NCBI GenBank assembly: GCA_004297735.1 | Contig: SCTI01000001.1 | Coordinates: forward strand, 115,467 to 179,466 | Direction of reading: 5' to 3' | Length of the DNA stretch: 64,000 nt | DNA from: Patescibacteria group bacterium | Lineage (GTDB): Bacteria; Patescibacteriota; Saccharimonadia; UBA4664; SCTI01 | Shown here: positions 1-64,000 of the stretch, in pieces | Layout of the letters: every line of letters begins with the position of its first letter | Position numbering within the stretch: the first letter of the stretch is position 1 | Program-made: the position numbers and the translations under genes | The notes under the pieces: generated by a model | The model's database searches: none | Told to the model about the DNA's origin: nothing | Seen by the model: the letters and a program-made list of their open reading frames with translations, nothing else

Positions 1-1
1 T

Positions 2-391
2 GTGAAGGTTTTTTACCTCAAAACCTGTAACGGCATGGGCGAAGTGGAGGTTCAACTGATCGCAATTGGCGCTGGCCGGTTTCGATACGTCTGGGACCCA
101 AGCGCCCAGGCGAATCGCTACGACGCCTGCCAGTTGCAGCAACTCTTTGACCGGGGCCGCCGCGCTGGCAGCCTAGACCCGGTTCAAGAAGACCGAGCGA
201 CACAGGGCTTCTACCGGTCTGGTCGTCGGCCAACACGCTGGATGATCGGGCAGCACGAGTTCACCGCGCAGGAGCTTACCAAGCTCCGCCTAAATCAGCC
301 CGGCTGGTTCGAGGTCCTGAGAGGCATCGGCAAGGATCTGCTCGCCGCGTTAATCGCGACGGTGAGTCCACGACGGCGGCACTGCAGCTGA
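2..391 (+). CDS. Hypothetical protein, 5'-partial (reading frame open to the window edge); GC-rich relative to the rest of the window
   Basis: ORF track 2..391, frame open from position 1. Diverse amino-acid composition, unlike the Arg/Gly/Pro-rich antisense frame. Local GC clearly higher than the neighbouring tig. Confidence 0.3.
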   Translation: MKVFYLKTCNGMGEVEVQLIAIGAGRFRYVWDPSAQANRYDACQLQQLFDRGRRAGSLDPVQEDRATQGFYRSGRRPTRWMIGQHEFTAQELTKLRLNQPGWFEVLRGIGKDLLAALIATVSPRRRHCS

Positions 392-402
392 CGTATCTAA
401 AA

Positions 403-430
403 CCCCGCTGCGACCAAGGTCGTGGCGGGG
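403..430 (+). terminator. Hairpin after the partial ORF (ccccgc ... gcgggg long stem); weak T-tract
   Basis: Inverted repeat ccccgctgcgac / gtcgtggcgggg seen directly. The trailing T-run is poor. Confidence 0.25.
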
Positions 431-486
431 ACTTTAGTTTATATAGCTCACAAATTGTCACGAATAGGTGGTTGGACGCAAATGGA

Positions 487-515
487 GTGACAAGCTCCCT
501 AATACCTGGTACAAT
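487..515 (+). promoter_or_regulatory. Sigma70-like promoter for tig (GTGACA -17- TACAAT); TSS about 8 nt before the ATG, so near-leaderless
   Basis: -35 gtgaca at 487-492, 17-nt spacer, -10 tacaat at 510-515. No RBS before the ATG at 524. Confidence 0.4.
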
Positions 516-523
516 CAGCACTT

Positions 524-1804
524 ATGAAAGCCGAAATTACCAATCAAACCGACAACCAAGTTACCTTAAAGATCGCTGCCACTGCCGATCAAATTAAACA
601 CGCGCTGGAGCACACTTATGACCACTACCGCCCCAAGGTAAAAGCCTCGGGTTTCCGGGCCGGTAAGGCACCAGATAATATTGTTGCTCGCGAGATTGGT
701 GATGAGGCGATTCAGGCCGAAACACTTGAGCACACCATGAGCCATGCTTATTCTGACGCGCTGGCAGAATACGACGTGGCGCCAATCGACCAGCCTAAGA
801 TCAACCTAATTAAATGGGTACCCTATGAGACTCTAGAGTTCGAGGCAACGGTTGAGGTGATGCCATCGGTTGATCTGCCAGATTACAAAAAGATTAAAAA
901 GGCAGTTAAGCCGGTTAAGATTGAATCGGCCAAGGTTGATGAAATGATTGAGGATTTGCGCCGCCGCGTGGCTAAGCGCATTCCGGCGCTTAATGCAGCC
1001 GCCATGGGTGATGAGGTTAAGATCGATTTTGAGGGCAAAAAAGAGGGTAAGATTATTGAGGGAGCGGTCAGTAAGAATTACACCCTCAAGCTCGGCTCAA
1101 ACACCTTCATCCCCGGCTTCGAAGAAGAGCTAGTTGGCGTTAAGGTTGGTGAGGGGAAAAGCTTTGAGGTAACCTTCCCTAAGGATTATCACGAAAAAAG
1201 TCTAGCCGGTCAGCCGGTCACCTTTAAGGTTAACGTACATGAGGTGACGCGATTAAAATTGCCCGAAGTAAATGACGAGTTCGCCGGTGAGGTTGGACCG
1301 TTCAAGACGGTAGCCGAACTAAAAGCCGATATTAAGGATCAGTTAAAAGCTGAGGCAGAAGAGTCGGCCAAGCGCGAATACGAAAATGAGCTGCTCGATG
1401 AAATTGCTGGCAAGGTTAAGTTTAAGGTGCCAGAAAAAATGGCCACCCAGCAGCTAGAGCGAATGAAGTCTGAGATTAGTCAGCGTTTAATGTCGAGCGG
1501 CATGACTATGGAACAATACCTAGAGATGCAGGGCAAAACTCAGGACGAACTTGAAAAAGAGCTACGCCCGGATGCCGAAAAGCGAGTTATTTTGTCCCTA
1601 GTATTGCAGGAAGTGGCCAAGGCCGAAAAGCTGACCGCGACCGAAGACGAGATTGAGGCTGAGCTGGATGCACTACGAATGCGTTATACCGACCCCAAAA
1701 TGCAAGAGCAGCTAAACAGCCATGATGTCCGGAACGACATCTTTAATCATATTCTCACCACCAAGACCATCGCTAAGTTGGTCGAGTACGCCCAAAAGAA
1801 GTAG
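524..1804 (+). CDS. tig: Trigger factor (ribosome-associated chaperone / PPIase)
   Basis: 426 aa with N-terminal ribosome-binding region, central FKBP-like segment and C-terminal arm. The classic tig-clpP neighbourhood is present. Confidence 0.9.
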   Translation: MKAEITNQTDNQVTLKIAATADQIKHALEHTYDHYRPKVKASGFRAGKAPDNIVAREIGDEAIQAETLEHTMSHAYSDALAEYDVAPIDQPKINLIKWVPYETLEFEATVEVMPSVDLPDYKKIKKAVKPVKIESAKVDEMIEDLRRRVAKRIPALNAAAMGDEVKIDFEGKKEGKIIEGAVSKNYTLKLGSNTFIPGFEEELVGVKVGEGKSFEVTFPKDYHEKSLAGQPVTFKVNVHEVTRLKLPEVNDEFAGEVGPFKTVAELKADIKDQLKAEAEESAKREYENELLDEIAGKVKFKVPEKMATQQLERMKSEISQRLMSSGMTMEQYLEMQGKTQDELEKELRPDAEKRVILSLVLQEVAKAEKLTATEDEIEAELDALRMRYTDPKMQEQLNSHDVRNDIFNHILTTKTIAKLVEYAQKK

Positions 1805-1810
1805 CTAAAA

Positions 1811-1969
1811 CTACTTCTTAGAGCCTTTTTTCTCAGCTTGAGACTGTTGCAGTTCAGACATGCGCTGATTTATTAATTGAAGGTTTTGCTTCGAAATCTC
1901 TAAACGCTGCAACTCGTCGTAGGCAAGCGCTTTTAACTTATCTATATCAGAAATTTGACTGAGATCCAT
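1811..1969 (-). CDS. Small hypothetical coiled-coil protein (52 aa), below the ORF-track length cutoff
   Basis: Minus-strand ATG at 1969 preceded by GAGGAG with 5-nt spacing. Translation MDLSQISDIDKLKALAYDELQRLEISKQNLQLINQRMSELQQSQAEKKGSKK, stop at 1811-1813. Convergent with tig. Confidence 0.4.
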   Translation of the reverse strand: MDLSQISDIDKLKALAYDELQRLEISKQNLQLINQRMSELQQSQAEKKGSKK

Positions 1970-2001
1970 AGTACTCCTCGAAGTAATCTGTTTAGTATGT
2001 C

Positions 2002-3870
2002 TTATAGTATATCAAACCAGGCGCCGTTGGCCGGAGCGGTAAATATCCAGCCAGTGTTGCCAGATACATTAGTGGAGTTGGCTCCGGCATACCAAGCTGC
2101 TCCTCCGGTGGCAGTTGAGTCTTGAATCGAAAGATAGTCGCAGCTTACCGTTCCACTTGATTTTGAGAGGGTAGCGGCTGAGCCCCCAGTAGAGCTGTTG
2201 ATTGTCATGAGCTTACCGGATGTTCCATTAACGTTAAACGCGCCCGTTATTGTGGTGGTAGTGCCACTAGTAAATTGAAGCGTCCTGGCGTTACTCGAGT
2301 CAGAGAAGTTGATGGTTCCAAAAGTGTTTGATCCGGTAATAATTAGGTTTCCAGTTGATCCGGCTAAAGTGTAGGTGAGAGTACCATATGTTTTATCTGC
2401 GCCGTTAAAAGTTCTGCTACTTGAGGTGGTCGTTGTGATGACAATAGTAGCACTACTTGAATTAACCACCGCGCCTGTACTAGTTACATTCCATACCGCA
2501 CTAGGAGATACCAGTGTCCCGGTTAGGGTCCAGGTGCCAGTTCCCATGTTAACGGTTGCTCCATTGTTAATCTGGTAGTTACCAATCGTGACATTATAGC
2601 TATTTGTTTCAAAGACCAAGCCAGATCCAACCGTTACTAAATTGTTCATCTGTAGCGCATCCTGCAAAGAGTATGTTGCGCCAGGTGCAGCTACCTGTCC
2701 AAACAAAGCCATGGACTTCCCGGCCGAGGTTATTGTATGTGAGCTCCGACCTGCAAGCGTAAAGGTAGTACCTCCATTTACTGTGCCGACATTTGTCAGG
2801 TTGAGGGAGCCATACATGAATGCTGTTGCAGTAACCGACCAGGTTGGGCTGCCGGAGCTTCCTGTCCAGTTTATGTCCTTACCGAGTCTTGGCATGTCTC
2901 CCGTAACTGTCTGACTCGCTGAGAATGCACTACTTATTACTACATTGTCTTGCGGTAGCGGCACACGGCTGGTCCATTTTGATACATCAGACCAGTTGCC
3001 TCCACTAGTGCCCTGCCAGGTTTGGGTAACCGAAGTGTCGAAAGTTATATTGCTGTTGCCTAGGCAGTTGCCTAGCGAAGTGCCAGTAAAAGGTATGGCT
3101 GCACCGCTTGCGTTAATGTCTCTAAAGTCAACATTGGTTAAGGATACCGATGCCGCGCTTACGGTGGCTGCAGAGCCTAGTGACAAAGATGTAGCGAGCA
3201 CCCTATTGGTAACACTATTGCCGGTAATAGTTAAAGTTCCAGTTACGATAGAGGATCCGCCGTTGAACTGGATGGTGTCTGTTTTCGCCGCCGTGCCAGT
3301 ACGGGTAAGGTTTTTGCACGTAAAGGTGTTTGCGACAATTGCCACACCAGAACCAGCCATAACAATAGATCCGCCATTAGTGTTAAAGCCAGAGCCACCA
3401 AACCAAGTCGAGGTAGCGCCATTTAGAGTAACGGTTGATGTGTTGGTGGTTACGGTAAGGTTGGTAAATGTACTTGTGTCCCAAGCAGTCCCAGTAGAGG
3501 TTAGCGTGATGGCGGAACTGCCCATTGTCAACGTACGAGCGCTGCTATTAGAAGATATTAGCTTGCCCCAGTTACAGGTTTGGCCATTTGCATTTAGGGT
3601 TCCAGTGGTAAGTGTGACTGCGCCCACCACGGTTGAACCAGCGTTGTGCAGTAAAGTTAGGTCAGACTTATTTATCGTAATGGTGTTGGCGTTGGCGGTT
3701 GCGCCAGTAATAGTTACGGTGGCGGCTGTGCCGGAGTTGCTGTCAAAGGTAACGTCGTCAGAAGATGTGGGTACTGACGCTCCACTCGAGCCCCCAGTGG
3801 TGGCGGACCAATGAGAGGTGTCCGACCCATCCCAGTTACCGCTACCTCCAACCCAAAAACGACTGGCCAT
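2002..3870 (-). CDS. Large Thr/Gly/Asn/Ser-rich repetitive protein (622 aa), beta-helix or adhesin-like passenger-type repeats; no signal peptide
   Basis: ORF track. Low-complexity repeats of the form TxTLTxTG...NGG. Its stop abuts the upstream gene at 3870/3871, so the two are co-transcribed. Confidence 0.6.
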   Translation of the reverse strand: MASRFWVGGSGNWDGSDTSHWSATTGGSSGASVPTSSDDVTFDSNSGTAATVTITGATANANTITINKSDLTLLHNAGSTVVGAVTLTTGTLNANGQTCNWGKLISSNSSARTLTMGSSAITLTSTGTAWDTSTFTNLTVTTNTSTVTLNGATSTWFGGSGFNTNGGSIVMAGSGVAIVANTFTCKNLTRTGTAAKTDTIQFNGGSSIVTGTLTITGNSVTNRVLATSLSLGSAATVSAASVSLTNVDFRDINASGAAIPFTGTSLGNCLGNSNITFDTSVTQTWQGTSGGNWSDVSKWTSRVPLPQDNVVISSAFSASQTVTGDMPRLGKDINWTGSSGSPTWSVTATAFMYGSLNLTNVGTVNGGTTFTLAGRSSHTITSAGKSMALFGQVAAPGATYSLQDALQMNNLVTVGSGLVFETNSYNVTIGNYQINNGATVNMGTGTWTLTGTLVSPSAVWNVTSTGAVVNSSSATIVITTTTSSSRTFNGADKTYGTLTYTLAGSTGNLIITGSNTFGTINFSDSSNARTLQFTSGTTTTITGAFNVNGTSGKLMTINSSTGGSAATLSKSSGTVSCDYLSIQDSTATGGAAWYAGANSTNVSGNTGWIFTAPANGAWFDIL

Positions 3871-6837
3871 TTAAGCTTCCTGCGAGACCGCCAAGCAGTC
3901 CCATTTACTATCGGCGCTGTTATATATGAACCCTAGGTAGTGCGTCTTACTAATAACGGTAGTTGTTGGCAAAGAGGTCCCAACCGCTCGGTAAATCGCA
4001 TTCCAGGCCAGAGATCTGGCAGTCCCATTATCTTTAATGCGGATAATTAGCGACTGGCCATCGGTTGGTGTCCCGGTTGGCGCGCCGAAGGTGGCGCCAA
4101 CCGCCAGGGCGGTCAGAAGGTAGACATCGGTAGTGTCGGCATTTGGCGTGGGAGTGGAGCTTGAGGTGTTGCTGGATATTCGCTTAGTGATACGCTTGTT
4201 GGTCAGGGTTTGGGTGGCATCGATGTTGGCTACCGAGTTAGCCGCCGTACCGGCCGCAGCAACAATTAGGTTGTCATCGGTCTTGAGGGTGTCGGCAGCT
4301 GAGCGATAAAGGTTGGTGTCAGCTGATGCTCCTTGGCCAAACAATATGCCAGCTCCGGGTGTAGCAGAAGCGGTTGCGCCAATGTAGACTTGGTTTGCGG
4401 TTCCGTTATTGGCGCTTAAATAAGATGCTGATAAAAACTGATCATCGGTTTTTAGGGTGTCAGCGGCGCTTCTATATAAGTTGGTGTCGGTTCCAAATGT
4501 AATACCACTAGCTGCCGTACCAGCGGTGCTACTTAACTGTAGTGTATATGTCGAAGCACCCGCGATACGTACCCCAATATTAGATGAACTACCAGCTGTT
4601 TGAGCTGCGACATCTACGCCATATAGATTGACGGGTACTATTGATCCCAAGCTTGGGGCAGATATATACATCGCTACTGCATTGGTTAGAACCCCGGAGT
4701 CAGTACCAGTGTCAATGCGATTAAACCCTGCGTAGGCAGTACCAATAGTCACTCCTGTAGGGGGAGTGCTTTTAGCAATATTAATAAACCCATACACCAC
4801 CGTTGGGTCGGTAGATGGCTTAAATTCGGGCTGTACCGCTAGGCCACCAGGACCAGCGGCGCTACCTGAAAAAATTGGGCTAACCTGCTGGCCTCTTGCG
4901 TTTGCTGTTGAGGTCGTAGTGGTGCCGGTAACAAGCATAAGTGTACTTGGGTTGGATGTAGGCTCAACACGGAGCATGTCATCTGTCTTTAAGACATCGG
5001 CCGCTGAACGGTAAAGGTTAGTGTCGGTTGCGCTGGCTCCACCGGCTCCCCACTCGTGCTTGCCATCGCCAAAAATTCGAAAGGCGGCGTTTGTATCACC
5101 GTTGATTAAATAGTTTGCTATAAATGCGGTTACAGCTGTTTGTGAACCTTGGAGCGCAACCGTTGTAGCTGTATCGGCAAAAAAACCAACAGCTGCGCGT
5201 AACCTGTCGTCGGTTTTTAAACTATCTGCTGCCGAGCGATACAGGTTGGTATCGGCACCGAACAAAATACCACCGGCAGCGGTTGTGGCACTATCAAACG
5301 TAAGGGCCGAACTAATCGTGGCGCTTGATCCGATTCGGACCTTACCGGAGTTATCGATTCGCATACGCTCGGTTACGGTCGTTGTGCCAGCGGGGGTGGT
5401 GTAGAAAGCCAGGCGTCCTGGCATGTCGGCAGCGGCCGGAGTGCCGTCAACCTCCGCCCGGATTAAGGCCGCAAAGGTGTTTGAGTTTGAGCCGTTAGCT
5501 CCAATAAAACTGATCTGACCAAGGTTATCGCCTGACTGCACAATTGTCGTGGAGCCATTGGCTGTTCCGCGCGATTTTACAAAATATATACCGGGCGGGT
5601 TGGCGTCGGCCGAGTTTCTGGTGGCGGATATGGTGGATCCAGCCGCATCGGTACCTTCTAATTGAAGTTGAGGAATTAGGCCGTTGATTGTTCTGAGAGT
5701 TGTATTGTTGTTGCTAATTAAGGTTGCGCCACTAGGATTGACCGTGATCAGCGATGTACCAGAGTACTGTAAACGATAAGCGGTTGTGGCGGCAGAGGTG
5801 ACATTAAGGCGAATACCAGAGGTATTATTGGTTGAAGTAAACTCCAGGATTGGTGCCGCTGCCGTAAAACGCAGAGTCCCGGTATTGGTCCGGGCAAAGG
5901 TGGAGTCGCCACCAAAAGAAAGACCCCCGCTGGTGCTTGCGTTATCGGGGAACAGTATTTGGGTGCTAGCCCCTGACATATTGAGGCTGCCATTCATGGT
6001 GTCGCCGGTATCATCCACCTTGCCAGCAATTGCACTGGTATTTGCCTTTAGGTCGAGTGCGGCCTGGGTGGCAGTTGAGATTGGTTTACTTAAGTCGGAG
6101 GTATTGTCGACATTGCCCAGGCCTACCGCCGACTTATCTAGCGTTTGCCAGCTTTTGTCGCCCCGCCAGTATTGAAGAGTAGTACCAGCGGTGATAGTTG
6201 GCTCTTTGCCGGCTAAGTCGCTGGTTAGATTGGCGACTTTTGCCTGGGCGATATTGGCGCCAACCGCTACCTCGGTGTCGGTTATGGCTAGCGCAATCTT
6301 GTTTTGAGAGATATTGGCCGAGTTTGATATATCAATATCGAGGATGGTGCTTGGGGCGATTTTGCCGGTAGTAACGGCATCGTCAGCCAGCTTAACCTCG
6401 GTGACCGATCCGTCAATAGGGGTTCGCGCGTTGGTCAAGCGTGAGTCGTCGCCTTTAACAACCTGGGTGGCCGTTGCATCACCGCTAGCGGCAACGTCTT
6501 TAGTGGCGGCGGTTCCCAGGCCCGAGACGTCATTGGTATCGAGTGTGACTGCCCCGGTCTTACCGGCGACACTGGTTACCGGTGCGCCTGGCGGGGCAGA
6601 CCATATACCATCGCCGCGCAAGTAGGTACCAGAGTTGGCAGCGCCGCCGCCAAGTTGACCGGCAACAACTAGCCCCCCGCCATCCAACTCAGCCACACCA
6701 CCAGGTTGGCCTTTTTGGGCAGCAGGAATAGGCTGAATCTTAAGTGAGCCATCATCATTATGCTCAACTTTTAAGAAATCATTAAGTAACTCACCCCATT
6801 GACCATTATCTGATCCTGGAATAGGTAAACGAGTCAT
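3871..6837 (-). CDS. Phage tail-fibre-like giant protein (988 aa): tail-fibre repeat motifs (GLGNVDNTSDLSKPIS, GDTMNGSLNMSG), 4x TNLYRSAADxLKTDD repeats, conserved N-terminal module shared with CDS 24159..26432
   Basis: Motifs read directly from the translation. Repeat copies at about nt 5250, 5022, 4485 and 4317. No N-terminal hydrophobic signal. Confidence 0.65.
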   Translation of the reverse strand: MTRLPIPGSDNGQWGELLNDFLKVEHNDDGSLKIQPIPAAQKGQPGGVAELDGGGLVVAGQLGGGAANSGTYLRGDGIWSAPPGAPVTSVAGKTGAVTLDTNDVSGLGTAATKDVAASGDATATQVVKGDDSRLTNARTPIDGSVTEVKLADDAVTTGKIAPSTILDIDISNSANISQNKIALAITDTEVAVGANIAQAKVANLTSDLAGKEPTITAGTTLQYWRGDKSWQTLDKSAVGLGNVDNTSDLSKPISTATQAALDLKANTSAIAGKVDDTGDTMNGSLNMSGASTQILFPDNASTSGGLSFGGDSTFARTNTGTLRFTAAAPILEFTSTNNTSGIRLNVTSAATTAYRLQYSGTSLITVNPSGATLISNNNTTLRTINGLIPQLQLEGTDAAGSTISATRNSADANPPGIYFVKSRGTANGSTTIVQSGDNLGQISFIGANGSNSNTFAALIRAEVDGTPAAADMPGRLAFYTTPAGTTTVTERMRIDNSGKVRIGSSATISSALTFDSATTAAGGILFGADTNLYRSAADSLKTDDRLRAAVGFFADTATTVALQGSQTAVTAFIANYLINGDTNAAFRIFGDGKHEWGAGGASATDTNLYRSAADVLKTDDMLRVEPTSNPSTLMLVTGTTTTSTANARGQQVSPIFSGSAAGPGGLAVQPEFKPSTDPTVVYGFINIAKSTPPTGVTIGTAYAGFNRIDTGTDSGVLTNAVAMYISAPSLGSIVPVNLYGVDVAAQTAGSSSNIGVRIAGASTYTLQLSSTAGTAASGITFGTDTNLYRSAADTLKTDDQFLSASYLSANNGTANQVYIGATASATPGAGILFGQGASADTNLYRSAADTLKTDDNLIVAAAGTAANSVANIDATQTLTNKRITKRISSNTSSSTPTPNADTTDVYLLTALAVGATFGAPTGTPTDGQSLIIRIKDNGTARSLAWNAIYRAVGTSLPTTTVISKTHYLGFIYNSADSKWDCLAVSQEA

Positions 6838-7024
6838 GTTTTAGTTCAAAACCCTACACACAAACATTTAGACATACTTCTTATGATTACATTATATTCT
6901 GACAGAGCAATTAAACCAAGTAATTTTGCTTATATATTAGAGTTAGTATAGCTAAATTAGCAGTCTAGACAGGGGAGTGCTAAAAAGCTATACTAAAAAC
7001 CAAGAGATTTGGCAGGAGTAACTC

Positions 7025-7630
7025 ATGAATCAGACCCCAAAAAATTCAATCTTAGTCCCAACCGTTTTAGAAAAAACTCATCAAGGTGAGCGCGCCTACG
7101 ATATTTACTCGCGCCTGCTTAAGGACCGAATTATTTTTGTTGGTACTGCTATTGATGATACGGTGGCGAATCTAATAATTGCACAGTTGCTTCATCTCGA
7201 GAATGAAGATCCTAAGGCTGATATCCAGATGTACATTAACTCGCCGGGTGGATCGGTTTATGCTGGCCTAGCTATGATTGATACGATGAACTACATTAAG
7301 CCAGAGGTTTCGACTATTTGTGTTGGGATGGCGTTTAGTATGGGGTCGCAGTTGCTGGCTGCGGGCGCAAAAGGCAAACGCTTTGCACTCCCAAATTCTA
7401 AGGTCATGATTCACCAGGGGTCGGCGGGATTCCAGGGGAGCCCATCGGATATCGAGATTACTGCTAAAGAGGTCCTGTCGCTTCGTGAGGTGTTGGATCG
7501 GCAGCTAGCTGAGGCTACCGGAAAGTCATATGAGCAGGTTCGTAAAGACTCTGATCGTGACTACTACATGACCGCAAAAGAGGCTAAAGAGTATGGCATT
7601 ATTGACGAGGTAATTAGCCGTAGCTCGTAA
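7025..7630 (+). CDS. clpP: ATP-dependent Clp protease proteolytic subunit
   Basis: 201 aa with catalytic Ser (GMAFSMGS), His (MIHQ) and Asp triad context. Preceded by a GGAG RBS. Confidence 0.95.
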
Positions 7631-7667
7631 GGTTCATGGCGGGATTGTAAAAACTGTATAAAAAGCG

Positions 7668-7696
7668 TTGACAATCCTGTCATAAATCGGCACAAT
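7668..7696 (+). promoter_or_regulatory. Sigma70-like promoter upstream of rpoBC (TTGACA -17- CACAAT)
   Basis: ttgaca at 7668-7673, 17-nt spacer, cacaat at 7691-7696. Confidence 0.4.
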
Positions 7697-7723
7697 AGAG
7701 TCTAAGAGGAAGCTTAAATCAAA

Positions 7724-7750
7724 GGTAGGGCGCACCTACTTGGTTTTTTG
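7724..7750 (+). promoter_or_regulatory. Leader hairpin plus T-tract (possible attenuator) in the rpoB 5' leader
   Basis: ggtagg-gcgca-cctac followed by ttggttttttg. Confidence 0.35.
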
Positions 7751-7910
7751 CGTGTAGGACTTCTGTACTTGCGAGCTGGTACAAGTGCAAAAGTTCTAGA
7801 AGCATCACACACGTACGCGTCACTGCCGATTTAGAAACACCTCTTGATTATTGCTAGGACGAATGTCCCCCTGGCGCCCCACATTACCAATAATCAAGAA
7901 GGAGGATGTC

Positions 7911-10900
7911 TTGGCACAGGCCACCGAGCGTCGATTCTTTAACAAAAACCGCGAAGTTATCGCACTACCAAATTTAATTCAAAATCAAATTGCCTCGTTT
8001 GAGTGGTTCACCACCGAAGGCCTTAAGGAGCTGTTTGCTTCGGTTAGTCCAATTGAGGACTTTACCGGTAAGAGCCTAGCGCTCTACTTTAAGGACTTTT
8101 ACTTTGAAGAGCCCAAGATCGATGAGGCTACCGCTAAAGGTAAGAACATAACCTACGAAGTGCCGCTTAAGGCAGTGGTTGAGCTGGTTAATAAAGAGAC
8201 CGGCGAGAAGAAGAGCCAGGAAATCTTTTTGGGTGACTACCCCTGGATGACCAGTAAGGGCACCTTCATCATTAATGGTGTTGAGCGAGTAGTGATTAGC
8301 CAGTTGGTTCGTTCACCTGGCGTATTCTTTGCTTCCGACATGGTTGGCGACGAGCACCTATTTGGCGCCAAGGTTATTCCAAGCCGTGGAGCTTGGTTGG
8401 AGTTCGATACCGCTCCAAACGGCGTGATTTCGGTCAAGATTGATCGTAAGCGCAAGCTGCCGGTTACCACTCTGTTGCGCGCCTTTGGATTTGCCGATGA
8501 TTCCGAAATTAAAAGTCTGTTTAAAGACGTTGATACCGGTGAGGTTAAGTACATCAATGAGACCCTCGATAAGGACGCTACCAGCAACATGAGCGAGGCC
8601 TTGATGGAGGTTTATCGCCGGATTCGTCCGGGTGATTTGGCTACCGTTGATAACTCAAAGCAGTTGATTGAAGGCATGTTCTTTGACCCTAAGCGTTACG
8701 ACTTTTCGAAGGTCGGTCGCTACAAGATTAACCGCCGATTTGGTACCAAGGTGCCAAACACGGTTGAAAACCGCATCTTCCGCCGTGAGGATTTGGTAGA
8801 CATCTTGCGCGAGATCATCCGTCTTAACAACGACCCTCAGGCTAAGCCAGAGGATATTGATGATCTGTCAAACCGTCGCTTGCGAATGGTTGGTGAGCTG
8901 ATTCAGGATCGTTTCCGAATTGGTCTTTTGCGCATGGAGCGCAACGTTAAGGATAAGATGAGCTTGTACGACCGCGAGACAGTTACCCCAGGTCAGCTGG
9001 TTAACGTTCGACCGGTAGTGGCTAGCGTTAAGGAGTTCTTTGCTAGCTCGCAGTTGAGCCAGTTTATGAACCAAACCAACCCACTAGCCGAGATTGCGCA
9101 CAAGCGACGCTTAACCGCGACCGGCGCCGGTGGTTTAAGCCGCGAACGAGCCGGTTTTGAGGTGCGCGATGTACACCGTAGTCACTATGGTCGTATCTGC
9201 CCAATTGAAACTCCCGAAGGTCCAAACGTTGGTTTGGTGTCCAACCTGGCTACTTATACTCAAGTTAATGAGTACGGCTTTTTGGAAACTCCTTATCGCA
9301 AGGTACTAAATGAGGTTCCGGCGGCTGAGGCGGCGGGGCATATTGCTCGAACCAACATCAAAGACTCTAGTGGCAGTGTGATCGTAAAGACGGGTGAGGT
9401 TATCACCGCAGCAGCAGCTAAAAAGCTAGCTAAGCTAGACAGCGAAATGGTGCCGGTTAAGGCTAAGGTTACCAGCGACGTGGTCTACTTGGATTCTGCC
9501 GACGAAGCCCAGGCTGCTATCACCGAAGCTTCAACCCCACTAAACGATGACAACTACTTTGCTGAAAGTCGCGTACCGGTTCGTCGTGGTGGCGAGACGG
9601 TTGAGGCCGACTCAAACTTGGTCAACTACATGGATGTATCAAGTAAGCAAATCATCTCGGTTTCAACCGCTTTGATTCCATTTATTGAAAACGATGACCC
9701 GAAGCGAGCGCTGATGGGCGCGAACATGCAGAAGCAGGCCGTTTCGCTAGTTAAGCCAGAGGCGCCAGTGGTTGGTACCGGTATGGAGGCGATTGTGGCT
9801 CGCGATTCAGGTCAGGTGATTGTGGCCGAAGAGGATGGCGAGGTGATTACCGCTACCGCCAGCAAGATCGTGGTTAAGTACAAGAAAAAGGGCGAGCAAA
9901 CCTACGAGCTGATTAAGTTTTCGCGCAGCAACGAAGGCACCAGTGTTAACCAAAAGGTAGTGGTAACCAGCGGTCAGAAGCTCAAGCAGGGTGACGTGTT
10001 GGCCGATGGTATGTCGACCGATAATGGTGAGCTGGCGCTGGGCCAGAACGTGCTGGTGGCATTCATGTCATGGGGTGGTTACAACTTTGAGGACGCCATC
10101 ATTATCAGCCAGCGGTTGGTACAGGATGATCGTTACAGCTCAATTCACATTGAGACCTACGAGGTCGACGTGCGTGACACCAAGCTGGGGCCGGAGATTG
10201 TTACTCGAGACATTCCAAACGTTAGCGAAGACAGCCTTAAAGACTTGGACGAAAACGGTGTGGTCCGCATTGGTGCGGAGGTTAGCGCCGGAGACATTCT
10301 AGTCGGCAAGATTACTCCTAAGGGTGAGCAAGAGCTGTCGAGCGAAGAGCGTTTGCTGCGAGCCATCTTTGGCGAAAAGGCCCGCGACGTTAAAGATACC
10401 AGCCTGCGGATGCCAAACGGCGAACGTGGTAAGGTGGTTGGCGTTAAGGTCTTTAGCCGCGAAAACGGTGACGAGCTACAGGCCGGAGTAATCGAGCAGT
10501 ATCACGTATCGGTAGCTCAGCTACGTAAAATGAGCGCCGGCGACAAGATGGCCGGACGCCACGGTAACAAGGGTGTGGTTGCTAAGGTTGTGCCAATCGA
10601 GGATATGCCATATCTCGATGATGGTACTCCAGTCGACATGATTTTGAACCCGCTTGGCGTAAGTTCACGTATGAACATCGGACAGGTGTTTGAGACTCAC
10701 CTGGGTCTTGCCGCTCGAGCGCTGGGTTACAACGTGGCTACACCAGCCTTTGACGGTGTTAACGTCGAAAAGATTAAAGAAGAGCTCAAGCGAGCCGGCC
10801 TCCCCGATGATGGTAAGTCGCAGCTGTTTGACGGTAAGACCGGCGAGCCGTTCCAGGAGCGAACTACGGTTGGTTACAAGTACATGCTTAAGCTCGACCA

Positions 10901-11441
10901 CATGGTTGACGACAAGCTGCATGCTCGCTCAACCGGCCCATACGCTATGGTGACTCAGCAGCCACTTGGCGGTAAGGCACAACGTGGTGGTCAGCGCTTT
11001 GGTGAGATGGAGGTGTGGGCACTCGAAGCTTACGGTGCCGCTAACACCCTGCAGGAAATCCTGACTATTAAATCAGACGACGTGGTTGGTCGCTCAAAGG
11101 CCTACGAGGCCATCATTAAGGGCGAAGAGATCCGCGGACCACGTATCCCCGAGTCATTCAACGTGTTGGTTAAGGAGTTGCAGAGCTTAGGTATGGCAAT
11201 CGACTTAATCCGCGAAGATGGCGGCGAGGAAAAAGAGCTGGATGCCGAAGAGGTACTAAGCGACCAAATTACGGCTGAAGCCAATGAACTAGGAAACGAT
11301 AAGTTAATGAAGGGTGATGAGGTAGCTGATATGCCGCTGGTTGATTTAGCTGGTGGGCAAGAAGATCCATTAGAGGTTGAGGCAGAGGTCGCTGCCGAAG
11401 CCGCTACTACAGACGCCGTAACTACGGAGCAAGAGGCCTAA
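7911..11441 (+). CDS. rpoB: DNA-directed RNA polymerase beta subunit
   Basis: Highly conserved RpoB motifs throughout. Start assigned to TTG 7911 (AAGGAGG at 7897-7903, 7-nt spacer) rather than the track ATG at 7851. Confidence 0.95.
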   Translation: MAQATERRFFNKNREVIALPNLIQNQIASFEWFTTEGLKELFASVSPIEDFTGKSLALYFKDFYFEEPKIDEATAKGKNITYEVPLKAVVELVNKETGEKKSQEIFLGDYPWMTSKGTFIINGVERVVISQLVRSPGVFFASDMVGDEHLFGAKVIPSRGAWLEFDTAPNGVISVKIDRKRKLPVTTLLRAFGFADDSEIKSLFKDVDTGEVKYINETLDKDATSNMSEALMEVYRRIRPGDLATVDNSKQLIEGMFFDPKRYDFSKVGRYKINRRFGTKVPNTVENRIFRREDLVDILREIIRLNNDPQAKPEDIDDLSNRRLRMVGELIQDRFRIGLLRMERNVKDKMSLYDRETVTPGQLVNVRPVVASVKEFFASSQLSQFMNQTNPLAEIAHKRRLTATGAGGLSRERAGFEVRDVHRSHYGRICPIETPEGPNVGLVSNLATYTQVNEYGFLETPYRKVLNEVPAAEAAGHIARTNIKDSSGSVIVKTGEVITAAAAKKLAKLDSEMVPVKAKVTSDVVYLDSADEAQAAITEASTPLNDDNYFAESRVPVRRGGETVEADSNLVNYMDVSSKQIISVSTALIPFIENDDPKRALMGANMQKQAVSLVKPEAPVVGTGMEAIVARDSGQVIVAEEDGEVITATASKIVVKYKKKGEQTYELIKFSRSNEGTSVNQKVVVTSGQKLKQGDVLADGMSTDNGELALGQNVLVAFMSWGGYNFEDAIIISQRLVQDDRYSSIHIETYEVDVRDTKLGPEIVTRDIPNVSEDSLKDLDENGVVRIGAEVSAGDILVGKITPKGEQELSSEERLLRAIFGEKARDVKDTSLRMPNGERGKVVGVKVFSRENGDELQAGVIEQYHVSVAQLRKMSAGDKMAGRHGNKGVVAKVVPIEDMPYLDDGTPVDMILNPLGVSSRMNIGQVFETHLGLAARALGYNVATPAFDGVNVEKIKEELKRAGLPDDGKSQLFDGKTGEPFQERTTVGYKYMLKLDHMVDDKLHARSTGPYAMVTQQPLGGKAQRGGQRFGEMEVWALEAYGAANTLQEILTIKSDDVVGRSKAYEAIIKGEEIRGPRIPESFNVLVKELQSLGMAIDLIREDGGEEKELDAEEVLSDQITAEANELGNDKLMKGDEVADMPLVDLAGGQEDPLEVEAEVAAEAATTDAVTTEQEA

Positions 11442-11442
11442 G

Positions 11443-15339
<3,897 letters not shown>

Positions 15340-15387
15340 CGGATGAGCCAATTTCTGTTTAACTATCTAGGTCTATAAGGAACACAC

Positions 15388-15801
15388 ATGCCAACAATTA
15401 ATCAATTAATTCGTAAGCCACGCCAGTCTAAGGGACAGAAGTCAAACACTCCTGCCCTAGGCCGGACGTTGAACGCGCTTAAGGGTAAGACCTATGCCAA
15501 GGGTGCGCCCTTAAAGCGCGGTGTGTGTACCAAGGTGTCTACCACCACCCCAAAGAAGCCAAACTCGGCTTTGCGTAAGATTGCACGTGTACGCCTCTCT
15601 AACGGAATGGAAGTCACCGCTTACATTCCGGGTGAGGGCCACAACCTGCAGGAGCACAGCGTGGTACTGATCCGCGGTGGTCGTGTAAAGGACCTTCCGG
15701 GTGTGCGTTACCACATCGTGCGCGGTGCGCTTGATACCGCTGGTGTCAGCAACCGCAAGCAGGGTCGTAGCAAGTATGGCGCTAAAAAAGATAAGAGCTA
15801 A
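15388..15801 (+). CDS. rpsL: 30S ribosomal protein S12
   Basis: [10 protein letters not shown]... canonical S12. Confidence 0.97.
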
Positions 15802-15863
15802 CAATTTAATCACACCCGCCGTCTAATACGGAGCTCGGGTAGTAACTCATAAAGGAGTGAAGC

Positions 15864-16340
15864 ATGCCACGAAAAAAGACCAAGTCATTTAAACGCCAAA
15901 TCAACCCGGATCTTCAGTATCAGAGCGTATTGGTATCCAAGATGATCAACAAGATCATGCGCCATGGTAAAAAGCGTCTGGCTGAAAGCCTAATGTATGG
16001 CGCAATGAGCGAGATCAAAGAAAAGCTGAAGCAGGATCCGCTAGAAGTGTTTGAGACCGCGATTAAGAACGTCTCACCTCAGCTACAGGTACGAGCTAAG
16101 CGAATCGGCGGCGCCACCTACCAGGTACCAATGGAGGTCAAGGGCGATCGTAAGACTCACTTGGCCATGACTTGGATTCTTGATTCGGTGCGCAACAAGT
16201 CGGGTAAGCCGTTCGATAAGCTACTAGCCCAGGAGCTAATGGACGCTTACAATAACACCGGTGACGCAATTAAGAAAAAAGAAGACACCCACCGCATGGC
16301 CGAGGCCAACAAAGCCTTTGCTCACTTTGCGCGGTATTAA
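15864..16340 (+). CDS. rpsG: 30S ribosomal protein S7
   Basis: 158 aa with the S7 signature. Confidence 0.97.
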   Translation: MPRKKTKSFKRQINPDLQYQSVLVSKMINKIMRHGKKRLAESLMYGAMSEIKEKLKQDPLEVFETAIKNVSPQLQVRAKRIGGATYQVPMEVKGDRKTHLAMTWILDSVRNKSGKPFDKLLAQELMDAYNNTGDAIKKKEDTHRMAEANKAFAHFARY

Positions 16341-16360
16341 ATTAGAGGGAATGCACGATA

Positions 16361-18442
16361 ATGGCACGCGAATATAGTTTAGATAAAACTCGTAACATTG
16401 GCATCATTGCCCACATTGACGCTGGTAAAACCACCACTACCGAAGGTATTTTGTACCGTACCGGTAAGACTCACAAGATTGGTGAGGTTCATGAAGGCGA
16501 AGCCACCATGGACTGGATGGAGCAAGAGCAAGAGCGCGGTATTACCATTACCTCGGCTGCGACCACCTGTTTCTGGAACGATACTCGTATCAACATCATT
16601 GATACGCCGGGCCACATCGACTTTACCGTAGAGGTTGAGCGGTCTTTGCGCGTGCTCGACGGCGCGGTGACGGTGTTTGACGGCAAGATGGGTGTGGAGC
16701 CACAGTCGGAGACGGTTTGGCGTCAGGCCGACAAGTACGGCGTGCCTCGCATTTGTTTTATTAACAAGATTAACCAGACCGGCGGAGACTTTTACAAGAG
16801 TCTCGAGTCGATTCATGAGCGTTTGAGCAAGCGCGTCTACGCCATTCACCTGCCAATTGGTTTTGAGCAGAGCATCAACGGAATCGTTGATTTGGTTGAA
16901 ATGAAGGCCTTTACCTACGGCGACTACACCGACAAGGAGCTGAAAGAGGTTGAGATCCCAGCCGACATGAAGGAAAAGGTTGAACGCTACCGCAACCATT
17001 TGATTGAGGCGGCGGTTGAGGCCGATGACGACATGATGGAGAAGTATCTGGAAGGTAACGAGCTAACCGTTGAGGAGCTCAAGGGCTTGATCCGTAAGAG
17101 CGTGCTTTCGGGTGAGTTCTACGCCGTTAGTGGTGGCGATGGTCGCGGCGTGATTGTTGAAAAACTGCTTGATGCGGTGGTTGACTACCTACCAAGCCCG
17201 CTCGACGTTCCTCCAGTTACCGGTACCGATCCAAAGACCGGCGAGACCTTGCTGCGTAAAAGTAGCGACGAGGAGCCATTTTCGGCCCTCGCCTTTAAGA
17301 TTGCCGCCGACCCATTTGTTGGTAAGCTCGCCTTCTTCCGCGTTTACTCAGGTACGCTTAAGTCCGGTTCATACATTCTTAACTCAAGCACCGGCCAAAA
17401 GGAGCGCATCGGTCGAATCCTACGTATGCATGCCAACAGCCGCGAAGAAGTGCAAGAAGTGTACGCCGGTGAGATTGCCGCTGCCGTGGGTCTTAAGGGC
17501 ACCATGACCGGCCACACCATGAGCGATCAAGCTAACCCAATTATTCTTGAAAGCATCGAGTTCCCGGATCCAGTTATCCAGATCGCGATTGAGCCAAAGA
17601 CCAAGGCCGACCAAGAAAAGATGAGTTTAGCTCTCCAGCGCTTGGCCGAAGAGGATCCAACCTTCCGGGTTTCGACCAACCATGAGACCGGTCAGACCTT
17701 GATTGCCGGTATGGGTGAGCTTCACCTGGACATTTTGGTAGACCGCATGAAGCGTGAATTTAAGGTTGAGGCTAACATCGGTACACCACAGGTAGCGTAC
17801 CGTGAGACTATCCGCAAGCCGAATCAGGTTCAGGGCAAGTTTGTCCGTCAGTCGGGTGGACGCGGTCAGTATGGTGACGTCTGGCTAGAACTAACCCCAC
17901 AGGAGCCTGGTGCCGGCTTTGAGTTTGAAAACGCCATCGTTGGTGGTGTGATCCCACGCGAGTACATCAAGCCGGTCGAAGAGGGCGTTAAAGAGGCCAT
18001 GCAAAACGGCGTGTTGGCTGGCTACCCGGTAGTCGACATCAAGGCCAAGTTATACGACGGCTCGTACCACGATGTTGACTCCAGTGAAATGGCCTTTAAG
18101 ATTGCCGGTTCAATGGCGCTGCAAGAGGGTGTACGCAAGGGCGATCCAGTTATGTTGGAGCCGGTAATGAAGGTCGAGGTAACCGTACCAGAAGAGTTTA
18201 TGGGCGACGTAATTGGTGACATCAACTCCAAGCGTGGTCGTATCCAAGAAATGACCGATCGTGGTCAGGCCAAGGTGGTTCAGGCCTTTGTGCCACTGGC
18301 TGAGATGTTTGGTTATACCACTACCTTACGTTCGATGACCCAGGGCCGTGCCTCAAACTCAATGGAGTTTGATCACTACGCCGAGGTCCCACCTAACGTA
18401 GCCGAGGATATTATCGGCAAGCACGCCGCTTCTAAAGCCTAA
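16361..18442 (+). CDS. fusA: Elongation factor G
   Basis: G-domain [17 protein letters not shown]; 693 aa. Confidence 0.97.
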
Positions 18443-18637
18443 GCGGCGGCTTCCGATTTACCTCTTTACAGAGGCGGAAATTCCTCCTATACTATGAGGG
18501 TCCGTTTTGGGCAGTTACTCTATTGCCTAAAATATTTAACAACTAATAAATGTTTCATTGCAGATCGCTGACTCTAGTCGCGACACCCTCGATTGGCAGG
18601 GTTAACAATCTGAAATGAAACAATAAAAGGAGAACCA

Positions 18638-19813
18638 ATGGCAGAATTTCAGCGAACCAAGCCCCACGTCAACGTTGGTACTATGGGTCACGTCGATCAC
18701 GGTAAAACTACCCTGACCGCTGCGATCACCACCGTATTGGCTAAGCGCTTGCCAGATGATATTAACAAGCCGGTTAATTACGACCAGATTGATAACGCTC
18801 CCGAAGAGAAGCAGCGCGGTATTACCATCGCCACCTCTCACCAGGAGTACAACAGCGAAAAGCGACACTACGCTCACGTTGATATGCCAGGTCACGCCGA
18901 CTACGTAAAGAACATGATTACCGGCGCTGCCCAGATTGATGGTGCTATCCTGGTAGTTAGTGCGGCTGACGGCCCAATGCCTCAGACCCGCGAGCACATC
19001 TTGCTGGCAAAGCAGGTTGGTGTTCCTTACATCCTCGTGTTCATGAACAAGATGGATATGGCCGATCCAGAGCTAGCCGAGCTAGTTGAGATGGAAATCC
19101 GCGAACTGTTGGCAGCTCAGGGCTTTGACGAGAATGCCCCAGTGATTAAGGGCTCGGCTCTAAAGGCGCTGGAAGGCGACAAAGAGTACGAGGATAAGAT
19201 CATGGAGCTGGTTGAAGCAATGGATGCTTCGATCCCAGAGCCAAAGCGTGAAGTTGATAAGCCGTTCATGATGGCCATTGAGGATGTGTTCTCAATTAAG
19301 GGCCGTGGTACGGTTGCTACCGGTCGCATCGATCAGGGCAAGTTGGCAGTAAACGACGAGGTTGAAATCGTTGGTATTCGCCCAACCAAAAAGACCACCG
19401 TTACCGGCGTAGAGATGTTCAAGAAGTTGCTACCTGATGCTCAGGCTGGTGACAACATTGGCGCCTTGCTCCGCGGTATTGAGCGAACCGATATTGAGCG
19501 CGGTCAGGTATTGGCCAAGCCAGGTTCAATCACTCCCCACACCGAGTTTGATGCTGAGGTTTACGTACTAAAGAAGGAAGAGGGCGGACGCCACACCCCA
19601 TTCTTTAAGGGCTACAAGCCACAGTTTTACATCCGAACCACCGATGTTACCGGCGAGATTCAGTTTGAAGGCGAAATGGTGATGCCGGGCGACAACGTTC
19701 AGATGAAGGTTAAGCTGATCGCTCCGATCGCCATGGAAGATGGCCTCCGCTTCGCTATTCGCGAGGGTGGACGCACCGTTGGAGCCGGAGTCGTAACTAA
19801 GATTACCAAGTAA
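18638..19813 (+). CDS. tuf: Elongation factor Tu
   Basis: [17 protein letters not shown]; 391 aa. Confidence 0.97.
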
Positions 19814-19822
19814 CACAGAACC

Positions 19823-20146
19823 ATGACCAAAGAAGACGCACCTAAACAACGAATTCGCATCCGCTTAAAGGCCTACGATAACAAGGTTATCGACCAGTCG
19901 GCCAAGCAGATTCTTGATACCGCTATTCGCACCGGCGCTAAGGTTGCGGGGCCAATTCCGCTCCCAACCGACCGCAAGGTGACCACGGTCATCAAGAGCC
20001 CGCACGTCTTTAAAAAGGGACGAGAGCAGTTTGAGATGCGAACTCACAAGCGGCTATTAGACATCACCGAGCCAACCCCACGAACCGTTGACTCGCTGAT
20101 GAACCTCAATTTGCCAGCTGGCGTCGATATTGAAATCAAGATGTAG
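19823..20146 (+). CDS. rpsJ: 30S ribosomal protein S10
   Basis: 107 aa with the S10 signature RIRLKAYD. Confidence 0.95.
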
Positions 20147-20167
20147 CCATTAAGGCTGATCGCAAAG

Positions 20168-20196
20168 AAGTCCCGAAAGGGGCTTTTTTGTTTTTA
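20168..20196 (+). terminator. Rho-independent terminator after rpsJ
   Basis: aagtccc-gaaa-ggggctt stem-loop followed by tttttgttttt. Confidence 0.6.
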
Positions 20197-20329
20197 ACAT
20201 TCCAGATGTATTAGTTTAATACTACAAGCGCAGATATGAAATTAAGGCAATATTTGTAATTATTCACCAATGACAATATGATAAAGATAAGAGCATTGTA
20301 GAAATAGCTTAACAAAGGAGTTTTTAGTA

Positions 20330-20878
20330 ATGAAAGAGTATCTCCAAACAATGTGGTGGCTTTTGCTACTACGCGGCATATTTCTAATCCTACTAGGATT
20401 TTTTGCGGTGGTGTGGCCTGGTCTCACCCTGTACAGTTTTGCCCTCGGCTTTGCGTTGTACCTGGTGCTAGCAGGCATCGTCAATGCAATTAGCAGCCTG
20501 ATGGGTATTGGTAAGTTGCCACTGTGGTTTTTGTGGCTAGTGGTTGCCATTCTTGAGATTGGCGTAGGTGTATATGCACTTAAGCACCTGACTCTAACGG
20601 TGGCCACCATGATCTTGTTGGTAGGCCTGGTCTTTGTGGTCCGCGGCCTAATGGAGCTGATCTCCGCCTTTGGCGATGGCTTTGACGGCAAGCAGCGCAC
20701 CCTGTACGCCCTGTTGGGTGTATTGAGCTTGATTGCTGGTGTGGCGGTTTGGCTGTACCCGGTTGCGGGCGGCCTAGCCTTTACCTGGATCATTGGTTTG
20801 TACGGTATTGCGGCCGGCGCGTTCTTAATTGCGATGGCAATCGAGGCCAAGGGAGAGCTGAACAAGCTTGCGGCCTAA
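20330..20878 (+). CDS. HdeD/DUF308-like small multi-pass membrane protein
   Basis: 182 aa, about 6 TM helices, repeated W/G-rich helices typical of the HdeD family. Assignment is from general family appearance only. Confidence 0.5.
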   Translation: MKEYLQTMWWLLLLRGIFLILLGFFAVVWPGLTLYSFALGFALYLVLAGIVNAISSLMGIGKLPLWFLWLVVAILEIGVGVYALKHLTLTVATMILLVGLVFVVRGLMELISAFGDGFDGKQRTLYALLGVLSLIAGVAVWLYPVAGGLAFTWIIGLYGIAAGAFLIAMAIEAKGELNKLAA

Positions 20879-20991
20879 CTAGAGCGTCCATAACAGCCAC
20901 CCTTGATGCTCTGGGTGGCTGTTTGGATCTGCTTATGGTTGCGTTTAGATAAATCACAGGCCACAATGGGTGGCATACGGTAAGGAGAAGT

Positions 20992-21486
20992 ATGGATTTT
21001 CAGCAGGCAATTGAGTTTATGGCGGCGGTGTTAGTGGTAGCCGGTTCCGGAATTGTCTTGGGAGTGGCGATTAGAGGTAGAGGGCAGGTTAAGGCTCAAG
21101 CTCAAGCGAACCAAGCCCAGAGTAAGTTGGCTGATCTGTATGCAGAAATTATTGGTGAGTTGGACGAAGTTACAAAGGCCGATGAGCGGCGGAAGCAGTG
21201 GTTTATACATCGCTACTATCAAGCCTTGGTGACTGCTCCAGATTCGGTGATTCGGGCGCTCAACCGTTATCTCGACGCGGTTGGTACGGTCGAAGATGTT
21301 GATACCAAACAGATTATGGAGCTGCGTGGAGCCTTGATTAAGGCGATGAGACAGGATATTCAGCAGTCGGTAGGGACAAAAACCAAGCTGCACCCGCAGG
21401 AGCTTTACAAGATTGAGATCCGCTCTGGCGTAATTGATGAGGCGTCCGCCAAAGATACCCGCCGCGAAAGACAAACCTCACGCTAG
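20992..21486 (+). CDS. Hypothetical protein with an N-terminal TM helix and a coiled-coil region
   Basis: ORF track, 164 aa. Confidence 0.5.
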   Translation: MDFQQAIEFMAAVLVVAGSGIVLGVAIRGRGQVKAQAQANQAQSKLADLYAEIIGELDEVTKADERRKQWFIHRYYQALVTAPDSVIRALNRYLDAVGTVEDVDTKQIMELRGALIKAMRQDIQQSVGTKTKLHPQELYKIEIRSGVIDEASAKDTRRERQTSR

Positions 21487-21551
21487 TAGTAGTAAATTCC
21501 TAGCATAAGCAGTATTATCAAAAAGTAAAACTATCAAACGGAAGCAGTTAA

Positions 21552-22019
21552 ATGGCTAGACCAACACAGCGGCGAGTGTATCGCCAAGCTAGTGGCAATC
21601 AAAACCTCGCTAGTCGCTATAATAGCCGTCGCTGGTATGAAATTCCCGACTGGGCAAAGGTTTGGGTGGTGGATAATGCCGGATGGGTTACCGCTATCAT
21701 TGCGCTGGTTTTATTCCCACCGACTTTGCTAGCGCTGGTATTGGGGGTGTACCGACTGCCCTTCCTCGATTTTTTGGGTGTACCGACCAGCGCCAATGGG
21801 CTTGGTTTGGCCGCCGCGGTCTTAATTATTAAATTTATTTTTGTGGTGGCAGCGATCCGGCCGCTATTTAAACGAGAAATAAAGGGCTGGTATTTCCTGG
21901 TTGCCGCCGCCACTGTCCACTTGGCGCATAGTGTGATCCTCCAGCACGCTATTACTGGTACGGCAGTGCTATTGGGTACGGTGTATCTCTACGTTATGGT
22001 GCGCCGTCGATATCACTAA
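21552..22019 (+). CDS. Small membrane protein, paralog A of a tandem pair
   Basis: 155 aa. Shares the motifs W.V...W......LVLF.P..LLAL..G....PF and LF.R..I.GW with the next gene. Confidence 0.55.
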   Translation: MARPTQRRVYRQASGNQNLASRYNSRRWYEIPDWAKVWVVDNAGWVTAIIALVLFPPTLLALVLGVYRLPFLDFLGVPTSANGLGLAAAVLIIKFIFVVAAIRPLFKREIKGWYFLVAAATVHLAHSVILQHAITGTAVLLGTVYLYVMVRRRYH

Positions 22020-22082
22020 AGGTGTGTTTGCTTTAGTATAAGCATTAGTAGTATGATCACCTTGTAATAAAAGGAAATTATC

Positions 22083-22532
22083 ATGGCAACCTCCCAACCA
22101 CCAAAAGAGCTAATGGGATGGCTTGAATATTATTTAGTGACCAAGGCTCCGTTTCAGATCCCGCCCAACGCGCGTGAGTGGATTGTAAAATATAGCCCCT
22201 GGATTAACATCGTACTGTTAGTATTGTTCGCACCGGCAATTTTGCTTGCACTAGGAGTTGGAGCGGCGTTGGTGCCATTTAGTGCGGTCGGGGGAGCGAG
22301 TGCAGCCACCGGACTATCTTTTGCGCTGGTAGCCCTGGTGCTTCAAGTTGGCTTGATGATCGCTGCCCTACCTGGTTTGTTTGCGCGCAAAAAGATTGGT
22401 TGGCAACTGGTATTTTATAGTGTGGTGCTGAACCTGATCTTTAGCCTCCTTAACTTTAATATTGTTGGCGGTTTACTCAGCGCGGTATTAGGGTCATACG
22501 TTCTGTTCCAGATCAAGTCCTACTACAAATAG
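22083..22532 (+). CDS. Small membrane protein, paralog B of a tandem pair
   Basis: 149 aa. See the paralog at 21552..22019. Confidence 0.55.
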   Translation: MATSQPPKELMGWLEYYLVTKAPFQIPPNAREWIVKYSPWINIVLLVLFAPAILLALGVGAALVPFSAVGGASAATGLSFALVALVLQVGLMIAALPGLFARKKIGWQLVFYSVVLNLIFSLLNFNIVGGLLSAVLGSYVLFQIKSYYK

Positions 22533-22598
22533 GCCGAAGCCGCCTCGGGCCAAACATTAACCGTTGTCAGCTAACGATCTGAAGCGGATAATGACGAC

Positions 22599-23807
22599 AT
22601 GAGTTTGTTTGCCAAAAATACGTCGCCACTTGCCGATCGGATGCGCCCCTCGAGCCTTGACGAGGTGGTGGGGCAGGACCATGTGGTCGGCCCCGATGGG
22701 TTGTTGCGACAGATGCTTGAGTCCGGCAAAATTGGCTCGCTTATCTTGTGGGGGCCTCCAGGAACCGGCAAAACAACCTTGGCCCGCATTATGGCGGCTC
22801 ACGAGGGGTACGCTTTTGAGGAGCTTTCGGCGGTAACCTCCGGCCTGCCCGAGGTCCGCAAGGTCATGGAGCGGGCTCGCCAGCGGCAGGCGATGGGGCA
22901 GTCAACCATTCTGTTCGTGGATGAGATCCACCGTTTCAATAAGGCCCAGCAAGATGCTTTTTTGCCGCACATTGAAGACGGCACAATTATTTTAATTGGG
23001 GCCACCACCGAAAACCCATCGTTTGAGGTTATTTCACCACTGCTTTCACGCGCGCGAGTGGTGGTATTAAAGTCGCTAACTAAAGATCAGCTTGAGTTGC
23101 TACTCGACCGCGCCGCCGATAACCTTGAGGGCGCAACCGTCACGCCGGAAGCAGTTGAGTTATTGGCTGAACTGGCGGCGGGAGATGCTAGGGTCGCATT
23201 AGGTGGGCTGGAGGCGGCTGCCACCCTAGAGCCAAAGGTAACGCCTGCTACCGTGCGCAACGCCATGCAAAAAACTAGCTTGCGCTACGACAAGGGTGGG
23301 GAGTTCCATTACAATTTAATATCGGCCTATATTAAATCGATGCGCGGAGGCGCGATTGATGCGGCCTTATTTTACCTAGCTCGCATGTTGGAGGCGGGCG
23401 AGGATCCAAAGTTTATTGCGCGCCGAATTGTCATATTTGCCTCCGAAGACATTGGTCTGGCCGACAACAACATGCTCTTACTGGCAACATCGACTTTTCA
23501 GGCAATTGAGCGAATTGGCATGCCGGAAGGTCGTATTATCTTGAGTCAGGCCACCATCGCTATGTGCCAAGCGCCTAAAAATCGTGACGCTTATAACGCT
23601 ATTGGTGCGGCTAGCCAGGCGGTTCGTCAACATCCTGCCGCCGAGCCACCAGCGCACTTACGCAACGCCCCAACCAAGCTAATGAAGGAGTTGGGGTATG
23701 GCAAAGAAACAAAATGGGAGCCTGGATTTAAGCACCCCAAGGGTTTTATGCCCGAAGGCTTAGATGACCTTACGCTATATTCGCCGGATAACACTAGTAA
23801 GCATTAG
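22599..23807 (+). CDS. rarA: Replication-associated recombination protein A (AAA+ ATPase RarA/MgsA)
   Basis: Walker A LWGPPGTGKTT, FVDEIHRFNK, and the C-terminal MgsA domain. Confidence 0.9.
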   Translation: MSLFAKNTSPLADRMRPSSLDEVVGQDHVVGPDGLLRQMLESGKIGSLILWGPPGTGKTTLARIMAAHEGYAFEELSAVTSGLPEVRKVMERARQRQAMGQSTILFVDEIHRFNKAQQDAFLPHIEDGTIILIGATTENPSFEVISPLLSRARVVVLKSLTKDQLELLLDRAADNLEGATVTPEAVELLAELAAGDARVALGGLEAAATLEPKVTPATVRNAMQKTSLRYDKGGEFHYNLISAYIKSMRGGAIDAALFYLARMLEAGEDPKFIARRIVIFASEDIGLADNNMLLLATSTFQAIERIGMPEGRIILSQATIAMCQAPKNRDAYNAIGAASQAVRQHPAAEPPAHLRNAPTKLMKELGYGKETKWEPGFKHPKGFMPEGLDDLTLYSPDNTSKH

Positions 23808-23830
23808 AGTTTTGAGGTATATTCTGAGGC

Positions 23831-24082
23831 ATGGCTCGAACTATTAAGTCGACAAACACAGAGTACGACAGCGTTTATTTTTTGAAGGTGTTGTTGTATC
23901 TAGTTTTGGCAACAACCTGGCTAGCCCCTTCTGGCCATCGCTATGTACCGGTTGGCCTTATTATTGGTGTGATTATAGTTCAGCACGAACGCTTCCAGAT
24001 TGATCGAAAGATAGAATATGCGGTGATGTTGGTTGGAGCGGTGCTTGGTTTGGTGGGTATTGGTATTACTATTTCGATTTAG
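23831..24082 (+). CDS. Small 2-TM membrane protein, hypothetical
   Basis: ORF track, 83 aa, hydrophobic. Confidence 0.4.
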   Translation: MARTIKSTNTEYDSVYFLKVLLYLVLATTWLAPSGHRYVPVGLIIGVIIVQHERFQIDRKIEYAVMLVGAVLGLVGIGITISI

Positions 24083-24158
24083 CCCCACCTCCTTATTGCC
24101 CTTACGCTTACATCCAGCTACAATAAGTAACAAGTTAAGTGTGAGTTAATTAGCATTC

Positions 24159-26432
24159 ATGGCCCGTCTCCCAACAATAGGAAGCGATAACGGTAATTGG
24201 GGAGCTATCCTCAATGACTACTTGTCTCAAGAACTAAACTCAGATGGCTCCCTTAAGATCCGTACCGATGGCACACTATCCTCAGCTGTAGCTGACGGTT
24301 CCATTACAGCCTCTAAACTCTCACCCACCGTTAACAACTATCTAGCTTCCGCCCAAACTGCTGTACAGAGTGTTAACGGTAAGGCTGGTACCGCTGTAAC
24401 TCTAGCTGCCGCAGATATCTCGGGCGTGGTACCCTCCACTCAGTTAGGAGCAGCCTCCGGCGTAGCCACCTTAGACGGCTCAAGCAAGCTTACTAGTAGT
24501 CAAATACCAGCAACGGTGTCGACAGCGAGTGGTGGCAGTGACGGCCAGATTTCGGTAGTTTCAGGTGGTTTGTTCACGCTCAAGGACCCTTCGGTAATAG
24601 ATATAACAATGCCGCCATACAACGCCGACCCAACCGGCACTACTGATGCTTCAGCAGAGTTTCAGGCTGCAATAAATGCACTTTATTCAGCCGGCGGCGG
24701 CACTATATACGCCCCAACCGGCACGTACTTATTTTCTAATACGCAAATGTCATGGCGGACCAAAGTATCTTTAAGGGGTGATGGACCTGGGCAAACTATT
24801 TTTAAAATGGTTGGCTGGGGAGGGTCATTAATTGAAAAGGGCAATAGCTATGCTTCGCCAATGAAGGATTGTACGTTCTCCGACTTTGAGGTTGATGGCT
24901 CACTTATTGATGGTCGAGTTTGTTCTGCGACAAATGGTTCAGCGACGATTACGAGCGCTGGGCATGGATTGAGCAACGGTGACGCTGTTCGCTGGGCAAG
25001 CGGTCTTGCTCCTACCAACTTCACCGCACTTACAACAGCGTATTATGTTGTCAACAAGACAACCGATACATTCCAGCTGTCGGCGACACTTAACGGTGCG
25101 GCAATTAACGCTGGGTCAACTGGCGGTGCATATAAAACCTTTACGACAGCAAAGGCAATCTATACCACATATAACGTCCGTAACCGTTACGTTAACCTGT
25201 ATGTTCACGACACCACTGCAACCGGCCTGGGAGTCGATTTTCTTGTCGATTGCGCTTTTGACCGGTGCGTTGTCGAAAATGCCGGGCGCGACTCAGGCGG
25301 GAGCCTATTGGGCTCTTCGGGGATTGGCATTGGCACCGGAGCTTGGGATGTCGAAAGCACCACTATTACCGACTGCATAATTCGTAGCAGCGCACGTAAT
25401 GGAATATTTTTCGAAAGGCAGGCCACATTGCCTAACGGTGGAGGGTCGGGCGGAACCCCATATTATAGCCGCGGAGCCATAGTCCATGGTAATACAATCA
25501 TTGCTTGCAAGTATGGTATTGCGGATAACGGAATAGAAGGGGCCCAAATTTGGGGTAATAGGATCGAAGACAGCACCTCCTACGGTTTTTATGTTGGTGC
25601 CGGGAACGCGGGCACAGCAGGGCGCAAGGGTAAGTTTTTTAAGAACATTGTTAAAAACTCTACCAGTTATGGTATTTACCTTGATGCCAGTACGACAACA
25701 TTGTCTGGCTATGAGATCAGTTCGAATGACGTTTATGAAAACGATATTGGAATTAAGGTCGCGTCGTCTGCGGCTGTACCGGAGCTAATTATTACCGATA
25801 ATGATGTTCGCAGTAACGAACGGCAGGGTATGCACGGTGGTGGTTCCGGAGCACTTACCGACGCTACCGTTATTGGCAACAGGTTTTTTAATAACGGCAC
25901 CGTTACCACCAATGCCGGTCTGGAACTAACAATGGACCTAACCCGATGTCGTATAAATCGCAATCGTGCGTTTGACAACCAGGGCGTAAAGACGCAGAGT
26001 ACGGGGGTTATTTTATCGGGCACCAATATTGCTGGGGGTGAGATCATGGATAATGATGTTATAGGTAACTCGGGGACAGGTTTAAGCATCACCAATGATA
26101 CTCAGAGCGGGTGTCTGGTTCGTCGAAATCGAGGCGCAACAACGTATCGCCAGGCTACCGCTACATCAGCGACGATGCGCCTAAACGCCGAAGTGCTTGC
26201 CGTAACCGACACATCGGCATTGCGTACCATTACTCTTCCTGGTGCTTCGGGTTTGCCGGTTGGTTCGCGAATTACGGTAAAGGACGAAAGTAATGCAGCT
26301 GGAACCAACAATATTACAATTCAGCGTGCTGGTTCGGATACGATTGATGGATCGACATCGACTACCATATCGACCAACAGTGGTTCGAAGTCATTTTATA
26401 CCGATGGATCCACTAAGTGGTTTAGCGTCTAA
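24159..26432 (+). CDS. Tailspike/depolymerase-like protein (757 aa): N-terminal module shared with CDS 3871..6837, tail-fibre-like repeat (VNGKAGTAVTLAAADISGV), then a pectate-lyase-3-type right-handed beta-helix
   Basis: PPYNADPTGTTDASAEFQAAINALYSAGGGTIYAPTGTYLF resembles the start of the Pectate_lyase_3 domain. Downstream are multiple parallel beta-helix repeats (IHGNTIIACKYGIADNG, IEDSTSYGFYV, IVKNSTSYGIYLD, ITDNDVRSNE...). Confidence 0.65.
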   Translation: MARLPTIGSDNGNWGAILNDYLSQELNSDGSLKIRTDGTLSSAVADGSITASKLSPTVNNYLASAQTAVQSVNGKAGTAVTLAAADISGVVPSTQLGAASGVATLDGSSKLTSSQIPATVSTASGGSDGQISVVSGGLFTLKDPSVIDITMPPYNADPTGTTDASAEFQAAINALYSAGGGTIYAPTGTYLFSNTQMSWRTKVSLRGDGPGQTIFKMVGWGGSLIEKGNSYASPMKDCTFSDFEVDGSLIDGRVCSATNGSATITSAGHGLSNGDAVRWASGLAPTNFTALTTAYYVVNKTTDTFQLSATLNGAAINAGSTGGAYKTFTTAKAIYTTYNVRNRYVNLYVHDTTATGLGVDFLVDCAFDRCVVENAGRDSGGSLLGSSGIGIGTGAWDVESTTITDCIIRSSARNGIFFERQATLPNGGGSGGTPYYSRGAIVHGNTIIACKYGIADNGIEGAQIWGNRIEDSTSYGFYVGAGNAGTAGRKGKFFKNIVKNSTSYGIYLDASTTTLSGYEISSNDVYENDIGIKVASSAAVPELIITDNDVRSNERQGMHGGGSGALTDATVIGNRFFNNGTVTTNAGLELTMDLTRCRINRNRAFDNQGVKTQSTGVILSGTNIAGGEIMDNDVIGNSGTGLSITNDTQSGCLVRRNRGATTYRQATATSATMRLNAEVLAVTDTSALRTITLPGASGLPVGSRITVKDESNAAGTNNITIQRAGSDTIDGSTSTTISTNSGSKSFYTDGSTKWFSV

Positions 26433-26450
26433 CAATACAAACGTTACCTG

Positions 26451-26480
26451 TTGACACCTGATGGTTTTTACTGATATAGT
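26451..26480 (+). promoter_or_regulatory. Sigma70-like promoter re-initiating the S10/spc block (TTGACA -18- TATAGT)
   Basis: ttgaca at 26451-26456 and tatagt at 26475-26480. A roughly 110-nt leader follows before rplC. Confidence 0.45.
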
Positions 26481-26592
26481 TGTCGGGTAACTTTAGCTCA
26501 ATGTATTGGGAGCTATCCGCTAGGAGATGAGCAGGTCTGCACTTAGCAGAAACCGTTCAGATCCTAGAATTATTTTTTGTTTAAGGAACGTA

Positions 26593-27240
26593 ATGAAAGC
26601 ACTGCTTGGCCGAAAACTTGGTATGACTCAACTGTTTGATGAAAACGGTACGGTTTCGCGTGTCACCATCGTGGAGACTGGCCCTTGCGTGATTACTCAA
26701 GTAAAAACCGGTGCTCGTGATGGCTACAGCGCAGTACAGCTTGGCTTTGGTAGTGACAAGCATCCATCCAAGCCGTTAGCCGGCCACGCTAGCGTTGACG
26801 GTATTACTCCTAAGCACTTTAGAGAGGTTCGCATGGACCAAGACGTAGCCGACATCGAGGCGGTGGAAGGTGACGAAGCCAAGACTCAGGTTAAGGTTGG
26901 TGCCAAGTTGGACGTGACTACCTTTGAGGTCGGAGATGCGGTAGAGGTAACCGGCACCAGCAAGGGCAAGGGATTTGCCGGCACCATTAAGCGTCACAAC
27001 TTTCACCGCGGGCCAATGAGTCACGGTTCGCACAACCACCGCGCACCGGGTTCGATTGGGGCGATGTACCCACAGCACGTATTTAAGGGCATTAAGATGG
27101 CCGGCCAGATGGGTGGCGACAAGGTGACAACCAAGGGTCTTAAGATCGTCCAGGTTGACGCCGAAAACAACCTGCTGGCAATTAGCGGCGCAATCCCCGG
27201 TCCGCGCAAGGGCATCGTAATGATTCGAGGAGCCAAGTAA
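26593..27240 (+). CDS. rplC: 50S ribosomal protein L3
   Basis: MKALLGRKLGMTQLFDENG...; start moved to ATG 26593 (AAGGA RBS) from the track start 26527. Confidence 0.95.
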   Translation: MKALLGRKLGMTQLFDENGTVSRVTIVETGPCVITQVKTGARDGYSAVQLGFGSDKHPSKPLAGHASVDGITPKHFREVRMDQDVADIEAVEGDEAKTQVKVGAKLDVTTFEVGDAVEVTGTSKGKGFAGTIKRHNFHRGPMSHGSHNHRAPGSIGAMYPQHVFKGIKMAGQMGGDKVTTKGLKIVQVDAENNLLAISGAIPGPRKGIVMIRGAK

Positions 27241-27878
27241 TGGCACAAGCGGTATTATATTCAAAAACCGGCTCCAAAAAGGAGACCCCAGTTAAGCTGA
27301 GCGCAAAGGTGTTTGGCGCCGAAGTTAACCACGACTTGGTTGATCTGGCTTATCGCGCCTACCTGGCTAACGGCCGCACCGGCTCCGCTCAAACCCTGAG
27401 CCGCGGCATGGTTCGTGGTGGTGGCCGCAAGCCTTGGCGCCAGAAGGGAACCGGGCGAGCTCGCGCCGGCTCAACCCGCCTGCCGCATTGGACCGGCGGT
27501 GGAGTGGCTTTTGGTCCAACCGGTAACGAAAACTACCGCATTGATCTGCCAGTTAAGGCTAAGCGTTCGGCGATTCGTCAGGCACTAAGTTTGGCGGCTA
27601 AGGCTAAAAAGGTGTCGGTAATTGAGGCGTTTGACGGTGGCGATGGTAAGGCTAAGCCGACCGCTGCACTGCTTGATAAGCTTGGTCTAGAAGGAAGAGT
27701 GGTCCTGGTTGTCGCCAATAAGACCGAAGTTATTGATCGAGCTACTCGCAACCTGCCGGGTCTTACAGTAGTAACCGCAACCTACTTAAACGTGTTTACC
27801 ATTGTTAACGCCGACCACGTACTAATGACCAGCGAGGCCGAGCAGGCGGTAACCAAATGGCTGGAGGGCGCAGCATGA
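27240..27878 (+). CDS. rplD: 50S ribosomal protein L4
   Basis: 212 aa with the L4 signature. Confidence 0.95.
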
Positions 27879-28165
27879 GTCAGGTAGTTCTTATCCCTCA
27901 TATCAGCGAAAAGGCAATTGCCCTGGCCGATACCGGCACCTATGTGTTCCAGGTACCGACCAGCTCAAACAAGATTGAGATTGCTAAAACGGTGGAGCAG
28001 ACCTTTAAGGTTAAGGTGGTCAAAGTAACCACCATGATTACTAAGGGCAAGCAAGTTTCTCGTCGCTATGGCAAGCATGCTGGTAGTCGCAAGGAGGTTA
28101 AGAAGGCTTTAGTTACCCTTAAAAAGGGCGACAGCATTAAGCTGTTCGAAGAGGGGGCTAAGTAA
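27875..28165 (+). CDS. rplW: 50S ribosomal protein L23
   Basis: Start set at ATG 27875 (GGAGGG RBS), overlapping the rplD stop (ATGA). Confidence 0.9.
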   Translation: MSQVVLIPHISEKAIALADTGTYVFQVPTSSNKIEIAKTVEQTFKVKVVKVTTMITKGKQVSRRYGKHAGSRKEVKKALVTLKKGDSIKLFEEGAK

Positions 28166-29007
28166 TGGCAGTTCGTTTATATAAGCCAACCACTCCAGCT
28201 CGCCGTGGCATGACCACCGCCGATACCGCTGCTTTAACCAAAAAGAAGCCAGAAAAATACCTGCTGGTTGCTCGCACCGCTCGGGCCGGGCGCAACAACC
28301 AAGGTAAGATCACCATTCGCCACCGAGGTGGAGCGGTTAAGCGCCACTACCGACTGGTTGATTTTGCGATCGAGCCTGGTTTTAAGGGTAAGATTGTTGC
28401 TCTCGAATATGATCCAAACCGTACCGCTCACCTGGCGCTGGTTGAGCTCGAAAAGGGCGGCAAGGCTTACATTTTAGCTGGTAGCGGCATGAAGGTTGGC
28501 CAAATTGTAGAAAGCGGCGCCGAATCGGAGATTCGTCGTGGCAACCGGTTGCCTTTGGCTAAAATTCCTCTAGGTACTCAGATTTATAACGTCGAGTTGG
28601 TACTCGGTAAGGGTGGTCAGTTAGCCCGCAGCGCTGGCACCAAGGCCTATTTGGTGGCTAAAGAGGGTGAGTTCTGTCAGGTCCGTTTGCCGAGCGGCGA
28701 GGTTCGCCTGGTTCACCAAAATTGCATGGCCACCATTGGAGTGGTCGGCAATGAAGCTCACCAAAACATTAAATATGGTAGCGCTGGCCGCCGCCGCCGC
28801 TTAGGGTGGCGACCTCAGGTTCGTGGTAAGGCTATGAACCCAGTGGATCACCCACACGGTGGTGGTGAGGGTGGTACCTCAACCGCTATTCATAAGTACG
28901 GTCAAAAGACTCCATGGGGCAAGCCAGCTCTAGGTCTTAAGACGCGCCGTCGTAAGCTAACCGATGCCATGATTGTGCGCGGTCGCAAGAAGGGAAGGAG
29001 ACGCTAA
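28165..29007 (+). CDS. rplB: 50S ribosomal protein L2
   Basis: 280 aa with the L2 signature. Confidence 0.97.
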   Translation: MAVRLYKPTTPARRGMTTADTAALTKKKPEKYLLVARTARAGRNNQGKITIRHRGGAVKRHYRLVDFAIEPGFKGKIVALEYDPNRTAHLALVELEKGGKAYILAGSGMKVGQIVESGAESEIRRGNRLPLAKIPLGTQIYNVELVLGKGGQLARSAGTKAYLVAKEGEFCQVRLPSGEVRLVHQNCMATIGVVGNEAHQNIKYGSAGRRRRLGWRPQVRGKAMNPVDHPHGGGEGGTSTAIHKYGQKTPWGKPALGLKTRRRKLTDAMIVRGRKKGRRR

Positions 29008-29283
29008 ATGAGTCGTTCACTTAAAAAAGGTCCATTTGTGGACGAAAAGTTGATGAGCAAGGTGGCCAAGCTCGGTCCCAACGATAAGACTGTGATTAAG
29101 ACCTGGGCACGCTCAAGCACTATTACCCCAGAAATGGTAGGCTTTACCTTTGCTGTGCACAATGGCAAGCAGCACACCCCAGTGTTTGTAAGTGAAAACA
29201 TGGTAGGCCACAAGCTGGGAGAGTTTTCTCCTACCCGTAAGTTCCGTGGTCACGGCGGTAAGCTAGCTAAAGGTGGCAAATAA
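29008..29283 (+). CDS. rpsS: 30S ribosomal protein S19
   Basis: 91 aa. Confidence 0.97.
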
Positions 29284-29666
29284 TGAACGTTAAAGCTACA
29301 GCTAAGTACGTTCGTACCTCGCCCCGCAAGGTTGGACTGGTTGCGGCTCTGATTCGTGGCCGAAAAGCTCAGGAGGCAATGACTGTTTTGGCTAACACTC
29401 AAAAGGGTGCTGCCGATCCAGTTGGCAAGGTACTAAAGAGCGCAATTGCTAACGCCGAGAACAACCACAAGTTGTCATCTAGCGATCTGTTGATTGAATC
29501 GGTATTGGTGGGTCCAGCCGCTACGCTTAAGCGATTCCGCCCGCGAGCTCGTGGTCGGGCAGCGGCTATCCGCAAGCGCAGCAGCCACATTACCGTGGTG
29601 CTAACCGATGCCAAGGCTGCAGCTAAGCCAGCCGCCAAAACAACCGCCAAGAAGGAGGCCAAGTAA
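29283..29666 (+). CDS. rplV: 50S ribosomal protein L22
   Basis: 127 aa. Confidence 0.95.
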   Translation: MNVKATAKYVRTSPRKVGLVAALIRGRKAQEAMTVLANTQKGAADPVGKVLKSAIANAENNHKLSSSDLLIESVLVGPAATLKRFRPRARGRAAAIRKRSSHITVVLTDAKAAAKPAAKTTAKKEAK

Positions 29667-30292
29667 TGGGTCAGAAAGTAAATCCGCGCAGTCTGCGCCT
29701 ACAGCTAGATAAGGATTGGTCTTCAAAGTGGTTTGCCTCTAAGGATTACGCCGATCGCCTGATCGAAGATGTCAACTTGCGCCGAGCTGTTGCCAAAAAG
29801 CTATCGCGTCGCGCCGGTGTGGCCCGAGTTGATATTGAGCGTTCAGCCAACCAAGTAACGGTGACCATCTACACCGCTAAGCCGGGTGTGGTGATCGGTC
29901 GCGGAGGTAGCGGTGCCGAAGAGCTTAAGAAAGAGCTCAACAAGCTAATTGGCGCACCGGTTAAGGTCAGCATTGAAGAAATTAAGCGACCAGAGACCAA
30001 TGCTAAGTTGGTAGCCGAAAACATTGCCGGTCAGCTAGAGCGCCGTATTTCGTTCCGTCGCGCCATGAAGATGGCGGTTGAAAACGCCATGAAATCGGGC
30101 GCTAAGGGCGCCAAGGTGATGGTAGCCGGTCGACTGAACGGGGCCGAGATGGGTCGCCGCGAAAAGGTAGCTCAGGGATCGATCCCGTTGCACACTTTGC
30201 GTGCCGATATTGATTACGCTCACGCTGAAGCCCGCACCACCTACGGTGTTATCGGGGTAAAGGTTTGGGTCCATAAAGGGACGAAGTTTTAG
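29666..30292 (+). CDS. rpsC: 30S ribosomal protein S3
   Basis: 208 aa with a KH domain. Confidence 0.97.
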   Translation: MGQKVNPRSLRLQLDKDWSSKWFASKDYADRLIEDVNLRRAVAKKLSRRAGVARVDIERSANQVTVTIYTAKPGVVIGRGGSGAEELKKELNKLIGAPVKVSIEEIKRPETNAKLVAENIAGQLERRISFRRAMKMAVENAMKSGAKGAKVMVAGRLNGAEMGRREKVAQGSIPLHTLRADIDYAHAEARTTYGVIGVKVWVHKGTKF

Positions 30293-30301
30293 AGGTTTAT
30301 T

Positions 30302-30733
30302 ATGTTGATGCCACGTAAGACAAAATATCGAAAGCAGTTCAAGGGTCGCATCCCCAAGGGTGTGGCTACCCGCGGTACCGAATTGAGCTTTGGCCAGTTT
30401 GGCCTCAAGGCCGAAGCAACCGAGCGGATTACCTCGCGCCAGATTGAGGCTGCTCGACGCGCAATGACTCGCCACATTAAGCGTGGTGGTAAGGTTTGGA
30501 TCCGGATTTTCCCTGATCTACCGGTTACCCGCAAGCCGGCTGAGGTTAGCATGGGTAGCGGTAAGGGAGCCATTGACCACTACGTTGCTAGGGTTCGTCC
30601 TGGCCGAGTGTTGTTTGAGATGGATGGCGTTAGCGAGGAGCTGGCTCGAGAGGCGATGCGCCTAGCTGGTCGCAAGCTGCCAATTAAAACCAAGTTTATC
30701 AGTCGCCAAAGCGCGTCGGAGGCAGGTGAATAA
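30302..30733 (+). CDS. rplP: 50S ribosomal protein L16
   Basis: 143 aa. Confidence 0.97.
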
Positions 30734-30945
30734 TGAAGTATAAAGATTTAACCGCAAAAAGCGATAAAGAGTTGCAGAATTTGCTGCAAGATACCCGTAA
30801 GGAGTTAGCTCAGGCCGCTCAGGACCTGAGAGTTAAGCAGGTGTCTAACGTAAAGCAGATCCGAGCTCATAAAAAGACTGTGGCCAGAGTTTTGACTCTG
30901 CAACAGCAGCGCTTATTGCAGCACAAGGAGGAAGCACATGGCTAG
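30733..30945 (+). CDS. rpmC: 50S ribosomal protein L29
   Basis: 70 aa. Confidence 0.9.
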
Positions 30946-31189
30946 AACACTGCGAGGAACGGTTTCCTCTAATGCAATGGATAAAACGGTAGTCGTAACC
31001 GTTGAGCGGGTTAAGGAGCATCCTATTTACCGCAAGAAGTACACCGTAACCACTAAATTTAAGGCTCATGATGAAAAAAATGAGTGCCAGGTTGGTGATG
31101 TGGTCGAGATTGTTGAAACCAAGCCAATCAGCCGTGACAAGCGCTGGCAGGTTAACAGCCGGCTCGAAAAGGCTGGAGGTGCCGCATGA
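30938..31189 (+). CDS. rpsQ: 30S ribosomal protein S17
   Basis: 83 aa. Confidence 0.95.
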
Positions 31190-31554
31190 TTCAAGCTGAA
31201 ACTCGCATGAAGGTAGCCGACAACAGCGGCGCCCGCGAGGTGTTGTGCATCAAGGTGCTGGGCGGTTCTCGCCGTCGGTACGCTGGTGTCGGTGATGTGG
31301 TTACCTGTAGCGTCAAAAGCGCCACGCCTAATGGCGGCGTCAAGAAAAAAGAGGTGGTACAGGCGGTAGTGGTTCGCACCACCAAACCAACTCGTCGACC
31401 AGACGGCTCGCAGATTCGCTTTGATGATAACGCTGTAGTGATTATCAACAAGGACAAGCAGCCACGGGCCACTCGCGTTTTTGGACCAATCGCTCGCGAG
31501 CTGCGCGAAGCCGGCTTTATGAAGATCATTTCGCTGGCTCCGGAGGTGCTCTAA
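31186..31554 (+). CDS. rplN: 50S ribosomal protein L14
   Basis: 122 aa. Confidence 0.97.
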
Positions 31555-31874
31555 TGAAGATCCAGAAGAACGATCAGATTATGGTGCTAGCCGGTAAGGA
31601 TAAGGGTAAAACGGGTAAGGTGACTGCGGTTTATCCGGCCAAGGACAGTGTTTTGGTCGAAGGCATTAATGTGGTTAAGCGCCACACCAAGCCATCCAGC
31701 AAGAACCCGCAAGGCGGTATTCTGGAGATTGCTAAGCCAATCGCCGCTTCAAAAGTGATGGTGATTGATCCAACTAGCGGTATTCCAAGTCGAGTAAGTT
31801 ACACCAAGACAAAAGACGGCAAAAAGGAGCGGGCATTCAAACCCTCTCGTTACGCCAAGGTTAAGAAGGCATAG
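31554..31874 (+). CDS. rplX: 50S ribosomal protein L24
   Basis: 106 aa with a KOW motif. Confidence 0.95.
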   Translation: MKIQKNDQIMVLAGKDKGKTGKVTAVYPAKDSVLVEGINVVKRHTKPSSKNPQGGILEIAKPIAASKVMVIDPTSGIPSRVSYTKTKDGKKERAFKPSRYAKVKKA

Positions 31875-31876
31875 TC

Positions 31877-32422
31877 ATGAGTAGACTAAGAGATAAGTAT
31901 TACAATCAGGTACGCCCAGAGCTGGCTAAGCAGGCTGAGTACACCAATCCCCACCAGATTCCGAAAATTGAAAAGGTGGTGGTTAACGCTGGTGTCGGTC
32001 GAGCGGTTAGTGACAGTAAGCAGTTGGAGCTGGTTGGCAGCACCTTGATCAAGGTTACCGGCCAGGCCCCGGTTCAAACTGTAGCCAAAAACTCAATCGC
32101 TGGCTTTAAGCTTCGCGATGGCAACAAGATTGGCACCATGGTGACTTTGCGCGGCGAACGAATGTATGAGTTTTTGGACCGAGTGGTCGCAATCGTGCTG
32201 CCACGAATTCGAGATTTTCGAGGTATTTCTGACACCGCTTTTGACGGTCAGGGTAACTACAGTATTGGTTTGCGCGAGCAGTCGGTATTCCCAGAGCTGA
32301 CCTTCGAAGAGACCCAGGCGACTCATGGTTTACAGATTAACATTATTACTTCTGCCCAAACCCCGGCAGAAAGTAAGCAACTGCTAACATTAATGGGGTT
32401 CCCATTTAGGAGGAAGAACTAA
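31877..32422 (+). CDS. rplE: 50S ribosomal protein L5
   Basis: 181 aa. Confidence 0.97.
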
Positions 32423-32607
32423 TGGCGCGAAAAGCACTGGTAGTAAAGGCTCAGCGAAAGCCAAAGTACTCAACTCGCCAGGTAAATCGCTGCAAGTTAT
32501 GTGGTCGACCTCGTGGGTATATTCGCCAGTTTGGCATGTGTCGTATTTGTTTCCGCGAACATGCTAGCCGCGGGCAAATCCCTGGCATAACCAAGGCCAG
32601 TTGGTAA
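32422..32607 (+). CDS. rpsZ: 30S ribosomal protein S14 type Z (zinc-binding, 61 aa)
   Basis: [23 protein letters not shown] zinc ribbon. Confidence 0.95.
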
Positions 32608-32615
32608 GGAGAGAG

Positions 32616-33008
32616 ATGATGACAGATCCAATAGCAGACATGTTAACCCGAATTCGCAACGCCGTAGCTGCTTCACGCAGCCACGTGGTGTTGCCGCATT
32701 CCAAAATCAAGGAGGGTATTGCCCAGATCTTGAAGGACAACAACTTTGTGGCCGACTACAAGGTTGAGGACAGCAAGGGCTTTAAGACCATCTCAATTAC
32801 GCTTGCCAAGGACAACCAGTCGGTTGCAATTAGCAACCTGCAGCGAGTGTCTAAGCCAGGACGACGCGTTTACACTAGCAGCCAGGACATTCCCTTGGTG
32901 CTTGGTGGACGCGGAATGGTTATCCTGTCGACCCCTGGTGGGCTGATGACCGGCCGAGAGGCTCGCAAGCAAGGCCTTGGTGGTGAATTAATCTGTAAGG
33001 TGTGGTAA
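32616..33008 (+). CDS. rpsH: 30S ribosomal protein S8
   Basis: MMTDPIADMLTRIRNA...; start at ATG 32616 after an AAGGAGAG RBS. The track start 32601 is a TTG inside the RBS. Confidence 0.93.
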   Translation: MMTDPIADMLTRIRNAVAASRSHVVLPHSKIKEGIAQILKDNNFVADYKVEDSKGFKTISITLAKDNQSVAISNLQRVSKPGRRVYTSSQDIPLVLGGRGMVILSTPGGLMTGREARKQGLGGELICKVW

Positions 33009-33009
33009 G

Positions 33010-33546
33010 ATGAGTCGAATTGGACGCAGCCCAATTGAAGTTCCAGCTGGTGTTACGGTTGAAATTACCGATAGCCAAGTTACTGCTCGCGGCCCTAAGG
33101 GCGAGCTATCGGTAGCTTTGATGCCTGGACTAGAAGTTAAGCAACAGGATAGCGTGCTACAGGTTAGTCGCCCGGTTGAAAACGCCGAAACCCAGCGTAC
33201 CTTTGGCTTGCAGCGTACTCTAATCAACAACATTGTGGTTGGAGTTAGCAAGGGCTATGAGCGACGCCTCGAGATTAACGGCGTTGGCTACCGCGCTAAC
33301 GTAGCCGGACAGACCGTCAACCTTACACTAGGTTACTCGCACCCAATTGCCTTCAATCTGCCGCAGGGCATTGAAGCAAAGGTTGAAAAGAACATAATTG
33401 TAATCAGTGGCGCCGATAAGCAACAGGTTGGCCAGGTTGCGGCTAACATTCGCGCCCTGCGCAAGCCGGAGCCTTATAAGGGCAAAGGAATTAAGTACGT
33501 CGAAGAGCACATTCGACGCAAGGCCGGAAAGGCGGCAGCAAAGTAA
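33010..33546 (+). CDS. rplF: 50S ribosomal protein L6
   Basis: 178 aa. Confidence 0.97.
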
Positions 33547-33547
33547 G

Positions 33548-33889
33548 ATGAGTAAGATGATGATTTCACCAGCACAACAGCGACGACGTCGCGTTCGAGC
33601 CAAGGTCCAGGGCACTACCCAGCGACCCCGATTAAGTGTGTTTGTAAGCAATCGCCAGGTATCGGCTCAGCTTATTGATGACAGCCAGGGAGTCACGCTA
33701 GCTAGCGTTACTTCTCTAGGTACTACCGGCACAATGACCGAAAAGGCCACCAAGGTTGGTGAGCAAATTGCGGCAGCTGCCAGCAAAAAGAAAATTAGCG
33801 CCGTGGTGTTTGATCGCGGTTCTCGACTGTATCATGGGCGGCTTGACGCTCTAGCTACCGCCGCGCGCAACAAAGGACTGGAGTTTTAA
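33548..33889 (+). CDS. rplR: 50S ribosomal protein L18
   Basis: The track ORF 33407.. is trimmed to ATG 33548 ([19 protein letters not shown]...), immediately after the rplF stop. Confidence 0.92.
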
Positions 33890-34414
33890 ATGGCAATTCA
33901 AGCTCAACCAAAAGAGTTCGAAGAGAAAGTAATTGCAATCGACCGAGTCGCTCGAGTGGTTAAAGGCGGTCGACGTTTCCGCTTCCGTGCCATCGTAGTG
34001 ATTGGTGATGGCAAGGGCCGAGTTGGTCTTGGTATTGGTAAGGGCGGTGAGGTTATTACCGCGATTGCTAAGGCGGTTTCCCGAGCACGCCGCAACTTGA
34101 TTACCGTGCCAATTCATAACGGGACCATCCCTCATGAGGTAAAGGTACGTTTTTCTGGCGCCCATGTACTGCTTAAGCCCGCCTCAGAAGGTACCGGTGT
34201 GATTGCCGGAGGGGCGGTACGTAACGTGGTGGAGGTAGCCGGTATTCACAACCTGCTAACCAAGTCACTTGGTTCGACCAACAAGGTTAACAATGCGTAT
34301 GCCACCATTATGGCGTTGTCGCAGCTGCAAGAAGTGCCTGCAAGTAGCAAGCCAAAGGCCGATTCTAAGCCAAAGGCGACTGCCAGTAAGACCAAAGAAG
34401 CTGCGGTAGCCTAG
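33890..34414 (+). CDS. rpsE: 30S ribosomal protein S5
   Basis: 174 aa. Confidence 0.97.
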
Positions 34415-34422
34415 GAGATTTT

Positions 34423-34908
34423 ATGAAGATTCACGAACTTACAGTCACCAAAAAGGCAAACTCAAAGCGAGTTGGTCGCGGTATTGGTTCCGGCACCGGT
34501 AAGACCGCCGGTCGCGGTACTAAAGGTCAGAACTCACGTAGCGGCGGTGGCGTACGACCCGGTTTTGAGGGTGGTCAAAACCCCCTCGCCAAGCGTCTGC
34601 CTAAAAAGCGCGGTTTCCGTTCGCTCAATCCAACCAATTACGCCGCTATTAATTTGGCACGTCTTGATGAGCTCAAGGCTGGATCAACCGTGACCAACCA
34701 ATCGTTGGCGCAGGACGGCTGGGTTGACGATGTCCATACTCCAGTTAAAATTCTGGGTAAGGGTACGCTTACCAAAAAGCTGACAGTTCAGCTCCAAGCC
34801 GCTTCGGCAACTGCCCAGCAGGCAATCGAAAAGGCTGGTGGCAGCTTTGTAGCCACCGCGCTGGCTAAGCGCCCCAAACAGCCATCGGCACGTAATCGAA
34901 AGTCGTAA
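34423..34908 (+). CDS. rplO: 50S ribosomal protein L15
   Basis: 161 aa. It directly follows rpsE, so there is no rpmD (L30) gene. Confidence 0.95.
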   Translation: MKIHELTVTKKANSKRVGRGIGSGTGKTAGRGTKGQNSRSGGGVRPGFEGGQNPLAKRLPKKRGFRSLNPTNYAAINLARLDELKAGSTVTNQSLAQDGWVDDVHTPVKILGKGTLTKKLTVQLQAASATAQQAIEKAGGSFVATALAKRPKQPSARNRKS

Positions 34909-34911
34909 AAT

Positions 34912-36234
34912 ATGACACTGAGGGTTTTTAGAGAAGCGTTTCGTTCGCCAGACCTACGGCGACGAATCTTGTTTGTGCTTGGCATAGTGGTGATTTACCG
35001 CTTCCTGTCTTATGTTCCGGTTCCAGTGCCCGACAATGCTGCTCTGGCCCAGTTTCTAGAGAGGCTATTTAATAGCAGCCAGCTGCTTGGCTTTGCTAAC
35101 CTGTTTACCGGGGGTAGCTTGGGTAACTTCTCGATTGTAATGATGAGCCTGGGGCCGTATATTAACGCTTCAATCGTGATGCAGCTGTTTACTAAAATTA
35201 TTCCCTCGCTAGAGGCGCTAAGCAAAGAGGGTGAGAGCGGCCAACGCAAAATTATTCAGTACACCAGGCTGCTCACGCTACCGTTTGCCATCTTGCAGGC
35301 GATTGGAATGGTCATATTGATCCGCCAAAGCTCAATCCAGATCGCGCAAACCGATTTAATTGGCAACCCGGACTTGGCGCAGTGGTTCCTGATGATTACG
35401 GTGATGACGGCTGGTAGCATGCTGCTGATGTGGCTGGGGGAGTTGATTACCGAAAAAGGCGTCGGCAACGGAATTTCAATTATCATTTTAGCCAGCATCG
35501 TCTCAACCCTACCGGGCACCTTTGGGCAGTCGTTGGATCTAGCGGCTAACGATAGCACCAAGATAATTCAGATTATACTGTTTGCGGCCGGTGCGCTGGC
35601 GGTAATTATGGCGATGGTGTATCTAAATGAGGGTCAGCGATCGATACCGGTGTCGTATGCGCGTCGAGCCCGCGATAATCGTATTTACTCGGGGGTAGAT
35701 ACTCATCTGCCAATTCGCTTGATTACAGCCGGGGTTATTCCAATCATCTTTGCGCTGGCATTTTTGGCGGTACCACCGTTCTTGGGGCAGCTGCTTAGTG
35801 GTGCCAGTACTCCATGGGTAGCAGGCTTCGCTCAGTGGCTGACCACCACCTTTGCCACCACCAATCCCTGGTATGCTGCCGCTTACTTTGGACTGGTAGT
35901 GGTCTTTACCTTCTTTTACACCTCTATTGTGTTTAACGCTAAGGACATTGCTGAGCGGATTCAAAAGCAGGGAGGGTTTATTCCCGGTATCAGGCCGGGT
36001 AACGAGACCGCCAAGTACCTGGCAAACGTGGTCAACCGCCTGACGTTAACCGGAGCGGTAGCGCTTGGTTTAATCGCGATTCTGCCCTTTGTGGTTGAGC
36101 GCTTAACCAATACCCAGTCTTTGACCATTGGGGGTACCAGTTTGCTGATTATTGTGAGTGTAGCGCTTGAGACGATGAAGCAGATTGAGTCGCGGCTGAT
36201 CCAGACTAGTTATGACGGCTATAATGTTCGTTAA
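34912..36234 (+). CDS. secY: Preprotein translocase subunit SecY
   Basis: 440 aa, 10 TM, SecY signature. Confidence 0.97.
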   Translation: MTLRVFREAFRSPDLRRRILFVLGIVVIYRFLSYVPVPVPDNAALAQFLERLFNSSQLLGFANLFTGGSLGNFSIVMMSLGPYINASIVMQLFTKIIPSLEALSKEGESGQRKIIQYTRLLTLPFAILQAIGMVILIRQSSIQIAQTDLIGNPDLAQWFLMITVMTAGSMLLMWLGELITEKGVGNGISIIILASIVSTLPGTFGQSLDLAANDSTKIIQIILFAAGALAVIMAMVYLNEGQRSIPVSYARRARDNRIYSGVDTHLPIRLITAGVIPIIFALAFLAVPPFLGQLLSGASTPWVAGFAQWLTTTFATTNPWYAAAYFGLVVVFTFFYTSIVFNAKDIAERIQKQGGFIPGIRPGNETAKYLANVVNRLTLTGAVALGLIAILPFVVERLTNTQSLTIGGTSLLIIVSVALETMKQIESRLIQTSYDGYNVR

Positions 36235-36286
36235 AACTCTTTACAGATCAGGTAAAAAAACATATAATACCCAATTGTAGCTCACT

Positions 36287-36511
36287 ATGGCAGGAACAAA
36301 GGAAGTAATCGAATTCACCGGGACCGTTCTGGAGACCCTACCAAACGCAATGTTTAAGGTAGAGCTTGAGAACGGCCACGTTATTTTAGCCCACATCTCG
36401 GGCAAAATGCGCATGCATTATATTCGGATACTTCCCGGTGACAAAGTGACGGTGCAGATGACCCCATACGACCTATCTAAGGGCCGTATAACCTATCGTC
36501 ATAGGAATTAA
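36287..36511 (+). CDS. infA: Translation initiation factor IF-1
   Basis: 74 aa S1-like OB fold. It follows secY directly, so adk and map are absent. Confidence 0.95.
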
Positions 36512-36528
36512 AGGATTAAGGGAAACAG

Positions 36529-36642
36529 ATGAAGGTACGCGCTAGCGCCAAAAAAATGTGCTCAAAGTGTAAGATCGTTCGACGACAAGGAACGGTGTAT
36601 GTTATCTGTGATGACCCAAAGCATAAGCAGAGGCAGGGCTAA
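36529..36642 (+). CDS. rpmJ: 50S ribosomal protein L36 (37 aa; below the ORF-track length threshold)
   Basis: Manually translated as [37 protein letters not shown], with the stop immediately before the rpsM ATG. Confidence 0.9.
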
Positions 36643-37029
36643 ATGGCACGTATCGCTGGCGTAAACATTCCAACCGGTAAAAGAGTAGAGATAGCACTTA
36701 CCTCTATCTACGGCGTTGGTTTGAGCACTAGTCAAAAGATTCTAGCTGAGACCGGCATTGATCCTAGCACTCGAGTTAAGGATTTAACCGAGTCGGAGAT
36801 TTCTAAGCTGCGAGAAGCGATTGATAAGCAGCTAACCGTTGAAGGTGACTTGCAGCGTTTGGTATCGCTATCAATTGGTCGTCTCAAGGAAATCAACTCC
36901 TATCGCGGCCTGCGCCACAAGAACAGCTTGCCGGCTCGGGGTCAGCGCACCAAGACCAACGCTCGAACCAAGCGTGGCAAAAAGGTAACCATGGGTAGTG
37001 GCCGTAAGAAGGCTGCGGCAAAGACCTAA
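36643..37029 (+). CDS. rpsM: 30S ribosomal protein S13
   Basis: 128 aa. Confidence 0.97.
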
Positions 37030-37053
37030 AATTTACGAGGAATATAAGAGATA

Positions 37054-37452
37054 ATGGCAACCAAAACCGCATCTAAATCAAATCGTCGTCGCAAGGCTAA
37101 GCGCACACTGTCAACCGGACAGATGCACGTCCATGCGACCTTCAACAACACCATCATCAGCATGACCGATGAGCAGGGTGGAGTGGTTGGCTGGGCTAGC
37201 GCCGGCGGTAGTGGTTTCCGCGGTTCACGCAAGTCTACCCCTTATGCTGCTCAGGTAGCAGCAGAGCGAGTCGCCAACCTCGCCAAAGACATGGGCTTGC
37301 AGCGAGTAGCGGTACAGGTTCGAGGTATTGGCAGCGGTCGCGAATCCGCGATTCGAGCGCTGTCAGCGGTTGGCATTCAAGTAACCAGCATTAAAGATGT
37401 GACCGGCATTCCGCACAACGGTTGTCGTCCACGTAAGCCGAGGAGAGTGTAG
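37054..37452 (+). CDS. rpsK: 30S ribosomal protein S11
   Basis: 132 aa. Confidence 0.97.
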
Positions 37453-37453
37453 T

Positions 37454-38071
37454 ATGGCTCGCGATTTAGCCCCAATTGTTAAGCGCTCTCGCCGCGAAAA
37501 GGTAGCTTTGCACCCTAAGGCGGTTAAGGGACTGACCCTGCGTAATTACGCACCGGGTGAGCACGGTCAAACCACCATGCGCGCCAAGCAGAGCGAGTAC
37601 GCCCTGCAGCTGCGTGAAAAGCAAAAGGTAAAGCGCATGTACGGCTTGCTCGAAAAGCAGTTTCGTCGCGTGGTAGCTGAGGCCGATCGTCGTCCTGGCG
37701 TAACCGGTGAGAACCTATTGCAAATCCTGGAGCAGCGACTAGATAACGCCATCTACCGACTCAACTGGGCGATTAGTCGTCAGGCCGCTCGTCAGGTTGT
37801 GACCCACGGTCACGTTATGCTAAACGGTCGTCGTGTGGATATCCCTTCGATTCAGCTAAAGCCAGGTGATGAACTTGAGATTCGTCCTAAAAGTGCTTCT
37901 AACGCCTACTTTACTACTCGTAAGCAGGAGCTAGAGAATGATCAAACCGCCATCAGTTGGTTGAGCGGAGATCATAAGAAGCTGAAGGCTAAGGTAACCG
38001 GTACCCCGTCACGTGAAGACGTGATTGAGGAGATAACAGAGCAATTAATCGTTGAGTTCTACTCAAGGTAA
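37454..38071 (+). CDS. rpsD: 30S ribosomal protein S4
   Basis: 205 aa. Confidence 0.97.
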   Translation: MARDLAPIVKRSRREKVALHPKAVKGLTLRNYAPGEHGQTTMRAKQSEYALQLREKQKVKRMYGLLEKQFRRVVAEADRRPGVTGENLLQILEQRLDNAIYRLNWAISRQAARQVVTHGHVMLNGRRVDIPSIQLKPGDELEIRPKSASNAYFTTRKQELENDQTAISWLSGDHKKLKAKVTGTPSREDVIEEITEQLIVEFYSR

Positions 38072-38093
38072 GTAATAAGGAAGGAATAAGAAG

Positions 38094-39047
38094 GTGTTGT
38101 ACGACATTCAACTACCCAATCTAACCACCACTAAAGAGGATGGCAACCGCGCAACCTTTGCGATTGAGCCACTCCACCCTGGCTATGGTATGACTTTGGG
38201 AAACTCGCTTCGCCGTGTGATTCTTTCAAGCTTAGGCGGTGCAGCTGTTACCGCGGTTAAGATTGACGGCGTGTCACATGAGTTTTCGACAATTGACGGC
38301 GTAAAAGAGGATGTGGTCGAAATCATTCTCAACCTTAAGCGATTGCGCTTTAAGGTATACAGTGACGAGCCGCAGTATCTGATGCTGACCAAAAAAGGTA
38401 AGGGCGAGGTTACCGCAGGTGACATCAAGACCAATGCCGATGTTGAGATCGTAAATGCAGATCAGGTTATTGCAACCATCGACAACGATAAAACACAGGT
38501 TGGCATGGAAATTAAGATCGAAAAAGGCCGAGGTTACGTGCCGGTAGAAGCCCGCGAGAACGAGAAGCTTGAGGTTGGCATGATTGCGGTTGACGCTCTC
38601 TACAGCCCGGTTAAGCGCGTTCGTTACAACGTTGAAAATACCCGCGTGGGTCAGGCTACCGACCTAGACCGCTTGGTGCTTGAGATTGAGACCGATGGCT
38701 CAATCACCCCTCATGATGCCGTACAGCAAGCCGCTCAGGTTTTAGTTGGTCACTTTGGCGTGGTATCCGGCCAGCCGGCCGCTGCTGCTAGCGCTTCGGC
38801 CGCTACTCCTAAATCTAGCGACGAGGCTGGAGACAGCAAAGCCGCTAGCATCATGATTGAGGAGGTTAACTTTACCCCTCGTACCACCAACGCTTTACTG
38901 AACAACGAAATTCGTACCGTTGCCGATCTGTTGATGCTAAGCGATACCGAACTCAAGGAGCTTAAGGGCTTTGGCGCTAAGGCTTACGATGAGGTTCGCG
39001 ACAAGATCGTTGAGCTTGGCTTTAACCGCGAGGCAGAGGTAGACTAA
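38094..39047 (+). CDS. rpoA: DNA-directed RNA polymerase alpha subunit
   Basis: 317 aa with NTD and CTD; GTG start. Confidence 0.95.
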   Translation: MLYDIQLPNLTTTKEDGNRATFAIEPLHPGYGMTLGNSLRRVILSSLGGAAVTAVKIDGVSHEFSTIDGVKEDVVEIILNLKRLRFKVYSDEPQYLMLTKKGKGEVTAGDIKTNADVEIVNADQVIATIDNDKTQVGMEIKIEKGRGYVPVEARENEKLEVGMIAVDALYSPVKRVRYNVENTRVGQATDLDRLVLEIETDGSITPHDAVQQAAQVLVGHFGVVSGQPAAAASASAATPKSSDEAGDSKAASIMIEEVNFTPRTTNALLNNEIRTVADLLMLSDTELKELKGFGAKAYDEVRDKIVELGFNREAEVD

Positions 39048-39541
39048 TGCATCGCCACGGTTACAAAGGTCGTAAGTTACAGCGAGCCGCCGGTCCACGT
39101 CGGGCATTGGTGCGAGGTCAGATTACCTCGCTGGTGCTACACGAGCAAATTACGACTACCGTAGCCAAGGCCAAGGAGATCGCTCCTCAGTTCGAAAAAC
39201 TGGTTACCAAGGCTAAAAAGGGTGATTTGCACAATCGTCGTCTGATTCGGGCGGTGTTGCTGACCGATAAGGCTACCACTAAGTTGGTTGAGGAGATCGC
39301 ACCGGCGTTTAAGAATCGAGAAGGTGGTTACACCCGGATTGTTAAGTTGGGGAACCGACTAGGTGATAATGCACCTATGGCTGCGGTTATGTTAACCGAC
39401 AAGCCACAGCGCGTTGCCGAAAAGCCCAAGGCTAAGCCGGCTACCAAAAAGCCAGCAGCCAAGAAGGCGGAAGCCGACTCGGCTAAGGCTAAGAAGCCAG
39501 CCGCCAAAAAGGCACCAGCCAAGAAGGAGGCAGCTAAGTGA
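39047..39541 (+). CDS. rplQ: 50S ribosomal protein L17 with a Lys/Ala/Pro-rich C-terminal extension
   Basis: L17 core followed by a low-complexity KPAAKKA tail of about 45 aa. Confidence 0.93.
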
Positions 39542-39975
39542 AAACCTTTTCCGTAAAACCAAGTGAAACCACTCACGATTGGTACGTGATTGATGCTAGC
39601 AACCAAACTTTGGGTCGTCTGGCTACCGAGGTCGCCCGCCACTTGATTGGTAAGCACAAGCCGACCTACACGCCGCACATTGATGGTGGTGATAATGTGG
39701 TGGTCATTAATGCCGCCCAAGTAAAGGTTACCGGCAACAAGATGGCCGATAAAAAGTATTACCGACATTCCGGTTACCCAGGCGGATTGACCGAGCTCAC
39801 GCTCGAAGAGATGATGCAAAAACACCCAACTCGTGCCGTTGAGTATGCGGTTAAGGGCATGTTGCCAAAAAACCGTTTGCAAGACGTACGTCTCAAGCGT
39901 CTACGTGTGTACGCCACCGCTGAGCACCCGCATGACCCACAGCAACCCAAGACCTTAGGAGAGATTAATGGCTGA
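39538..39975 (+). CDS. rplM: 50S ribosomal protein L13
   Basis: 145 aa. Confidence 0.95.
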
Positions 39976-40372
39976 AGCAGCTAAAGAAAAGTATTTTTAC
40001 GGAGTTGGTCGTCGCAAAGAGGCGATTGCTACCGCCCGACTTTACCAGGGTGGAGGTGAGATTATGATTGGCGAGGAGACTGCCGGAGCCTACTTCAATA
40101 ATGAGGCTTTTGTGCAGCTATTGGAGCAGCCAATTGAGCTAACCGGTCACGCTAAGAAGCTTAAAGTCACCCTTAAGGTTAGCGGTGGGGGTAAGCGCGG
40201 CCAGGCCGAAGCTGCCCGTCTGGCAATTGCTCGCGCCCTTGAAGTTAAAGACGAAGGTTTGCGCACCACCCTTAAAAAGGCTGGCTATCTAACTCGCGAT
40301 CCACGTGAGAAAGAACGTAAAAAGCCTGGTCTCAAGCGCGCCCGTAAGGCACCTCAGTTTAGTAAGCGTTAA
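39968..40372 (+). CDS. rpsI: 30S ribosomal protein S9
   Basis: 134 aa ending in KR. Confidence 0.95.
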
Positions 40373-40420
40373 GCTTATTGTCGTATAGCCAGGCAAGCGT
40401 AACCATTATATAATGATGGG

Positions 40421-41410
40421 GTGAGCGCATATCATACACCCTGGAAAATACTAGGTTTTACCGTCCTGGCAGTTGTCGTTGGGACCGTTGGGTTTATGCA
40501 TTTTGAAGGTTTATCGCTGGGTGATGCTAGTTACCAGTCGATGTTGATTATGCTGCGACACTATGGACACGTTGAGCTGCATGATCCAGCGGCCCGAGTA
40601 TTAAACATTCTATTAATTATTTCTAGTTTGGCTATCATCGGCTATTTGATTAAGTGGATGGCTGAATATATGATGGGTGTAAGCGATAATGTACGGAAAA
40701 GACGATTGGCGGCAAAAGTTAAAAAAATGAGACAGCACTATATTATTTGTGGATTAGGCCGCGTTGGCAGCCAGGTTGCGCGCGAGATGGCGATTGAAGA
40801 AATTGAGTTTATTGGGATGGATCGCGACCAGGCCAAGGTAGGTGACGCGGTTGGTTTGGGTTACACCGCTTTTCAGGCCGACAGCACTTCAGAACAAGCT
40901 TTGCGCGAAGCCGGCATCGATCACGCAGCCGGAGTGGTAGCGAGTTTGGGTGATGATTCAGCCAACCTGCTGGTAACCCTGGCGGCGCGGGCCATCAACC
41001 CCGATATCTACATTGTGGCGCGAGCCAACCGGGCGGAAAATGAGGTTAAGTTAAAGCGTGCTGGGGCCGATCGCGTTGCCTTGCCATACCAAATTGGAGG
41101 CTACCACATGGCCTCCATGGCGTTGCGACCGAGTGTGGTCGACTATATGGACATTGTGAGTAGCTCGGGTGCAAGTACCGACCTACAGGTTGAGGAAATG
41201 GTGGTTGGCGACGGTTCGCGCCTGGCCGGGCATCATCTGGGCAAGGCTTTGACAGAAGGAGCAATTGGCGCAACTGTGATTGCAATTAACGGCTCTGATG
41301 GCACCAGCAAGGTTAGGCCAACCGGCAATGAGGTGATTTACCCGGGTGATCGCTTAATAATTCTTGGAGCCAAAGCCGACCTCAACAAGGCCTCCGCCTT
41401 AATCCGATGA
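40421..41410 (+). CDS. 2-TM ion-channel-like protein fused to RCK (TrkA-N Rossmann IICGLGRVGSQVA + TrkA-C) domains; no canonical TVGYGD selectivity filter seen
   Basis: Two N-terminal TM helices, a GxGxxG NAD-binding motif and a C-terminal TrkA-C-like segment. Confidence 0.7.
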   Translation: MSAYHTPWKILGFTVLAVVVGTVGFMHFEGLSLGDASYQSMLIMLRHYGHVELHDPAARVLNILLIISSLAIIGYLIKWMAEYMMGVSDNVRKRRLAAKVKKMRQHYIICGLGRVGSQVAREMAIEEIEFIGMDRDQAKVGDAVGLGYTAFQADSTSEQALREAGIDHAAGVVASLGDDSANLLVTLAARAINPDIYIVARANRAENEVKLKRAGADRVALPYQIGGYHMASMALRPSVVDYMDIVSSSGASTDLQVEEMVVGDGSRLAGHHLGKALTEGAIGATVIAINGSDGTSKVRPTGNEVIYPGDRLIILGAKADLNKASALIR

Positions 41411-42291
41411 GTCAGGCCCAGCGTATTCCGGAATCGGCGGCGGGTCAGCGGCTGGATGTCGCCTTGAGCCAGCTGCTTGGTCAAACTCGCAGCCAGGTCC
41501 AGCGGATGCTCAAGGAACAGAGGGTGAAGGTAGATTCAGAGCTACGCCCAGCTAAGTGGCAGGTTGAAGGGGGAGAGCAGATAACTGTGACCCAACCCGA
41601 ACCGCAAGTTGGTTTTGAGGCACCCGATTTAACGATTTTATACGAAGATGATGACGTCATGGCAATTGATAAGCCTGCCGGCCTGGTGGTGCATGATACC
41701 GAAACCGGTCGCATGCAGCCAACGGTGGCGGCCTTTGCTGCGGCTCAAGGCGTAGAGGACGATGACGATGACCGCCAAGGTATTGTTCACCGCCTCGACA
41801 AGGACACCTCCGGGGTGATGTTGCTGGCCAAAAACCCCAAGGCTAAAGCTTACTTGCAGCAACAGTTTCGTGAACGTAAGGTAGACAAGCGCTATATTGC
41901 GCTAGTACGGGGGCGCTTAAACGAAGATGAAGCGACTATTAAACTGCCAATTGGCCGCAATCGAACCACTCCCATTAAGAGGGCGGTGCTGCCGCATGGT
42001 CGCCAAGCGGTCACTCACTACCAGGTGCTTGAGCGATTAGCCGGTGCCTGTTTGGTCTCAATTGGTCTAGAAACCGGCCGAACACACCAGATTAGAGTTC
42101 ATTTTGCTCATTTAGGGCATCCGGTGGTGGGAGACACTCTTTATGGCGAACCAACTCCTGGTTTGAACCGCCAGTTTTTGCACGCCGAGCAGATTGAGTT
42201 TGTAGCACCGTCAGGTAAGACGGTTAAGGTGAGTAGCCCCCTGCCACAAGAGCTTAGCGACTACCTTGATGCCTTGCGTAACAAGGTATAA
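41407..42291 (+). CDS. rluD: RluA-family 23S rRNA pseudouridine synthase (RluD-like; S4 domain plus catalytic HRLDKDTSG)
   Basis: N-terminal S4 RNA-binding domain and a catalytic Asp motif. Confidence 0.85.
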   Translation: MSQAQRIPESAAGQRLDVALSQLLGQTRSQVQRMLKEQRVKVDSELRPAKWQVEGGEQITVTQPEPQVGFEAPDLTILYEDDDVMAIDKPAGLVVHDTETGRMQPTVAAFAAAQGVEDDDDDRQGIVHRLDKDTSGVMLLAKNPKAKAYLQQQFRERKVDKRYIALVRGRLNEDEATIKLPIGRNRTTPIKRAVLPHGRQAVTHYQVLERLAGACLVSIGLETGRTHQIRVHFAHLGHPVVGDTLYGEPTPGLNRQFLHAEQIEFVAPSGKTVKVSSPLPQELSDYLDALRNKV

Positions 42292-42298
42292 TGGGTTC

Positions 42299-43189
42299 AT
42301 GAAGCTGTTTGTCCACCCTCAGACTGACTCACAAATAAACGCGCTCATAAAACACCCGAAGCGTACGGTATTGCTGTTTGGCCCGGAAGGCGTGGGCAAG
42401 TTTACGGTTGCTCGCGAGATAGCTCGGCGTTTAACCTGTGCTGGTTGCGAAAATGGCAGCTGTAGCGCCTGCGTACTGGCCGCCGTCGGTTCTAGCCCAA
42501 ACATTATCTTGGTTGAACCAGATGCTAAGAACACAATTGGCGTACAAGCGGTTCACCAGCTTCATCACACCCTTAATTATCGACCATATGGCGACAACCA
42601 GCGTCGGATAGCGATTATTCATAATGCCGACAGTTTAAGCCTGCCGGCTCAAAATGCGTTGCTCAAGCTGCTCGAAGAACCTCCGGTGGACACCTTGCTG
42701 ATTTTGACTGCCATTGACCGAACCGCCCTACTGGATACGGTGGTGTCGCGCTGTCGTTTGCTGTACGTGCCGCCACTTTCGGTTAAGGCGATTGAGGGTT
42801 TCTTGTTAGAGCAGTACGGTATTGACCAGCAGGCCGCTCGTCACGCCGCTACTCTTAGTCATGGCGCGGTTGGCAAGGCCATTAGGTTGGTTCGGGACGT
42901 CGACCAGCTTCAACACGCTCAGCAGATTCAACAAACCGCTCAAGGGTTGGTTGAGGGCCAACTGTTTGACCGGCTGCAGGTAGCCGCCACGCTAGCCACG
43001 GCACCACAGCAGATCCCAGAATGCCTAAGCGCGCTTGCCGATTTAGCGCACTTTCAAGCTCGTCATGCCGACCGATTGCTACCGGAGCCGCTTGAGGCGA
43101 TCCAAAAGCTTCAGCAGCGGCTAAAAGCCCATATCGCTCCGCGCGTTGCGCTTGAGGCCTATGTGCTGGAGGCGGGAGTAAGTACGTGA
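42299..43189 (+). CDS. holB: DNA polymerase III delta' subunit (clamp-loader AAA+)
   Basis: GPEGVGK Walker A, a zinc CxxC cluster and a SRC motif (VSRCRLL). Start at ATG 42299 (MKLFVH). Confidence 0.8.
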   Translation: MKLFVHPQTDSQINALIKHPKRTVLLFGPEGVGKFTVAREIARRLTCAGCENGSCSACVLAAVGSSPNIILVEPDAKNTIGVQAVHQLHHTLNYRPYGDNQRRIAIIHNADSLSLPAQNALLKLLEEPPVDTLLILTAIDRTALLDTVVSRCRLLYVPPLSVKAIEGFLLEQYGIDQQAARHAATLSHGAVGKAIRLVRDVDQLQHAQQIQQTAQGLVEGQLFDRLQVAATLATAPQQIPECLSALADLAHFQARHADRLLPEPLEAIQKLQQRLKAHIAPRVALEAYVLEAGVST

Positions 43190-43836
43190 TTGGCTTACTG
43201 ATTATCGCCGCGGCCGCCTTCTTTTTATTCCGGCTGCTTGGTGGCGCGCCAAAGCTTCGGTTAAACCCCAAGGCACCCGCTGTCGCCAACCAAAACAAGA
43301 TTGAGGAGCTCACCGATTACGCTCGACGTTTACGGGCGGCCGGCAAATATACCGCCGCCGAAAAGGTTTATATGCAAATCCTTAAAATAGATCATCGCCA
43401 TGTTCAAACTTACAGCCGGATGGGGACTCTTTACTCGGCCCAGCGGAACTATCCTGATGCGATTGAGGCATTCGAGATGTCGACCAAGCTCAAGCCGTCT
43501 GGCACGACTTACTATAATTTAGGGTTGGCTTTCTTTGAAAATCGTAACTACATGAAGGCCGCGGCGGCTTTCGAAAAGGCGGTGATGTTTGAGCCAACGC
43601 TGCAGCGCTATATTGGGCTAGCCAAAACCTTTAAAAAGCTTGATAACAACCCCCGGATGATACAAGCTTTAGAGCAGGCGGTACAGCTTGAGGCGAGTCC
43701 AAGGGTTTTGTGGCTACTGGCTGATGCTTACGAAGCCAGTCGTCAGCCAGCTAAGGCCGAAGCCGTGCGCAAGCAAATAGCCACTCTTGACCCGAGTGAC
43801 GAGCGCTTACGCCGCCAAAAGCCGACTCGCATCTAG
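43186..43836 (+). CDS. TPR-repeat protein with an N-terminal TM anchor
   Basis: 216 aa with several TPR-like helical repeats (YNLGLAFFENRNYMKAAAAFEKA). Confidence 0.7.
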   Translation: MIGLLIIAAAAFFLFRLLGGAPKLRLNPKAPAVANQNKIEELTDYARRLRAAGKYTAAEKVYMQILKIDHRHVQTYSRMGTLYSAQRNYPDAIEAFEMSTKLKPSGTTYYNLGLAFFENRNYMKAAAAFEKAVMFEPTLQRYIGLAKTFKKLDNNPRMIQALEQAVQLEASPRVLWLLADAYEASRQPAKAEAVRKQIATLDPSDERLRRQKPTRI

Positions 43837-43919
43837 CCTAAAAGCTGGTTGAATGTTCCAGGTTAAAATGCTATGCTAATTCGGTTGAAAGACAGCTGGC
43901 CGACCGAGGTATGCGTCCT

Positions 43920-43994
43920 GCCGACGTAGCTCAATGGTAGAGCAACAGTTTTGTAAACTGTAGGTTGCGGGTTCAATTCCTGTCGTCGGCTCCA
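43920..43994 (+). tRNA. tRNA-Thr (anticodon TGT)
   Basis: Manually folded cloverleaf: acceptor gccgacg/cgtcggc, D arm gctc...gagc, anticodon stem acagt/actgt with loop tttgtaa, T-loop ttcaatt, encoded CCA. Confidence 0.8.
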
Positions 43995-44004
43995 GAAAAT
44001 CTAT

Positions 44005-44090
44005 GCCGGGTTACCCAAGCGGTCAACGGGGGCAGACTGTAAATCTGCTGGCGTACGCCTTCGGGAGTTCGAATCTCTCACCCGGCACCA
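44005..44090 (+). tRNA. tRNA-Tyr (anticodon GTA), type II with a long variable arm
   Basis: Acceptor gccgggt/acccggc, anticodon loop ctgtaaa, long variable arm, TTCGAAT T-loop, encoded CCA. Confidence 0.85.
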
Positions 44091-44104
44091 AATTGCATCA
44101 TCTC

Positions 44105-44179
<75 letters not shown>

Positions 44180-44223
44180 TGTAATTTTTATGGTATAATT
44201 ATAGTAAATAACCGAGAAAAACA

Positions 44224-44430
44224 GTGGCAACTAAGACTAAAAAGTTAACCTTAAGTAAAGACAAGAAGCTATCCGGCGTTTGCGGCGGGATTGCTGAATA
44301 CTTTGAGTTTGACCCTACCATCGTTCGACTAGGCATGGCATTCTTCATCCTAGTGACCGGTGTGTTCCCGGGGCTGATTTTTTATGTTGTTGCCGCCATT
44401 GTGATGCCGGAAGCAGAAGGAGCCAAGTAA
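44224..44430 (+). CDS. PspC-domain small membrane protein (68 aa)
   Basis: The GVCGGIAEYFEFDPTIVRLGMAFF motif is typical of the PspC domain, followed by one TM helix. Confidence 0.7.
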   Translation: MATKTKKLTLSKDKKLSGVCGGIAEYFEFDPTIVRLGMAFFILVTGVFPGLIFYVVAAIVMPEAEGAK

Positions 44431-44592
44431 ATGGCTAAAAAGAACCGCCCAATCATCACTTTGCGTTCAAACGAGGATCCGGAGACGGTGTACACCACCA
44501 CCAAGAATCCTAAAAACACCCCTGATCGTTTAGTGATGAAAAAGTATTCTAAGCGCCTTAACAAGGTTGTTGAATTTAAAGAGAGCAAGTAG
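44431..44592 (+). CDS. rpmG: 50S ribosomal protein L33 (53 aa; below the ORF-track threshold)
   Basis: Manual translation MAKKNRPIITLRSNEDPETVYTTTKNPKNTPDRLVMKKYSKRLNKVVEFKESK; the ATG directly follows the PspC stop. Confidence 0.85.
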   Translation: MAKKNRPIITLRSNEDPETVYTTTKNPKNTPDRLVMKKYSKRLNKVVEFKESK

Positions 44593-44671
44593 CTCACCTG
44601 CTCATAGCCTTGCGTTGTGAGCGCACTTATCGCATAATCTAGCCATTCTGCACCTTCACTAGGAGTTGATC

Positions 44672-45241
44672 GTGGCTATCTTGCTTGAAAAGCGCAATAA
44701 CCTCGAAGACCCGTGGAAGTTTTTTACGCTGCAAGGCTTTAGCAGGGCAAGCATTGAGCTAAAATCCCCTGGTTTTTCTAGCATGACCTTTGCCGCCCAT
44801 CTGTTTCAGAACAATCCAAAGACAGACGCGGTTGAGGTATATGGCCTCAGAACAAGGACTAAGGTTAGGCTAAAAAGCCTTGCTCCGGGGGAATCTTGGA
44901 ATGGCACAGTTTGGAGCGAAAACACCAGCAGCGGCTACATCTGGGGTCGCATAACCAACTTTGACGTCAGCTGGCTGCCCCATATCTACTGCCCGGCTTG
45001 CAGCCAAGCCTTTACTCCGTTTGAGCTTGAATATCACCTCAACCGGCACACCATATATGAGGCCGTCAGGTACGGAGTTGGCTACGGGGAGATTTGGCGT
45101 GACGTTGTACTAGACATTGAGGAGTACATCAACAGCGGAATTGCTTCTGGTATTGCACAGCTTGGACTGACTCGCCTACTTAGAAGGCTTCTTGAAAGAG
45201 CTGTGACCGCCCAGCTTAGCGAAGCCAGTATGCAGAACTAA
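44672..45241 (+). CDS. Hypothetical protein (189 aa) with a possible CxxC...HxxxH metal-binding motif
   Basis: ORF track 44666..; the GTG at 44672 with an AGGAG 6 nt upstream is the preferred start. Confidence 0.5.
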   Translation: MAILLEKRNNLEDPWKFFTLQGFSRASIELKSPGFSSMTFAAHLFQNNPKTDAVEVYGLRTRTKVRLKSLAPGESWNGTVWSENTSSGYIWGRITNFDVSWLPHIYCPACSQAFTPFELEYHLNRHTIYEAVRYGVGYGEIWRDVVLDIEEYINSGIASGIAQLGLTRLLRRLLERAVTAQLSEASMQN

Positions 45242-45251
45242 AAATGCCAGC

Positions 45252-45290
45252 GGGCTCATGGATATAGGACGCCATGAGCCCAGTTTTACT
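45252..45290 (+). terminator. Rho-independent terminator
   Basis: 10-bp stem gggctcatgg/ccatgagccc followed by agttttact. Confidence 0.6.
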
Positions 45291-45338
45291 CAACAAATAG
45301 GCATTAATAAGATACAATTATGTGGTCCTATCTGATAT

Positions 45339-45414
45339 AGGGGTGTAGCTCAGCTGGTAGAGCATCGGTCTCCAAAACCGAGTGTCGTGGGTTCGAGTCC
45401 TGCCACCCCTGCCA
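45339..45414 (+). tRNA. tRNA-Trp (anticodon CCA)
   Basis: Acceptor aggggtg/cacccct, anticodon loop ctccaaa, T-loop ttcgagt, encoded CCA. Confidence 0.85.
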
Positions 45415-45439
45415 TGGAATAATTGTATATAATATAAGT

Positions 45440-45841
45440 ATGATCAAAGATGCGGCAGACAAGTCAGATCAATTTTGGCAGCAAAAACTGACGCCCGAAC
45501 AGTACCGGATTGTTAGAGAGCATGGTACAGAGGCGCCGTTTAGTGGAGCCTACCTAGACAATAAAGAGAGTGGCATGTATCGGTGTGTCGCATGTGGGCA
45601 GGAGCTCTTTAGTTCGGACACCAAGTTTGAGAGCGGCACCGGTTGGCCAAGCTTTTATGATGCAGTGAGTAAATCAAACGTAAAGTTTAAAGACGACTAC
45701 AGTCTGGGTCATCATCGGGTAGAGGTGAGCTGTTCAAACTGCGGAGCTCATTTAGGGCATGTGTTCCCTGATGGACCAAACCCTACCGGGCAGCGATATT
45801 GCATTAATTCGGTGGCCCTCGATTTCAAGCCAAAACAATAG
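45440..45841 (+). CDS. msrB: Peptide-methionine (R)-S-oxide reductase MsrB
   Basis: Two CxxC zinc motifs and the catalytic [13 protein letters not shown] region. Confidence 0.9.
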
Positions 45842-45856
45842 ATTTAATTTGATATA

Positions 45857-45885
45857 TTGACAAAACATAAGTAGTATGGTATTAT
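45857..45885 (+). promoter_or_regulatory. Near-consensus sigma70 promoter (TTGACA -17- TATTAT) driving the GC-rich island genes
   Basis: ttgaca at 45857-45862 and tattat at 45880-45885. A roughly 60-nt leader follows, containing ctctcg...cgagag. Confidence 0.55.
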
Positions 45886-45945
45886 GGCAATTATCACTCT
45901 CGATAAGAGACGTGAAACCTGCACCTACTACCCGAGAGGGAATCA

Positions 45946-46224
45946 ATGCGTAAGTTTCTGAAGAACTCAGTCGACTGGCTGGACACCTTCCCCGGCGTCG
46001 GCATCTCCCTTGTGGTGGTGGCGGTTGCCGGTGCGGTGGTCGGCTACACCACGGGCTTCGGCTCCACCCTTGCCGGGTGGATCGTGGAAGACGGAGTGGT
46101 CGGATCCGACTGGGAGGCCGCGATCTTGGTCTCGACCTGCGCTGCGACCGGCTGGTTCTTACTCCTGATCCTGGTCATCGGCGTCCAGGGGGTCATCAAG
46201 GACTTCCGGCAGGACGCCCGCTAG
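45946..46224 (+). CDS. Small 2-TM membrane protein encoded in a high-GC island (foreign-looking codon usage)
   Basis: ORF track, 92 aa. Strong GC3 bias, unlike the flanking genes. Confidence 0.5.
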   Translation: MRKFLKNSVDWLDTFPGVGISLVVVAVAGAVVGYTTGFGSTLAGWIVEDGVVGSDWEAAILVSTCAATGWFLLLILVIGVQGVIKDFRQDAR

Positions 46225-46436
46225 CAGCGGTTACGCGAGGTATCACCTCAACGCCCAGTGCGTTAATCTGGGCTCACCCCCGAGTCTGTCAGCTCGACTG
46301 ATCGGCTCAGGGGAGAAATCCTCAGCTCTTTACAGTAGTACATGGCGCCTGGGCTGCTTTGCCGCAGTAGTGGCAACCGAGCTTCCAATGCTCAGCCCTT
46401 GGCATCCTCCTTTGTACCCACAATAGGAGGAAAAGC

Positions 46437-46677
46437 CGTGCTTTACATCATCACGCAAGAAGAGTTCGTTCACACCCTGGAGGGCTACCTCCAAGAAGAG
46501 TTCCCCGCGCTCCGTAGTGAGTGGTACTGGGACGATAGCGACTGCGACATGCCGACCGAGTATGGCGTCAAGGTGGCGATCGATACCGATCACCCGTTGT
46601 GGGACAAGGTGGTCCTCAAAGTGGCGCGTTACTGCCTCTGCCGAGGTGGCAACGTTACCCTTGAGGTACCTGAGTAG
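46437..46677 (+). CDS. Small acidic cytoplasmic protein in the high-GC island (about 80 aa)
   Basis: GTG start after an AGGAGG RBS; this reading trims the 46342..46677 track ORF. High GC3. Confidence 0.45.
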
Positions 46678-46693
46678 TGTAGTAAAGAGTTTT

Positions 46694-46733
46694 GGCGGAC
46701 GGGTTTACCTCGTCCGCCTTTACTTTTGGTTTT
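46694..46733 (+). terminator. Rho-independent terminator closing the GC-rich island
   Basis: ggcggacg-ggtttacct-cgtccgcc followed by tttacttttggtttt. Confidence 0.65.
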
Positions 46734-46827
46734 GAAGTTATTCTTATTAAGAATAAAAAGCTTGCCATGTTAGTTTTGTCTGTATAGAATAATAGTTAAC
46801 TAGACAACTATTACACAAGAAGGGTAG

Positions 46828-48402
<1,575 letters not shown>

Positions 48403-48488
48403 GATTAGGTTGAGCAGGCTTTAGGCTTCAACCTAATAGCATAAGCGTTTTATTGACTTTGGCTTAGAGCCGGCCGATACTTAACAGT

Positions 48489-49067
48489 ATGAATCCGTTT
48501 CGTATTTTAACCATGCCGCTTGGTCCTTTGCGCCGAGCCTGGACCGGCGATTACCAGCAGAGTGGGGAGTTGAGCCAGGCCGACTGTGTGATTGGGTTTT
48601 CTTTTGGCTATAGGGGTAAGGGTAAACGGATTGAGCCGGGCTTAAGTAATGAGGACTTGGCGGCAGTAGCGGCCAGGCACTACGACCATCTACCAAAAAT
48701 CTTGCAGTGGGAAATTGCAGATGCGTATCTTAAGCAGGTTAAAAAACCGACTCAGCCAATCATTAAAATTACCAAACACCGCCGCAAAGGCAAATATTTA
48801 GACACCCAAGAGGTGGCGATGCAGGCTAAGGAGGCCATGCGCCAGCGAGGTTATAAAACCGCTGTGTTACTGGCCAACGCTTACCATCTGCCGCGAGTCC
48901 AGGCTGTTTGTACTCAGTTAGGGATTAGCTGGGTCACTACCGATGACTTGCGCGGCGCGGTTGAGTTTGACCTGCGCTCAAGCCAAAAATGGACGCGTAG
49001 TCGGGACGCATGGCGAGGCTACGAACCGCTAGCAATGATGTTTTACCGCATGAGGGGATGGCTATGA
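48489..49067 (+). CDS. Hypothetical protein, possibly DUF218 (YdcF/SanA-like)
   Basis: 192 aa. The family assignment is a weak impression only. Confidence 0.4.
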   Translation: MNPFRILTMPLGPLRRAWTGDYQQSGELSQADCVIGFSFGYRGKGKRIEPGLSNEDLAAVAARHYDHLPKILQWEIADAYLKQVKKPTQPIIKITKHRRKGKYLDTQEVAMQAKEAMRQRGYKTAVLLANAYHLPRVQAVCTQLGISWVTTDDLRGAVEFDLRSSQKWTRSRDAWRGYEPLAMMFYRMRGWL

Positions 49068-50242
49068 AGCACGTTTTAATTGTCGGAGCAGGGTTTGCTG
49101 GTATTAAATTGGCCCGCGAGCTAGACCGGGATCATCGCTTTCATATCACCCTGATTAGCGATCGGCGCAGCTTTGAGTATCATGCGGCGCTGTATCGATC
49201 GGTTACCGGCCGCTCGCACTTGGAGGTTGAGGTGCCGCTGGTTGATATTTTCGCCGGCAGTCGGGTAGAGGTGGTTTACGATCAAGTCAAGAAAATTGAT
49301 GCCAAAAATCAAACGGTTACCTGCCAAAGCAAAGAACGCTATCATTATGACGAGCTGGTTTTGGCTTTGGGTAGCGTAACCGCTTACTTTGGCATCGCTG
49401 GCTTGCCAGAATTTTCTTATGGCATGAAATCGATAGCCGAGGCGGCTGAGCTTAAGCAGCATCTACACGCGGAGTTAACAGCTGGCCACAAGCCGGATGG
49501 TCATTACGTTGTGGTTGGTGGCGGCCCAACCGGGGTAGAGCTCGCAGGTGAGCTGGTCAGCTACCTTAAGCAACTGCGGCAGAATCACAACATCCGCAAG
49601 CCCTTTACGGTTGATTTGGTCGAGGCTGCCCCGCGAATACTGCCAGCTCTACCAGAGCGTTTTGGGCAGATGATTCATTATCGGTTGGAGAAACTAGGGG
49701 TAAGAGTTTACACCGGCGTGGCGGTTAAGGGTGAGACCGCAAGCGAACTTAAGCTGCCTGACGGCAATATCGATACTCACACCGTTATTTGGACCGCCGG
49801 AATGACCAACAACCCGTTGTTTGCCGATCACCCAAAGCTGTTTAAGTTGGCCAAGGGCCAAAAGGTAGAGGTTGATGAGCACCTGTCGGCCGCTCCTCAC
49901 GTGTGGGTGGCGGGGGATAGCGCCTCAACCCAACATGCTGGCTGGGCCCAGACCGCCTTATATGATGGCCGGTACCTGGCAGAGGTTATGCGCTCGCTTG
50001 AAGATGGTTTGCCACTGCCAACTTATGCTCCAAAAGCTCCGGTTGGTGCAATTCCGGTTGGGCCACACTGGTGCGCGGTTAATACCCCCAGGGGCACTCA
50101 ACTGTTTGGGAGAATTGGCTGGTGGGGTCGTCGCTGGGTTGATTTTAAGCTGTTTTGGGGCCTGCTACCGGCTCGACTGGCCTGGCGAGCCTGGATTATG
50201 GGCACTCGGCAAGAAGAAAGCTGCCCCCACTGCCGTCATTAG
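49064..50242 (+). CDS. ndh: Type II NADH dehydrogenase (NDH-2; FAD/NAD-binding pyridine nucleotide-disulfide oxidoreductase)
   Basis: Two Rossmann motifs, IVGAGFAG and VVGGGPTGVE. Start at ATG 49064, which overlaps the upstream stop. Confidence 0.85.
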   Translation: MKHVLIVGAGFAGIKLARELDRDHRFHITLISDRRSFEYHAALYRSVTGRSHLEVEVPLVDIFAGSRVEVVYDQVKKIDAKNQTVTCQSKERYHYDELVLALGSVTAYFGIAGLPEFSYGMKSIAEAAELKQHLHAELTAGHKPDGHYVVVGGGPTGVELAGELVSYLKQLRQNHNIRKPFTVDLVEAAPRILPALPERFGQMIHYRLEKLGVRVYTGVAVKGETASELKLPDGNIDTHTVIWTAGMTNNPLFADHPKLFKLAKGQKVEVDEHLSAAPHVWVAGDSASTQHAGWAQTALYDGRYLAEVMRSLEDGLPLPTYAPKAPVGAIPVGPHWCAVNTPRGTQLFGRIGWWGRRWVDFKLFWGLLPARLAWRAWIMGTRQEESCPHCRH

Positions 50243-50279
50243 GTGGCTTTTAAGCTAAAAAAACGGTATTGTAGTAGCT

Positions 50280-51692
50280 ATGAAATCTTCTACTCCAGCG
50301 GTTCAAGTCGCCGAAACTCTGCATCACATTGACTCAACCGTGGTGGTACAGGGCTGGGTCCACACCATACGCGATATGGGTAAAATTGCTTTTATTGAGG
50401 TGCGCGACCACACCGGCTTACTGCAAGTGGTGGTCGATGACCCTTCAACTCTACCTAAACTTGGGCCTGAGTACGTAGTATCGATACGTGGTGCTGTTCG
50501 CAAACGGGGAGAGCGCTACATCAACCCCAGACTAGTCACCGGCACCGTCGAGCTGGGGGCAGAGTCGGTCGAGGTGCTTAATGACAGCCAGGAGCTACCA
50601 TTTGAGGTTAAAAAGGACACCTTGGATGTTAATGAGGAGCTGCGCTTAAAGCACCGGTATCTGGACTTGCGCAGCGAACGGATGGTCGCAAACCTAAAGT
50701 TACGCCACCAAGTTAACAGCATTTTACGTAATCATCTCGACGAACAAAGCTTTACCGAAGTTGAGACGCCGCTTCTTACTAAGGGTACTCCTGAGGGTGC
50801 TCGTGAGTTCTTGGTTCCAGCCAGACTGCATCCGGATCAGTTTTATGTTTTACCGCAGTCGCCGCAGCAGTTTAAACAAATGCTAATGGTTGGCGGAATT
50901 GGGCGGTATTACCAGATTGTCCGCTGCTTACGAGACGAGGACCAGCGAGGCGATCGCCAGCCCGAGTTTACTCAGCTGGATGTAGAAATGTCCTTTGTTG
51001 ACCAAGAAGACATTCTACGACTCAACGAGAAGCTTTTAATCAAAGTGGTGCAGCAGACGGTGCCAGATGCTCAGATTACCACCGTTCCGTTTCCGCGCTT
51101 AACCTACGCGGAAGCGATGGAGCAGCACGGTACCGACAAGCCAGATTTGCGCAAAGATAAGAATAACCCCAAGGAGTTCGCCTTTTGCTGGGTGACCGAT
51201 TTCCCGTTGTTTGAGATTGCTACCGAAGGCAGTAAGCTCGACGCGGTTCACCATCCGTTTACCGCGCCTAATCCAGAAGACATGCCATTACTTGATTCTG
51301 AGCCCGACAAGGTCCGCGCTCTAGCCTACGACATAGCCCTAAACGGCTTTGAGGTTGGCGGTGGCTCAATTCGAATCCACGATGCTAAGTTGCAGGCTAA
51401 GGTGTTTGAACTGCTCGGGCTGGGTCGTCAAGAGGCTGAGCAGCGATTTGGCCATATACTGGAGGCCTTTAAATATGGCACGCCGCCGCATGGAGGTATC
51501 GCCTGGGGCTTAGACCGTTTATTGATGCTGCTAGCTGGTGAGCCAAATATTCGCGAAGTTATTGCTTTTCCTAAGACCGGCGATGCTCGCGATCCTTTAA
51601 CGGGCGCTCCAACCACAATGCCAACCGAAAGATTGGACGAAGTAGGAATTGCTCTCAAGCCTAAAAAGCCTAATAAGCGGGCTGGTTCTTAG
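50280..51692 (+). CDS. aspS: Aspartyl-tRNA synthetase, short archaeal/AsnRS-like form without the GAD insertion (class IIb)
   Basis: N-terminal OB fold, QSPQ flipping loop, and class II motifs 2/3 (FRDEDQRGDRQPEFTQLD, GGGSIRIHD). Confidence 0.85.
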   Translation: MKSSTPAVQVAETLHHIDSTVVVQGWVHTIRDMGKIAFIEVRDHTGLLQVVVDDPSTLPKLGPEYVVSIRGAVRKRGERYINPRLVTGTVELGAESVEVLNDSQELPFEVKKDTLDVNEELRLKHRYLDLRSERMVANLKLRHQVNSILRNHLDEQSFTEVETPLLTKGTPEGAREFLVPARLHPDQFYVLPQSPQQFKQMLMVGGIGRYYQIVRCLRDEDQRGDRQPEFTQLDVEMSFVDQEDILRLNEKLLIKVVQQTVPDAQITTVPFPRLTYAEAMEQHGTDKPDLRKDKNNPKEFAFCWVTDFPLFEIATEGSKLDAVHHPFTAPNPEDMPLLDSEPDKVRALAYDIALNGFEVGGGSIRIHDAKLQAKVFELLGLGRQEAEQRFGHILEAFKYGTPPHGGIAWGLDRLLMLLAGEPNIREVIAFPKTGDARDPLTGAPTTMPTERLDEVGIALKPKKPNKRAGS

Positions 51693-51697
51693 GCTAT

Positions 51698-52015
51698 ATG
51701 CAGGGGTCAGAGTCGACAGTTAACCCTCAGCAGGGAGTATCGGGGCTACAGTCAACGCCAGAACAGCAGTTGCAGCCCACCGGAGAGGGCTCTGGTCAGG
51801 CAAGTACGTCGGCTAGTGCCGTGTTGCAGTCGCCAGCAACCAGCCAACAAACGCAGCTATTTTTACGGGGTGAAACCGCTGGTCAAAAAGTGTCTGGAGA
51901 TGGAGAATGGATGCCTCCTGCCGTTAGTGCGGTTTTGATTGTGTTATTGGGTGTAATACTGGTTTTGCTGATCGGGTTGTTGGTGCAGCGCTTTTCCAGA
52001 CGGCATACCCATTAA
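51698..52015 (+). CDS. Small Gln/Ser-rich protein with a C-terminal TM anchor
   Basis: ORF track, 105 aa. Confidence 0.45.
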   Translation: MQGSESTVNPQQGVSGLQSTPEQQLQPTGEGSGQASTSASAVLQSPATSQQTQLFLRGETAGQKVSGDGEWMPPAVSAVLIVLLGVILVLLIGLLVQRFSRRHTH

Positions 52016-52098
52016 TTTGTAATATTGCACAAAGTACCTGGGGAAGCCGGGGAAATCAATGATTGTGCTTACGCTTGGAAATAGCTTATAATAGATGT

Positions 52099-53412
52099 AT
52101 GTCTGAACGCTGCCAAAATTGTGATTCAACAGATATAGTTGAAATCCAAGGACAGAAATTTTGTATCAACTGTGGTGAACCCTATACGGCACCGGCAGGG
52201 GGTTCGGTTTCGGTTAAGCCGGCGGTTAAAAAACAGCCTGATCCGGTGGCGGTAGCAACACCCGTGGCAATAAAGTCGGCTACTGGTGCTGGTAAACCAA
52301 AAGCGGTTAAAAAACCTGTTGCTGCCAAGCCAAAAGCACCCATCGAACCAAAGCTTAAGGAAGTTAAGGTGACAAAAAGAGCTGAGGCTGAGGTGAAGGC
52401 TGTACCGGTTAAGTCGGCCGCTGCTACCGACTCGGCTTTAGATCTACGCTACAGTACAACCGCCCAGCCAGCGGCTGCTCGAGCAACCCATCAGCCTGTT
52501 GCCCCAATAGCGCCACCGGCTCAAAAACAGGCTGAAACCAAGCTTGATGAGCCCAATCAGTCAACCAAGGAGCATAAGCTGCAGCCACCTACCGACACCA
52601 AGCCGCACCCATTTGGCTTTAGCTTCAAGGTGGCAACCTTGGTGGCAGTGCCTCTGGCGGCGATATTTGGAGCGATGGTCTGGTTTTTGATTGGCGTGGA
52701 TATTGTGCTTTACGCCGTAGTCGCTGCGGCTTTGTTAATTTTTGCGGTTTTGACCTTAGCGCAATCGGCAATCTTGTACGGCATGTCACGGGCCTCCGAT
52801 CATCGTCCGGTAGAGCGGAGGCAGTGGTGGTCGGCCGCTCGAAGCGGGTTTATGGATGTTGTTAACATCAACTTAATGACAGTAATTGTGGTCATAATAA
52901 CGGTATCGCTGGCAGCCGCTGGCTGGCAGGGGGTTGGCAGGCTTGGTTTGCCAGATTGGGCCGAAACCGGCTTGTTACTTGCGCTGAACGCGGTTGCGGC
53001 TTGGCTGCTACTAGGGGCCCTGGTGTCTCGCCACATTGCCATACCGGCAGCCATAATTGGCGGAATGAGCTCCACTCAAACCTATAAGTTGGGCTGGCGA
53101 ACCTTTGCCAAGGCTGGAGGCAGTCTATCGCTGGCTCTGATCAGGGCTTGGATAACCGGCATTTTGGTGGTGGTTGGGGCGGCAATTGCGGTGATTTACC
53201 TCAATCAGCATTTTTCGGAGTACAATCATCTGACCGTAACCCTGCTGGTAGCAGCAGCTACTTGGCTGTTCATCACCCTGCTGTTTGTGACTTCGTTGCA
53301 ACTCGAGTCGCGGATGTGGCTGCGGCAGTATCGCTACTGGGTGGCACGGTGCTTCCCGAGCCGTCAACTTCGCCTGCTGGCCGGCCGGGTCCAGACGCTG
53401 CGGCACCGTTGA
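52099..53412 (+). CDS. Membrane protein with an N-terminal zinc ribbon (CxxC...CxxC), a Lys/Ala/Pro-rich linker and about 6 TM helices
   Basis: Start at MSERCQNCDS... (ATG 52099), inside the track ORF 52063... Confidence 0.6.
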   Translation: MSERCQNCDSTDIVEIQGQKFCINCGEPYTAPAGGSVSVKPAVKKQPDPVAVATPVAIKSATGAGKPKAVKKPVAAKPKAPIEPKLKEVKVTKRAEAEVKAVPVKSAAATDSALDLRYSTTAQPAAARATHQPVAPIAPPAQKQAETKLDEPNQSTKEHKLQPPTDTKPHPFGFSFKVATLVAVPLAAIFGAMVWFLIGVDIVLYAVVAAALLIFAVLTLAQSAILYGMSRASDHRPVERRQWWSAARSGFMDVVNINLMTVIVVIITVSLAAAGWQGVGRLGLPDWAETGLLLALNAVAAWLLLGALVSRHIAIPAAIIGGMSSTQTYKLGWRTFAKAGGSLSLALIRAWITGILVVVGAAIAVIYLNQHFSEYNHLTVTLLVAAATWLFITLLFVTSLQLESRMWLRQYRYWVARCFPSRQLRLLAGRVQTLRHR

Positions 53413-53442
53413 CTTTTTCGATGGCTCATCTTATAATTGAGC

Positions 53443-53461
53443 AAAAGCCGCCGGGCTTTTT
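53443..53461 (+). terminator. Weak hairpin with a T-run before secE
   Basis: aaaagcc-gccg-ggctttt. Confidence 0.3.
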
Positions 53462-53517
53462 AAAATTGCCAAAAATATGAGCAAGAGCGCAACGCTGGCT
53501 TTGTCAAAAGGAGATCG

Positions 53518-53706
53518 ATGAATCGTTTGGTCACATATGTACAGCAGTCGTGGACCGAGCTACGCAAGGTGGTTTGGCCGTCGCGGCCATCAGCGGTTCG
53601 ATTAACCATTATCGTAGTGGTGTTCGCTCTAACCTTAGCCGTCTTTATTGGGGTGGTTGACTACATTTTTGGTCAGATTTTAAAGCAAATAATTCTTAAG
53701 GGATAA
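53518..53706 (+). CDS. secE: Preprotein translocase subunit SecE
   Basis: 62 aa single-TM protein, immediately upstream of nusG. Confidence 0.9.
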   Translation: MNRLVTYVQQSWTELRKVVWPSRPSAVRLTIIVVVFALTLAVFIGVVDYIFGQILKQIILKG

Positions 53707-53709
53707 GTT

Positions 53710-54249
53710 ATGACCGAGTCGACCGCAAACAAGCACTGGTACGTGATTCATACCTACTCAGGATATGAAGATCGAGTCGCCGAAAACATCAAGCAGCGTA
53801 TTGTCACCATGAACATGCACGACAAGATTTTTGATGTGATTGTGCCAAAAGAAAATCAGATTGAGATTAAGAACGGTCGTCGTCGCATTGTTGAGCGCCG
53901 CATCTTCCCAGGTTACGTACTGGTGCAGATGGATGTTACCGAAGACTCGTGGTTTGTAGTTCGCAACACCCCAAACGTCACCGGCTTTGTTGGCAGCGGA
54001 GTTACTCCAACCCCAATCGATCCGGATGAGGTGCGCCACATTCAGAAGCGCATGGGTGTTGAGGAGCCTAAGTACAAGATCGACTTCCACATTAATGAGA
54101 CGGTTAATATCGTTGATGGTCCATTTAAGGGCTTTGACGGCTCGGTCAATGAGATCGACGAGAGCAAGGGCAAGATTAAGGTACTAGTAAGTATGTTTGG
54201 CCGCGAGACACCGGTTGAACTCGATAGCTTGCAGGTTAAAAAGATTTAA
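53710..54249 (+). CDS. nusG: Transcription termination/antitermination factor NusG
   Basis: NGN domain plus a KOW motif. Confidence 0.95.
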   Translation: MTESTANKHWYVIHTYSGYEDRVAENIKQRIVTMNMHDKIFDVIVPKENQIEIKNGRRRIVERRIFPGYVLVQMDVTEDSWFVVRNTPNVTGFVGSGVTPTPIDPDEVRHIQKRMGVEEPKYKIDFHINETVNIVDGPFKGFDGSVNEIDESKGKIKVLVSMFGRETPVELDSLQVKKI

Positions 54250-54255
54250 GTTTAA

Positions 54256-54286
54256 GGTGGGAGGCTGATTAAGCCGTTTGCACCAC
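54256..54286 (+). promoter_or_regulatory. L1-binding-site-like mRNA leader motif upstream of rplK (GGTGGGAGGC-n5-AAGCCG-TTTG-CACCAC)
   Basis: A nearly identical motif recurs upstream of rplA at 54739..54767. Confidence 0.45.
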
Positions 54287-54298
54287 GAAAGGATTAAT

Positions 54299-54730
54299 AT
54301 GGCAGAGCAAAAGAAAGTTAAGGCAAACGTAAAGTTCCGTTTAGGAGCCGGTAAGGCTAGCCCAGCGCCTCCTGTGGGCTCAATTCTGGGTGCCCAGGGC
54401 GTAAACATGATGGAGTTTGTTAACGCCTTTAACGACCAAACCAAGGAGCTAGGGGATGTTCAGCTGGCGGTTAAGGTCACCATTTATGAAGATCGCAGCT
54501 TCACTTTTACCACCAAGGGTGAGCCAACCGCCGACATCATTCGTCGCACCGCTGGCATCCAAAAGGGCGCTGGCAACTCATTAAAAGAAGAAGCCGGCAC
54601 TTTAACTAAGTCGCAGGTGATGGAAATCGCCGAAAAGAAGATGCCCGATTTAAGCGCTAACGATCCGGAGGCTGCCTTTAAGGTGATCGCTGGTACCGCT
54701 CGCAGCATGGGCGTAAAAGTACAAGATTAA
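54299..54730 (+). CDS. rplK: 50S ribosomal protein L11
   Basis: Start at MAEQKKVKANVKF... (ATG 54299). Confidence 0.95.
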   Translation: MAEQKKVKANVKFRLGAGKASPAPPVGSILGAQGVNMMEFVNAFNDQTKELGDVQLAVKVTIYEDRSFTFTTKGEPTADIIRRTAGIQKGAGNSLKEEAGTLTKSQVMEIAEKKMPDLSANDPEAAFKVIAGTARSMGVKVQD

Positions 54731-54738
54731 TCAACAAC

Positions 54739-54767
54739 GGTGGGAGGCCGAAAGCCGCTTGAACCAC
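54739..54767 (+). promoter_or_regulatory. Second copy of the L1-binding-site-like motif, upstream of rplA (GGTGGGAGGC-n3-AAGCCG-CTTG-AACCAC)
   Basis: Aligned by eye with the motif at 54256..54286. Confidence 0.45.
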
Positions 54768-54775
54768 AGGAGAAT

Positions 54776-55783
54776 ATGATGGCAAAGAAGAAAGAAGAGA
54801 TCCAGAACGAAGAAATCGTTACTGACGAGCAGGTTGAAGCTCAGGCCGAGGCTGTAACTGACGAAGCTCCAGCCGATAACGCTGCCAAAGAAAACACCGA
54901 CGAAACCCCAGATGACACGGTTGATGAGGATAGCAAGCCTCGCACCACCAAGGCTGGTAAGCGCAGCGCTAAGGCTCAGCGAGAGGCCGACGAAGAAGAA
55001 GCCCGCAAAGAGGCCGCCAAAGAGGATAAAGAGGCTCCAGTAAAGCCTAAAATCGTTCACACGCCTAACCCAAAGAACCGTCACGGCAAAAACTACTTGA
55101 GCTCCCGTGAGCTGATTGAAGAGGGTAAGTTTTACGAGCTACCTGAGGCAATTGAGCTGGCAAAGAAGACCAGCAAGGTCAAGTTTGATGCTTCGGTTGA
55201 GCTGCATATGAACCTAGGAGTTGATCCTAAGCAGGCCGACCAGATGGTGCGTTCAACCGTGGTGCTTCCAGCTGGTACCGGTAAGACCATTCGCGTGGCC
55301 GTAATTGCTCCAACCGATAAGCATGCCGATGCCAAGAAGGCAGGTGCCGATATCGTCAGCGACGAAGCCCTGGTTGAGACCATTAGCAAGGGCAAGATTG
55401 AGTTTGATACCCTAATTGCCACCCCAGACATGATGGCCAAGCTCAGCAAGGCTGCTAAGGTGCTTGGGCCGCGTGGCTTAATGCCAAACCCTAAGAGTGG
55501 TACTGTGACTGCCAACGTAGCGCAGGCGGTTGAGCAGGCTAAGGCCGGTAAGGTTGAGTTCCGCATCGACAAGCAGGCCATTGTTCACCTGCCGGTCGGC
55601 AAGGTTAGCTTTGCGGATGACAAGCTGCTCGAAAACCTGACTACCGCTATTCAGGCGATCATGAAGGCCAAGCCGGCCGCCGCTAAGGGTACTTACGTCG
55701 AGGCGATCTCGTTGACCACCTCCATGGGCCCTGGCATCAAGATTGATGTCACCAAGGCAATTGCCGCCAGCAACAAACGCTAA
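54776..55783 (+). CDS. rplA: 50S ribosomal protein L1 with a roughly 100-aa acidic/Lys-rich N-terminal extension
   Basis: Start at the ATG ATG 54776 after an AGGAG RBS. The L1 core runs from about KPKIVHTPNPKNRHGKNYL onward; the preceding 100 aa are low-complexity E/D/K/A-rich. Confidence 0.9.
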   Translation: MMAKKKEEIQNEEIVTDEQVEAQAEAVTDEAPADNAAKENTDETPDDTVDEDSKPRTTKAGKRSAKAQREADEEEARKEAAKEDKEAPVKPKIVHTPNPKNRHGKNYLSSRELIEEGKFYELPEAIELAKKTSKVKFDASVELHMNLGVDPKQADQMVRSTVVLPAGTGKTIRVAVIAPTDKHADAKKAGADIVSDEALVETISKGKIEFDTLIATPDMMAKLSKAAKVLGPRGLMPNPKSGTVTANVAQAVEQAKAGKVEFRIDKQAIVHLPVGKVSFADDKLLENLTTAIQAIMKAKPAAAKGTYVEAISLTTSMGPGIKIDVTKAIAASNKR

Positions 55784-55804
55784 AACTACTTTTTAGATCA
55801 TCAA

Positions 55805-55827
55805 GCCGCCCGGTTGGGCGGTTTTTG
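55805..55827 (+). terminator. Rho-independent terminator after rplA
   Basis: gccgccc-ggtt-gggcggt followed by ttttt. Confidence 0.7.
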
Positions 55828-55899
55828 ATCGGGTAACTGTATTTGACTCGGATCTTTTTGAGTAAAACTATTTAGACTTTTTGACTCAAATTGGCTGTG

Positions 55900-56214
55900 T
55901 AAAACTACGTGTGCGCCCAGAGCGCACCCACACGTCGCAGCTGCTTCAAAGGTAATTAGCCCTGCTTCGTGCAGTCGGGGGCTGTAGTACCGGAATGTTC
56001 CGCCGACGTTCGGTGTAAAACGTCGGCCTGTAGGTTGAAGGTTTAACCCTGCTACCGATCCTTGCCGATGGCGAGGCGTTGTGTGCCAGTAGTGGCCTCA
56101 ACACCCATGTGCTTAGACTCTTGTTCTCTTCTGACGAGCGGTCGCAGCACCCAGTATTCTTACTCCTCCGGTAGCCCCCGGCTGATTACTGGCTTCTACG
56201 ATCTAGGAGCAAAC
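55900..56214 (+). ncRNA. Candidate structured non-coding RNA immediately upstream of the RT gene (retron msr-msd-like or DRT-type ncRNA candidate)
   Basis: GC-rich, about 315 nt, no credible ORF. Perfect hairpins gtgcgc-ccaga-gcgcac (55911-55927) and gccgacg-ttcggtgtaaaa-cgtcggc (about 55996-56026). Long-range inverted repeat cagtcgggggctg (55972-55984) / agcccccggctg (56173-56184), 11/13 complementary. Confidence 0.4.
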
Positions 56215-57258
56215 ATGCCCCTTCACAACACCGGCCAGCTTGAGCTTGAGCTGGAAGCGTTGATGGAGGAGCCGCTGTTTCACTCCTTCATCCATAAAGA
56301 TGTAAATCGACTCTCTGGAAACGTTAAGTTTCGGCGGGTTTCAGCGCCCAATAAAGCGATGCGCAAGATTCACTTGCAGATTCGAGCGGCGTTGAGCCGG
56401 CTTGATGTTGAAATGCCATACGTCACCGCTGGGCTTCGCAAATCCAAAGTGGTCAACCACGTCAAGGCACATCGTGGCAATCAGTACCTGTGTTGCTATG
56501 ATCTGAAGGCCGCGTATGATCACGTCCGGCCAGAAGCGATGGCTGACATCTTGCGCCAACATGGGTTGCCGGAGTCAGACATTGAACTTGTAGCTCGATA
56601 CTGCTTCGGTAATGAAAGCGGTGGATTGGTGACGGGTGGGCTGGTTTCAGTTCAGCTGTTCAACCTGTACGCCAATGAGGTAATCGACCAGCCGCTCGCA
56701 ACGTTGTTTGCCGAGCGAGGCGGCATCACCTATACCCGTTACATTGATGACCTGATTATCTCCTCGGGTGCTCCGATCGGGAGACGGTTCCGTAGGTCGA
56801 TCCTGCAAATCATTCGGGCGGCTGGGTTCGAGATCAAGCCGGCTAAAACACAGCTAATTGATCTGGCGGCCGAGCATAGTCAGATGGCGGTACTCAACGG
56901 GATTGGGCTCGACCTGAACGGCGAGCTGCACGTAAGGCCGCATTATCGCGAACTGCTCTACAGGCTTATCAAGAGAGCTCAGGCAGGAGAGATTGACCCG
57001 AGTGTCGTCCACGGGTGCATGGGGGCGTTTTACGTCATCAAGCCGCGTGGGCAGCAAATGACTCCAGGCGAGCGCAAGCTGGATCGAGCCTATCGCTGGT
57101 ATGTTAATCAGCAGCGGCGAGCAGATCCTGGCCGACCCGAGCGCCGGAGGCGCAAGCAGCAGCAGTATCGCGCCCGGCGACGACTCAAGCCAAGCTATAA
57201 GCGGCATGGTCGCCGTAGCGGACCGGTTGGCACGTACCGACCAAGACCGACTTTTTAA
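56215..57258 (+). CDS. Compact reverse transcriptase (347 aa; RT domains 1-7, YIDD active site, no maturase/endonuclease domain, Arg-rich C-terminal tail)
   Basis: Motifs: KFRRVSAPNKAMRKIH (1), CCYDLKAAYDHV (2), GGLVTGGLVSVQLFNLYANEV (3/4), YTRYIDDLII (5), GFEIKPAKTQLI (6). Start placed at ATG 56215 with an upstream TAGGAGC RBS. The track ORF begins at 56062, but that N-terminal stretch is Cys/Ser-rich low-quality sequence overlapping the structured RNA. Confidence 0.75.
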   Translation: MPLHNTGQLELELEALMEEPLFHSFIHKDVNRLSGNVKFRRVSAPNKAMRKIHLQIRAALSRLDVEMPYVTAGLRKSKVVNHVKAHRGNQYLCCYDLKAAYDHVRPEAMADILRQHGLPESDIELVARYCFGNESGGLVTGGLVSVQLFNLYANEVIDQPLATLFAERGGITYTRYIDDLIISSGAPIGRRFRRSILQIIRAAGFEIKPAKTQLIDLAAEHSQMAVLNGIGLDLNGELHVRPHYRELLYRLIKRAQAGEIDPSVVHGCMGAFYVIKPRGQQMTPGERKLDRAYRWYVNQQRRADPGRPERRRRKQQQYRARRRLKPSYKRHGRRSGPVGTYRPRPTF

Positions 57259-57259
57259 C

Positions 57260-57287
57260 CCCGCGCGTGGTAGCCACTACGCGCGGG
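57260..57287 (+). terminator. Hairpin immediately after the RT stop (cccgcgcgt-loop-acgcgcggg); weak T-tract
   Basis: 9-bp GC-rich stem seen directly. Confidence 0.4.
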
Positions 57288-57421
57288 AGTTTCGTTTAAT
57301 GAATAAATTATGTGTCTGCTACTTGGCTTTAATAACTGGTATTATTCCGCCCTCAAACCTGGTTTAATCAATATTTAATTATGTTTTGGCAGACTGTATT
57401 GTATTAAATAAGGACGCAGAA

Positions 57422-57625
57422 ATGGGGGCAGAAAAAGTATCGTTTGAGGGGGTTCTAGAGCGGTTGCGAGATGTTGAGGTTAAGTTTGAAAACCTTAGGG
57501 CTAACACTGAGGGCATTACAAAAGACATCCTGGCAGATACCAATAATATGCCAACGTACGAAAGAAGACTCAAGAAGCTGGAGTCAGCAGTTGCGGTGCT
57601 GCAGCGGCTTAAACAAAGGAGGTAA
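57422..57625 (+). CDS. Small coiled-coil protein (67 aa), first gene of a translationally coupled pair downstream of the RT
   Basis: ATG 57422 with an AAGGA RBS. Its stop TAA lies inside the AAGGAGG RBS of the next gene. Lower GC than the RT. Confidence 0.45.
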   Translation: MGAEKVSFEGVLERLRDVEVKFENLRANTEGITKDILADTNNMPTYERRLKKLESAVAVLQRLKQRR

Positions 57626-57628
57626 TAT

Positions 57629-57955
57629 ATGAGCCAGAAAGTTTTCACCTACAAAGGGATTACTATTGATATTGATAGCCCGAGAGATAGTTCCATTTTT
57701 CGTTTGATACCAGTAGAAAAAGTTGATAGTGAGTGGCGCAGTCTGCATTGGGGGTACCAGTGGTACCGCAGTCGCTTGGCGATTGCGTTGAGATTGTGGG
57801 GGATGAATGACGAAGCTAAGGAGACTTTCGAGAAGCTTATTGAGATTGAAAATAACGTTAAAGATGGCTATGTCCCTCCATATGACCGTGCAGCTGAAGA
57901 AAGGAAGGAGCACGAAGAGTACATAAAAGCCGTCTTTGGTTCGGTCCAGAGTTGA
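57629..57955 (+). CDS. Small hypothetical protein (108 aa), second gene of the coupled pair
   Basis: AAGGAGG RBS 7 nt upstream. Confidence 0.5.
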   Translation: MSQKVFTYKGITIDIDSPRDSSIFRLIPVEKVDSEWRSLHWGYQWYRSRLAIALRLWGMNDEAKETFEKLIEIENNVKDGYVPPYDRAAEERKEHEEYIKAVFGSVQS

Positions 57956-57980
57956 CAAACATCGGTTCAACAGATACAAT
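57952..57980 (+). promoter_or_regulatory. Consensus sigma70 promoter for rplJL (TTGACA -17- TACAAT)
   Basis: ttgaca at 57952-57957 and tacaat at 57975-57980. Confidence 0.6.
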
Positions 57981-57984
57981 CATT

Positions 57985-58117
57985 GAGATTACTGAAGACC
58001 GGAGCGGCCGCAAAGCTTAATCAGCTCCCGAGGTACATTAGATTTCATGCTGCGTTCATGAATATTTAATGAGACGTCTTCGGCTAATCGCCGAATTTTT
58101 TGTTTTTGGAGACCAAG
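57985..58117 (+). promoter_or_regulatory. L10 (rplJ) leader with an attenuator hairpin (ttcggc-taatc-gccgaa + ttttttgttttt at 58079..58107)
   Basis: Structured 5' UTR of about 130 nt in the position of the L10(L12)4 autoregulatory leader. Confidence 0.5.
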
Positions 58118-58648
58118 ATGGCAATTACTCGACAGCGAAAAGAAGAGACCGTAGCTCAGCTCCAGGATACCCTGGGACAGCTAAAGTTAATGGTAATGAC
58201 CGACTACCGTGGTTTAACGGTGCCGGAAATTACTGAGTTGCGTGGTAAGCTTCGCGATTCGGGTGTGAACTACTCGGTTACCAAAAACACCCTGTTACGG
58301 ATTGCGGCGAAGAACACGCCCAACCTAGCAGACATCGACCCAGCAACCTTTACCGGCCCGATGGCTTTGGCCATTTCGACCGAGGACGAGGTTGAGCCAG
58401 CTCGCGTGGTATTCCAGTACGCCAAAGAGCACAAGGCGCTCGAAATCGTTGGTGCTATCACCGGCGACGGACAGCTACTGAGCCCAGCCGAGGTTAAGGC
58501 GCTGGCAACTCTACCGACTCGCGAGCAGCTTATTGCTCAGGTGGTTGGCACGATTGCCGCACCTTTGAGTGGTTTGGTTGGTGTAATGGGTGCCAATGTT
58601 CGCGGTATTGTTACCGTACTCAACGCAATTAAAGAAGCAAAAGAATAA
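58118..58648 (+). CDS. rplJ: 50S ribosomal protein L10
   Basis: Start at [10 protein letters not shown] (ATG 58118). Confidence 0.93.
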
Positions 58649-58658
58649 GGAGGCCATC

Positions 58659-59099
58659 ATGGCAGAGGAAGTAAAAGAGACCCCAGCAGTAGAAGCTGCA
58701 GAAGAGAAAAAAGAAGTTCCAGCTAAGTTTAAGGACTTGGTTGAGCAGATCGACAAGCTGAGCGTACTTGAGCTGAGCGAGTTGGTTAAGGTACTTGAGG
58801 ATCACTACGGCGTGTCCGCAGCTGCACCAGCAGTTGCTGTAGCCGCAGCTCCAGGTGCAGGTGGCGACGAAGCCGCCGCCGAGGAGAAGAGCGCTTACAC
58901 CGTGGTTCTGGCTGCTGCAGGCGACCAGAAGATTAACGTCATCAAGGCGGTTCGCGAGATTACCGGCCAGGGCCTGGCTGAAAGCAAGGCATTGGTTGAT
59001 GGTGCTCCTAAGCCAATTAAGGAAAACGTTCCTAAGGCTGAGGCCGAAGAAGCTAAGGCTGCCCTTGAGGCCGCTGGTGCAACTGTAGAGCTTCAGTAA
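58659..59099 (+). CDS. rplL: 50S ribosomal protein L7/L12 with an N-terminal extension of about 20 aa
   Basis: ATG 58659 after an AAGGAGG RBS. The C-terminal domain is canonical ([28 protein letters not shown]). Confidence 0.93.
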
Positions 59100-59194
59100 A
59101 CAAGCTCCTGCTAGCGTCAAAGTAAAGCTTCTTACCAGAAGCTCAGGCGGCAAACTTTGACGTTAGCCTGTCTTCATGATTCAATAAGTATAAT

Positions 59195-59737
59195 TTGGTA
59201 TACCAAAACAAAAGGGTACAACCTGTGACCGACATTGCCGATAAACAACTCAAAACTCTCAAAAAGCTAATAGAACAGGCTGAGACCAACCTGGCCGGGG
59301 CCAAAGAGCTGCTTGCCAGCTTGGTCGGCGACGACGAGACGGTGGCGCCAAGCCGTACCGTAGCCGAGGTTACCGGAAAGGTAATGGAGGGTCGTTTTGA
59401 CGGCGAGCGAATGATTGGTCCAGATGGCAAGCCATATTCGGTGCCGGCCAACTACGCCTCAAAATCAAAGCTAGTTCAAGGCGATGGCCTTAAGCTGACC
59501 ATTGGTGATGATGGTTCTTTCTTGTATAAGCAGATTTCTCCAATTGCCCGTCGCAAGGTGATTGGTACGCTCAACCTTAAAGATGGCCAGTATTATGTTG
59601 AATATCAGGGTCACGACTATCGAGTTTTGTTTGCCAGCGTTACCTACTATAAGGCGCAACCTGGTGATCAGGTAACCATTGTGATCCCCGAAGAGGGTGA
59701 GGCCGACTGGGCCGCAATCGAGGCCGTCCTCGTCTAG
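59195..59737 (+). CDS. Hypothetical protein (180 aa) between rplL and dnaX
   Basis: ORF track; TTG start; no recognisable motifs. Confidence 0.45.
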   Translation: MVYQNKRVQPVTDIADKQLKTLKKLIEQAETNLAGAKELLASLVGDDETVAPSRTVAEVTGKVMEGRFDGERMIGPDGKPYSVPANYASKSKLVQGDGLKLTIGDDGSFLYKQISPIARRKVIGTLNLKDGQYYVEYQGHDYRVLFASVTYYKAQPGDQVTIVIPEEGEADWAAIEAVLV

Positions 59738-59825
59738 TAGTTATCCCCAGATTGTGTACAACTGCCATCTGGAAAATATAGGTTAGCGGCGCTATACTGG
59801 TGTTAGTAGTAAGTAGGGGTTTAAC

Positions 59826-61334
59826 GTGTCTCAGGTGGCCTGGTATCGCAAATACCGCAGCCAAAATTTTGATACCGTGTTGGGGCAGCAGCAGGTGGTA
59901 GAAACCTTACGCTCGGCAATCGCTAGCGATCATCTTAGCCATGCCTACCTGTTTACTGGCCCCAGAGGGGTTGGTAAGACGAGCGTGGCAAGGTTGCTAG
60001 CCCGGGCGGCTAACTGTACCGCCACAGATCCGGCTCAGCGCCCCTGTGGCACTTGCGACAACTGCAAGGTTGAGATTGGTAGCCACCTGGACTTGATCGA
60101 GATAGATGCCGCCAGCAATCGCGGTATTGATGATGCCAGGGCGCTACGCGAAAAAATTACCAGTGCGCCTTCGATGGGTCGCTATAAGGTGTATATTATC
60201 GACGAGGTGCACATGTTGACCACCGAAGCTTTTAATGCCCTGCTCAAGACGCTAGAGGAGCCACCAGCACATGCTATTTTTATTCTGGCCACAACCGAGG
60301 CTCACAAGCTACCCGAAACCATCGTATCGCGAACTCAAAACTTTCGTTTTAGGGCGATCGGCACCAAAGATATGCTGGCCCACCTGCGCTACATCGCCGA
60401 TCAGGAAAAGGTGGCGATAGATGATGGCGCTTTAGAGCTAATTGCAACCACCAGCCAGGGCAGCTTTCGTGATGCAATCGGCATGTTGGATCAAGCAGCA
60501 AACAGCGGTTTAGCGCAGCTCGATGCGGTGGCTTTGCGGCAGCTACTAGGCCATTCTGACCCTGAGCTGGTGCAGTCAATTGTTGGGGCTATAGACGAAA
60601 GTAATGCTAAAGGCTTGCTAGCAGCCATAGATGAGGCTCAAGCTGAAGCCGCTCAACCAGCCCAGTTGGCCCAACAGCTGGTTGGAGTGTACCGGGCGCG
60701 AGTTCGTAGCGCCGCGGCGGCTAACCAAGATGACGCCGGTTTAGGCGAAGCAATTTGGGCGATTGAGCTACTGCTCCCGGTTTTAAAGTCACCTTGGCCT
60801 CAGCTGGCGCTCGAAGCGGCTTTGCTGCGGTTGATTAAAGGTCAGCCCGAGCTAGCTAGTAAGCCACGATTAACGTCGACTCGCAGTTCAAAAGCGCAGT
60901 CAATCAGCCCGACTCAAACTGAATCTAATGCTTCACCGGCGAGCTCAGAGGCCAAAAAAGATGACGCTCAACCGGCGCCATCAACCGGTTCGGCTCAATA
61001 TAGCGATGAGCTATGGATGAAGGCGTTAACCCACATTAAGCAGCGCAACAACTCGCTATACGCCTTACTGCGCTCATCTTGCGCGGTGGAGTTCAGGGAA
61101 AACAACGAAGTGGTGTTGGCCTGTCGTTTTGGGTTTCACCGCGATCGGTTGAAAGAAACCAAGAATAAGCAGGTTATTGAGCAGGCTTTAGCCAAGGTGT
61201 ATGGGACAAAGTTTACGGTTCTGCCTCAGCTTGAGACCCGACAGGCATCAGCGGCTCCAGCGCCAACACCGGCACCGGAAGCTGAACTGGTGGCCTCGGC
61301 TCTTGAAATTCTTGGTGGCGAGGTGGTTTCATGA
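59826..61334 (+). CDS. dnaX: DNA polymerase III subunit gamma/tau
   Basis: GPRGVGKTS Walker A, a zinc module (CGTCDNC) and a SRT motif. GTG start. Confidence 0.9.
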   Translation: MSQVAWYRKYRSQNFDTVLGQQQVVETLRSAIASDHLSHAYLFTGPRGVGKTSVARLLARAANCTATDPAQRPCGTCDNCKVEIGSHLDLIEIDAASNRGIDDARALREKITSAPSMGRYKVYIIDEVHMLTTEAFNALLKTLEEPPAHAIFILATTEAHKLPETIVSRTQNFRFRAIGTKDMLAHLRYIADQEKVAIDDGALELIATTSQGSFRDAIGMLDQAANSGLAQLDAVALRQLLGHSDPELVQSIVGAIDESNAKGLLAAIDEAQAEAAQPAQLAQQLVGVYRARVRSAAAANQDDAGLGEAIWAIELLLPVLKSPWPQLALEAALLRLIKGQPELASKPRLTSTRSSKAQSISPTQTESNASPASSEAKKDDAQPAPSTGSAQYSDELWMKALTHIKQRNNSLYALLRSSCAVEFRENNEVVLACRFGFHRDRLKETKNKQVIEQALAKVYGTKFTVLPQLETRQASAAPAPTPAPEAELVASALEILGGEVVS

Positions 61335-62731
61335 GCCGCGCTACCGACACTAAAAAAGCAATTAAGGGGAATATTGGCAGAATGGTTGCCCCCGGTACGG
61401 TTCCGCCCCATAACCTGGAGGCCGAGGCAGGTCTGTTGGGAGGTATTTTAGTTGATAAAGAGGCCTTGATTAAGGTCGCCGATGTCGTAAAGGCTGAAGA
61501 CTTTTATGTCGATCGCAATGGCATTATCTTTACGGCCATGATTGAGCTGTATGAGGCTCGTCAGCCAATTGATCTACTGACCCTGTCGAACCGTCTTGGC
61601 GAGCTAGAGGAGTTAGAGCGTATTGGTGGCGCAGTTTACCTTACCGAGCTAGCTGAGGGCGTCCCAACCGCTTCGCACGTCGTCCATTATGCGAACATTG
61701 TGTCGCACAAAGCCACCCTTCGCCGCTTAATCAGCGCAGCTGGCACCATTGCCGGTTTGGGTCACGACGAAACCACACCGCTGGACGACCTGCTGGATGA
61801 GGCCGAACAAACCCTGTTTACGGTTTCACAGAAGCACCTTAAGCAGAACTTTATCCCAATTAGCTCGGTATTGGCCGACTCTTTTGATCGTCTAGACGAG
61901 CTGCACAAGGATAAAAACAGCCTTAGAGGTGTGCCGACCGGCTTTAAAGCAATGGATAATCTACTGGCCGGTCTGCAAAAATCAGACTTGGTAATTTTGG
62001 CGGCCCGGCCGAGTATGGGTAAGACCACCCTAGCTTTAAACATTGCTCACCATGTAGCGACCAAAGAGGGTATACCGGTTGGTGTGTTTTCGCTGGAAAT
62101 GGGCAAAGAGCAGCTGATCGATCGTTTGCTGGCGGCCGAGTCGGGGATTGATTCCTGGAAGCTGCGTAACGGGCGGCTAGAAGATAGCGATTTTCCTAAA
62201 ATTAACGACGCGATGGCGGTTTTGAGTGAGGCGCCAATCTATATTGATGACTCCGCTACCACCAATATTTTGGAGATGCGTACCAAGGCGCGCCGGCTTC
62301 AGACCGAGCACGATTTAGGCCTGATTGTGATTGACTACTTGCAGCTGATTAGCGGCCGCAAGATTGGTTCGGGCGACAACCGTACGCAAGAGGTATCGGA
62401 AATTTCGCGTGGTCTCAAGGCCCTGGCACGCGAGCTCAACGTTCCGGTACTAGCATTGAGCCAGCTATCGCGTAGCGTGGAATCGCGAACTCCGCCGGTA
62501 CCACAGCTGTCAGACCTACGCGAATCCGGTTCGATTGAGCAGGATGCGGACGTGGTGATGTTTATTTACCGTGAGGAATACTACAAGCGCGAAGAGTCGG
62601 AGCAGCCCGGCATGGCTCAAATCTTGATCCAGAAGCATCGTAACGGACCAACCGGCGTGGCCGATCTGTACTTCCATCCCGAACGGACCCTGTTCCGCGA
62701 TCTCGATCAAGCTCACCAGTATACACCTTAG
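61331..62731 (+). CDS. dnaB: Replicative DNA helicase DnaB
   Basis: N-terminal domain followed by a RecA-like domain with Walker A ARPSMGKTT and Walker B. Confidence 0.93.
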   Translation: MSRATDTKKAIKGNIGRMVAPGTVPPHNLEAEAGLLGGILVDKEALIKVADVVKAEDFYVDRNGIIFTAMIELYEARQPIDLLTLSNRLGELEELERIGGAVYLTELAEGVPTASHVVHYANIVSHKATLRRLISAAGTIAGLGHDETTPLDDLLDEAEQTLFTVSQKHLKQNFIPISSVLADSFDRLDELHKDKNSLRGVPTGFKAMDNLLAGLQKSDLVILAARPSMGKTTLALNIAHHVATKEGIPVGVFSLEMGKEQLIDRLLAAESGIDSWKLRNGRLEDSDFPKINDAMAVLSEAPIYIDDSATTNILEMRTKARRLQTEHDLGLIVIDYLQLISGRKIGSGDNRTQEVSEISRGLKALARELNVPVLALSQLSRSVESRTPPVPQLSDLRESGSIEQDADVVMFIYREEYYKREESEQPGMAQILIQKHRNGPTGVADLYFHPERTLFRDLDQAHQYTP

Positions 62732-62755
62732 TTTACAATCTAGCCGATTACGGCT

Positions 62756-63286
62756 ATGCTTATATTAGAAACGATCAGGATACAAACAACAGTGGCAAAA
62801 GCACGTCGGGGTTCAACCACCGGTCAGGTAGCAAGGTTCGGCATGGTGGGGATAATGAATACCATTATCGATTACGTTATTTACATTGGCTTAACCAAGA
62901 TGTTTTCGATCCCGTTGGATCGAGTATGGACGGCTAAGCTGGTGTCCGGTAGTGTAGCCATCGCCAATAGCTTTTACTTTAATCGAACTTGGGTGTTCCA
63001 AAGAGGCTCCTCCAAGCACGCCAAGCAGGAGTTTGTGCGCTTTATGATTGCTACTTTTGTGGCGGTATATGTGATTCAGCTTAGCTTGGTGCAGTTCTTT
63101 AGCAGCGAGTTCCAGTGGTTTGGCACAACCGTCTATGATATTTTGCAAACTCTTGGTTTGGTTGAGCTGCTTCCACACATCTTAACCGAAAGTTTTGTGA
63201 TTAAAACGGTGGCTTTTGCGCTGGCAACCTTAGCTAGCATGAGCTGGAACTTCGTACTGTACAAGGTTTGGGCGTTTAAGGACTAG
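62756..63286 (+). CDS. GtrA-family membrane protein (polysaccharide-synthesis-associated)
   Basis: RFGMVG..NT..DY motif with 4 TM helices. The true start may be internal. Confidence 0.65.
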   Translation: MLILETIRIQTTVAKARRGSTTGQVARFGMVGIMNTIIDYVIYIGLTKMFSIPLDRVWTAKLVSGSVAIANSFYFNRTWVFQRGSSKHAKQEFVRFMIATFVAVYVIQLSLVQFFSSEFQWFGTTVYDILQTLGLVELLPHILTESFVIKTVAFALATLASMSWNFVLYKVWAFKD

Positions 63287-63296
63287 GAGACTTTAA

Positions 63297-64000
63297 ATGA
63301 AGCTATGGATTCGACAACATAGAGTAGCGCTGGCGCTAACCACCATAATGCTGATAGCAGCATTTATGCGACTGTGGCAATTGGATAACACTCCTCCAGG
63401 TCTTCATCCTGACGAAGCCGCCAACGGGCTGGACGTTTTTGATATCTTACAGGGTCATCTGCAGGTCTTTTTTGAGCGTAATGGTGGCCGTGAGGGACTC
63501 TTCTTTTACTTGCAGGCGGTAGGGGTCTCGATATTCGGTAATACCATTTTAGGCTTGCGTATAGCTCCAGCTTTGTTAGGAACTGCGGCGGTAGCGGCGG
63601 TTTACCTGTGGGCGGCCAGCTGGTTTAACCGTCGAACTGCACTGATAGCGGCTCTATTTATGGCGGTAACGCCTTGGGCGGTAATTATTTCGCGTGATGG
63701 CTTTAGAGCCAGCATGCTCATGCTGATGATACCGCTCACCCTGTGGCTGATCACTAAAGCCATACGCAGTAATCGCTGGTACTGGTTCGCGGGTGCAGGT
63801 GTTAGCTTTGGGCTAGGCTTCTACACCTATATTGCCTACCGAATGTTTCCGCTGGCACTGGTGGCAGCAGCAGCGTTTGTGCTGATCTGGCGTAGAAACT
63901 GGATTCAGCAATACTGGCGCGGGCTGGCAGTTTTTGGCTTGGCAGCGGCAATTGTTTTGATACCGCTAGGTCTTTACGCTATTGGCAACCCGAGCGCTAT
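63297..64000 (+). CDS. Glycosyltransferase family 39 / ArnT-PMT-like membrane glycosyltransferase (3'-partial; runs off the window)
   Basis: ATG 63297 (MKLWIRQH...). Multi-TM with a DEA..G loop motif typical of the PMT_2/ArnT family. Confidence 0.6.
   Translation, partial: MKLWIRQHRVALALTTIMLIAAFMRLWQLDNTPPGLHPDEAANGLDVFDILQGHLQVFFERNGGREGLFFYLQAVGVSIFGNTILGLRIAPALLGTAAVAAVYLWAASWFNRRTALIAALFMAVTPWAVIISRDGFRASMLMLMIPLTLWLITKAIRSNRWYWFAGAGVSFGLGFYTYIAYRMFPLALVAAAAFVLIWRRNWIQQYWRGLAVFGLAAAIVLIPLGLYAIGNPSA

What the first reader, a model, noticed from the sequence alone, without database searches (positions are those of the whole stretch)
55900..56214. Candidate RT-associated ncRNA with long-range inverted repeat (a1/a2-like) and internal perfect hairpins
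Seen: cagtcgggggctg (55972-55984) is 11/13 complementary to agcccccggctg (56173-56184), spaced about 200 nt apart. The distal arm ends about 30 nt before the RT start codon. Inside are the hairpins gtgcgc-ccaga-gcgcac and gccgacg-(12-nt loop)-cgtcggc. The ORF track extends the RT frame back to 56062, but that N-terminal stretch is a Cys/Ser-rich artefact. Established: retron msr-msd RNAs are about 150-250 nt, are bounded by a1/a2 inverted repeats with a2 abutting the RT gene, and contain 2-4 stem-loops. Inference: the geometry fits a retron-type template RNA, though it equally could be a DRT2-like ncRNA.
Basis: partly seen in the sequence, partly recalled or inferred. Interest (0 to 1): 0.75.

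Follow-up and report, generated by a model that had tools for sequence, protein, structure and literature searches.

The report
Structured RNA partner of retron-like RT
The flagged stretch is a real, evolutionarily conserved folded RNA of about 300 bases that sits directly in front of a retron-like reverse transcriptase in a Saccharibacteria-type (CPR) genome. The pair belongs to an unclassified family that appears to have no partner toxin gene, so how it works is still open.

Summary
Bases 55972-55983 pair with 56173-56184 (12 bp, one G-U), and this stem closes a multi-hairpin RNA that ends 30 nt before the RT start codon (ATG 56215). The fold is better than chance (z = -4.9).

It is conserved and covaries in four full homologous loci: 16 of 51 pairs show compensatory changes, against 2-6 in slid controls and 0 of 500 shuffles. 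A long-range closing stem of the same kind is the top inverted repeat upstream of the RT in 19 of 37 family loci. It appears in 0 of 37 RT coding regions and 1 of 68 other flanks.

The RT is nearest to retron RTs by sequence and by predicted fold. It lies outside all 13 retron types: 86 bits on the type VI model, against 243 bits for a genuine type VI RT. Its retron signature motifs are degenerate.

No gene accompanies the RT across 43 loci. In one locus, two ncRNA copies plus the RT fill the whole gap between two tRNA genes.

Closely related genomes (flanking proteins 96-98% identical) carry RTs only 44-84% identical in the same rplA-rplJ slot. That is hotspot behaviour, as seen for defence genes.

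Best reading: this is the cognate scaffold/template RNA of a new, mostly CPR, effector-less retron-like RT family. Whether it makes branched msDNA or some other cDNA is untested.

The parts
55803..55830 (+). Intrinsic terminator of rplA (AAGCCGCCC-GGUU-GGGCGGUUUUU). It marks the end of the upstream transcription unit, so the ncRNA needs its own promoter.
   Evidence: (I6); conserved in L001, L003 and L004.
55843..55907 (+). Promoter-like region: two TTGACT hexamers, each followed by GTAAAACTA. Homology with the L002 cassette, which sits in a different genomic context, starts at about 55897-55905. The transcript probably starts near 55905-55911 (inferred).
   Evidence: (D2, D5, D10). GTAAAACTA occurs 4 times in the window, all on the + strand; 0.54 expected.
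55911..55927 (+). 5' hairpin GUGCGC-CCAGA-GCGCAC. A hairpin of different sequence sits at the same place in L001, L002 and L004.
55931..55971 (+). Hairpin P0 with a conserved loop, CUUC(A/G)AAGGUAAU. GGUAAU could alternatively pair with AUUACU at 56185-56190. The hairpin is absent or shortened in L004.
55972..55983 (+).
   Evidence: (I2), 43 and 71: helix 1 has 12 pairs, 100% of cells paired, and 4 pairs with compensatory changes.
55984..55988 (+). 5-nt bulge G(U/A)AGU. The G at 55984 is conserved in all 5 close relatives. It is the candidate priming G if the system works like a retron (inferred).
   Evidence: A G at this position is not universal in the wider family.
55989..55994 (+). P2 5' strand; pairs with 56167-56172.
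   Evidence: helix 2 has 4 of 6 pairs with compensatory changes.
55995..56052 (+). Hypervariable segment (hairpins H1 56002-56027 and H2 56030-56052). It cannot be aligned between loci whose flanking RNA is almost identical. In L002 it is about 50 nt longer. Candidate payload or template (inferred).
56060..56076 (+). Hairpin H3, CCUUGCC-GAU-GGCGAGG.
   Evidence: helix 3 has 5 of 7 pairs with compensatory changes and 100% of cells paired.
56078..56102 (+). Hairpin H4, GUUGUGUGCCAGUAGUGGCCUCAAC. It is nearly invariant even where the RT is only 44% identical. Likely the RT recognition element (inferred).
   Evidence: (helix 4: 8 of 9 pairs never vary).
56109..56150 (+). Hairpin H5 with a conserved pyrimidine-rich loop, GUCUUCUUC(U/C)GA. 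Weaker covariation support than the other helices.
   Evidence: helices 5 and 6: 79-80% of cells paired.
56151..56156 (+). PK 5' strand, CCAGUA. It pairs with 56187-56192 across the a2 strand, as a pseudoknot or as an alternative hairpin.
   Evidence: L004 has CCAGUU/AACUGG. Equivalent helices at the same position include L010 (8 bp), L016 (7 bp), L028 (10 bp), L031 (9 bp), L062 (7 bp) and L067 (10 bp).
56167..56172 (+). P2 3' strand.
56173..56184 (+). It ends 30 nt before the RT ATG.
56187..56192 (+). PK 3' strand, UACUGG.
56193..56214 (+). RT translation-initiation region. AGGAG is at 56205-56209. A possible hairpin (GCUUCUA / UAGGAGC) would sequester this ribosome-binding site; support is weak.
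   Evidence: helix 7: 84% of cells paired, one compensatory pair.
56215..57258 (+). Retron-like reverse transcriptase, 347 aa, with a YIDD active site and an Arg-rich C-terminal tail.
57260..57287 (+). Terminator-like 12-bp hairpin directly after the RT stop codon.
57386..57955 (+). Two small genes (79 aa, 57386-57625; 108 aa, 57629-57955). They are optional cargo, not a conserved part of the system: present only here and in L003, and absent from L001, whose RT is 84% identical. GC is 44.6% against 56% for the RT.

Best explanation
The region encodes a non-coding RNA of about 300 nt on the + strand, running from about 55905-55911 to about 56192-56214. It is the dedicated RNA partner of the reverse transcriptase encoded immediately downstream.

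Shown:
- The RNA folds into a 5' hairpin and a second hairpin (P0).
- These are followed by a domain closed by a 12-bp long-range stem (P1), a 5-nt bulge and a second stem (P2).
- That domain holds a hypervariable hairpin segment followed by near-invariant hairpins (H3, H4).
- A short helix (PK) brackets the 3' strand of P1.
- The same plan, different in sequence, recurs upstream of related RTs. Among the strong matches with an organism label, almost all are CPR/Patescibacteria.
- No protein-coding gene is consistently linked to the RT.

Inferred:
- The RT binds the conserved 3' hairpins and PK.
- The P1/bulge/P2 junction places a priming site and the template in the active site, and part of the RNA is copied into cDNA.
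- The module is a fast-turnover accessory system, most likely anti-phage. Lacking a toxin partner, it would act through the cDNA or the RT-RNA particle itself, or through factors encoded elsewhere.

Within this explanation I put about 45% on retron-style priming from the 2'-OH of the bulged G (branched msDNA). I put about 35% on a non-branched DRT-style product, and the rest on other outcomes.
For: RNA is real and structured:
- z = -4.9 on the + strand, against -4.0 and 9.6 kcal/mol weaker on the - strand.
- 92.5% of cells are paired, against 38-54% in slid controls. There are 16 compensatory pairs against 2-6, and 0 of 500 shuffles reach this.
- 9 G-U cells in helices 1-4 fit the + strand only.
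- There is no credible ORF inside the region.

Linked to the RT:
- The RNA is always directly upstream on the same strand, also where the cassette sits in other genomic contexts: L002 next to thyA/folA, L005 and L014 after tRNAs.
- A long-range stem scoring >=30 is found in 19 of 37 upstream regions, against 0 of 37 RT ORFs and 1 of 68 other flanks (examples).

RT is retron-like:
- The best PADLOC hits are all retron RT models.
- The best PDB sequence hit is the Ec83 RT, E = 1.2e-9.
- The top 16 Foldseek PDB hits are retron RTs.
- The family keeps N[V/A]xxH (H in 164 of 164 sequences) and I/V-N/T-G.

Self-contained two-part module:
- No conserved neighbour lies within -3 to +4 kb in 43 loci.
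- In L018, two ncRNAs plus the RT fill the gap between tRNA-Leu and tRNA-Cys.

Fast turnover:
- NusG, L11, L10 and L7/12 are 96-98% identical between the window and L004, but the RT is only 44% identical.
- Neighbouring cargo varies: none in L001, two small ORFs in L003, dCTP deaminase in L004.
- An MNT/HEPN pair sits nearby in L013.
Against: - No cDNA, RNA ends or RT activity have been observed; everything about function is inference.
- Only five close sequences support the detailed fold.
- H4 never varies, so it is supported by conservation only. H5 and the ribosome-binding-site hairpin are weakly supported.
- PK is individually weak in most loci (shuffle fractions 0.00-0.64). It may be sterically incompatible with P1 and P2 both fully formed.
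- About half of the family loci gave no clean long-range stem with my simple contiguous-helix scan.
- Against the retron sub-model: no long msd-like hairpin, conservation polarity opposite to what I recall for retrons (own knowledge), no effector, and no universal G after a1.
- A defence role is suggested only by hotspot behaviour. CPR genomes are small, and the element sits in a core operon.
Confidence: 0.8

Rival explanations
1. It is a bona fide retron msr-msd. The bulged G (55984) primes through its 2'-OH, reverse transcription starts just 5' of a2, and a branched msDNA is made. That msDNA holds a toxin in check, with the toxin encoded elsewhere or by variable small genes such as 57386-57955.
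For: - a1/a2 geometry, with a2 30 nt from the RT start.
- A G directly after a1 in all 5 close relatives.
- The RT is nearest to retron RTs by sequence and fold.
- Downstream ORF sizes (79 and 108 aa) resemble the SP and HTH sizes reported for type VI retrons.
Against: - NCBIfam retron_St85_RT gives 77 bits against a cutoff of 235.
- The best PADLOC retron model gives 86 bits. A genuine type VI RT gives 243 bits on its own model and 110-185 bits on models of other types.
- Family members hit several types about equally, at 70-110 bits.
- The small ORFs hit neither HTH_VI nor SP_VI. They are missing from L001.
- No conserved effector in 43 loci.
- No single long msd hairpin, and the part next to a2 is the conserved part.
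- No match to any Rfam family in this region other than the separate L10 leader.
Confidence: 0.3
2. It works like the DRT2, DRT9 or DRT10 RT-ncRNA systems. The conserved 3' hairpins and pseudoknot clamp the RT. An internal, poorly conserved segment (55995-56052) or a short motif is copied without a branch, perhaps repeatedly. The DNA product, or something it encodes, is itself the effector.
For: - The module has two parts only, with no effector.
- Layout is a variable segment followed by a conserved 3' scaffold plus a candidate pseudoknot. DRT2 is described as a 5' handle, then a least-conserved template, then a pseudoknotted 3' region.
- Tandem ncRNA paralogs share scaffold blocks but differ elsewhere.
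- The P1/P2 stem brings the two ends of the enclosed region together, as template jumping would need (inference).
Against: - The RT is not in the DRT2 or DRT3 families (22.8 and 19.2 bits). DRT9 and DRT2 structures rank below 16 retron RTs.
- No stop-free frame is conserved in the enclosed region. Its length is not a multiple of 3, and L016, L028, L067 and L070 have stops in all six frames.
- In other subfamilies the variable part is not consistently 5'.
Confidence: 0.25
3. It is only a structured 5' leader of the RT mRNA that controls RT translation or stability (for example a switch that masks the ribosome-binding site). It is not a template.
For: - It is on the same strand and contiguous with the RT ORF.
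- There is a possible hairpin sequestering the ribosome-binding site (helix 7).
- UACUGG has alternative pairings, with CCAGUA or with GGUAAU.
Against: - About 300 nt with six or more helices, and hairpins more conserved than the protein, is far more than a leader needs.
- Some loci have two tandem copies, the first with its own terminator. That argues for a stand-alone RNA.
- Every characterised RT of this general kind named in the papers read here (retrons, DRT2, DRT3, DRT9, DRT10) uses its adjacent ncRNA as a template or scaffold.
Confidence: 0.07
4. It is a regulatory leader of the ribosomal-protein operon (an rplA/rplJ region element), or a chance structure unrelated to the RT.
For: It lies between rplA and rplJ in four loci.
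Against: - The true L10 leader is a separate element at 57974-58110.
- The same RNA travels with the RT in L002, outside any ribosomal operon.
- The covariation statistics exclude chance.
Confidence: 0.02

Closest known systems
Retrons (RT + msr-msd ncRNA + effector); structurally nearest RTs are Eco7, Ec83, Ec78, Eco2 and Ec86
   Same: - The ncRNA sits directly upstream of the RT on the same strand.
- A long-range inverted repeat closes the RNA, with the distal arm next to the RT start.
- An unpaired G follows the proximal arm.
- The RT fold and sequence are nearest to retron RTs.
- Remnants of the NAxxH and VTG motifs are kept in the family.
   Different: - The RT lies outside all 13 described types and below all curated thresholds.
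- There is no conserved effector gene.
- A second stem (P2) sits directly above P1.
- The interior holds 5-6 short hairpins instead of msr hairpins plus one long msd stem.
- The conserved half is 3' and the hypervariable half is 5'.
- A helix brackets a2.
- Some loci carry two tandem ncRNAs.
- Among strong genome-collection matches, the host range is almost entirely CPR.
Type VI retrons (SP-HTH-RT with a hybrid RNA; Retron-Vpa2, Retron-Sen3)
   Same: - It is the best single PADLOC model for the window RT.
- By the papers' account, these retrons were long thought to lack an ncRNA or msDNA.
- The reported hyRNA is a long, multi-arm RNA closed by a1/a2-like repeats.
- The type VI set includes a CPR (Levybacteria) representative.
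   Different: - RT_VI gives 86 bits here, against 243 bits for a genuine member (L035).
- There is no HTH_VI and no SP_VI, and no protein-coding sequence inside the RNA.
- Here the RNA abuts the RT. In type VI it lies upstream of the SP and HTH genes.
DRT2 (UG2 RT + pseudoknotted ncRNA that makes concatemeric cDNA and the neo gene)
   Same: - The module is an RT plus ncRNA only.
- The ncRNA is about 280-300 nt and lies upstream of the RT.
- A 5' hairpin is followed by a least-conserved segment and then a conserved 3' scaffold with a (candidate) pseudoknot.
   Different: - The RT belongs to a different clade (Drt2 model 22.8 bits against a cutoff of 390).
- There is no conserved endless reading frame. 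I did not look for promoter halves.
- The whole domain here is closed by a 12-bp long-range stem. No such closing stem is mentioned in the passages of the DRT2 paper I read.
DRT9 / DRT10 (RT + ncRNA, protein-primed homopolymer or tandem-repeat DNA)
   Same: No separate effector; the ncRNA is essential and adjacent. DRT9 is the first non-retron structural hit (rank 17).
   Different: There is no U-tract or obvious short-repeat template. The RT is about 150 aa shorter than DRT9 and closer to retron RTs.

Membership tests
Retron | RT belongs to the retron RT clade (curated model thresholds) | tested here: not met
   - NCBIfam retron_St85_RT gives 77.4 bits against a cutoff of 235.
- The best PADLOC retron model gives 86 bits, against 243 bits for a true type VI RT. 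That true RT also gets 110-185 bits on models of other types.
- Retron RTs are nevertheless the nearest known class.
Retron | Retron-specific RT motifs NAxxH and VTG (recalled from the retron literature) | tested here: inconclusive
   The window RT has HVKAH and LNG. Across 164 family sequences: N in 114, V/A in 123 and H in 164 for N[V/A]xxH; I/V-N(99)/T(47)-G(164) for VTG.
Retron | ncRNA directly upstream of the RT, bounded by a1/a2 inverted repeats with a2 next to the RT | tested here: met
Retron | Conserved branching G at the end of a1 | tested here: inconclusive
   A G directly follows a1 in 5 of 5 close relatives. It is not at a fixed position in the wider family. Branching itself cannot be tested here.
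Retron | msr hairpins followed by a long msd stem-loop next to a2 | tested here: not met
   The fold has five or six short hairpins and no long stem. The segment next to a2 is the conserved one.
Retron | Linked effector gene or fused effector domain (tripartite system) | tested here: not met
   No conserved neighbour in 43 loci. The L018 cassette lies between two tRNAs with no other ORF. The RT is 300-350 aa with no extra domain.
Retron | Production of multicopy single-stranded DNA with a 2'-5' RNA-DNA branch | not testable with these tools
   Needs wet-lab work or read-level analysis.
Type VI retron | RT_VI clade plus a Cro/C1 HTH (cl2_1), with or without a small protein (SP) upstream of the RT | tested here: not met
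   The window's small ORFs have no PADLOC hits, and RT_VI gives 86 bits. The positive control L035 gives RT_VI 243, HTH_VI 109 and SP_VI 98 bits.
DRT2 | UG2-class RT | tested here: not met
   NCBIfam Drt2 gives 22.8 bits against a cutoff of 390. The DRT2 structure ranks 23rd.
DRT2 | Template whose concatemer gives a stop-free ORF and a reconstituted promoter | tested here: not met
   No conserved stop-free frame. Lengths are not multiples of 3. Several loci have stops in all six frames. Promoter halves were not examined, and only the whole P1-enclosed region was tested.
DRT2 | RT + ncRNA two-component module with a pseudoknotted 3' scaffold | tested here: inconclusive
   Two-component status is supported. 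The candidate PK helix recurs at the same position but is weak in individual loci.
Diversity-generating retroelement | Template repeat with a near-identical variable repeat in a nearby target gene | tested here: not met
   No repeat of the region elsewhere in the 64-kb window (best E = 0.07 over 19 nt). DGR RT structures rank 40-41.
Group II intron | Intron RNA domains flanking a maturase-type RT | tested here: not met
   No Rfam intron hit. TIGR04416 gives 29.6 bits against a cutoff of 300.

The most novel reading that the evidence does not exclude
An effector-less, retron-derived RT-ncRNA family found mostly in CPR bacteria acts by a mechanism not yet described for retron-clade RTs. In this reading the RNA carries a swappable hypervariable cassette between an ultra-conserved scaffold and a stem-plus-pseudoknot clamp, sometimes as two tandem RNAs per RT. 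The cDNA or the RT-RNA particle itself would be the functional output. That would give the ultra-small CPR genomes a minimal immune or regulatory module of about 1.4 kb.
Probability: 0.3. Interest if true: 0.85.

Novelty: new variant of a known kind. Interest (0 to 1): 0.62.

Why it matters
CPR/Patescibacteria have tiny genomes. According to a review (PMC8632793), about 80% of their RTs are of the DGR type. I found no paper in the library that describes a retron-like system in CPR.

This locus belongs to a sizeable RT family: 384 cluster representatives at E <= 1e-30. In the loci examined, the family comes with a conserved structured RNA and nothing else.

If the module is active, it is either the smallest retron-type system known or a new way of using reverse transcription without a toxin. 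Either would extend the range of RT-ncRNA mechanisms. It could also supply compact RT/template pairs for DNA-writing tools.

The finding also gives concrete, testable RNA elements: P1, the bulged G, H4 and PK.

Tried and rejected
- **Type VI retron:** rejected by calibration against a genuine SP-HTH-RT locus.
- **DGR:** no TR/VR repeat.
- **neo-like endless ORF:** not conserved.
- **Small protein encoded in the RNA, or a longer RT N-terminus:** no conserved ORF, and changes are compensatory.
- **RNA on the minus strand,** which would restore what I recall as retron polarity (conserved 5', variable 3'): rejected by G-U pairs and by weaker folding.
- **Ribosomal-operon leader:** rejected because of L002 and the separate L10 leader.
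- **Known RNA family:** no other Rfam match in 55000-58700 at E <= 1, and none at gathering thresholds in the whole window.
- **Phage origin:** no relatives in 2.9 million viral contigs.
- **Hammerhead-like CUGACGAG at 56127-56134:** not conserved in homologues, and no Rfam hit.
- **Second copy of the RNA core in the window:** none found.
- **Conserved H4 core in the wider family:** found only in the four close loci, so the wider family shares architecture, not sequence.
- **Structure prediction of the 108-aa ORF:** pLDDT 57, too poor for a fold search.
- **First genome-contig scan with the single protein:** found nothing. The alignment-based scans worked.
- **Covariance model of the full RNA:** not attempted, because 298 columns exceeds the practical calibration limit.
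Full report
**Context**

The window is a CPR-type bacterial chromosome segment. The nearest relatives with an organism label are Saccharibacteria and other Patescibacteria MAGs.

The finding lies in the 431-nt gap between rplA (54740-55783) and an RT gene. The gene order is secE, nusG, rplK, rplA, [gap, RT, two small ORFs], L10 leader (57974-58110; Rfam 43.6 bits, just under the gathering score of 44), rplJ, rplL. rplA ends with a clear terminator at 55803-55830.

**Observation**

CAGUCGGGGGCU (55972-55983) and AGCCCCCGGCUG (56173-56184) form 12 contiguous pairs, one of them G-U. The second arm ends 30 nt before ATG 56215.

The 226-nt stretch folds at -95.8 kcal/mol, against -73.5 +/- 4.5 for shuffles (z = -4.9). 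The opposite strand folds 9.6 kcal/mol worse.

The hairpin at 55911-55927 is upstream of it. The ORF extension to 56062 is an artefact.

**The protein**

ORF 56215-57258 (347 aa) is an RT with a YIDD active site (Pfam RVT_1, E = 1.5e-19).

- Its best PADLOC hits are all retron RT models. RT_VI is first at 86 bits.
- NCBIfam retron_St85_RT gives 77 bits against a cutoff of 235. Drt2 gives 22.8 bits and the group II RT model 29.6 bits.
- The best PDB sequence match is the Ec83 retron RT.
- An AlphaFold model (pLDDT 87) has retron RTs as its top 16 Foldseek PDB matches. DRT9 follows at rank 17, a group II RT at 19 and DRT2 at 23.

As a calibration I used a genuine type VI retron picked up in the locus search (L035, Flavobacterium).

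- It scores 243 bits on RT_VI and 110-185 bits on the other retron types listed.
- It has HTH_VI (109 bits) and SP_VI (98 bits) genes upstream.

The window RT and nine relatives score only 70-111 bits, and about equally on types II-A, III-A, VI and X. The family is therefore retron-like but outside the classified retron radiation.

In 164 family sequences the retron signature motifs are recognisable but degenerate. They read N[V/A]xxH and I/V-N/T-G. The window itself has HVKAH and LNG.

The window's subfamily adds an Arg-rich C-terminal tail.

Family size:
- The word-indexed search finds only about 20 clusters.
- The exhaustive profile search finds 384 representatives at E <= 1e-30.
- Of the 17 genome-collection hits at E <= 1e-17, 16 are labelled CPR.
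- None was found in viral contigs.

**The RNA is conserved and covaries**

Upstream regions of the RT in L001 (RT 84% identical), L003 (62-64%), L002 (63%) and L004 (44%) align with the window. RNAalifold recovers these elements:
- P1;
- a 5-nt bulge, G(U/A)AGU;
- P2;
- hairpin H3 (56060-56076);
- the nearly invariant hairpin H4 (56078-56102);
- H5.

On this alignment 92.5% of cells are paired, against 38-54% when partners are slid by 1-3 columns. Sixteen pairs show changes on both sides, against 2-6 in the slid controls. None of 500 shuffles reaches the observed values. P1, P2 and H3 carry 4, 4 and 5 compensatory pairs.

Nine G-U cells in helices 1-4 fit only the + strand.

L002 carries the same RNA and RT next to thyA/folA. 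The RNA therefore belongs to the RT and not to the ribosomal operon.

**A hypervariable segment**

Between P2 and H3, a 55-105-nt segment (window 55995-56052) cannot be aligned among loci whose flanking RNA is almost identical.

**An extra helix**

CCAGUA (56151-56156) can pair with UACUGG (56187-56192), bracketing the 3' strands of P2 and P1. L004 has CCAGUU/AACUGG.

Other subfamilies have a helix at the same relative position but with different sequences: UCAGCAAU/AUUGCUGA, UUCGGCG/CGCCGAA, and 9-10-bp helices in L028, L031 and L067. In single loci the helix is weak. The recurrence of its position is the argument.

It could be a pseudoknot or an alternative conformation. I could not decide which.

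**Family-wide architecture**

A scan for contiguous long-range helices finds a 10-16-bp stem that spans about 200-290 nt and ends 5-158 nt before the RT start. It is the top hit in many loci.

With a fixed window of 400 nt, 19 of 37 upstream regions have a stem scoring >= 30. The controls give 0 of 37 RT coding regions and 1 of 68 other flanks.

The specific H4 core occurs only in the four close loci. The family therefore shares a plan, not a sequence.

L006, L013 and L018 carry two tandem ncRNA paralogs (39-48% identical). They share the P1, central-hairpin and PK blocks.

**No partner gene**

I clustered all ORFs of >= 55 aa within -3 to +4 kb of the RT in 43 loci. Nothing recurred except the RT itself, antisense ORFs inside it, and the syntenic housekeeping genes of the four rplA-rplJ loci.

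In L018 the two ncRNAs and the RT fill the space between tRNA-Leu and tRNA-Cys.

The window's two small genes (79 and 108 aa) are real: they are 43% and 61% identical to those in L003. They are absent from L001, have low GC, and hit no defence, Pfam or PHROG family.

**Turnover**

NusG, L11, L10 and L7/12 are 96-98% identical between the window and L004. The RTs in the same slot are only 44% identical; for L001 and L003 the figures are 84% and 64%.

Cargo next to the RT differs between loci. Other cassettes sit beside tRNA genes or near an MNT/HEPN pair. This pattern is typical of accessory or defence hotspots, not of a housekeeping gene.

**Mechanism**

Shown: a conserved, covarying RNA tied to a retron-like RT, with no protein partner.

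Inferred:
- The RT binds the conserved 3' hairpins.
- The P1/bulge/P2 junction presents primer and template.
- Part of the RNA is copied into DNA.

The retron sub-model (2'-OH priming at G55984) fits the geometry. It does not fit the missing msd stem, the missing effector, or the conservation polarity.

A DRT2-like sub-model fits the two-part composition and the order variable segment, then conserved scaffold, then pseudoknot, as described for DRT2 (PMC12039810). But the RT is not of that clade, and no endless reading frame is conserved.

DGR, group II intron, type VI retron, operon leader and coding explanations were each tested and rejected.

**Literature**

Type VI retrons are defined by an RT clade plus a Cro/C1 HTH and small proteins. 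The sources are PMC7736814 and bioRxiv 10.64898/2026.04.27.721009 and 10.1101/2025.10.22.683967.

I found no paper in the searched library describing a retron-like RT-ncRNA family in CPR bacteria. [quoted passage not shown]

**Verdict**

It is not established as a retron, and the element is not DRT2.

It is best filed as a new variant: an unclassified, effector-less, mostly CPR retron-like RT-ncRNA module. Interest 0.62.

Noticed in passing
window 57386-57955: Two small genes (79 aa coiled-coil-like; 108 aa) lie downstream of the RT terminator. GC is 44.6%, against 56% for the RT. They are conserved only in L003 (43% and 61% identity) and absent from the closer L001. There are no family hits, and the AlphaFold model of the 108-aa protein is poor (pLDDT 57). 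Their sizes recall the type VI SP and HTH proteins, but they do not match those models.
   Followed up: partly
L006 4304-4970; L013 2949-3739; L018 2429-2944: Two tandem, diverged (39-48% identical) copies of the ncRNA lie upstream of a single RT. In L006 and L013 the first copy has its own terminator. The copies share the P1, central-hairpin and PK blocks only.
   Followed up: partly
L004 4114-4872 (minus strand): A dCTP deaminase (DCD) gene sits directly next to the RT in a genome whose ribosomal genes are 96-98% identical to the window's. The window has the two small ORFs in that position instead. DCD-family enzymes are known anti-phage effectors (own knowledge).
   Followed up: no
window 55862-55870, 55899-55907, 18702-18710, 21525-21533; also 56013-56021: GTAAAACTA occurs four times in the window, always on the + strand (0.54 expected). 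It may be a -10-like promoter element in this organism. The related 9-mer GUGUAAAAC recurs in the loop of hairpin H1 inside the ncRNA.
   Followed up: partly
window 56096-56114 vs 54046-54064: An 18-of-19-nt complementarity links a conserved ncRNA segment to the nusG coding region (E = 0.07 within the window). Probably chance.
   Followed up: no
window 54740-55783: Ribosomal protein L1 carries an acidic/lysine-rich N-terminal extension of about 110 aa, not seen in typical bacterial L1. It is only 83-90% conserved among the relatives, while L11 is 97-98% conserved.
   Followed up: no
L005 4472-4558; L014 4-77; L018 2276-2357 and 4007-4079: RT-ncRNA cassettes of this family often sit immediately beside tRNA genes. 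This suggests insertion at tRNA-linked hotspots.
   Followed up: partly
L021 (CAYNGY010000001.1, 477-kb contig): One family member lies in a MAG labelled 'uncultured Gammaproteobacteria', the only non-CPR label among the 17 strongest genome hits. This could be mis-binning or horizontal transfer.
   Followed up: no
window 56127-56134: CUGACGAG in the H5 hairpin matches the hammerhead CUGAnGA core. It is not conserved in homologues and there is no Rfam hit.
   Followed up: yes
window 7851-19813 and 43920-45414: ORFs of rpoB/rpoC-like size (1196 and 1298 aa) and fusA/tuf-like size (693 and 391 aa) lie far upstream of, rather than directly after, rplJL. These identities are guessed from size and order only. 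A tRNA cluster (Thr, Tyr, Thr, Trp) sits at 43.9-45.4 kb.
   Followed up: no

Follow-up and report, generated by a model that had tools for sequence, protein, structure and literature searches.

The stretch of DNA analyzed, 64 kb long and referred to as the window, contains a 2.1-kb island between two ribosomal-protein operons. On the plus strand, this island carries a structured noncoding RNA (ncRNA) of ~280 nt (55909-56189), a gene for a reverse transcriptase (RT) with its start codon 25 nt from the 3′ end of the RNA, and two small open reading frames (ORFs) (Table 1). As originally predicted, the ORF with the Arg-rich tail encodes a genuine RT, which is 347 aa long and matches Pfam RVT_1 with an E value of 1.5e-19. 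Its translation contains LVTGGLVSVQLFNLYANEV, and the catalytic residues Asp96 and Y176-I-D-D179 are intact. A 347-aa protein identical to this RT is present in a public collection (P0001). The sequence (U/C/A)AGGAG is conserved 5 to 7 nt ahead of the ATG in the window and in the homologous loci L001-L004 and L105, and the Shine-Dalgarno region reads UAGGAGCAAACAUG in both the window and L002. The only open frame upstream is the RT frame extended to a TTG at 56062. An N-terminally extended RT starting at this TTG was rejected based on the conserved Shine-Dalgarno-ATG arrangement, indels in homologues that break the frame, and the length of the database protein, which is 347 aa; the frame-breaking indels also suggest that the extended frame is noncoding.

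Using blastn against sister loci, we found that the flanks of the island match at 80-83% identity as far as about 55827-55837 on the left and from 57952-57972 onward on the right. In the interior, L004 has no nucleotide similarity to the window, and L002 lacks 57291-57951. Between the sister genomes, ribosomal/host proteins share 90-98% identity, compared with only 44-84% for the RTs, and the cargo is different. For instance, the window and L004 share 96%, 98%, and 95.5% identity in L10, L11, and NusG, respectively, and 44% identity in the RT. The RT and the RNA diverge together and far faster than the flanking housekeeping genes, and the cargo of the RT locus varies even between sister genomes. 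The RT-ncRNA unit is flanked by terminators on both sides. The rplJ promoter and L10 leader, of which the latter scored 43.6 bits against Rfam RF00557 (gathering score, 44), delimit the island on its right and are outside the RT-ncRNA system. Upstream of the RNA, a scan of the candidate promoter region with the sigma-70 consensus made no call.

The two small ORFs had no matches in Pfam, PADLOC, NCBIfam, or PHROGs. The 79-aa ORF has a homologue of 47% identity at the corresponding position in L001, none in L002, L003, and L004, and a GC content of 41-44%, compared with 52-62% in the RT gene; it is possibly an accessory or effector gene. The 108-aa ORF has a 61% identical homologue in L001, and a search of 5.8e9 proteins returned only the protein itself. 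AF2 modeling from this one sequence gave a poor model (pLDDT 57.5). In L004, the island cargo includes a dCTP-deaminase-like gene; this gene and the pair of orphan ORFs shared by the window and L001 are consistent with a defense island. We detected no HTH protein, small-protein toxin, or other conserved effector at the locus. Clustering of the proteins in 28 loci (the window and L001-L027, exclusive of L054-L109) gave no protein cluster that is common to the neighborhoods of the RT, nothing recurred among the Pfam matches of the scanned neighbors, and across 40 or more loci, the RT has no conserved effector gene at its side. A phage origin was considered and rejected, as the phage collection contains one weak RT match (29% identity) and zero ncRNA matches.

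Table 1. Coordinates of features in and around the RT-ncRNA island
Feature	Position in window	Strand	Remarks
Variable island	55838-57951	.	RT-ncRNA unit and variable cargo; between rplA terminator and rplJ promoter/leader
Candidate promoter region of ncRNA and RT	55844-55907	+	Two copies of TTGACTC-N13/14-TAAAACTA; tentative, from sequence
P0, 5′ hairpin preceding ncRNA core	55909-55933	+	From MFE folds
ncRNA core	55937-56189	+	Outer pairing of GUAAU (55952-56) with AUUAC (56185-89)
P1 closing helix, 5′ arm	55972-55994	+	P1a, 55972-55983; bulge GUAGU, 55984-55988; P1b, 55989-55994
P2, variable hairpin region	56002-56055	+	Two hairpins (P2a and P2b) in the window
P3 hairpin	56060-56076	+	CCUUGCC-GAU-GGCGAGG
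P4 hairpin	56078-56102	+	GUUGUGUGCCA-GUAG-UGGCCUCAAC; sequence nearly invariant
P5 hairpin	56109-56150	+	Covarying stem of ~14 bp; conserved pyrimidine-rich loop (UCUUCUUCCGA type)
Conserved single-stranded CCCAGUA	56150-56156	+	CAG invariant in 7 sequences
P1 closing helix, 3′ arm	56167-56184	+	P1b, 56167-56172; P1a, 56173-56184
Shine-Dalgarno sequence AGGAG	56205-56209	+	5 nt before RT ATG
Retron-type reverse transcriptase	56215-57258	+	347 aa
RT motif 4	56623-56670	+	GLVTGGLVSVQLFNLY
RT YIDD	56740-56751	+	
RT Arg-rich tail	about 57115-57255	+	47 aa; includes RRADPGRPERRRRKQQQYRARRRLKPSYKRHGRR
Intrinsic-terminator-like hairpin	57260-57287	+	12 bp, 9 GC; directly after RT stop
79-aa ORF	57386-57625	+	Predicted helical; variable cargo; no family match
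108-aa ORF	57629-57955	+	Starts 4 nt after stop of 79-aa ORF; no family match
rplJ promoter and L10 leader	57952-58110	+	Promoter TTGACA-17-TACAAT, 57952-57980; leader, 57974-58110

Class of the reverse transcriptase

The original prediction had left the class of the RT ambiguous between retron, DRT, and DGR (diversity-generating retroelement). In HMM classification, retron profiles fit best, and DRT profiles score far below cut-off. Among the best 25 PADLOC matches of the RT, 24 are retron RT models and one is a CRISPR-associated RT model; the top model is RT_VI (E value, 4.6e-25) with 86 bits versus 70 bits for the next. The top NCBIfam match is retron_St85_RT with 77 bits, and all nine matches in a PDB sequence search are retron RTs. 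Using an AF2 model of the RT (pLDDT 83.8) in a Foldseek search against PDB, ranks 1 to 18 were all retron RTs with E values from 4.5e-15 to 1e-10, and the DRT9, group II, DRT2, and DGR RTs all ranked below these. The group II maturase profile TIGR04416 gave 29.6 bits (cut-off, 300), and Rfam returned zero matches to a group II intron RNA between 53000 and 60000 at an E value of ≤1.

Retron RTs contain the motifs NAxxH in region X and VTG in region Y, of which H and G are the most conserved residues (PMC7736814). In the window RT, these motifs are degenerate and read HVKAH and LNG, respectively, and YIDD is found for YADD. The corresponding His86 and Gly229 are invariant across 27 family members, and distant family members retain N[AV]xxH and I[NT]G. 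RT_VI was matched by 27 of 27 family members at an E value of ≤1e-5; nevertheless, the HMM scores do not single out one retron type, as RT_II-A is the top model for the relatives P0006 and P0009, and the scores of many types differ by only a few bits. Together, the RT is of the retron type, and the DGR class is not favored.

A DGR would imply that the target gene mutagenized by the RT lies outside the window and that the region upstream of the RT is the template repeat. This idea draws on a prior, as about 80% of the RTs of CPR bacteria are DGR RTs (PMC8632793), as well as on a motif 4 that has no canonical Pro and has a Gln close by. DGR RTs have the signature [I/V/L]GxxxSQ, in which Gln takes the place of the Pro in QGxxxSP (PMC7826257). 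The ungapped family alignment gives the register T-G-xxx-S-P-xxx-N with the consensus TGGPASPDLFN and, thus, a canonical S-P. Motif 4 in the window reads T-G-GLV-S-V-QLF-N. Because the family alignment fixes the register, the first position of the motif is Thr and the Pro position is occupied by Val, with the Gln following one residue later. The Pro of QGxxxSP is, therefore, absent, as predicted, while the perceived resemblance to the S-x-Q of DGR RTs arose from a register error: Thr is not I/V/L, and the Gln is out of register. Relatives have S-P-D, A-P-E, A-T-Q, or A-T-R at these positions. The motif is canonical except for a change from Pro to Val that is specific to the lineage. We note that an absent motif 4 Pro is an unreliable indicator of a DGR unless a family alignment fixes the register.

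The remaining evidence also argues against a DGR. The solved DGR RT (bRT) is the 44th structural match with an E value of 8e-8 versus 4.5e-15 for retron RTs, and a DGR RT is missing from the PDB sequence matches. The upstream region is A-poor, in agreement with the original description (AT skew, −0.16 to −0.18), and corresponds to a conserved, covarying folded RNA. Also as described before, it is not repeated in the window: an exact-seed repeat search of the 64 kb, to which the search for a template/variable repeat (TR/VR) pair was confined, gave no pair, and an adenine-tolerant scan, in which the two flanks of the RT were compared with either strand of the 64 kb, identified zero 60-nt windows with ≤6 non-A mismatches. 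Among neighboring ORFs, Pfam gave no match to an Avd-type accessory protein. Like DGRs, the locus has a small RT with a noncanonical motif 4 in a CPR genome; unlike them, it has no signature motif, TR/VR pair, accessory gene, or A-rich template. We consider a DGR with a target outside the window, one of the two options originally put forward, to be extremely improbable, and retron profiles and structures fit far better. The other option, a non-DGR defense RT with a convergent motif, was essentially right with respect to a non-DGR RT of the defense type, but not with respect to convergence with DGRs.

The structured RNA upstream of the reverse transcriptase

The upstream region had been described as noncoding, and this description overlooked the structured RNA. 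The ncRNA is conserved in the window, L001-L004, L105, and L108 (covariance model R1; E value, about 1e-5), and in L106, and it is conserved and covaries in all relatives with an RT that is at least about 40% identical. The z-scores of its fold range from −4.4 to −6.2. In an alignment of five sequences, 92.5% of the cells pair, and 15 pairs show compensatory changes, compared with 6.1 ± 2.1 in shuffled controls and 2 to 7 in slid controls. With seven sequences, 93.7% of the cells pair, and 14 pairs show compensatory changes versus 6.2 ± 1.8 in shuffled controls (0 of 500 shuffles). Moreover, the L108 RNA, when folded independently, has the same architecture as the window ncRNA. We assigned the RNA to the plus strand because G-U pairs are many and A-C cells are few. 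For the same reason, we rejected an RNA on the minus strand, which would have had the canonical order of a conserved msr followed by a variable msd.

In outline, P1 closes the RNA as a long helix, P2 is variable, and the three hairpins P3, P4, and P5 are conserved. At the positions homologous to P0, L002 and L004 fold as hairpins from different sequence. P1a is 96.6-100% paired with compensatory changes in four to six pairs. P2 varies from roughly 40 to 140 nt and from one to four hairpins in homologues, based on alignments and independent folds of the window and L108. P3 has 7 bp, of which five pairs have changes on both sides, and 98-100% of its cells are paired. In P4, eight of the nine pairs do not vary among the window and L001-L004, the RT proteins of which are only 44-84% identical, and the segment from P3 to P4 is almost identical between loci with RTs that are only 62-84% identical. 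The P5 loop is conserved in L105 and L108. P5 adjoins the 3′ arm of P1 and, by this placement, is a candidate msd-like template.

Searching the window locus with Rfam, at gathering scores and at an E value of ≤1, identified the L10 leader and tRNAs only and no retron msr. Covariance model R1 covers only the 3′ domain and has an automatic consensus structure that is partly wrong; beyond L105 and L108, it found nothing in loci with RTs of <40% identity. Extension of the family with nhmmer yielded no further members, an exact-pattern scan for the P4 core in JGI metagenomes gave 0 matches, and a protein-guided metagenome scan returned distant relatives only. The ncRNA is a candidate for a new RNA family that is absent from Rfam.

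Assignment and possible function of the RT-ncRNA module

Characterized retrons are tripartite and include an effector gene or a fused effector domain. In the classification of Mestre et al. (2020; PMC7736814), a retron comprises an msr-msd ncRNA and a retron RT. The window locus resembles retrons in the sequence and predicted fold of the RT; in the same-strand structured ncRNA directly upstream, with terminal inverted repeats and the RT start within 25 nt; in conserved hairpins that are compatible with recognition by the RT; in a covarying hairpin beside the 3′ arm; and in its variability, which is typical of defense loci. It differs from retrons in having no conserved effector gene; in an ncRNA with five to six hairpins (P2a, P2b, P3, P4, and P5) rather than a single long msd stem; in the degenerate motifs (HVKAH, LNG, and YIDD) and the 47-aa Arg-rich tail of the RT; and in its hosts, Patescibacteria, where retrons are rare. 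Pairing of the RNA ends of the a1/a2 type is present as P1, with compensatory changes, in a fold that is supported by covariation. By comparison with an msr of one to three hairpins and a long msd stem-loop, the only msd-like candidate in the ncRNA is P5. In retrons, a1 ends in a conserved branching G, and a G that precedes a2 stands opposite to it. G55984, which follows P1a, is a G in five of the six alignable 5′ arms and an A in L108; the residue opposite to it at the inner end of P1 is U, A, or C and never G. This mismatch to the branching G lowers the support for membership among retrons but, as the alignment may contain errors, does not exclude it. Similarly, orphan retrons of the Retron-Eco5 (Ec107) branch consist of an RT and an ncRNA without a linked effector, and Mestre et al. 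considered that orphan retrons possibly work with trans factors or by another mechanism (PMC7736814). The RT of the window is from a different clade (PADLOC RT_Ec107-like, 56 bits versus 86 for RT_VI), and the ncRNA of the Ec107 branch, unlike that in the window, is a canonical msr-msd.

Two explanations place the module closer to a known defense type. One is that it is a divergent Type VI retron in which the HTH/SP module was lost or replaced by the downstream pair of 79-aa and 108-aa ORFs. Type VI retrons, such as Retron-Vpa2 and Retron-Sen3, normally comprise an ncRNA, a toxin that is a small protein (SP), an HTH protein as antitoxin, and an RT, and members often have no detectable msDNA in E. 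coli (bioRxiv 10.1101/2025.10.22.683967; 10.64898/2026.04.27.721009). RT_VI is the best PADLOC model for the window RT and is matched across the family; a CPR RT (Levybacteria, Mestre-729) is filed under type VI in a published census; HTH is missing in about 22% of the type VI entries; the sizes of the two ORFs match those of SP (75-79 aa) and HTH (91-110 aa) proteins; and type VI RNAs, too, are long, multi-armed, and closed by distant inverted repeats. On the other hand, there is no Cro/C1-type HTH gene (cl2_1) upstream of or overlapping the RT gene, while HTH is present in 24 of 24 Bacteroidota type VI loci recovered; the 108-aa protein as a type VI HTH protein was rejected with an hhalign probability of 1.5%; and both ORFs lie beyond the terminator of the RT gene, differ in GC content from that gene, and do not occur in L002, L003, or L004. 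With a bona fide type VI RT (P0010), the window RT shares only 28% identity, and the relatives P0006 and P0009 are best matched by RT_II-A. An SP toxin, which type VI retrons encode within the structured RNA (hyRNA), was not found in the region upstream of the window RT, where the conservation is of the RNA type with frame-breaking indels, and the published Levybacteria type VI ncRNA, compared by eye, has no sequence similarity to the window RNA. We therefore regard a divergent Type VI retron as quite improbable.

The other explanation is an effector-less RT-ncRNA defense system similar to UG/DRT systems (DRT2/DRT9), with an RT of retron descent, in which the cDNA copied from the ncRNA is itself the effector, either as long repetitive/homopolymeric DNA or by providing a de novo gene, in place of an arrangement of msDNA-antitoxin and toxin. 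In support of this, the RT and the ncRNA are the sole conserved parts, with no partner gene kept in 40 or more loci, as in the two-component DRT2/DRT9 systems with an upstream ncRNA and no separate effector; the RNA is of template size and, like the DRT2 ncRNA, has its two ends brought together by a long closing helix; and the DRT9 and DRT2 RTs are the next structural matches after retrons. By sequence, however, the RT is outside UG/DRT, with NCBIfam scores of 22.8 bits for Drt2 (cut-off, 390) and 19.2 bits for Drt3a (cut-off, 200), and no DRT, UG, or Abi model is among its best 25 PADLOC matches. A DRT2-like "endless ORF" on the circularized inner RNA was rejected as inconsistent across homologues: of the sequences examined, the window and L003 alone have a stop-free frame, the frame is interrupted by stops in L001, L002, L004, L106, and L108, and the length of the inner RNA is no multiple of 3. 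Overall, a DRT-like system appears unlikely.

Based on these comparisons, we consider it probable that ORF 56215-57258 and the upstream structured RNA constitute a retron-like retroelement, which forms a self-contained transcription unit closed by a terminator. Our verdict is that the RT-ncRNA module is effector-less, retron-like, and of a Patescibacteria-specific lineage. New here is an uncatalogued ncRNA with an RT of the retron kind and without a linked effector. By analogy to retrons, P3 and P4 may be bound by the RT as msr-like recognition elements, while the closing helix P1 could serve as an a1/a2-like priming platform. The RT would then use the 3′-proximal part of the RNA, made up of P5 and the sequences beside it, as the template for a small cDNA, which is predicted to remain associated with the RNA and the RT, and the Arg-rich C-terminal tail may add contacts to nucleic acid. 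The RT-RNA-cDNA complex would most likely provide anti-phage defense; we infer this role of the module from family membership and locus variability alone. The effector could be the adjoining 79-aa/108-aa gene pair, which occurs only in the window and L001, a factor with its gene at another site, or the cDNA/RNP in its own right. More tentatively, the module may represent a distinct effector-less type of Patescibacteria that consists only of the RT and a noncanonical multi-hairpin ncRNA, in which the RT product or the RNP itself is the immune effector or sensor. Such a type would be functionally nearer to DRT2/DRT9 than to toxin-antitoxin retrons, and in ultra-small genomes, its cassette would be exchanged at a fixed hot spot beside the rplJ leader.

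The genomes of Patescibacteria (CPR) are very small and contain few recognized defense systems. With a length of about 1.45 kb, the RT-ncRNA unit is a compact candidate for asking if an RT of the retron type is able to act when no toxin is paired with it, and a sizeable retron-like lineage in these bacteria (about 280 clusters at 50% identity) would broaden the known anatomy of retrons. At an E value of ≤1e-30, the RT lineage comprises 280 cluster representatives, and in reference genomes it is present almost exclusively in Patescibacteria.

Classification of the reverse transcriptase

The 347-aa product of the ORF at 56215-57258 (+) is a genuine reverse transcriptase (RT); it matches Pfam RVT_1 (E 1.5e-19), and an identical protein is already present in a public collection (P0001). 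All features quoted for this product in the original prediction were present in the translated ORF. We gathered RT relatives from a protein database, reference genomes, and a full HMMER scan and aligned 27 of them. Across this alignment, the catalytic residues Asp96 and Y176-I-D-D179 are invariant, while the Arg-rich tail is found only in the close subfamily. The start codon is secure because a conserved AGGAG is located 5 nt upstream and because a longer TTG-initiated frame, which we rejected, is broken by indels in homologues.

The RT was originally regarded as ambiguous between retron, DRT, and diversity-generating retroelement (DGR) types, based on a motif 4 read as a DGR-like S-x-Q. The DGR signature is [I/V/L]GxxxSQ, which replaces QGxxxSP (PMC7826257). 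The motif 4 region aligns without gaps among the 27 relatives, and the family consensus is GLxTG-GPA-SP-DLF-N-LY, i.e., the canonical S-P, while the window RT has GLVTG-GLV-SV-QLF-N-LY. The DGR-like reading therefore reflects an error of register: the first signature position is Thr instead of I/V/L, the Pro position is occupied by Val (Thr or Pro in close relatives), and the Gln lies one residue downstream of the DGR Gln. As judged from the alignment, this motif is a lineage-specific substitution and not a DGR signature. A repeat search of the 64-kb window found no repeat involving the RT flanks. In an adenine-tolerant comparison, the intergenic flanks on either side of the RT were passed along the 64 kb as successive 60-nt segments in both orientations, with mismatches scored only where the template base is not adenine; no position gave ≤6 such mismatches. 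Thus, the earlier observation that no template/variable repeat pair is visible was borne out, as was the observation that the region upstream of the RT, which is adenine-poor, is not adenine-rich as a template would be. Within the limits of the 64-kb window, the DGR reading is effectively excluded. The original interpretation is partly supported, in that the RT is of a non-DGR defence type. The original observation is partly confirmed: the sequence is as quoted, but the DGR resemblance of the motif did not hold.

By every sequence classifier used, the RT is retron-type. Among the 25 best PADLOC models, 24 are retron RTs and 1 is a CRISPR-associated RT, with RT_VI first (E 4.6e-25), III-A second, and II-A third. 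The top NCBIfam match is retron_St85_RT (77 bits, under the family cut-off), while Drt2, Drt3a, and group II maturase scored 19-30 bits. All nine matches in a PDB sequence search are retron RTs (Ec83, Ec78/Eco7, Ec86, and Ec67). When an AlphaFold2 model built from the family alignment (mean pLDDT 83.8) was compared with the PDB by Foldseek, retron RTs likewise took the first 18 places (E 4.5e-15 to 1e-10), with DRT9, group II RT, and DRT2 ranking below them and the solved DGR RT in 44th place (E 8e-8). The retron region X motif NAxxH is N[AV]xxH in most family members and HVKAH in the window RT, and the region Y motif VTG is I[NT]G or LNG in the family. The His of region X and the Gly of region Y, named as the most conserved retron RT residues (Mestre et al., PMC7736814), are invariant in the 27-member alignment.

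A retron type cannot be assigned from the profile scores, as the window RT scores highest on RT_VI and its relatives on RT_II-A, with many types a few bits apart. Published work placed one CPR (Levybacteria) RT in type VI, listed about 22% of type VI entries without an HTH protein, and reported no msDNA for type VI retrons tested in E. coli. Apart from such listings, a full-text literature search turned up no account of retrons from Saccharibacteria, Patescibacteria, or CPR.

A structured RNA upstream of the RT gene

All close relatives have a gene-free stretch of 350-500 nt upstream of the RT gene, and these regions are strongly conserved when aligned. Some blocks, for example CCUUGCCGAUGGCGAGGCGUUGUGYGCCAGUAGUGGCCUCAAC, are near-identical between elements that share just 62-84% identity in their RTs. 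Folds by RNAalifold and of single sequences gave one architecture, in which P1a and P1b are parted by a GUAGU bulge, the long closing helix P1 is lengthened outward by GUAAU/AUUAC, and a conserved CCCAGUA element is single-stranded.

Features of the RT locus and the predicted upstream RNA (window positions)
Feature	Position	Description
rplA	54740-55783	flank on one side of the RT gene
P0	55909-55933	5' hairpin (folds)
P1a	55972-83 with 56173-84	part of closing helix P1 (folds)
P1b	55989-94 with 56167-72	part of closing helix P1 (folds)
P2	56002-56055	hairpin region variable in length and number (folds)
P3	56060-76	positionally conserved hairpin (folds)
P4	56078-102	positionally conserved hairpin (folds)
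P5	56109-50	positionally conserved hairpin, pyrimidine-rich loop (folds)
Terminator	57260-57287	12 bp, after the RT stop codon
L10 leader (RF00557)	57974-58110	opposite flank of the RT gene
rplJ	58100-58648	after the L10 leader

With five sequences, 92.5% of the cells pair, and 15 pairs are changed on both sides (shuffles, 6.1±2.1; slid controls, 2-7). With seven sequences, these values are 93.7% and 14 pairs versus 6.2±1.8, with none of 500 shuffles as high and slid controls at 2-6. These pair counts support the predicted fold. We assigned the RNA to the RT strand because G-U pairs are abundant and A-C cells scarce. Searching with a covariance model built on the 3' domain, we detected copies just upstream of RTs with 40-45% identity (L105 and L108; E about 1e-5), and a third relative (L106) retains the GGGGGC...GCCCCC helix with the same spacing. 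No Rfam family matched the RNA. Because its 3' end is 25 nt upstream of the RT start, and terminators follow both the RT gene and rplA, ncRNA and RT form a compact unit.

We note that the P5 loop, with its CUUCU core, can pair with the RT Shine-Dalgarno sequence AGGAG (56205-56209), as can CUUCUA at 56193-56198, which hints at translational autoregulation of the RT; the Shine-Dalgarno hairpin is not conserved in the related loci L001 or L003.

The rplA-rplJ island and the proposed mechanism

The operon order around the RT gene is secE-nusG-rplK-rplA-[RT]-rplJ-rplL. The RT-ncRNA unit lies between rplA and rplJ in the window and in L001, L002, and L004; in L003, it also directly precedes rplJ, with thyA instead of rplA on the other side. 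Nucleotide similarity to the sister loci is lost at about 55830, just past the rplA terminator, and is regained at 57952-57972, where the rplJ promoter lies. Housekeeping proteins of the window and L004 share 75-98% identity (L10 96%, L11 98%, NusG 95.5%, L1 90%, and DnaX 75%), while the RTs share only 44% and the ncRNAs are barely alignable. The window and L001 contain two orphan ORFs of lower GC, one of 79/81 aa that shares 47% identity between the two genomes and one of 108 aa that shares 61%. The L004 island contains, in reverse orientation (4114-4893 (-)), a dCTP-deaminase-like gene (Pfam DCD, E 7e-30). dCTP deaminases are known anti-phage effectors. The L002 and L003 islands have no further cargo. 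The pattern is that of a cassette that evolves fast or is often replaced, as in defence islands; alone, it is no proof of a defence function.

Two side observations concern the flanking genes. The L10 leader scores 43.6 bits against a gathering score of 44 and would therefore be missed by routine annotation. Ribosomal protein L1 (347 aa) has an acidic and Lys-rich N-terminal extension of ~115 aa (54740-55100), which is also present in the sister loci, where L1 has 321-330 aa.

No gene is conserved beside the RT across 28 clustered loci (the window and L001-L027), and a Pfam scan of further RT neighbours detected no recurrent partner. The window locus lacks the canonical type VI partners, unlike the 24 Bacteroidota type VI relatives recovered, which carry a 96-aa HTH protein overlapping the RT. 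The 108-aa ORF, considered as a candidate for this protein, is unrelated to it (hhalign probability 1.5%). Neither orphan ORF matched a family in four libraries; for the 108-aa ORF, a word-indexed search returned only itself, which NCBI lists as a hypothetical protein from a 'Patescibacteria group bacterium', and a single-sequence model was too poor for use.

The topology of the RNA is compatible with a retron ncRNA: it has terminal inverted repeats, conserved internal hairpins that could be msr-like RT recognition elements, and the covarying hairpin P5 beside the 3' arm, where the msd would lie. Unlike retron ncRNAs, it has 5-6 hairpins and lacks a long msd stem, the G after P1a is an A in L108, and there is no opposing G pair. 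Because the RNA is not canonical, cDNA synthesis from it is proposed by family analogy. Most likely, RT and ncRNA act as a retron-like ribonucleoprotein, in which the RT would recognise P3 and P4 and, by analogy, would use the 3'-proximal portion of its leader RNA as the template for reverse transcription. The chief alternative is a DRT2- or DRT9-like mechanism with the cDNA as the active product, which would fit the lack of an effector beside the RT. When an endless ORF of the DRT2 type was tested for, the result was negative or inconsistent. Two points merit follow-up: the uncatalogued ncRNA, and an architecture lacking an effector in ultra-small genomes.

Spread of the lineage and distant relatives

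A close-subfamily profile matched 280 cluster representatives among 1.84 billion (E≤1e-30). Of the 18 best loci in reference genomes, 16 carry the titles of Patescibacteria lineages (Saccharibacteria, Berkelbacteria, Harrisonbacteria, Paceibacterota, and Parcubacteria); the remaining two are L014, from an unclassified 'bacterium' MAG, and L017, from one labelled Gammaproteobacteria. In L005 (4450-4540) and L008 (1-90), the RT-ncRNA unit is immediately preceded by a tRNA gene and a terminator hairpin, the latter not the same in the two contigs, which suggests another insertion hot spot.

More distant relatives, with RTs 31-37% identical to the window RT, have their own upstream motif 140-190 nt before the RT (L015:3700-3900, L058:390-560, L060, L062, and L066). 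It consists of ACUCA(A/U)GUAGUG followed by a hairpin with a GA(C/A)(A/C) loop and covarying stems (GGGA/UCCC versus GCGA/UCGC; UCUCU/AGAGA versus AUUCU/AGGAU versus ACCCU/AGGGU), and its AGUAGUG core recalls the P4 loop of the window (CCAGUAGUGG). GTAGT precedes 15 of 41 RTs; the corresponding counts are 8 for the reverse strand and 3 for a coding control. An ancestral ncRNA may be common to the wider RT lineage.

Among further relatives, L105 has two family RT genes tail to tail on a single contig (215-1159 (+) and 1225-2232 (-)), the second 30% identical to the window RT. In L026 (3926-5200) and L027 (4004-5251), the RT is extended at its C terminus by a segment showing a zinc-finger pattern of the CHC2 type (DnaG-primase-like), CPxHxEKTxSF...CFGCxxHGD, recognised by eye in alignment A6. 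Elsewhere in the window, 15-nt-periodic repeats at 39434-39534 (repeat family D1) encode Lys/Ala/Pro-rich KPAAKK-type units and may represent a histone-H1-like or other basic low-complexity tail.

Follow-up and report, generated by a model that had tools for sequence, protein, structure and literature searches.

A small, lineage-restricted gene pair beside a retron-like reverse transcriptase in the variable rplA-rplJ gap of a Patescibacteria genome

Results

The gene pair described here lies in a 64,000-nucleotide stretch of a Patescibacteria MAG (hereafter the window; locus tags EPO04_01075 and EPO04_01080). The local order is secE, nusG, rplK, rplA (which ends at position 55783), approximately 430 nt, a reverse transcriptase (RT) gene, a hairpin, an AT-rich leader, ORF1, ORF2, the rplJ promoter, the L10 leader, rplJ and rplL, and the window features delimited below are on the + strand. 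The ∼430 nt that precede the RT gene contain no conserved ORF; a structured non-coding RNA (ncRNA), delimited by an inverted repeat and by RNAalifold, occupies positions 55972-56184. The RT gene (56215-57258) was recognized by Pfam and PADLOC profiles and encodes a retron-like protein of 347 aa with a YIDD catalytic box and an Arg-rich C-terminal tail. Both the ncRNA and the RT are outside the pair and form its context. Directly 3' of the RT stop codon, a terminator scan detected a 12-bp GC-rich hairpin (57260-57287), terminator-like in the window, which forms the left border of the cassette that carries the two small genes.

Within this cassette, an AT-rich 5' control region (57332-57421, ∼31% GC), identified by aligning the window with a second locus, L002, precedes ORF1. 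ORF1 (57422-57625) extends from an ATG at 57422 to a TAA at 57623-57625 and encodes a hydrophilic protein of 67 aa, predicted to form a helical hairpin or coiled coil; ORF2 (57629-57955), which extends from an ATG at 57629 to a TGA at 57953-57955, encodes a hydrophilic protein of 108 aa. The right border of the cassette is the rplJ promoter, TTGACA-17-TACAAT (57952-57980; 11 of 12 matches in a promoter scan), the -35 hexamer of which contains the ORF2 stop codon. The ribosomal protein L10 leader 5' of rplJ (57974-58110; Rfam RF00557, 43.6 bits, E 1e-4) completes the context on this side, and the terminator scan found no terminator between it and ORF2.

An earlier note on this DNA had described two small translationally coupled ORFs of 67 and 108 aa, and both are indeed present as it described them. 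Its reading of their junction needs correction, as it had the TAA of ORF1 embedded in the AAGGAGG ribosome-binding site of ORF2. Direct reading of the sequence places this Shine-Dalgarno sequence at 57616-57622, itself inside the last codons of ORF1, with the TAA abutting it. In the window, the ORF1 stop is separated from the ORF2 ATG by three bases (TAT); in L002, the sole homologous locus, the two genes are again coupled, but here by an overlap, ATGA. Both loci, the one with its 3 nt gap and the other with the overlap, thus show the adjacent pair of small co-translated genes that is required of a type II toxin-antitoxin (TA) operon.

The note was also right in stating that the pair is richer in AT than the RT: the GC content is 46.6% for ORF1 and 44.6% for ORF2, compared to 55.9% for the RT, and the interval 57288-57955, at 42.4%, falls within the lowest 0.4% of equal-sized windows in the 64 kb. 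The mosaic origin that had been deduced from this difference was not supported. The diverged L002 allele is likewise GC-poor (39.5% and 44.0%, compared to 55.1% for its RT), and because the low GC recurs there it is an old property of the pair; no evidence of recent mosaic acquisition was obtained. The absence of transmembrane helices from both proteins was confirmed, with a maximal 19-residue Kyte-Doolittle (KD) mean of no more than 0.39 and a GRAVY value of -0.66 for ORF1 as well as for ORF2.

Both reading frames, their start codons and their Shine-Dalgarno sites are conserved between the window and L002. ORF2 is 61% identical to its counterpart at L002 positions 6455-6781 (108 aa) and ORF1 is 40% identical to that at 6249-6458 (69 aa). 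The ATG of ORF1 is kept together with the AAGGACG that precedes it; the ORF1 Shine-Dalgarno sequence AAGGA occupies positions 57410-57414 of the window. For ORF2, dN is 0.26 with dS saturated, and the differences are distributed 29/22/54 over the three codon positions; for ORF1, dN is 0.51 and dS 2.4 (dN/dS ∼0.21). The last eight codons of ORF2, together with the rplJ promoter, are nearly invariant between the two loci. As judged from this comparison, ORF1 and ORF2 are genuine coding genes under purifying selection.

Structures of the two proteins were predicted from single sequences. The ORF1 model is a helical hairpin (helices at residues 8-41 and 43-66; pLDDT 84), and the ORF2 model, which is of low confidence (pLDDT 57), has an N-terminal beta-hairpin followed by three helices; residues 45-80 form a single helix pair of TPR-like appearance. 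The ORF1 hairpin had no match among the PDB folds, and a search of the PDB sequences yielded one marginal match to a generic coiled coil (E 0.016). For ORF2, no PDB sequence matched, and Foldseek returned no match at E<0.9, a weak test of the fold in view of the pLDDT of 57. No significant family was found for either protein in Pfam, PADLOC, PHROGs or NCBIfam; the TPR matches of ORF2 were all below threshold, and coiled coils resembling ORF1 gave very weak PHROG matches. Similarly, no retron effector, defence or TA family resembling the pair was detected in Pfam, PADLOC, NCBIfam and PHROG or by hhalign, and no RHH, HTH, AbrB or Phd-type DNA-binding domain or known toxin fold was recognized in either protein.

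A word-indexed search of 5.8 billion protein clusters with ORF1 and ORF2 returned only the query proteins themselves, and an exhaustive phmmer search of 1.84 billion representatives with ORF2 returned only spurious matches to fish Ig repeats and to TPR repeats. Pattern and tblastn scans based on the two-sequence ORF2 alignment were negative in the GTDB genomes, in the JGI metagenomes and in IMG/VR, and tblastn of the pair against 50,697 phage genomes gave no match at E<=1. When 115 fetched loci were searched by tblastn and profile HMM, only L002 and the window's own genome contained the pair. The structure prediction and remote homology search called for in the earlier note thus produced a predicted helical hairpin for ORF1 and the L002 homologues, and no known family or fold. 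By these searches the pair is a lineage-restricted sequence orphan, the only homologues found being those in L002.

The neighboring RT is retron-like. It matches Pfam RVT_1 with an E of 2e-19; its best PADLOC model is RT_VI (86 bits), followed by RT_III-A (70 bits), and its score on NCBIfam retron_St85_RT (77 bits) is under the cut-off. The upstream structured RNA, approximately 215-260 nt in length, has an a1/a2-like 18-bp closing helix (55972-55983 with 56173-56184). RNAalifold, applied to five loci, revealed compensatory changes in 15 of the 46 ncRNA pairs, including the closing helix, and the internal hairpins covary too. The general hallmark of retrons, a structured ncRNA directly 5' of the RT and closed by a1/a2 inverted repeats, is thus present; the ncRNA matched no Rfam family.

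Two groups of RTs were recovered when public genomes and metagenomes were scanned with an RT alignment. The first consists of Patescibacteria RTs, 30-37% identical, without a conserved partner gene; the second consists of Bacteroidota RTs, 23-31% identical, in the layout SP (72 aa), HTH (96 aa, overlapping the RT), RT. The motif ITYTRYIDD is common to the window RT and to these canonical Bacteroidota Type VI loci, and by these profile and motif comparisons the nearest characterized relatives of the RT appear to be the Type VI retrons. More distant relatives of the RT adjoin a tRNA-Leu gene, a typical integration site.

In the leader of ORF1 (∼90 nt, 57332-57421), which holds the dyad TATTTAAT-N23-ATTAAATA, the window and L002 agree at ∼88% of the positions, compared to ∼62% for the adjacent coding sequence. 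No consensus sigma-70 promoter was found on the + strand of this leader by the promoter scan, and neither complementarity nor repeats were found between the leader and the RT ncRNA. The possibility that the leader is an RBS-sequestering RNA, as in the hybrid RNA of Type VI retrons, was considered and rejected: there is no RNA-structure signal (z +0.65), the consensus fold is weak, and one pair covaries. We infer that the leader is a protein-binding promoter/operator region, and a conserved upstream region with a dyad is typical of autoregulated conflict modules. The hairpin between the RT and this region is kept, with compensatory changes, in two further loci (L001 and L009). In L001 and L002 it has no U-tract, so that read-through from the RT into the pair is possible.

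Nine related genomes, having in common either the synteny from secE to dnaX or the linkage of RT and rplJ, were compared in their rplA-rplJ gaps. The order ncRNA-RT-ORF1-ORF2 is present in the window and in L002, a contig from Logan/ENA with a 62% identical RT. L001 contains ncRNA-RT, as does L003, in which thyA/folA are found upstream in place of rplA; L004 (= L110) contains ncRNA-RT-dcd, with dcd on the - strand. No RT is found in the gaps of L109 (= L111) and L113, which contain thyX-dcd with dcd again on the - strand, or in that of L112, which contains thyX. In L009, an RT (71% identical) is followed by a small ORF, at which the contig ends. This ORF was examined as a third occurrence of the pair, as it lies at the equivalent place and its leader shares TTATTTAAT; the contig ends after 20 codons, however, and the fragment scored -0.2 bits on the ORF1 profile, and L009 was left out of the count.

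As read from these sequences, the rplA-rplJ gap is a gene-content hotspot, in which the modules are interchangeable among close relatives: the left-hand position is filled by thyX or by ncRNA-RT, and the right-hand one by nothing, dcd or the pair. In four housekeeping genes the identity between L004 and L109 is 97%, and L004 has the RT where L109 has thyX. In the same four genes it is 93% between L001 and L002 (flank dS 0.2-0.5), whereas their RTs are only 62% identical (dS 1.8), and the dS between the window and L001 RTs (0.94) is at host level. The near-identical flanks with diverged RTs, together with this host-level value, indicate that the RT allele was replaced in one lineage. The window-L001 comparison also gave an omega of 0.11, which indicates that the RT is under purifying selection in L001, a genome that does not contain the pair.

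L001, L003 and L004 all retain an intact RT and ncRNA, under purifying selection, although they do not carry the pair, which is therefore dispensable to the RT. The rplJ promoter of L001 and L003 follows the RT hairpin directly or after ∼20 nt. The remnant spacer of L001 is nearer to that of L002 than to that of the window (15 of 22 positions match), and the L001 RT is nearer to that of the window. This pattern is suggestive of a deletion of the pair in L001 and of a recombination breakpoint between RT and pair, in which case the RT allele and the pair would recombine separately.

Apart from the window, only L002 contained the pair; it was absent from L001, L003 and L004, from about 100 more distant RT loci, and from each of the four relatives that have these flanks but no RT. 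Regular co-occurrence with its RT clade, as expected of a retron partner, was accordingly not observed. As dcd is found next to either thyX or the RT, the content of the right-hand slot is not tied to the RT; for the same reason, the dcd of L004 was rejected as an alternative RT effector, the same gene being present beside thyX in RT-less relatives. Similar divergence of pair and RT was also considered as a sign of co-transfer and discarded, as ordinary weakly constrained neighbors diverge similarly between the window and L002 (dnaX, dN 0.20; a 436-aa hypothetical protein, hyp436, dN 0.38). As the pair occurs twice, in relatives that are syntenic, its association with the RT is inseparable from shared ancestry. 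The earlier note had named two patterns that would speak against a role beside the RT, namely a pair that is widespread without any RT and one that is conserved with rplJ as a housekeeping gene. Neither was encountered: no RT-free homologue was found in the databases or in the four RT-less relatives, and L001, with flanks 93% identical to those of L002, is without the pair.

Discussion

In Type VI retrons (Mestre 2020; Garcia-Rodriguez 2026; Zhang 2025), the RT belongs to RT clade 3, and in ∼78% of the members a gene upstream of or overlapping the RT encodes an HTH protein of the Cro/C1 type (91-110 aa, cluster 2_1). The gene for the SP toxin, a helical protein of 55-79 aa with a hydrophobic C-terminal core, is located in the ncRNA or beside it. 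SP acts as the toxin and HTH as the antitoxin, and in Retron-Sen3 the two work independently of RT and ncRNA (bioRxiv 10.64898/2026.04.27.721009); in Retron-Vpa2, a hybrid RNA carries the SP gene along with msr-msd (bioRxiv 10.1101/2025.10.22.683967). Apart from these two retrons, the SP/HTH module is exemplified by clusters 2075/2760/3272 and 2_1 of Mestre et al. 2020.

ORF1 and ORF2 resemble this module in being two small co-directional genes beside a retron-like RT of a probably Type VI-related lineage, and in the order of their sizes: a helical first protein of ∼55-80 aa and a second of ∼91-123 aa in the known module, 67 and 108 aa here. In sequence and profile, however, there is no similarity between the two, as hhalign assigned a probability of 2.2% to ORF1 against 18 SP sequences and of 1.2% to ORF2 against an alignment of 12 HTH proteins. 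ORF2 has no HTH match, whereas the HTH proteins of true Type VI loci reach E values of 1e-13 to 1e-15 with HTH_3; ORF1 is small and helical yet does not possess the hydrophobic core of SP (maximal 11-residue KD mean 1.0, compared to 2.0 in SP). The arrangement differs as well. SP and HTH are located upstream of the RT, in the hybrid RNA or overlapping the RT, whereas the present pair is downstream of the RT behind a hairpin, and no Cro/C1 HTH gene precedes or overlaps this RT. Unlike in Type VI retrons, moreover, the RT occurs without the two genes in close relatives.

With type II TA operons the pair shares two small coupled genes, a conserved upstream region with a dyad, and a patchy presence among near-identical strains at a variable locus. 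It differs from them in having no TA family match, DNA-binding domain or known toxin fold, and in occurring as a single copy within one narrow lineage, whereas type II TA operons are widespread and mobile. The likeness to retron effectors in general is one of position: the pair adjoins, on the same strand, an RT with an upstream ncRNA closed in an a1/a2-like manner. Known retron effectors nevertheless accompany their RT everywhere, whereas in this group three of the five RT loci with a readable downstream region (L001, L003 and L004) have no partner, and no known effector domain is present in the pair.

The explanation that best accommodates these data is that ORF1-ORF2 may constitute an optional, lineage-restricted two-protein module, occupying the variable right-hand slot of a retron-like island between rplA and rplJ. 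The two products would be made in fixed proportion and would bind each other, with the predicted helical hairpin of ORF1 possibly docking on the helical TPR-like part of the ORF2 model, and the pair would act as a self-contained conflict module of the toxin/neutralizer type. It may in addition be under the control of the RT or its msDNA. The closest functional analogue would be the SP toxin (72 aa) and HTH antitoxin (about 96 aa) of Type VI retrons, similar in size and arranged in the same order, to which there is no homology. Observations in favor of such a module include the conserved coupling of two real coding genes, the conserved upstream region with its dyad, and an RT whose nearest characterized relatives appear to be Type VI retrons, in which the effector is a TA module of two small proteins. 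In addition, the only homologues, in L002, are at the identical position after an RT 62% identical, and the pair shows presence/absence turnover between the close strains L001 and L002. The pair is physically tied to the retron-like island and genetically separable from it.

We put forward the conflict module, resembling a TA pair or a retron effector and analogous rather than homologous to SP-HTH, tentatively, as a reading that may be correct but falls short of being probable. A more specific version, according to which the pair is the effector module of an undescribed retron subtype confined to Saccharibacteria-like Patescibacteria, seems unlikely; such a subtype would combine a Type VI-related RT and ncRNA, without HTH/SP, with a new soluble two-protein downstream effector that can be lost or swapped at the hotspot in the ribosomal-protein gene cluster. 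The earlier proposal of an effector or TA pair riding with the RT survives in so far as the pair is a real coupled unit that was never found away from an RT. It is weakened by the persistence of the RT without the pair, by the lack of effector or TA homology, and by a slot content that is independent of the RT.

About as likely as the conflict module is that the pair is an unrelated passenger cassette of the rplA-rplJ hotspot, present beside the RT through shared locus ancestry. The modules of the hotspot are interchangeable, dcd combining with both of the left-hand modules, and the RT is maintained where the pair is missing; that the pair is expressed as a unit of its own is suggested by the hairpin that follows the RT and by the conserved leader of ORF1. 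Such a unit is less evident in L002, where the hairpin has no U-tract and co-transcription is possible, and no consensus promoter is detectable in the leader. The dN values of the pair (0.26-0.51 between the window and L002) are within the ordinary weakly constrained range and show no sign of co-transfer, and the L001/L002 spacer similarity suggests a recombination breakpoint between RT and pair. Arguments against a passenger are the location of the pair directly after the RT and in the same orientation, and the fact that it was never seen without an RT, either in the RT-less relatives (0 of 4) or anywhere else in very large databases.

An origin from a phage or another mobile element, of which the two genes would be a remnant or cargo (for instance an anti-defence or regulatory pair), is improbable. 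Its orphan status, a GC content below that of the surroundings, the very weak PHROG matches of ORF1-like coiled coils and the tRNA-Leu gene beside distant RT relatives would all be in line with such an origin. The low GC is old, however, being common to the diverged L002 allele; no integrase, repeats or att-like borders were found around the cassette, and the search of the 50,697 phage genomes (E<=1) and that of IMG/VR yielded no relative.

More improbable still is a housekeeping or ribosome-related role of the pair as an accessory to the rplJ-rplL operon, in which its small proteins, or else its transcript, might for example modulate the L10-leader control. Transcription of the pair would run into the rplJ promoter and leader, with the ORF2 stop inside the -35 hexamer, no terminator before the L10 leader, and the last eight ORF2 codons and the promoter nearly invariant between the window and L002. 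The promoter and leader of rplJ are complete without the pair, however, and the pair evolves far faster than the surrounding ribosomal genes. It is also absent from seven of nine related syntenic genomes, including L001, the flanks of which are 93% identical to those of L002, and this presence/absence pattern comes close to refuting the accessory role. That ORF1 and ORF2 are chance reading frames, as their small size, orphan status and AT-richness might suggest, is already refuted at the level of sequence, for ORF2 in particular, by frames, starts, Shine-Dalgarno sites and coupling that are kept at 40% and 61% amino-acid identity, and by substitutions that are concentrated at third codon positions with dN much below dS.

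To our knowledge, almost nothing has been tested with regard to the defence or conflict systems of episymbiotic CPR bacteria. Should the pair prove to be an RT-linked effector, it would represent a new type of retron effector without homologues and a rare lead on such systems in these organisms. It would also point to more than one origin of the design seen in Type VI retrons, in which a small helical toxin is combined with a partner of roughly 100 aa. If it is a passenger, it would be an ordinary orphan gene pair, and the surrounding locus would be the more instructive part. There, between rplA and rplJ, a retron-like RT alternates with thyX/dcd in genomes whose flanks are 97% identical.

Gene content between rplA and rplJ

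The gap between rplA and rplJ (window positions 55784-57980) was compared with its counterparts in the related loci L004/L110, L109, L111, L112, L113, L001, L002 and L003. As observed in this comparison, the intergenic gap is a hotspot of gene content: thyX of L109 occupies exactly the same place as the retron-like ncRNA-RT of L004, in strains whose housekeeping genes are 97% identical, and a minus-strand dcd is found as an optional 3' neighbour of either of the two. Upstream of the RT in L003 lie thyA and folA, along with genes for a HIT protein and a dCMP deaminase. Thymidylate-synthesis genes are recurrent neighbours of the RT in the compared loci.

The RT of the window (56215-57258) was also compared with those of L001 (2673-3716) and L002 (5001-6059), and the phylogeny of the flanks was found to be incongruent with that of the RT. 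Between L001 and L002 the flanks display a dS of 0.2-0.5, as against a dS of 1.8 and 62% amino acid identity for the RT; the RTs of the window and L001 have diverged only to the host level. RT divergence so far exceeding that of the flanks, together with this host-level divergence, implies that the ncRNA-RT block was replaced allelically, with putative breakpoints located at the terminator of rplA and close to the hairpin of the RT.

The product of rplA itself, a ribosomal protein L1 of 334 aa in total, is extended at its N-terminus by an acidic segment of about 100 aa that is rich in Lys (window 54776-55100); the extension varies across relatives, with segment identity down to 0.60-0.78.

Elements of the ncRNA-RT block

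Directly 5' of the RT, on the plus strand, lies a conserved structured ncRNA (55965-56192) with an 18 bp closing helix and internal hairpins, and compensatory changes were seen across five loci. No matching family was found in Rfam, and the element probably represents an undescribed RNA of the msr-msd type, belonging to a retron clade of Patescibacteria. The RT ends in an Arg-rich C-terminal tail (57080-57258, residues about 290-347), conserved in its family as the motif RRRxxQxRYRxRRR...; no such tail is present in the canonical Bacteroidota RTs of type VI, which are about 285 aa long. The hairpin 3' of the RT stop (window 57260-57287; L001 3717-3744; L009 1106-1133; L002 6062-6091) is preserved through compensatory changes, and is followed by a U-tract in some loci only (L003, L009 and, weakly, the window); it may have a role beyond that of an intrinsic terminator.

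Downstream ORFs and a possible further insertion context

Past the hairpin in L009, whose RT is 71% identical, a small ORF (1218-1278) has its start at the site corresponding to ORF1. It begins MLTKIDLEQIGQVVETKLAQ..., and its leader shares TTATTTAAT with that of ORF1; the contig ends within the ORF, and homology between the two ORFs is without statistical support. Behind several Patescibacteria RTs of 35-37% identity, unrelated small ORFs of 114-136 aa (L010 5957-6361; L056 1263-1673; L057 5999-6343), one of them encoding a DUF5663 protein, start 61-74 nt 3' of the RT. These could be more variable cargo behind RTs of the same clade. In L005 and L008, RT relatives (44% identical) lie outside the ribosomal cluster and have a tRNA-Leu(CAA) gene (L005 4472-4558; L008 1-70) about 440 nt upstream of them, which points to a further insertion context for this RT family.
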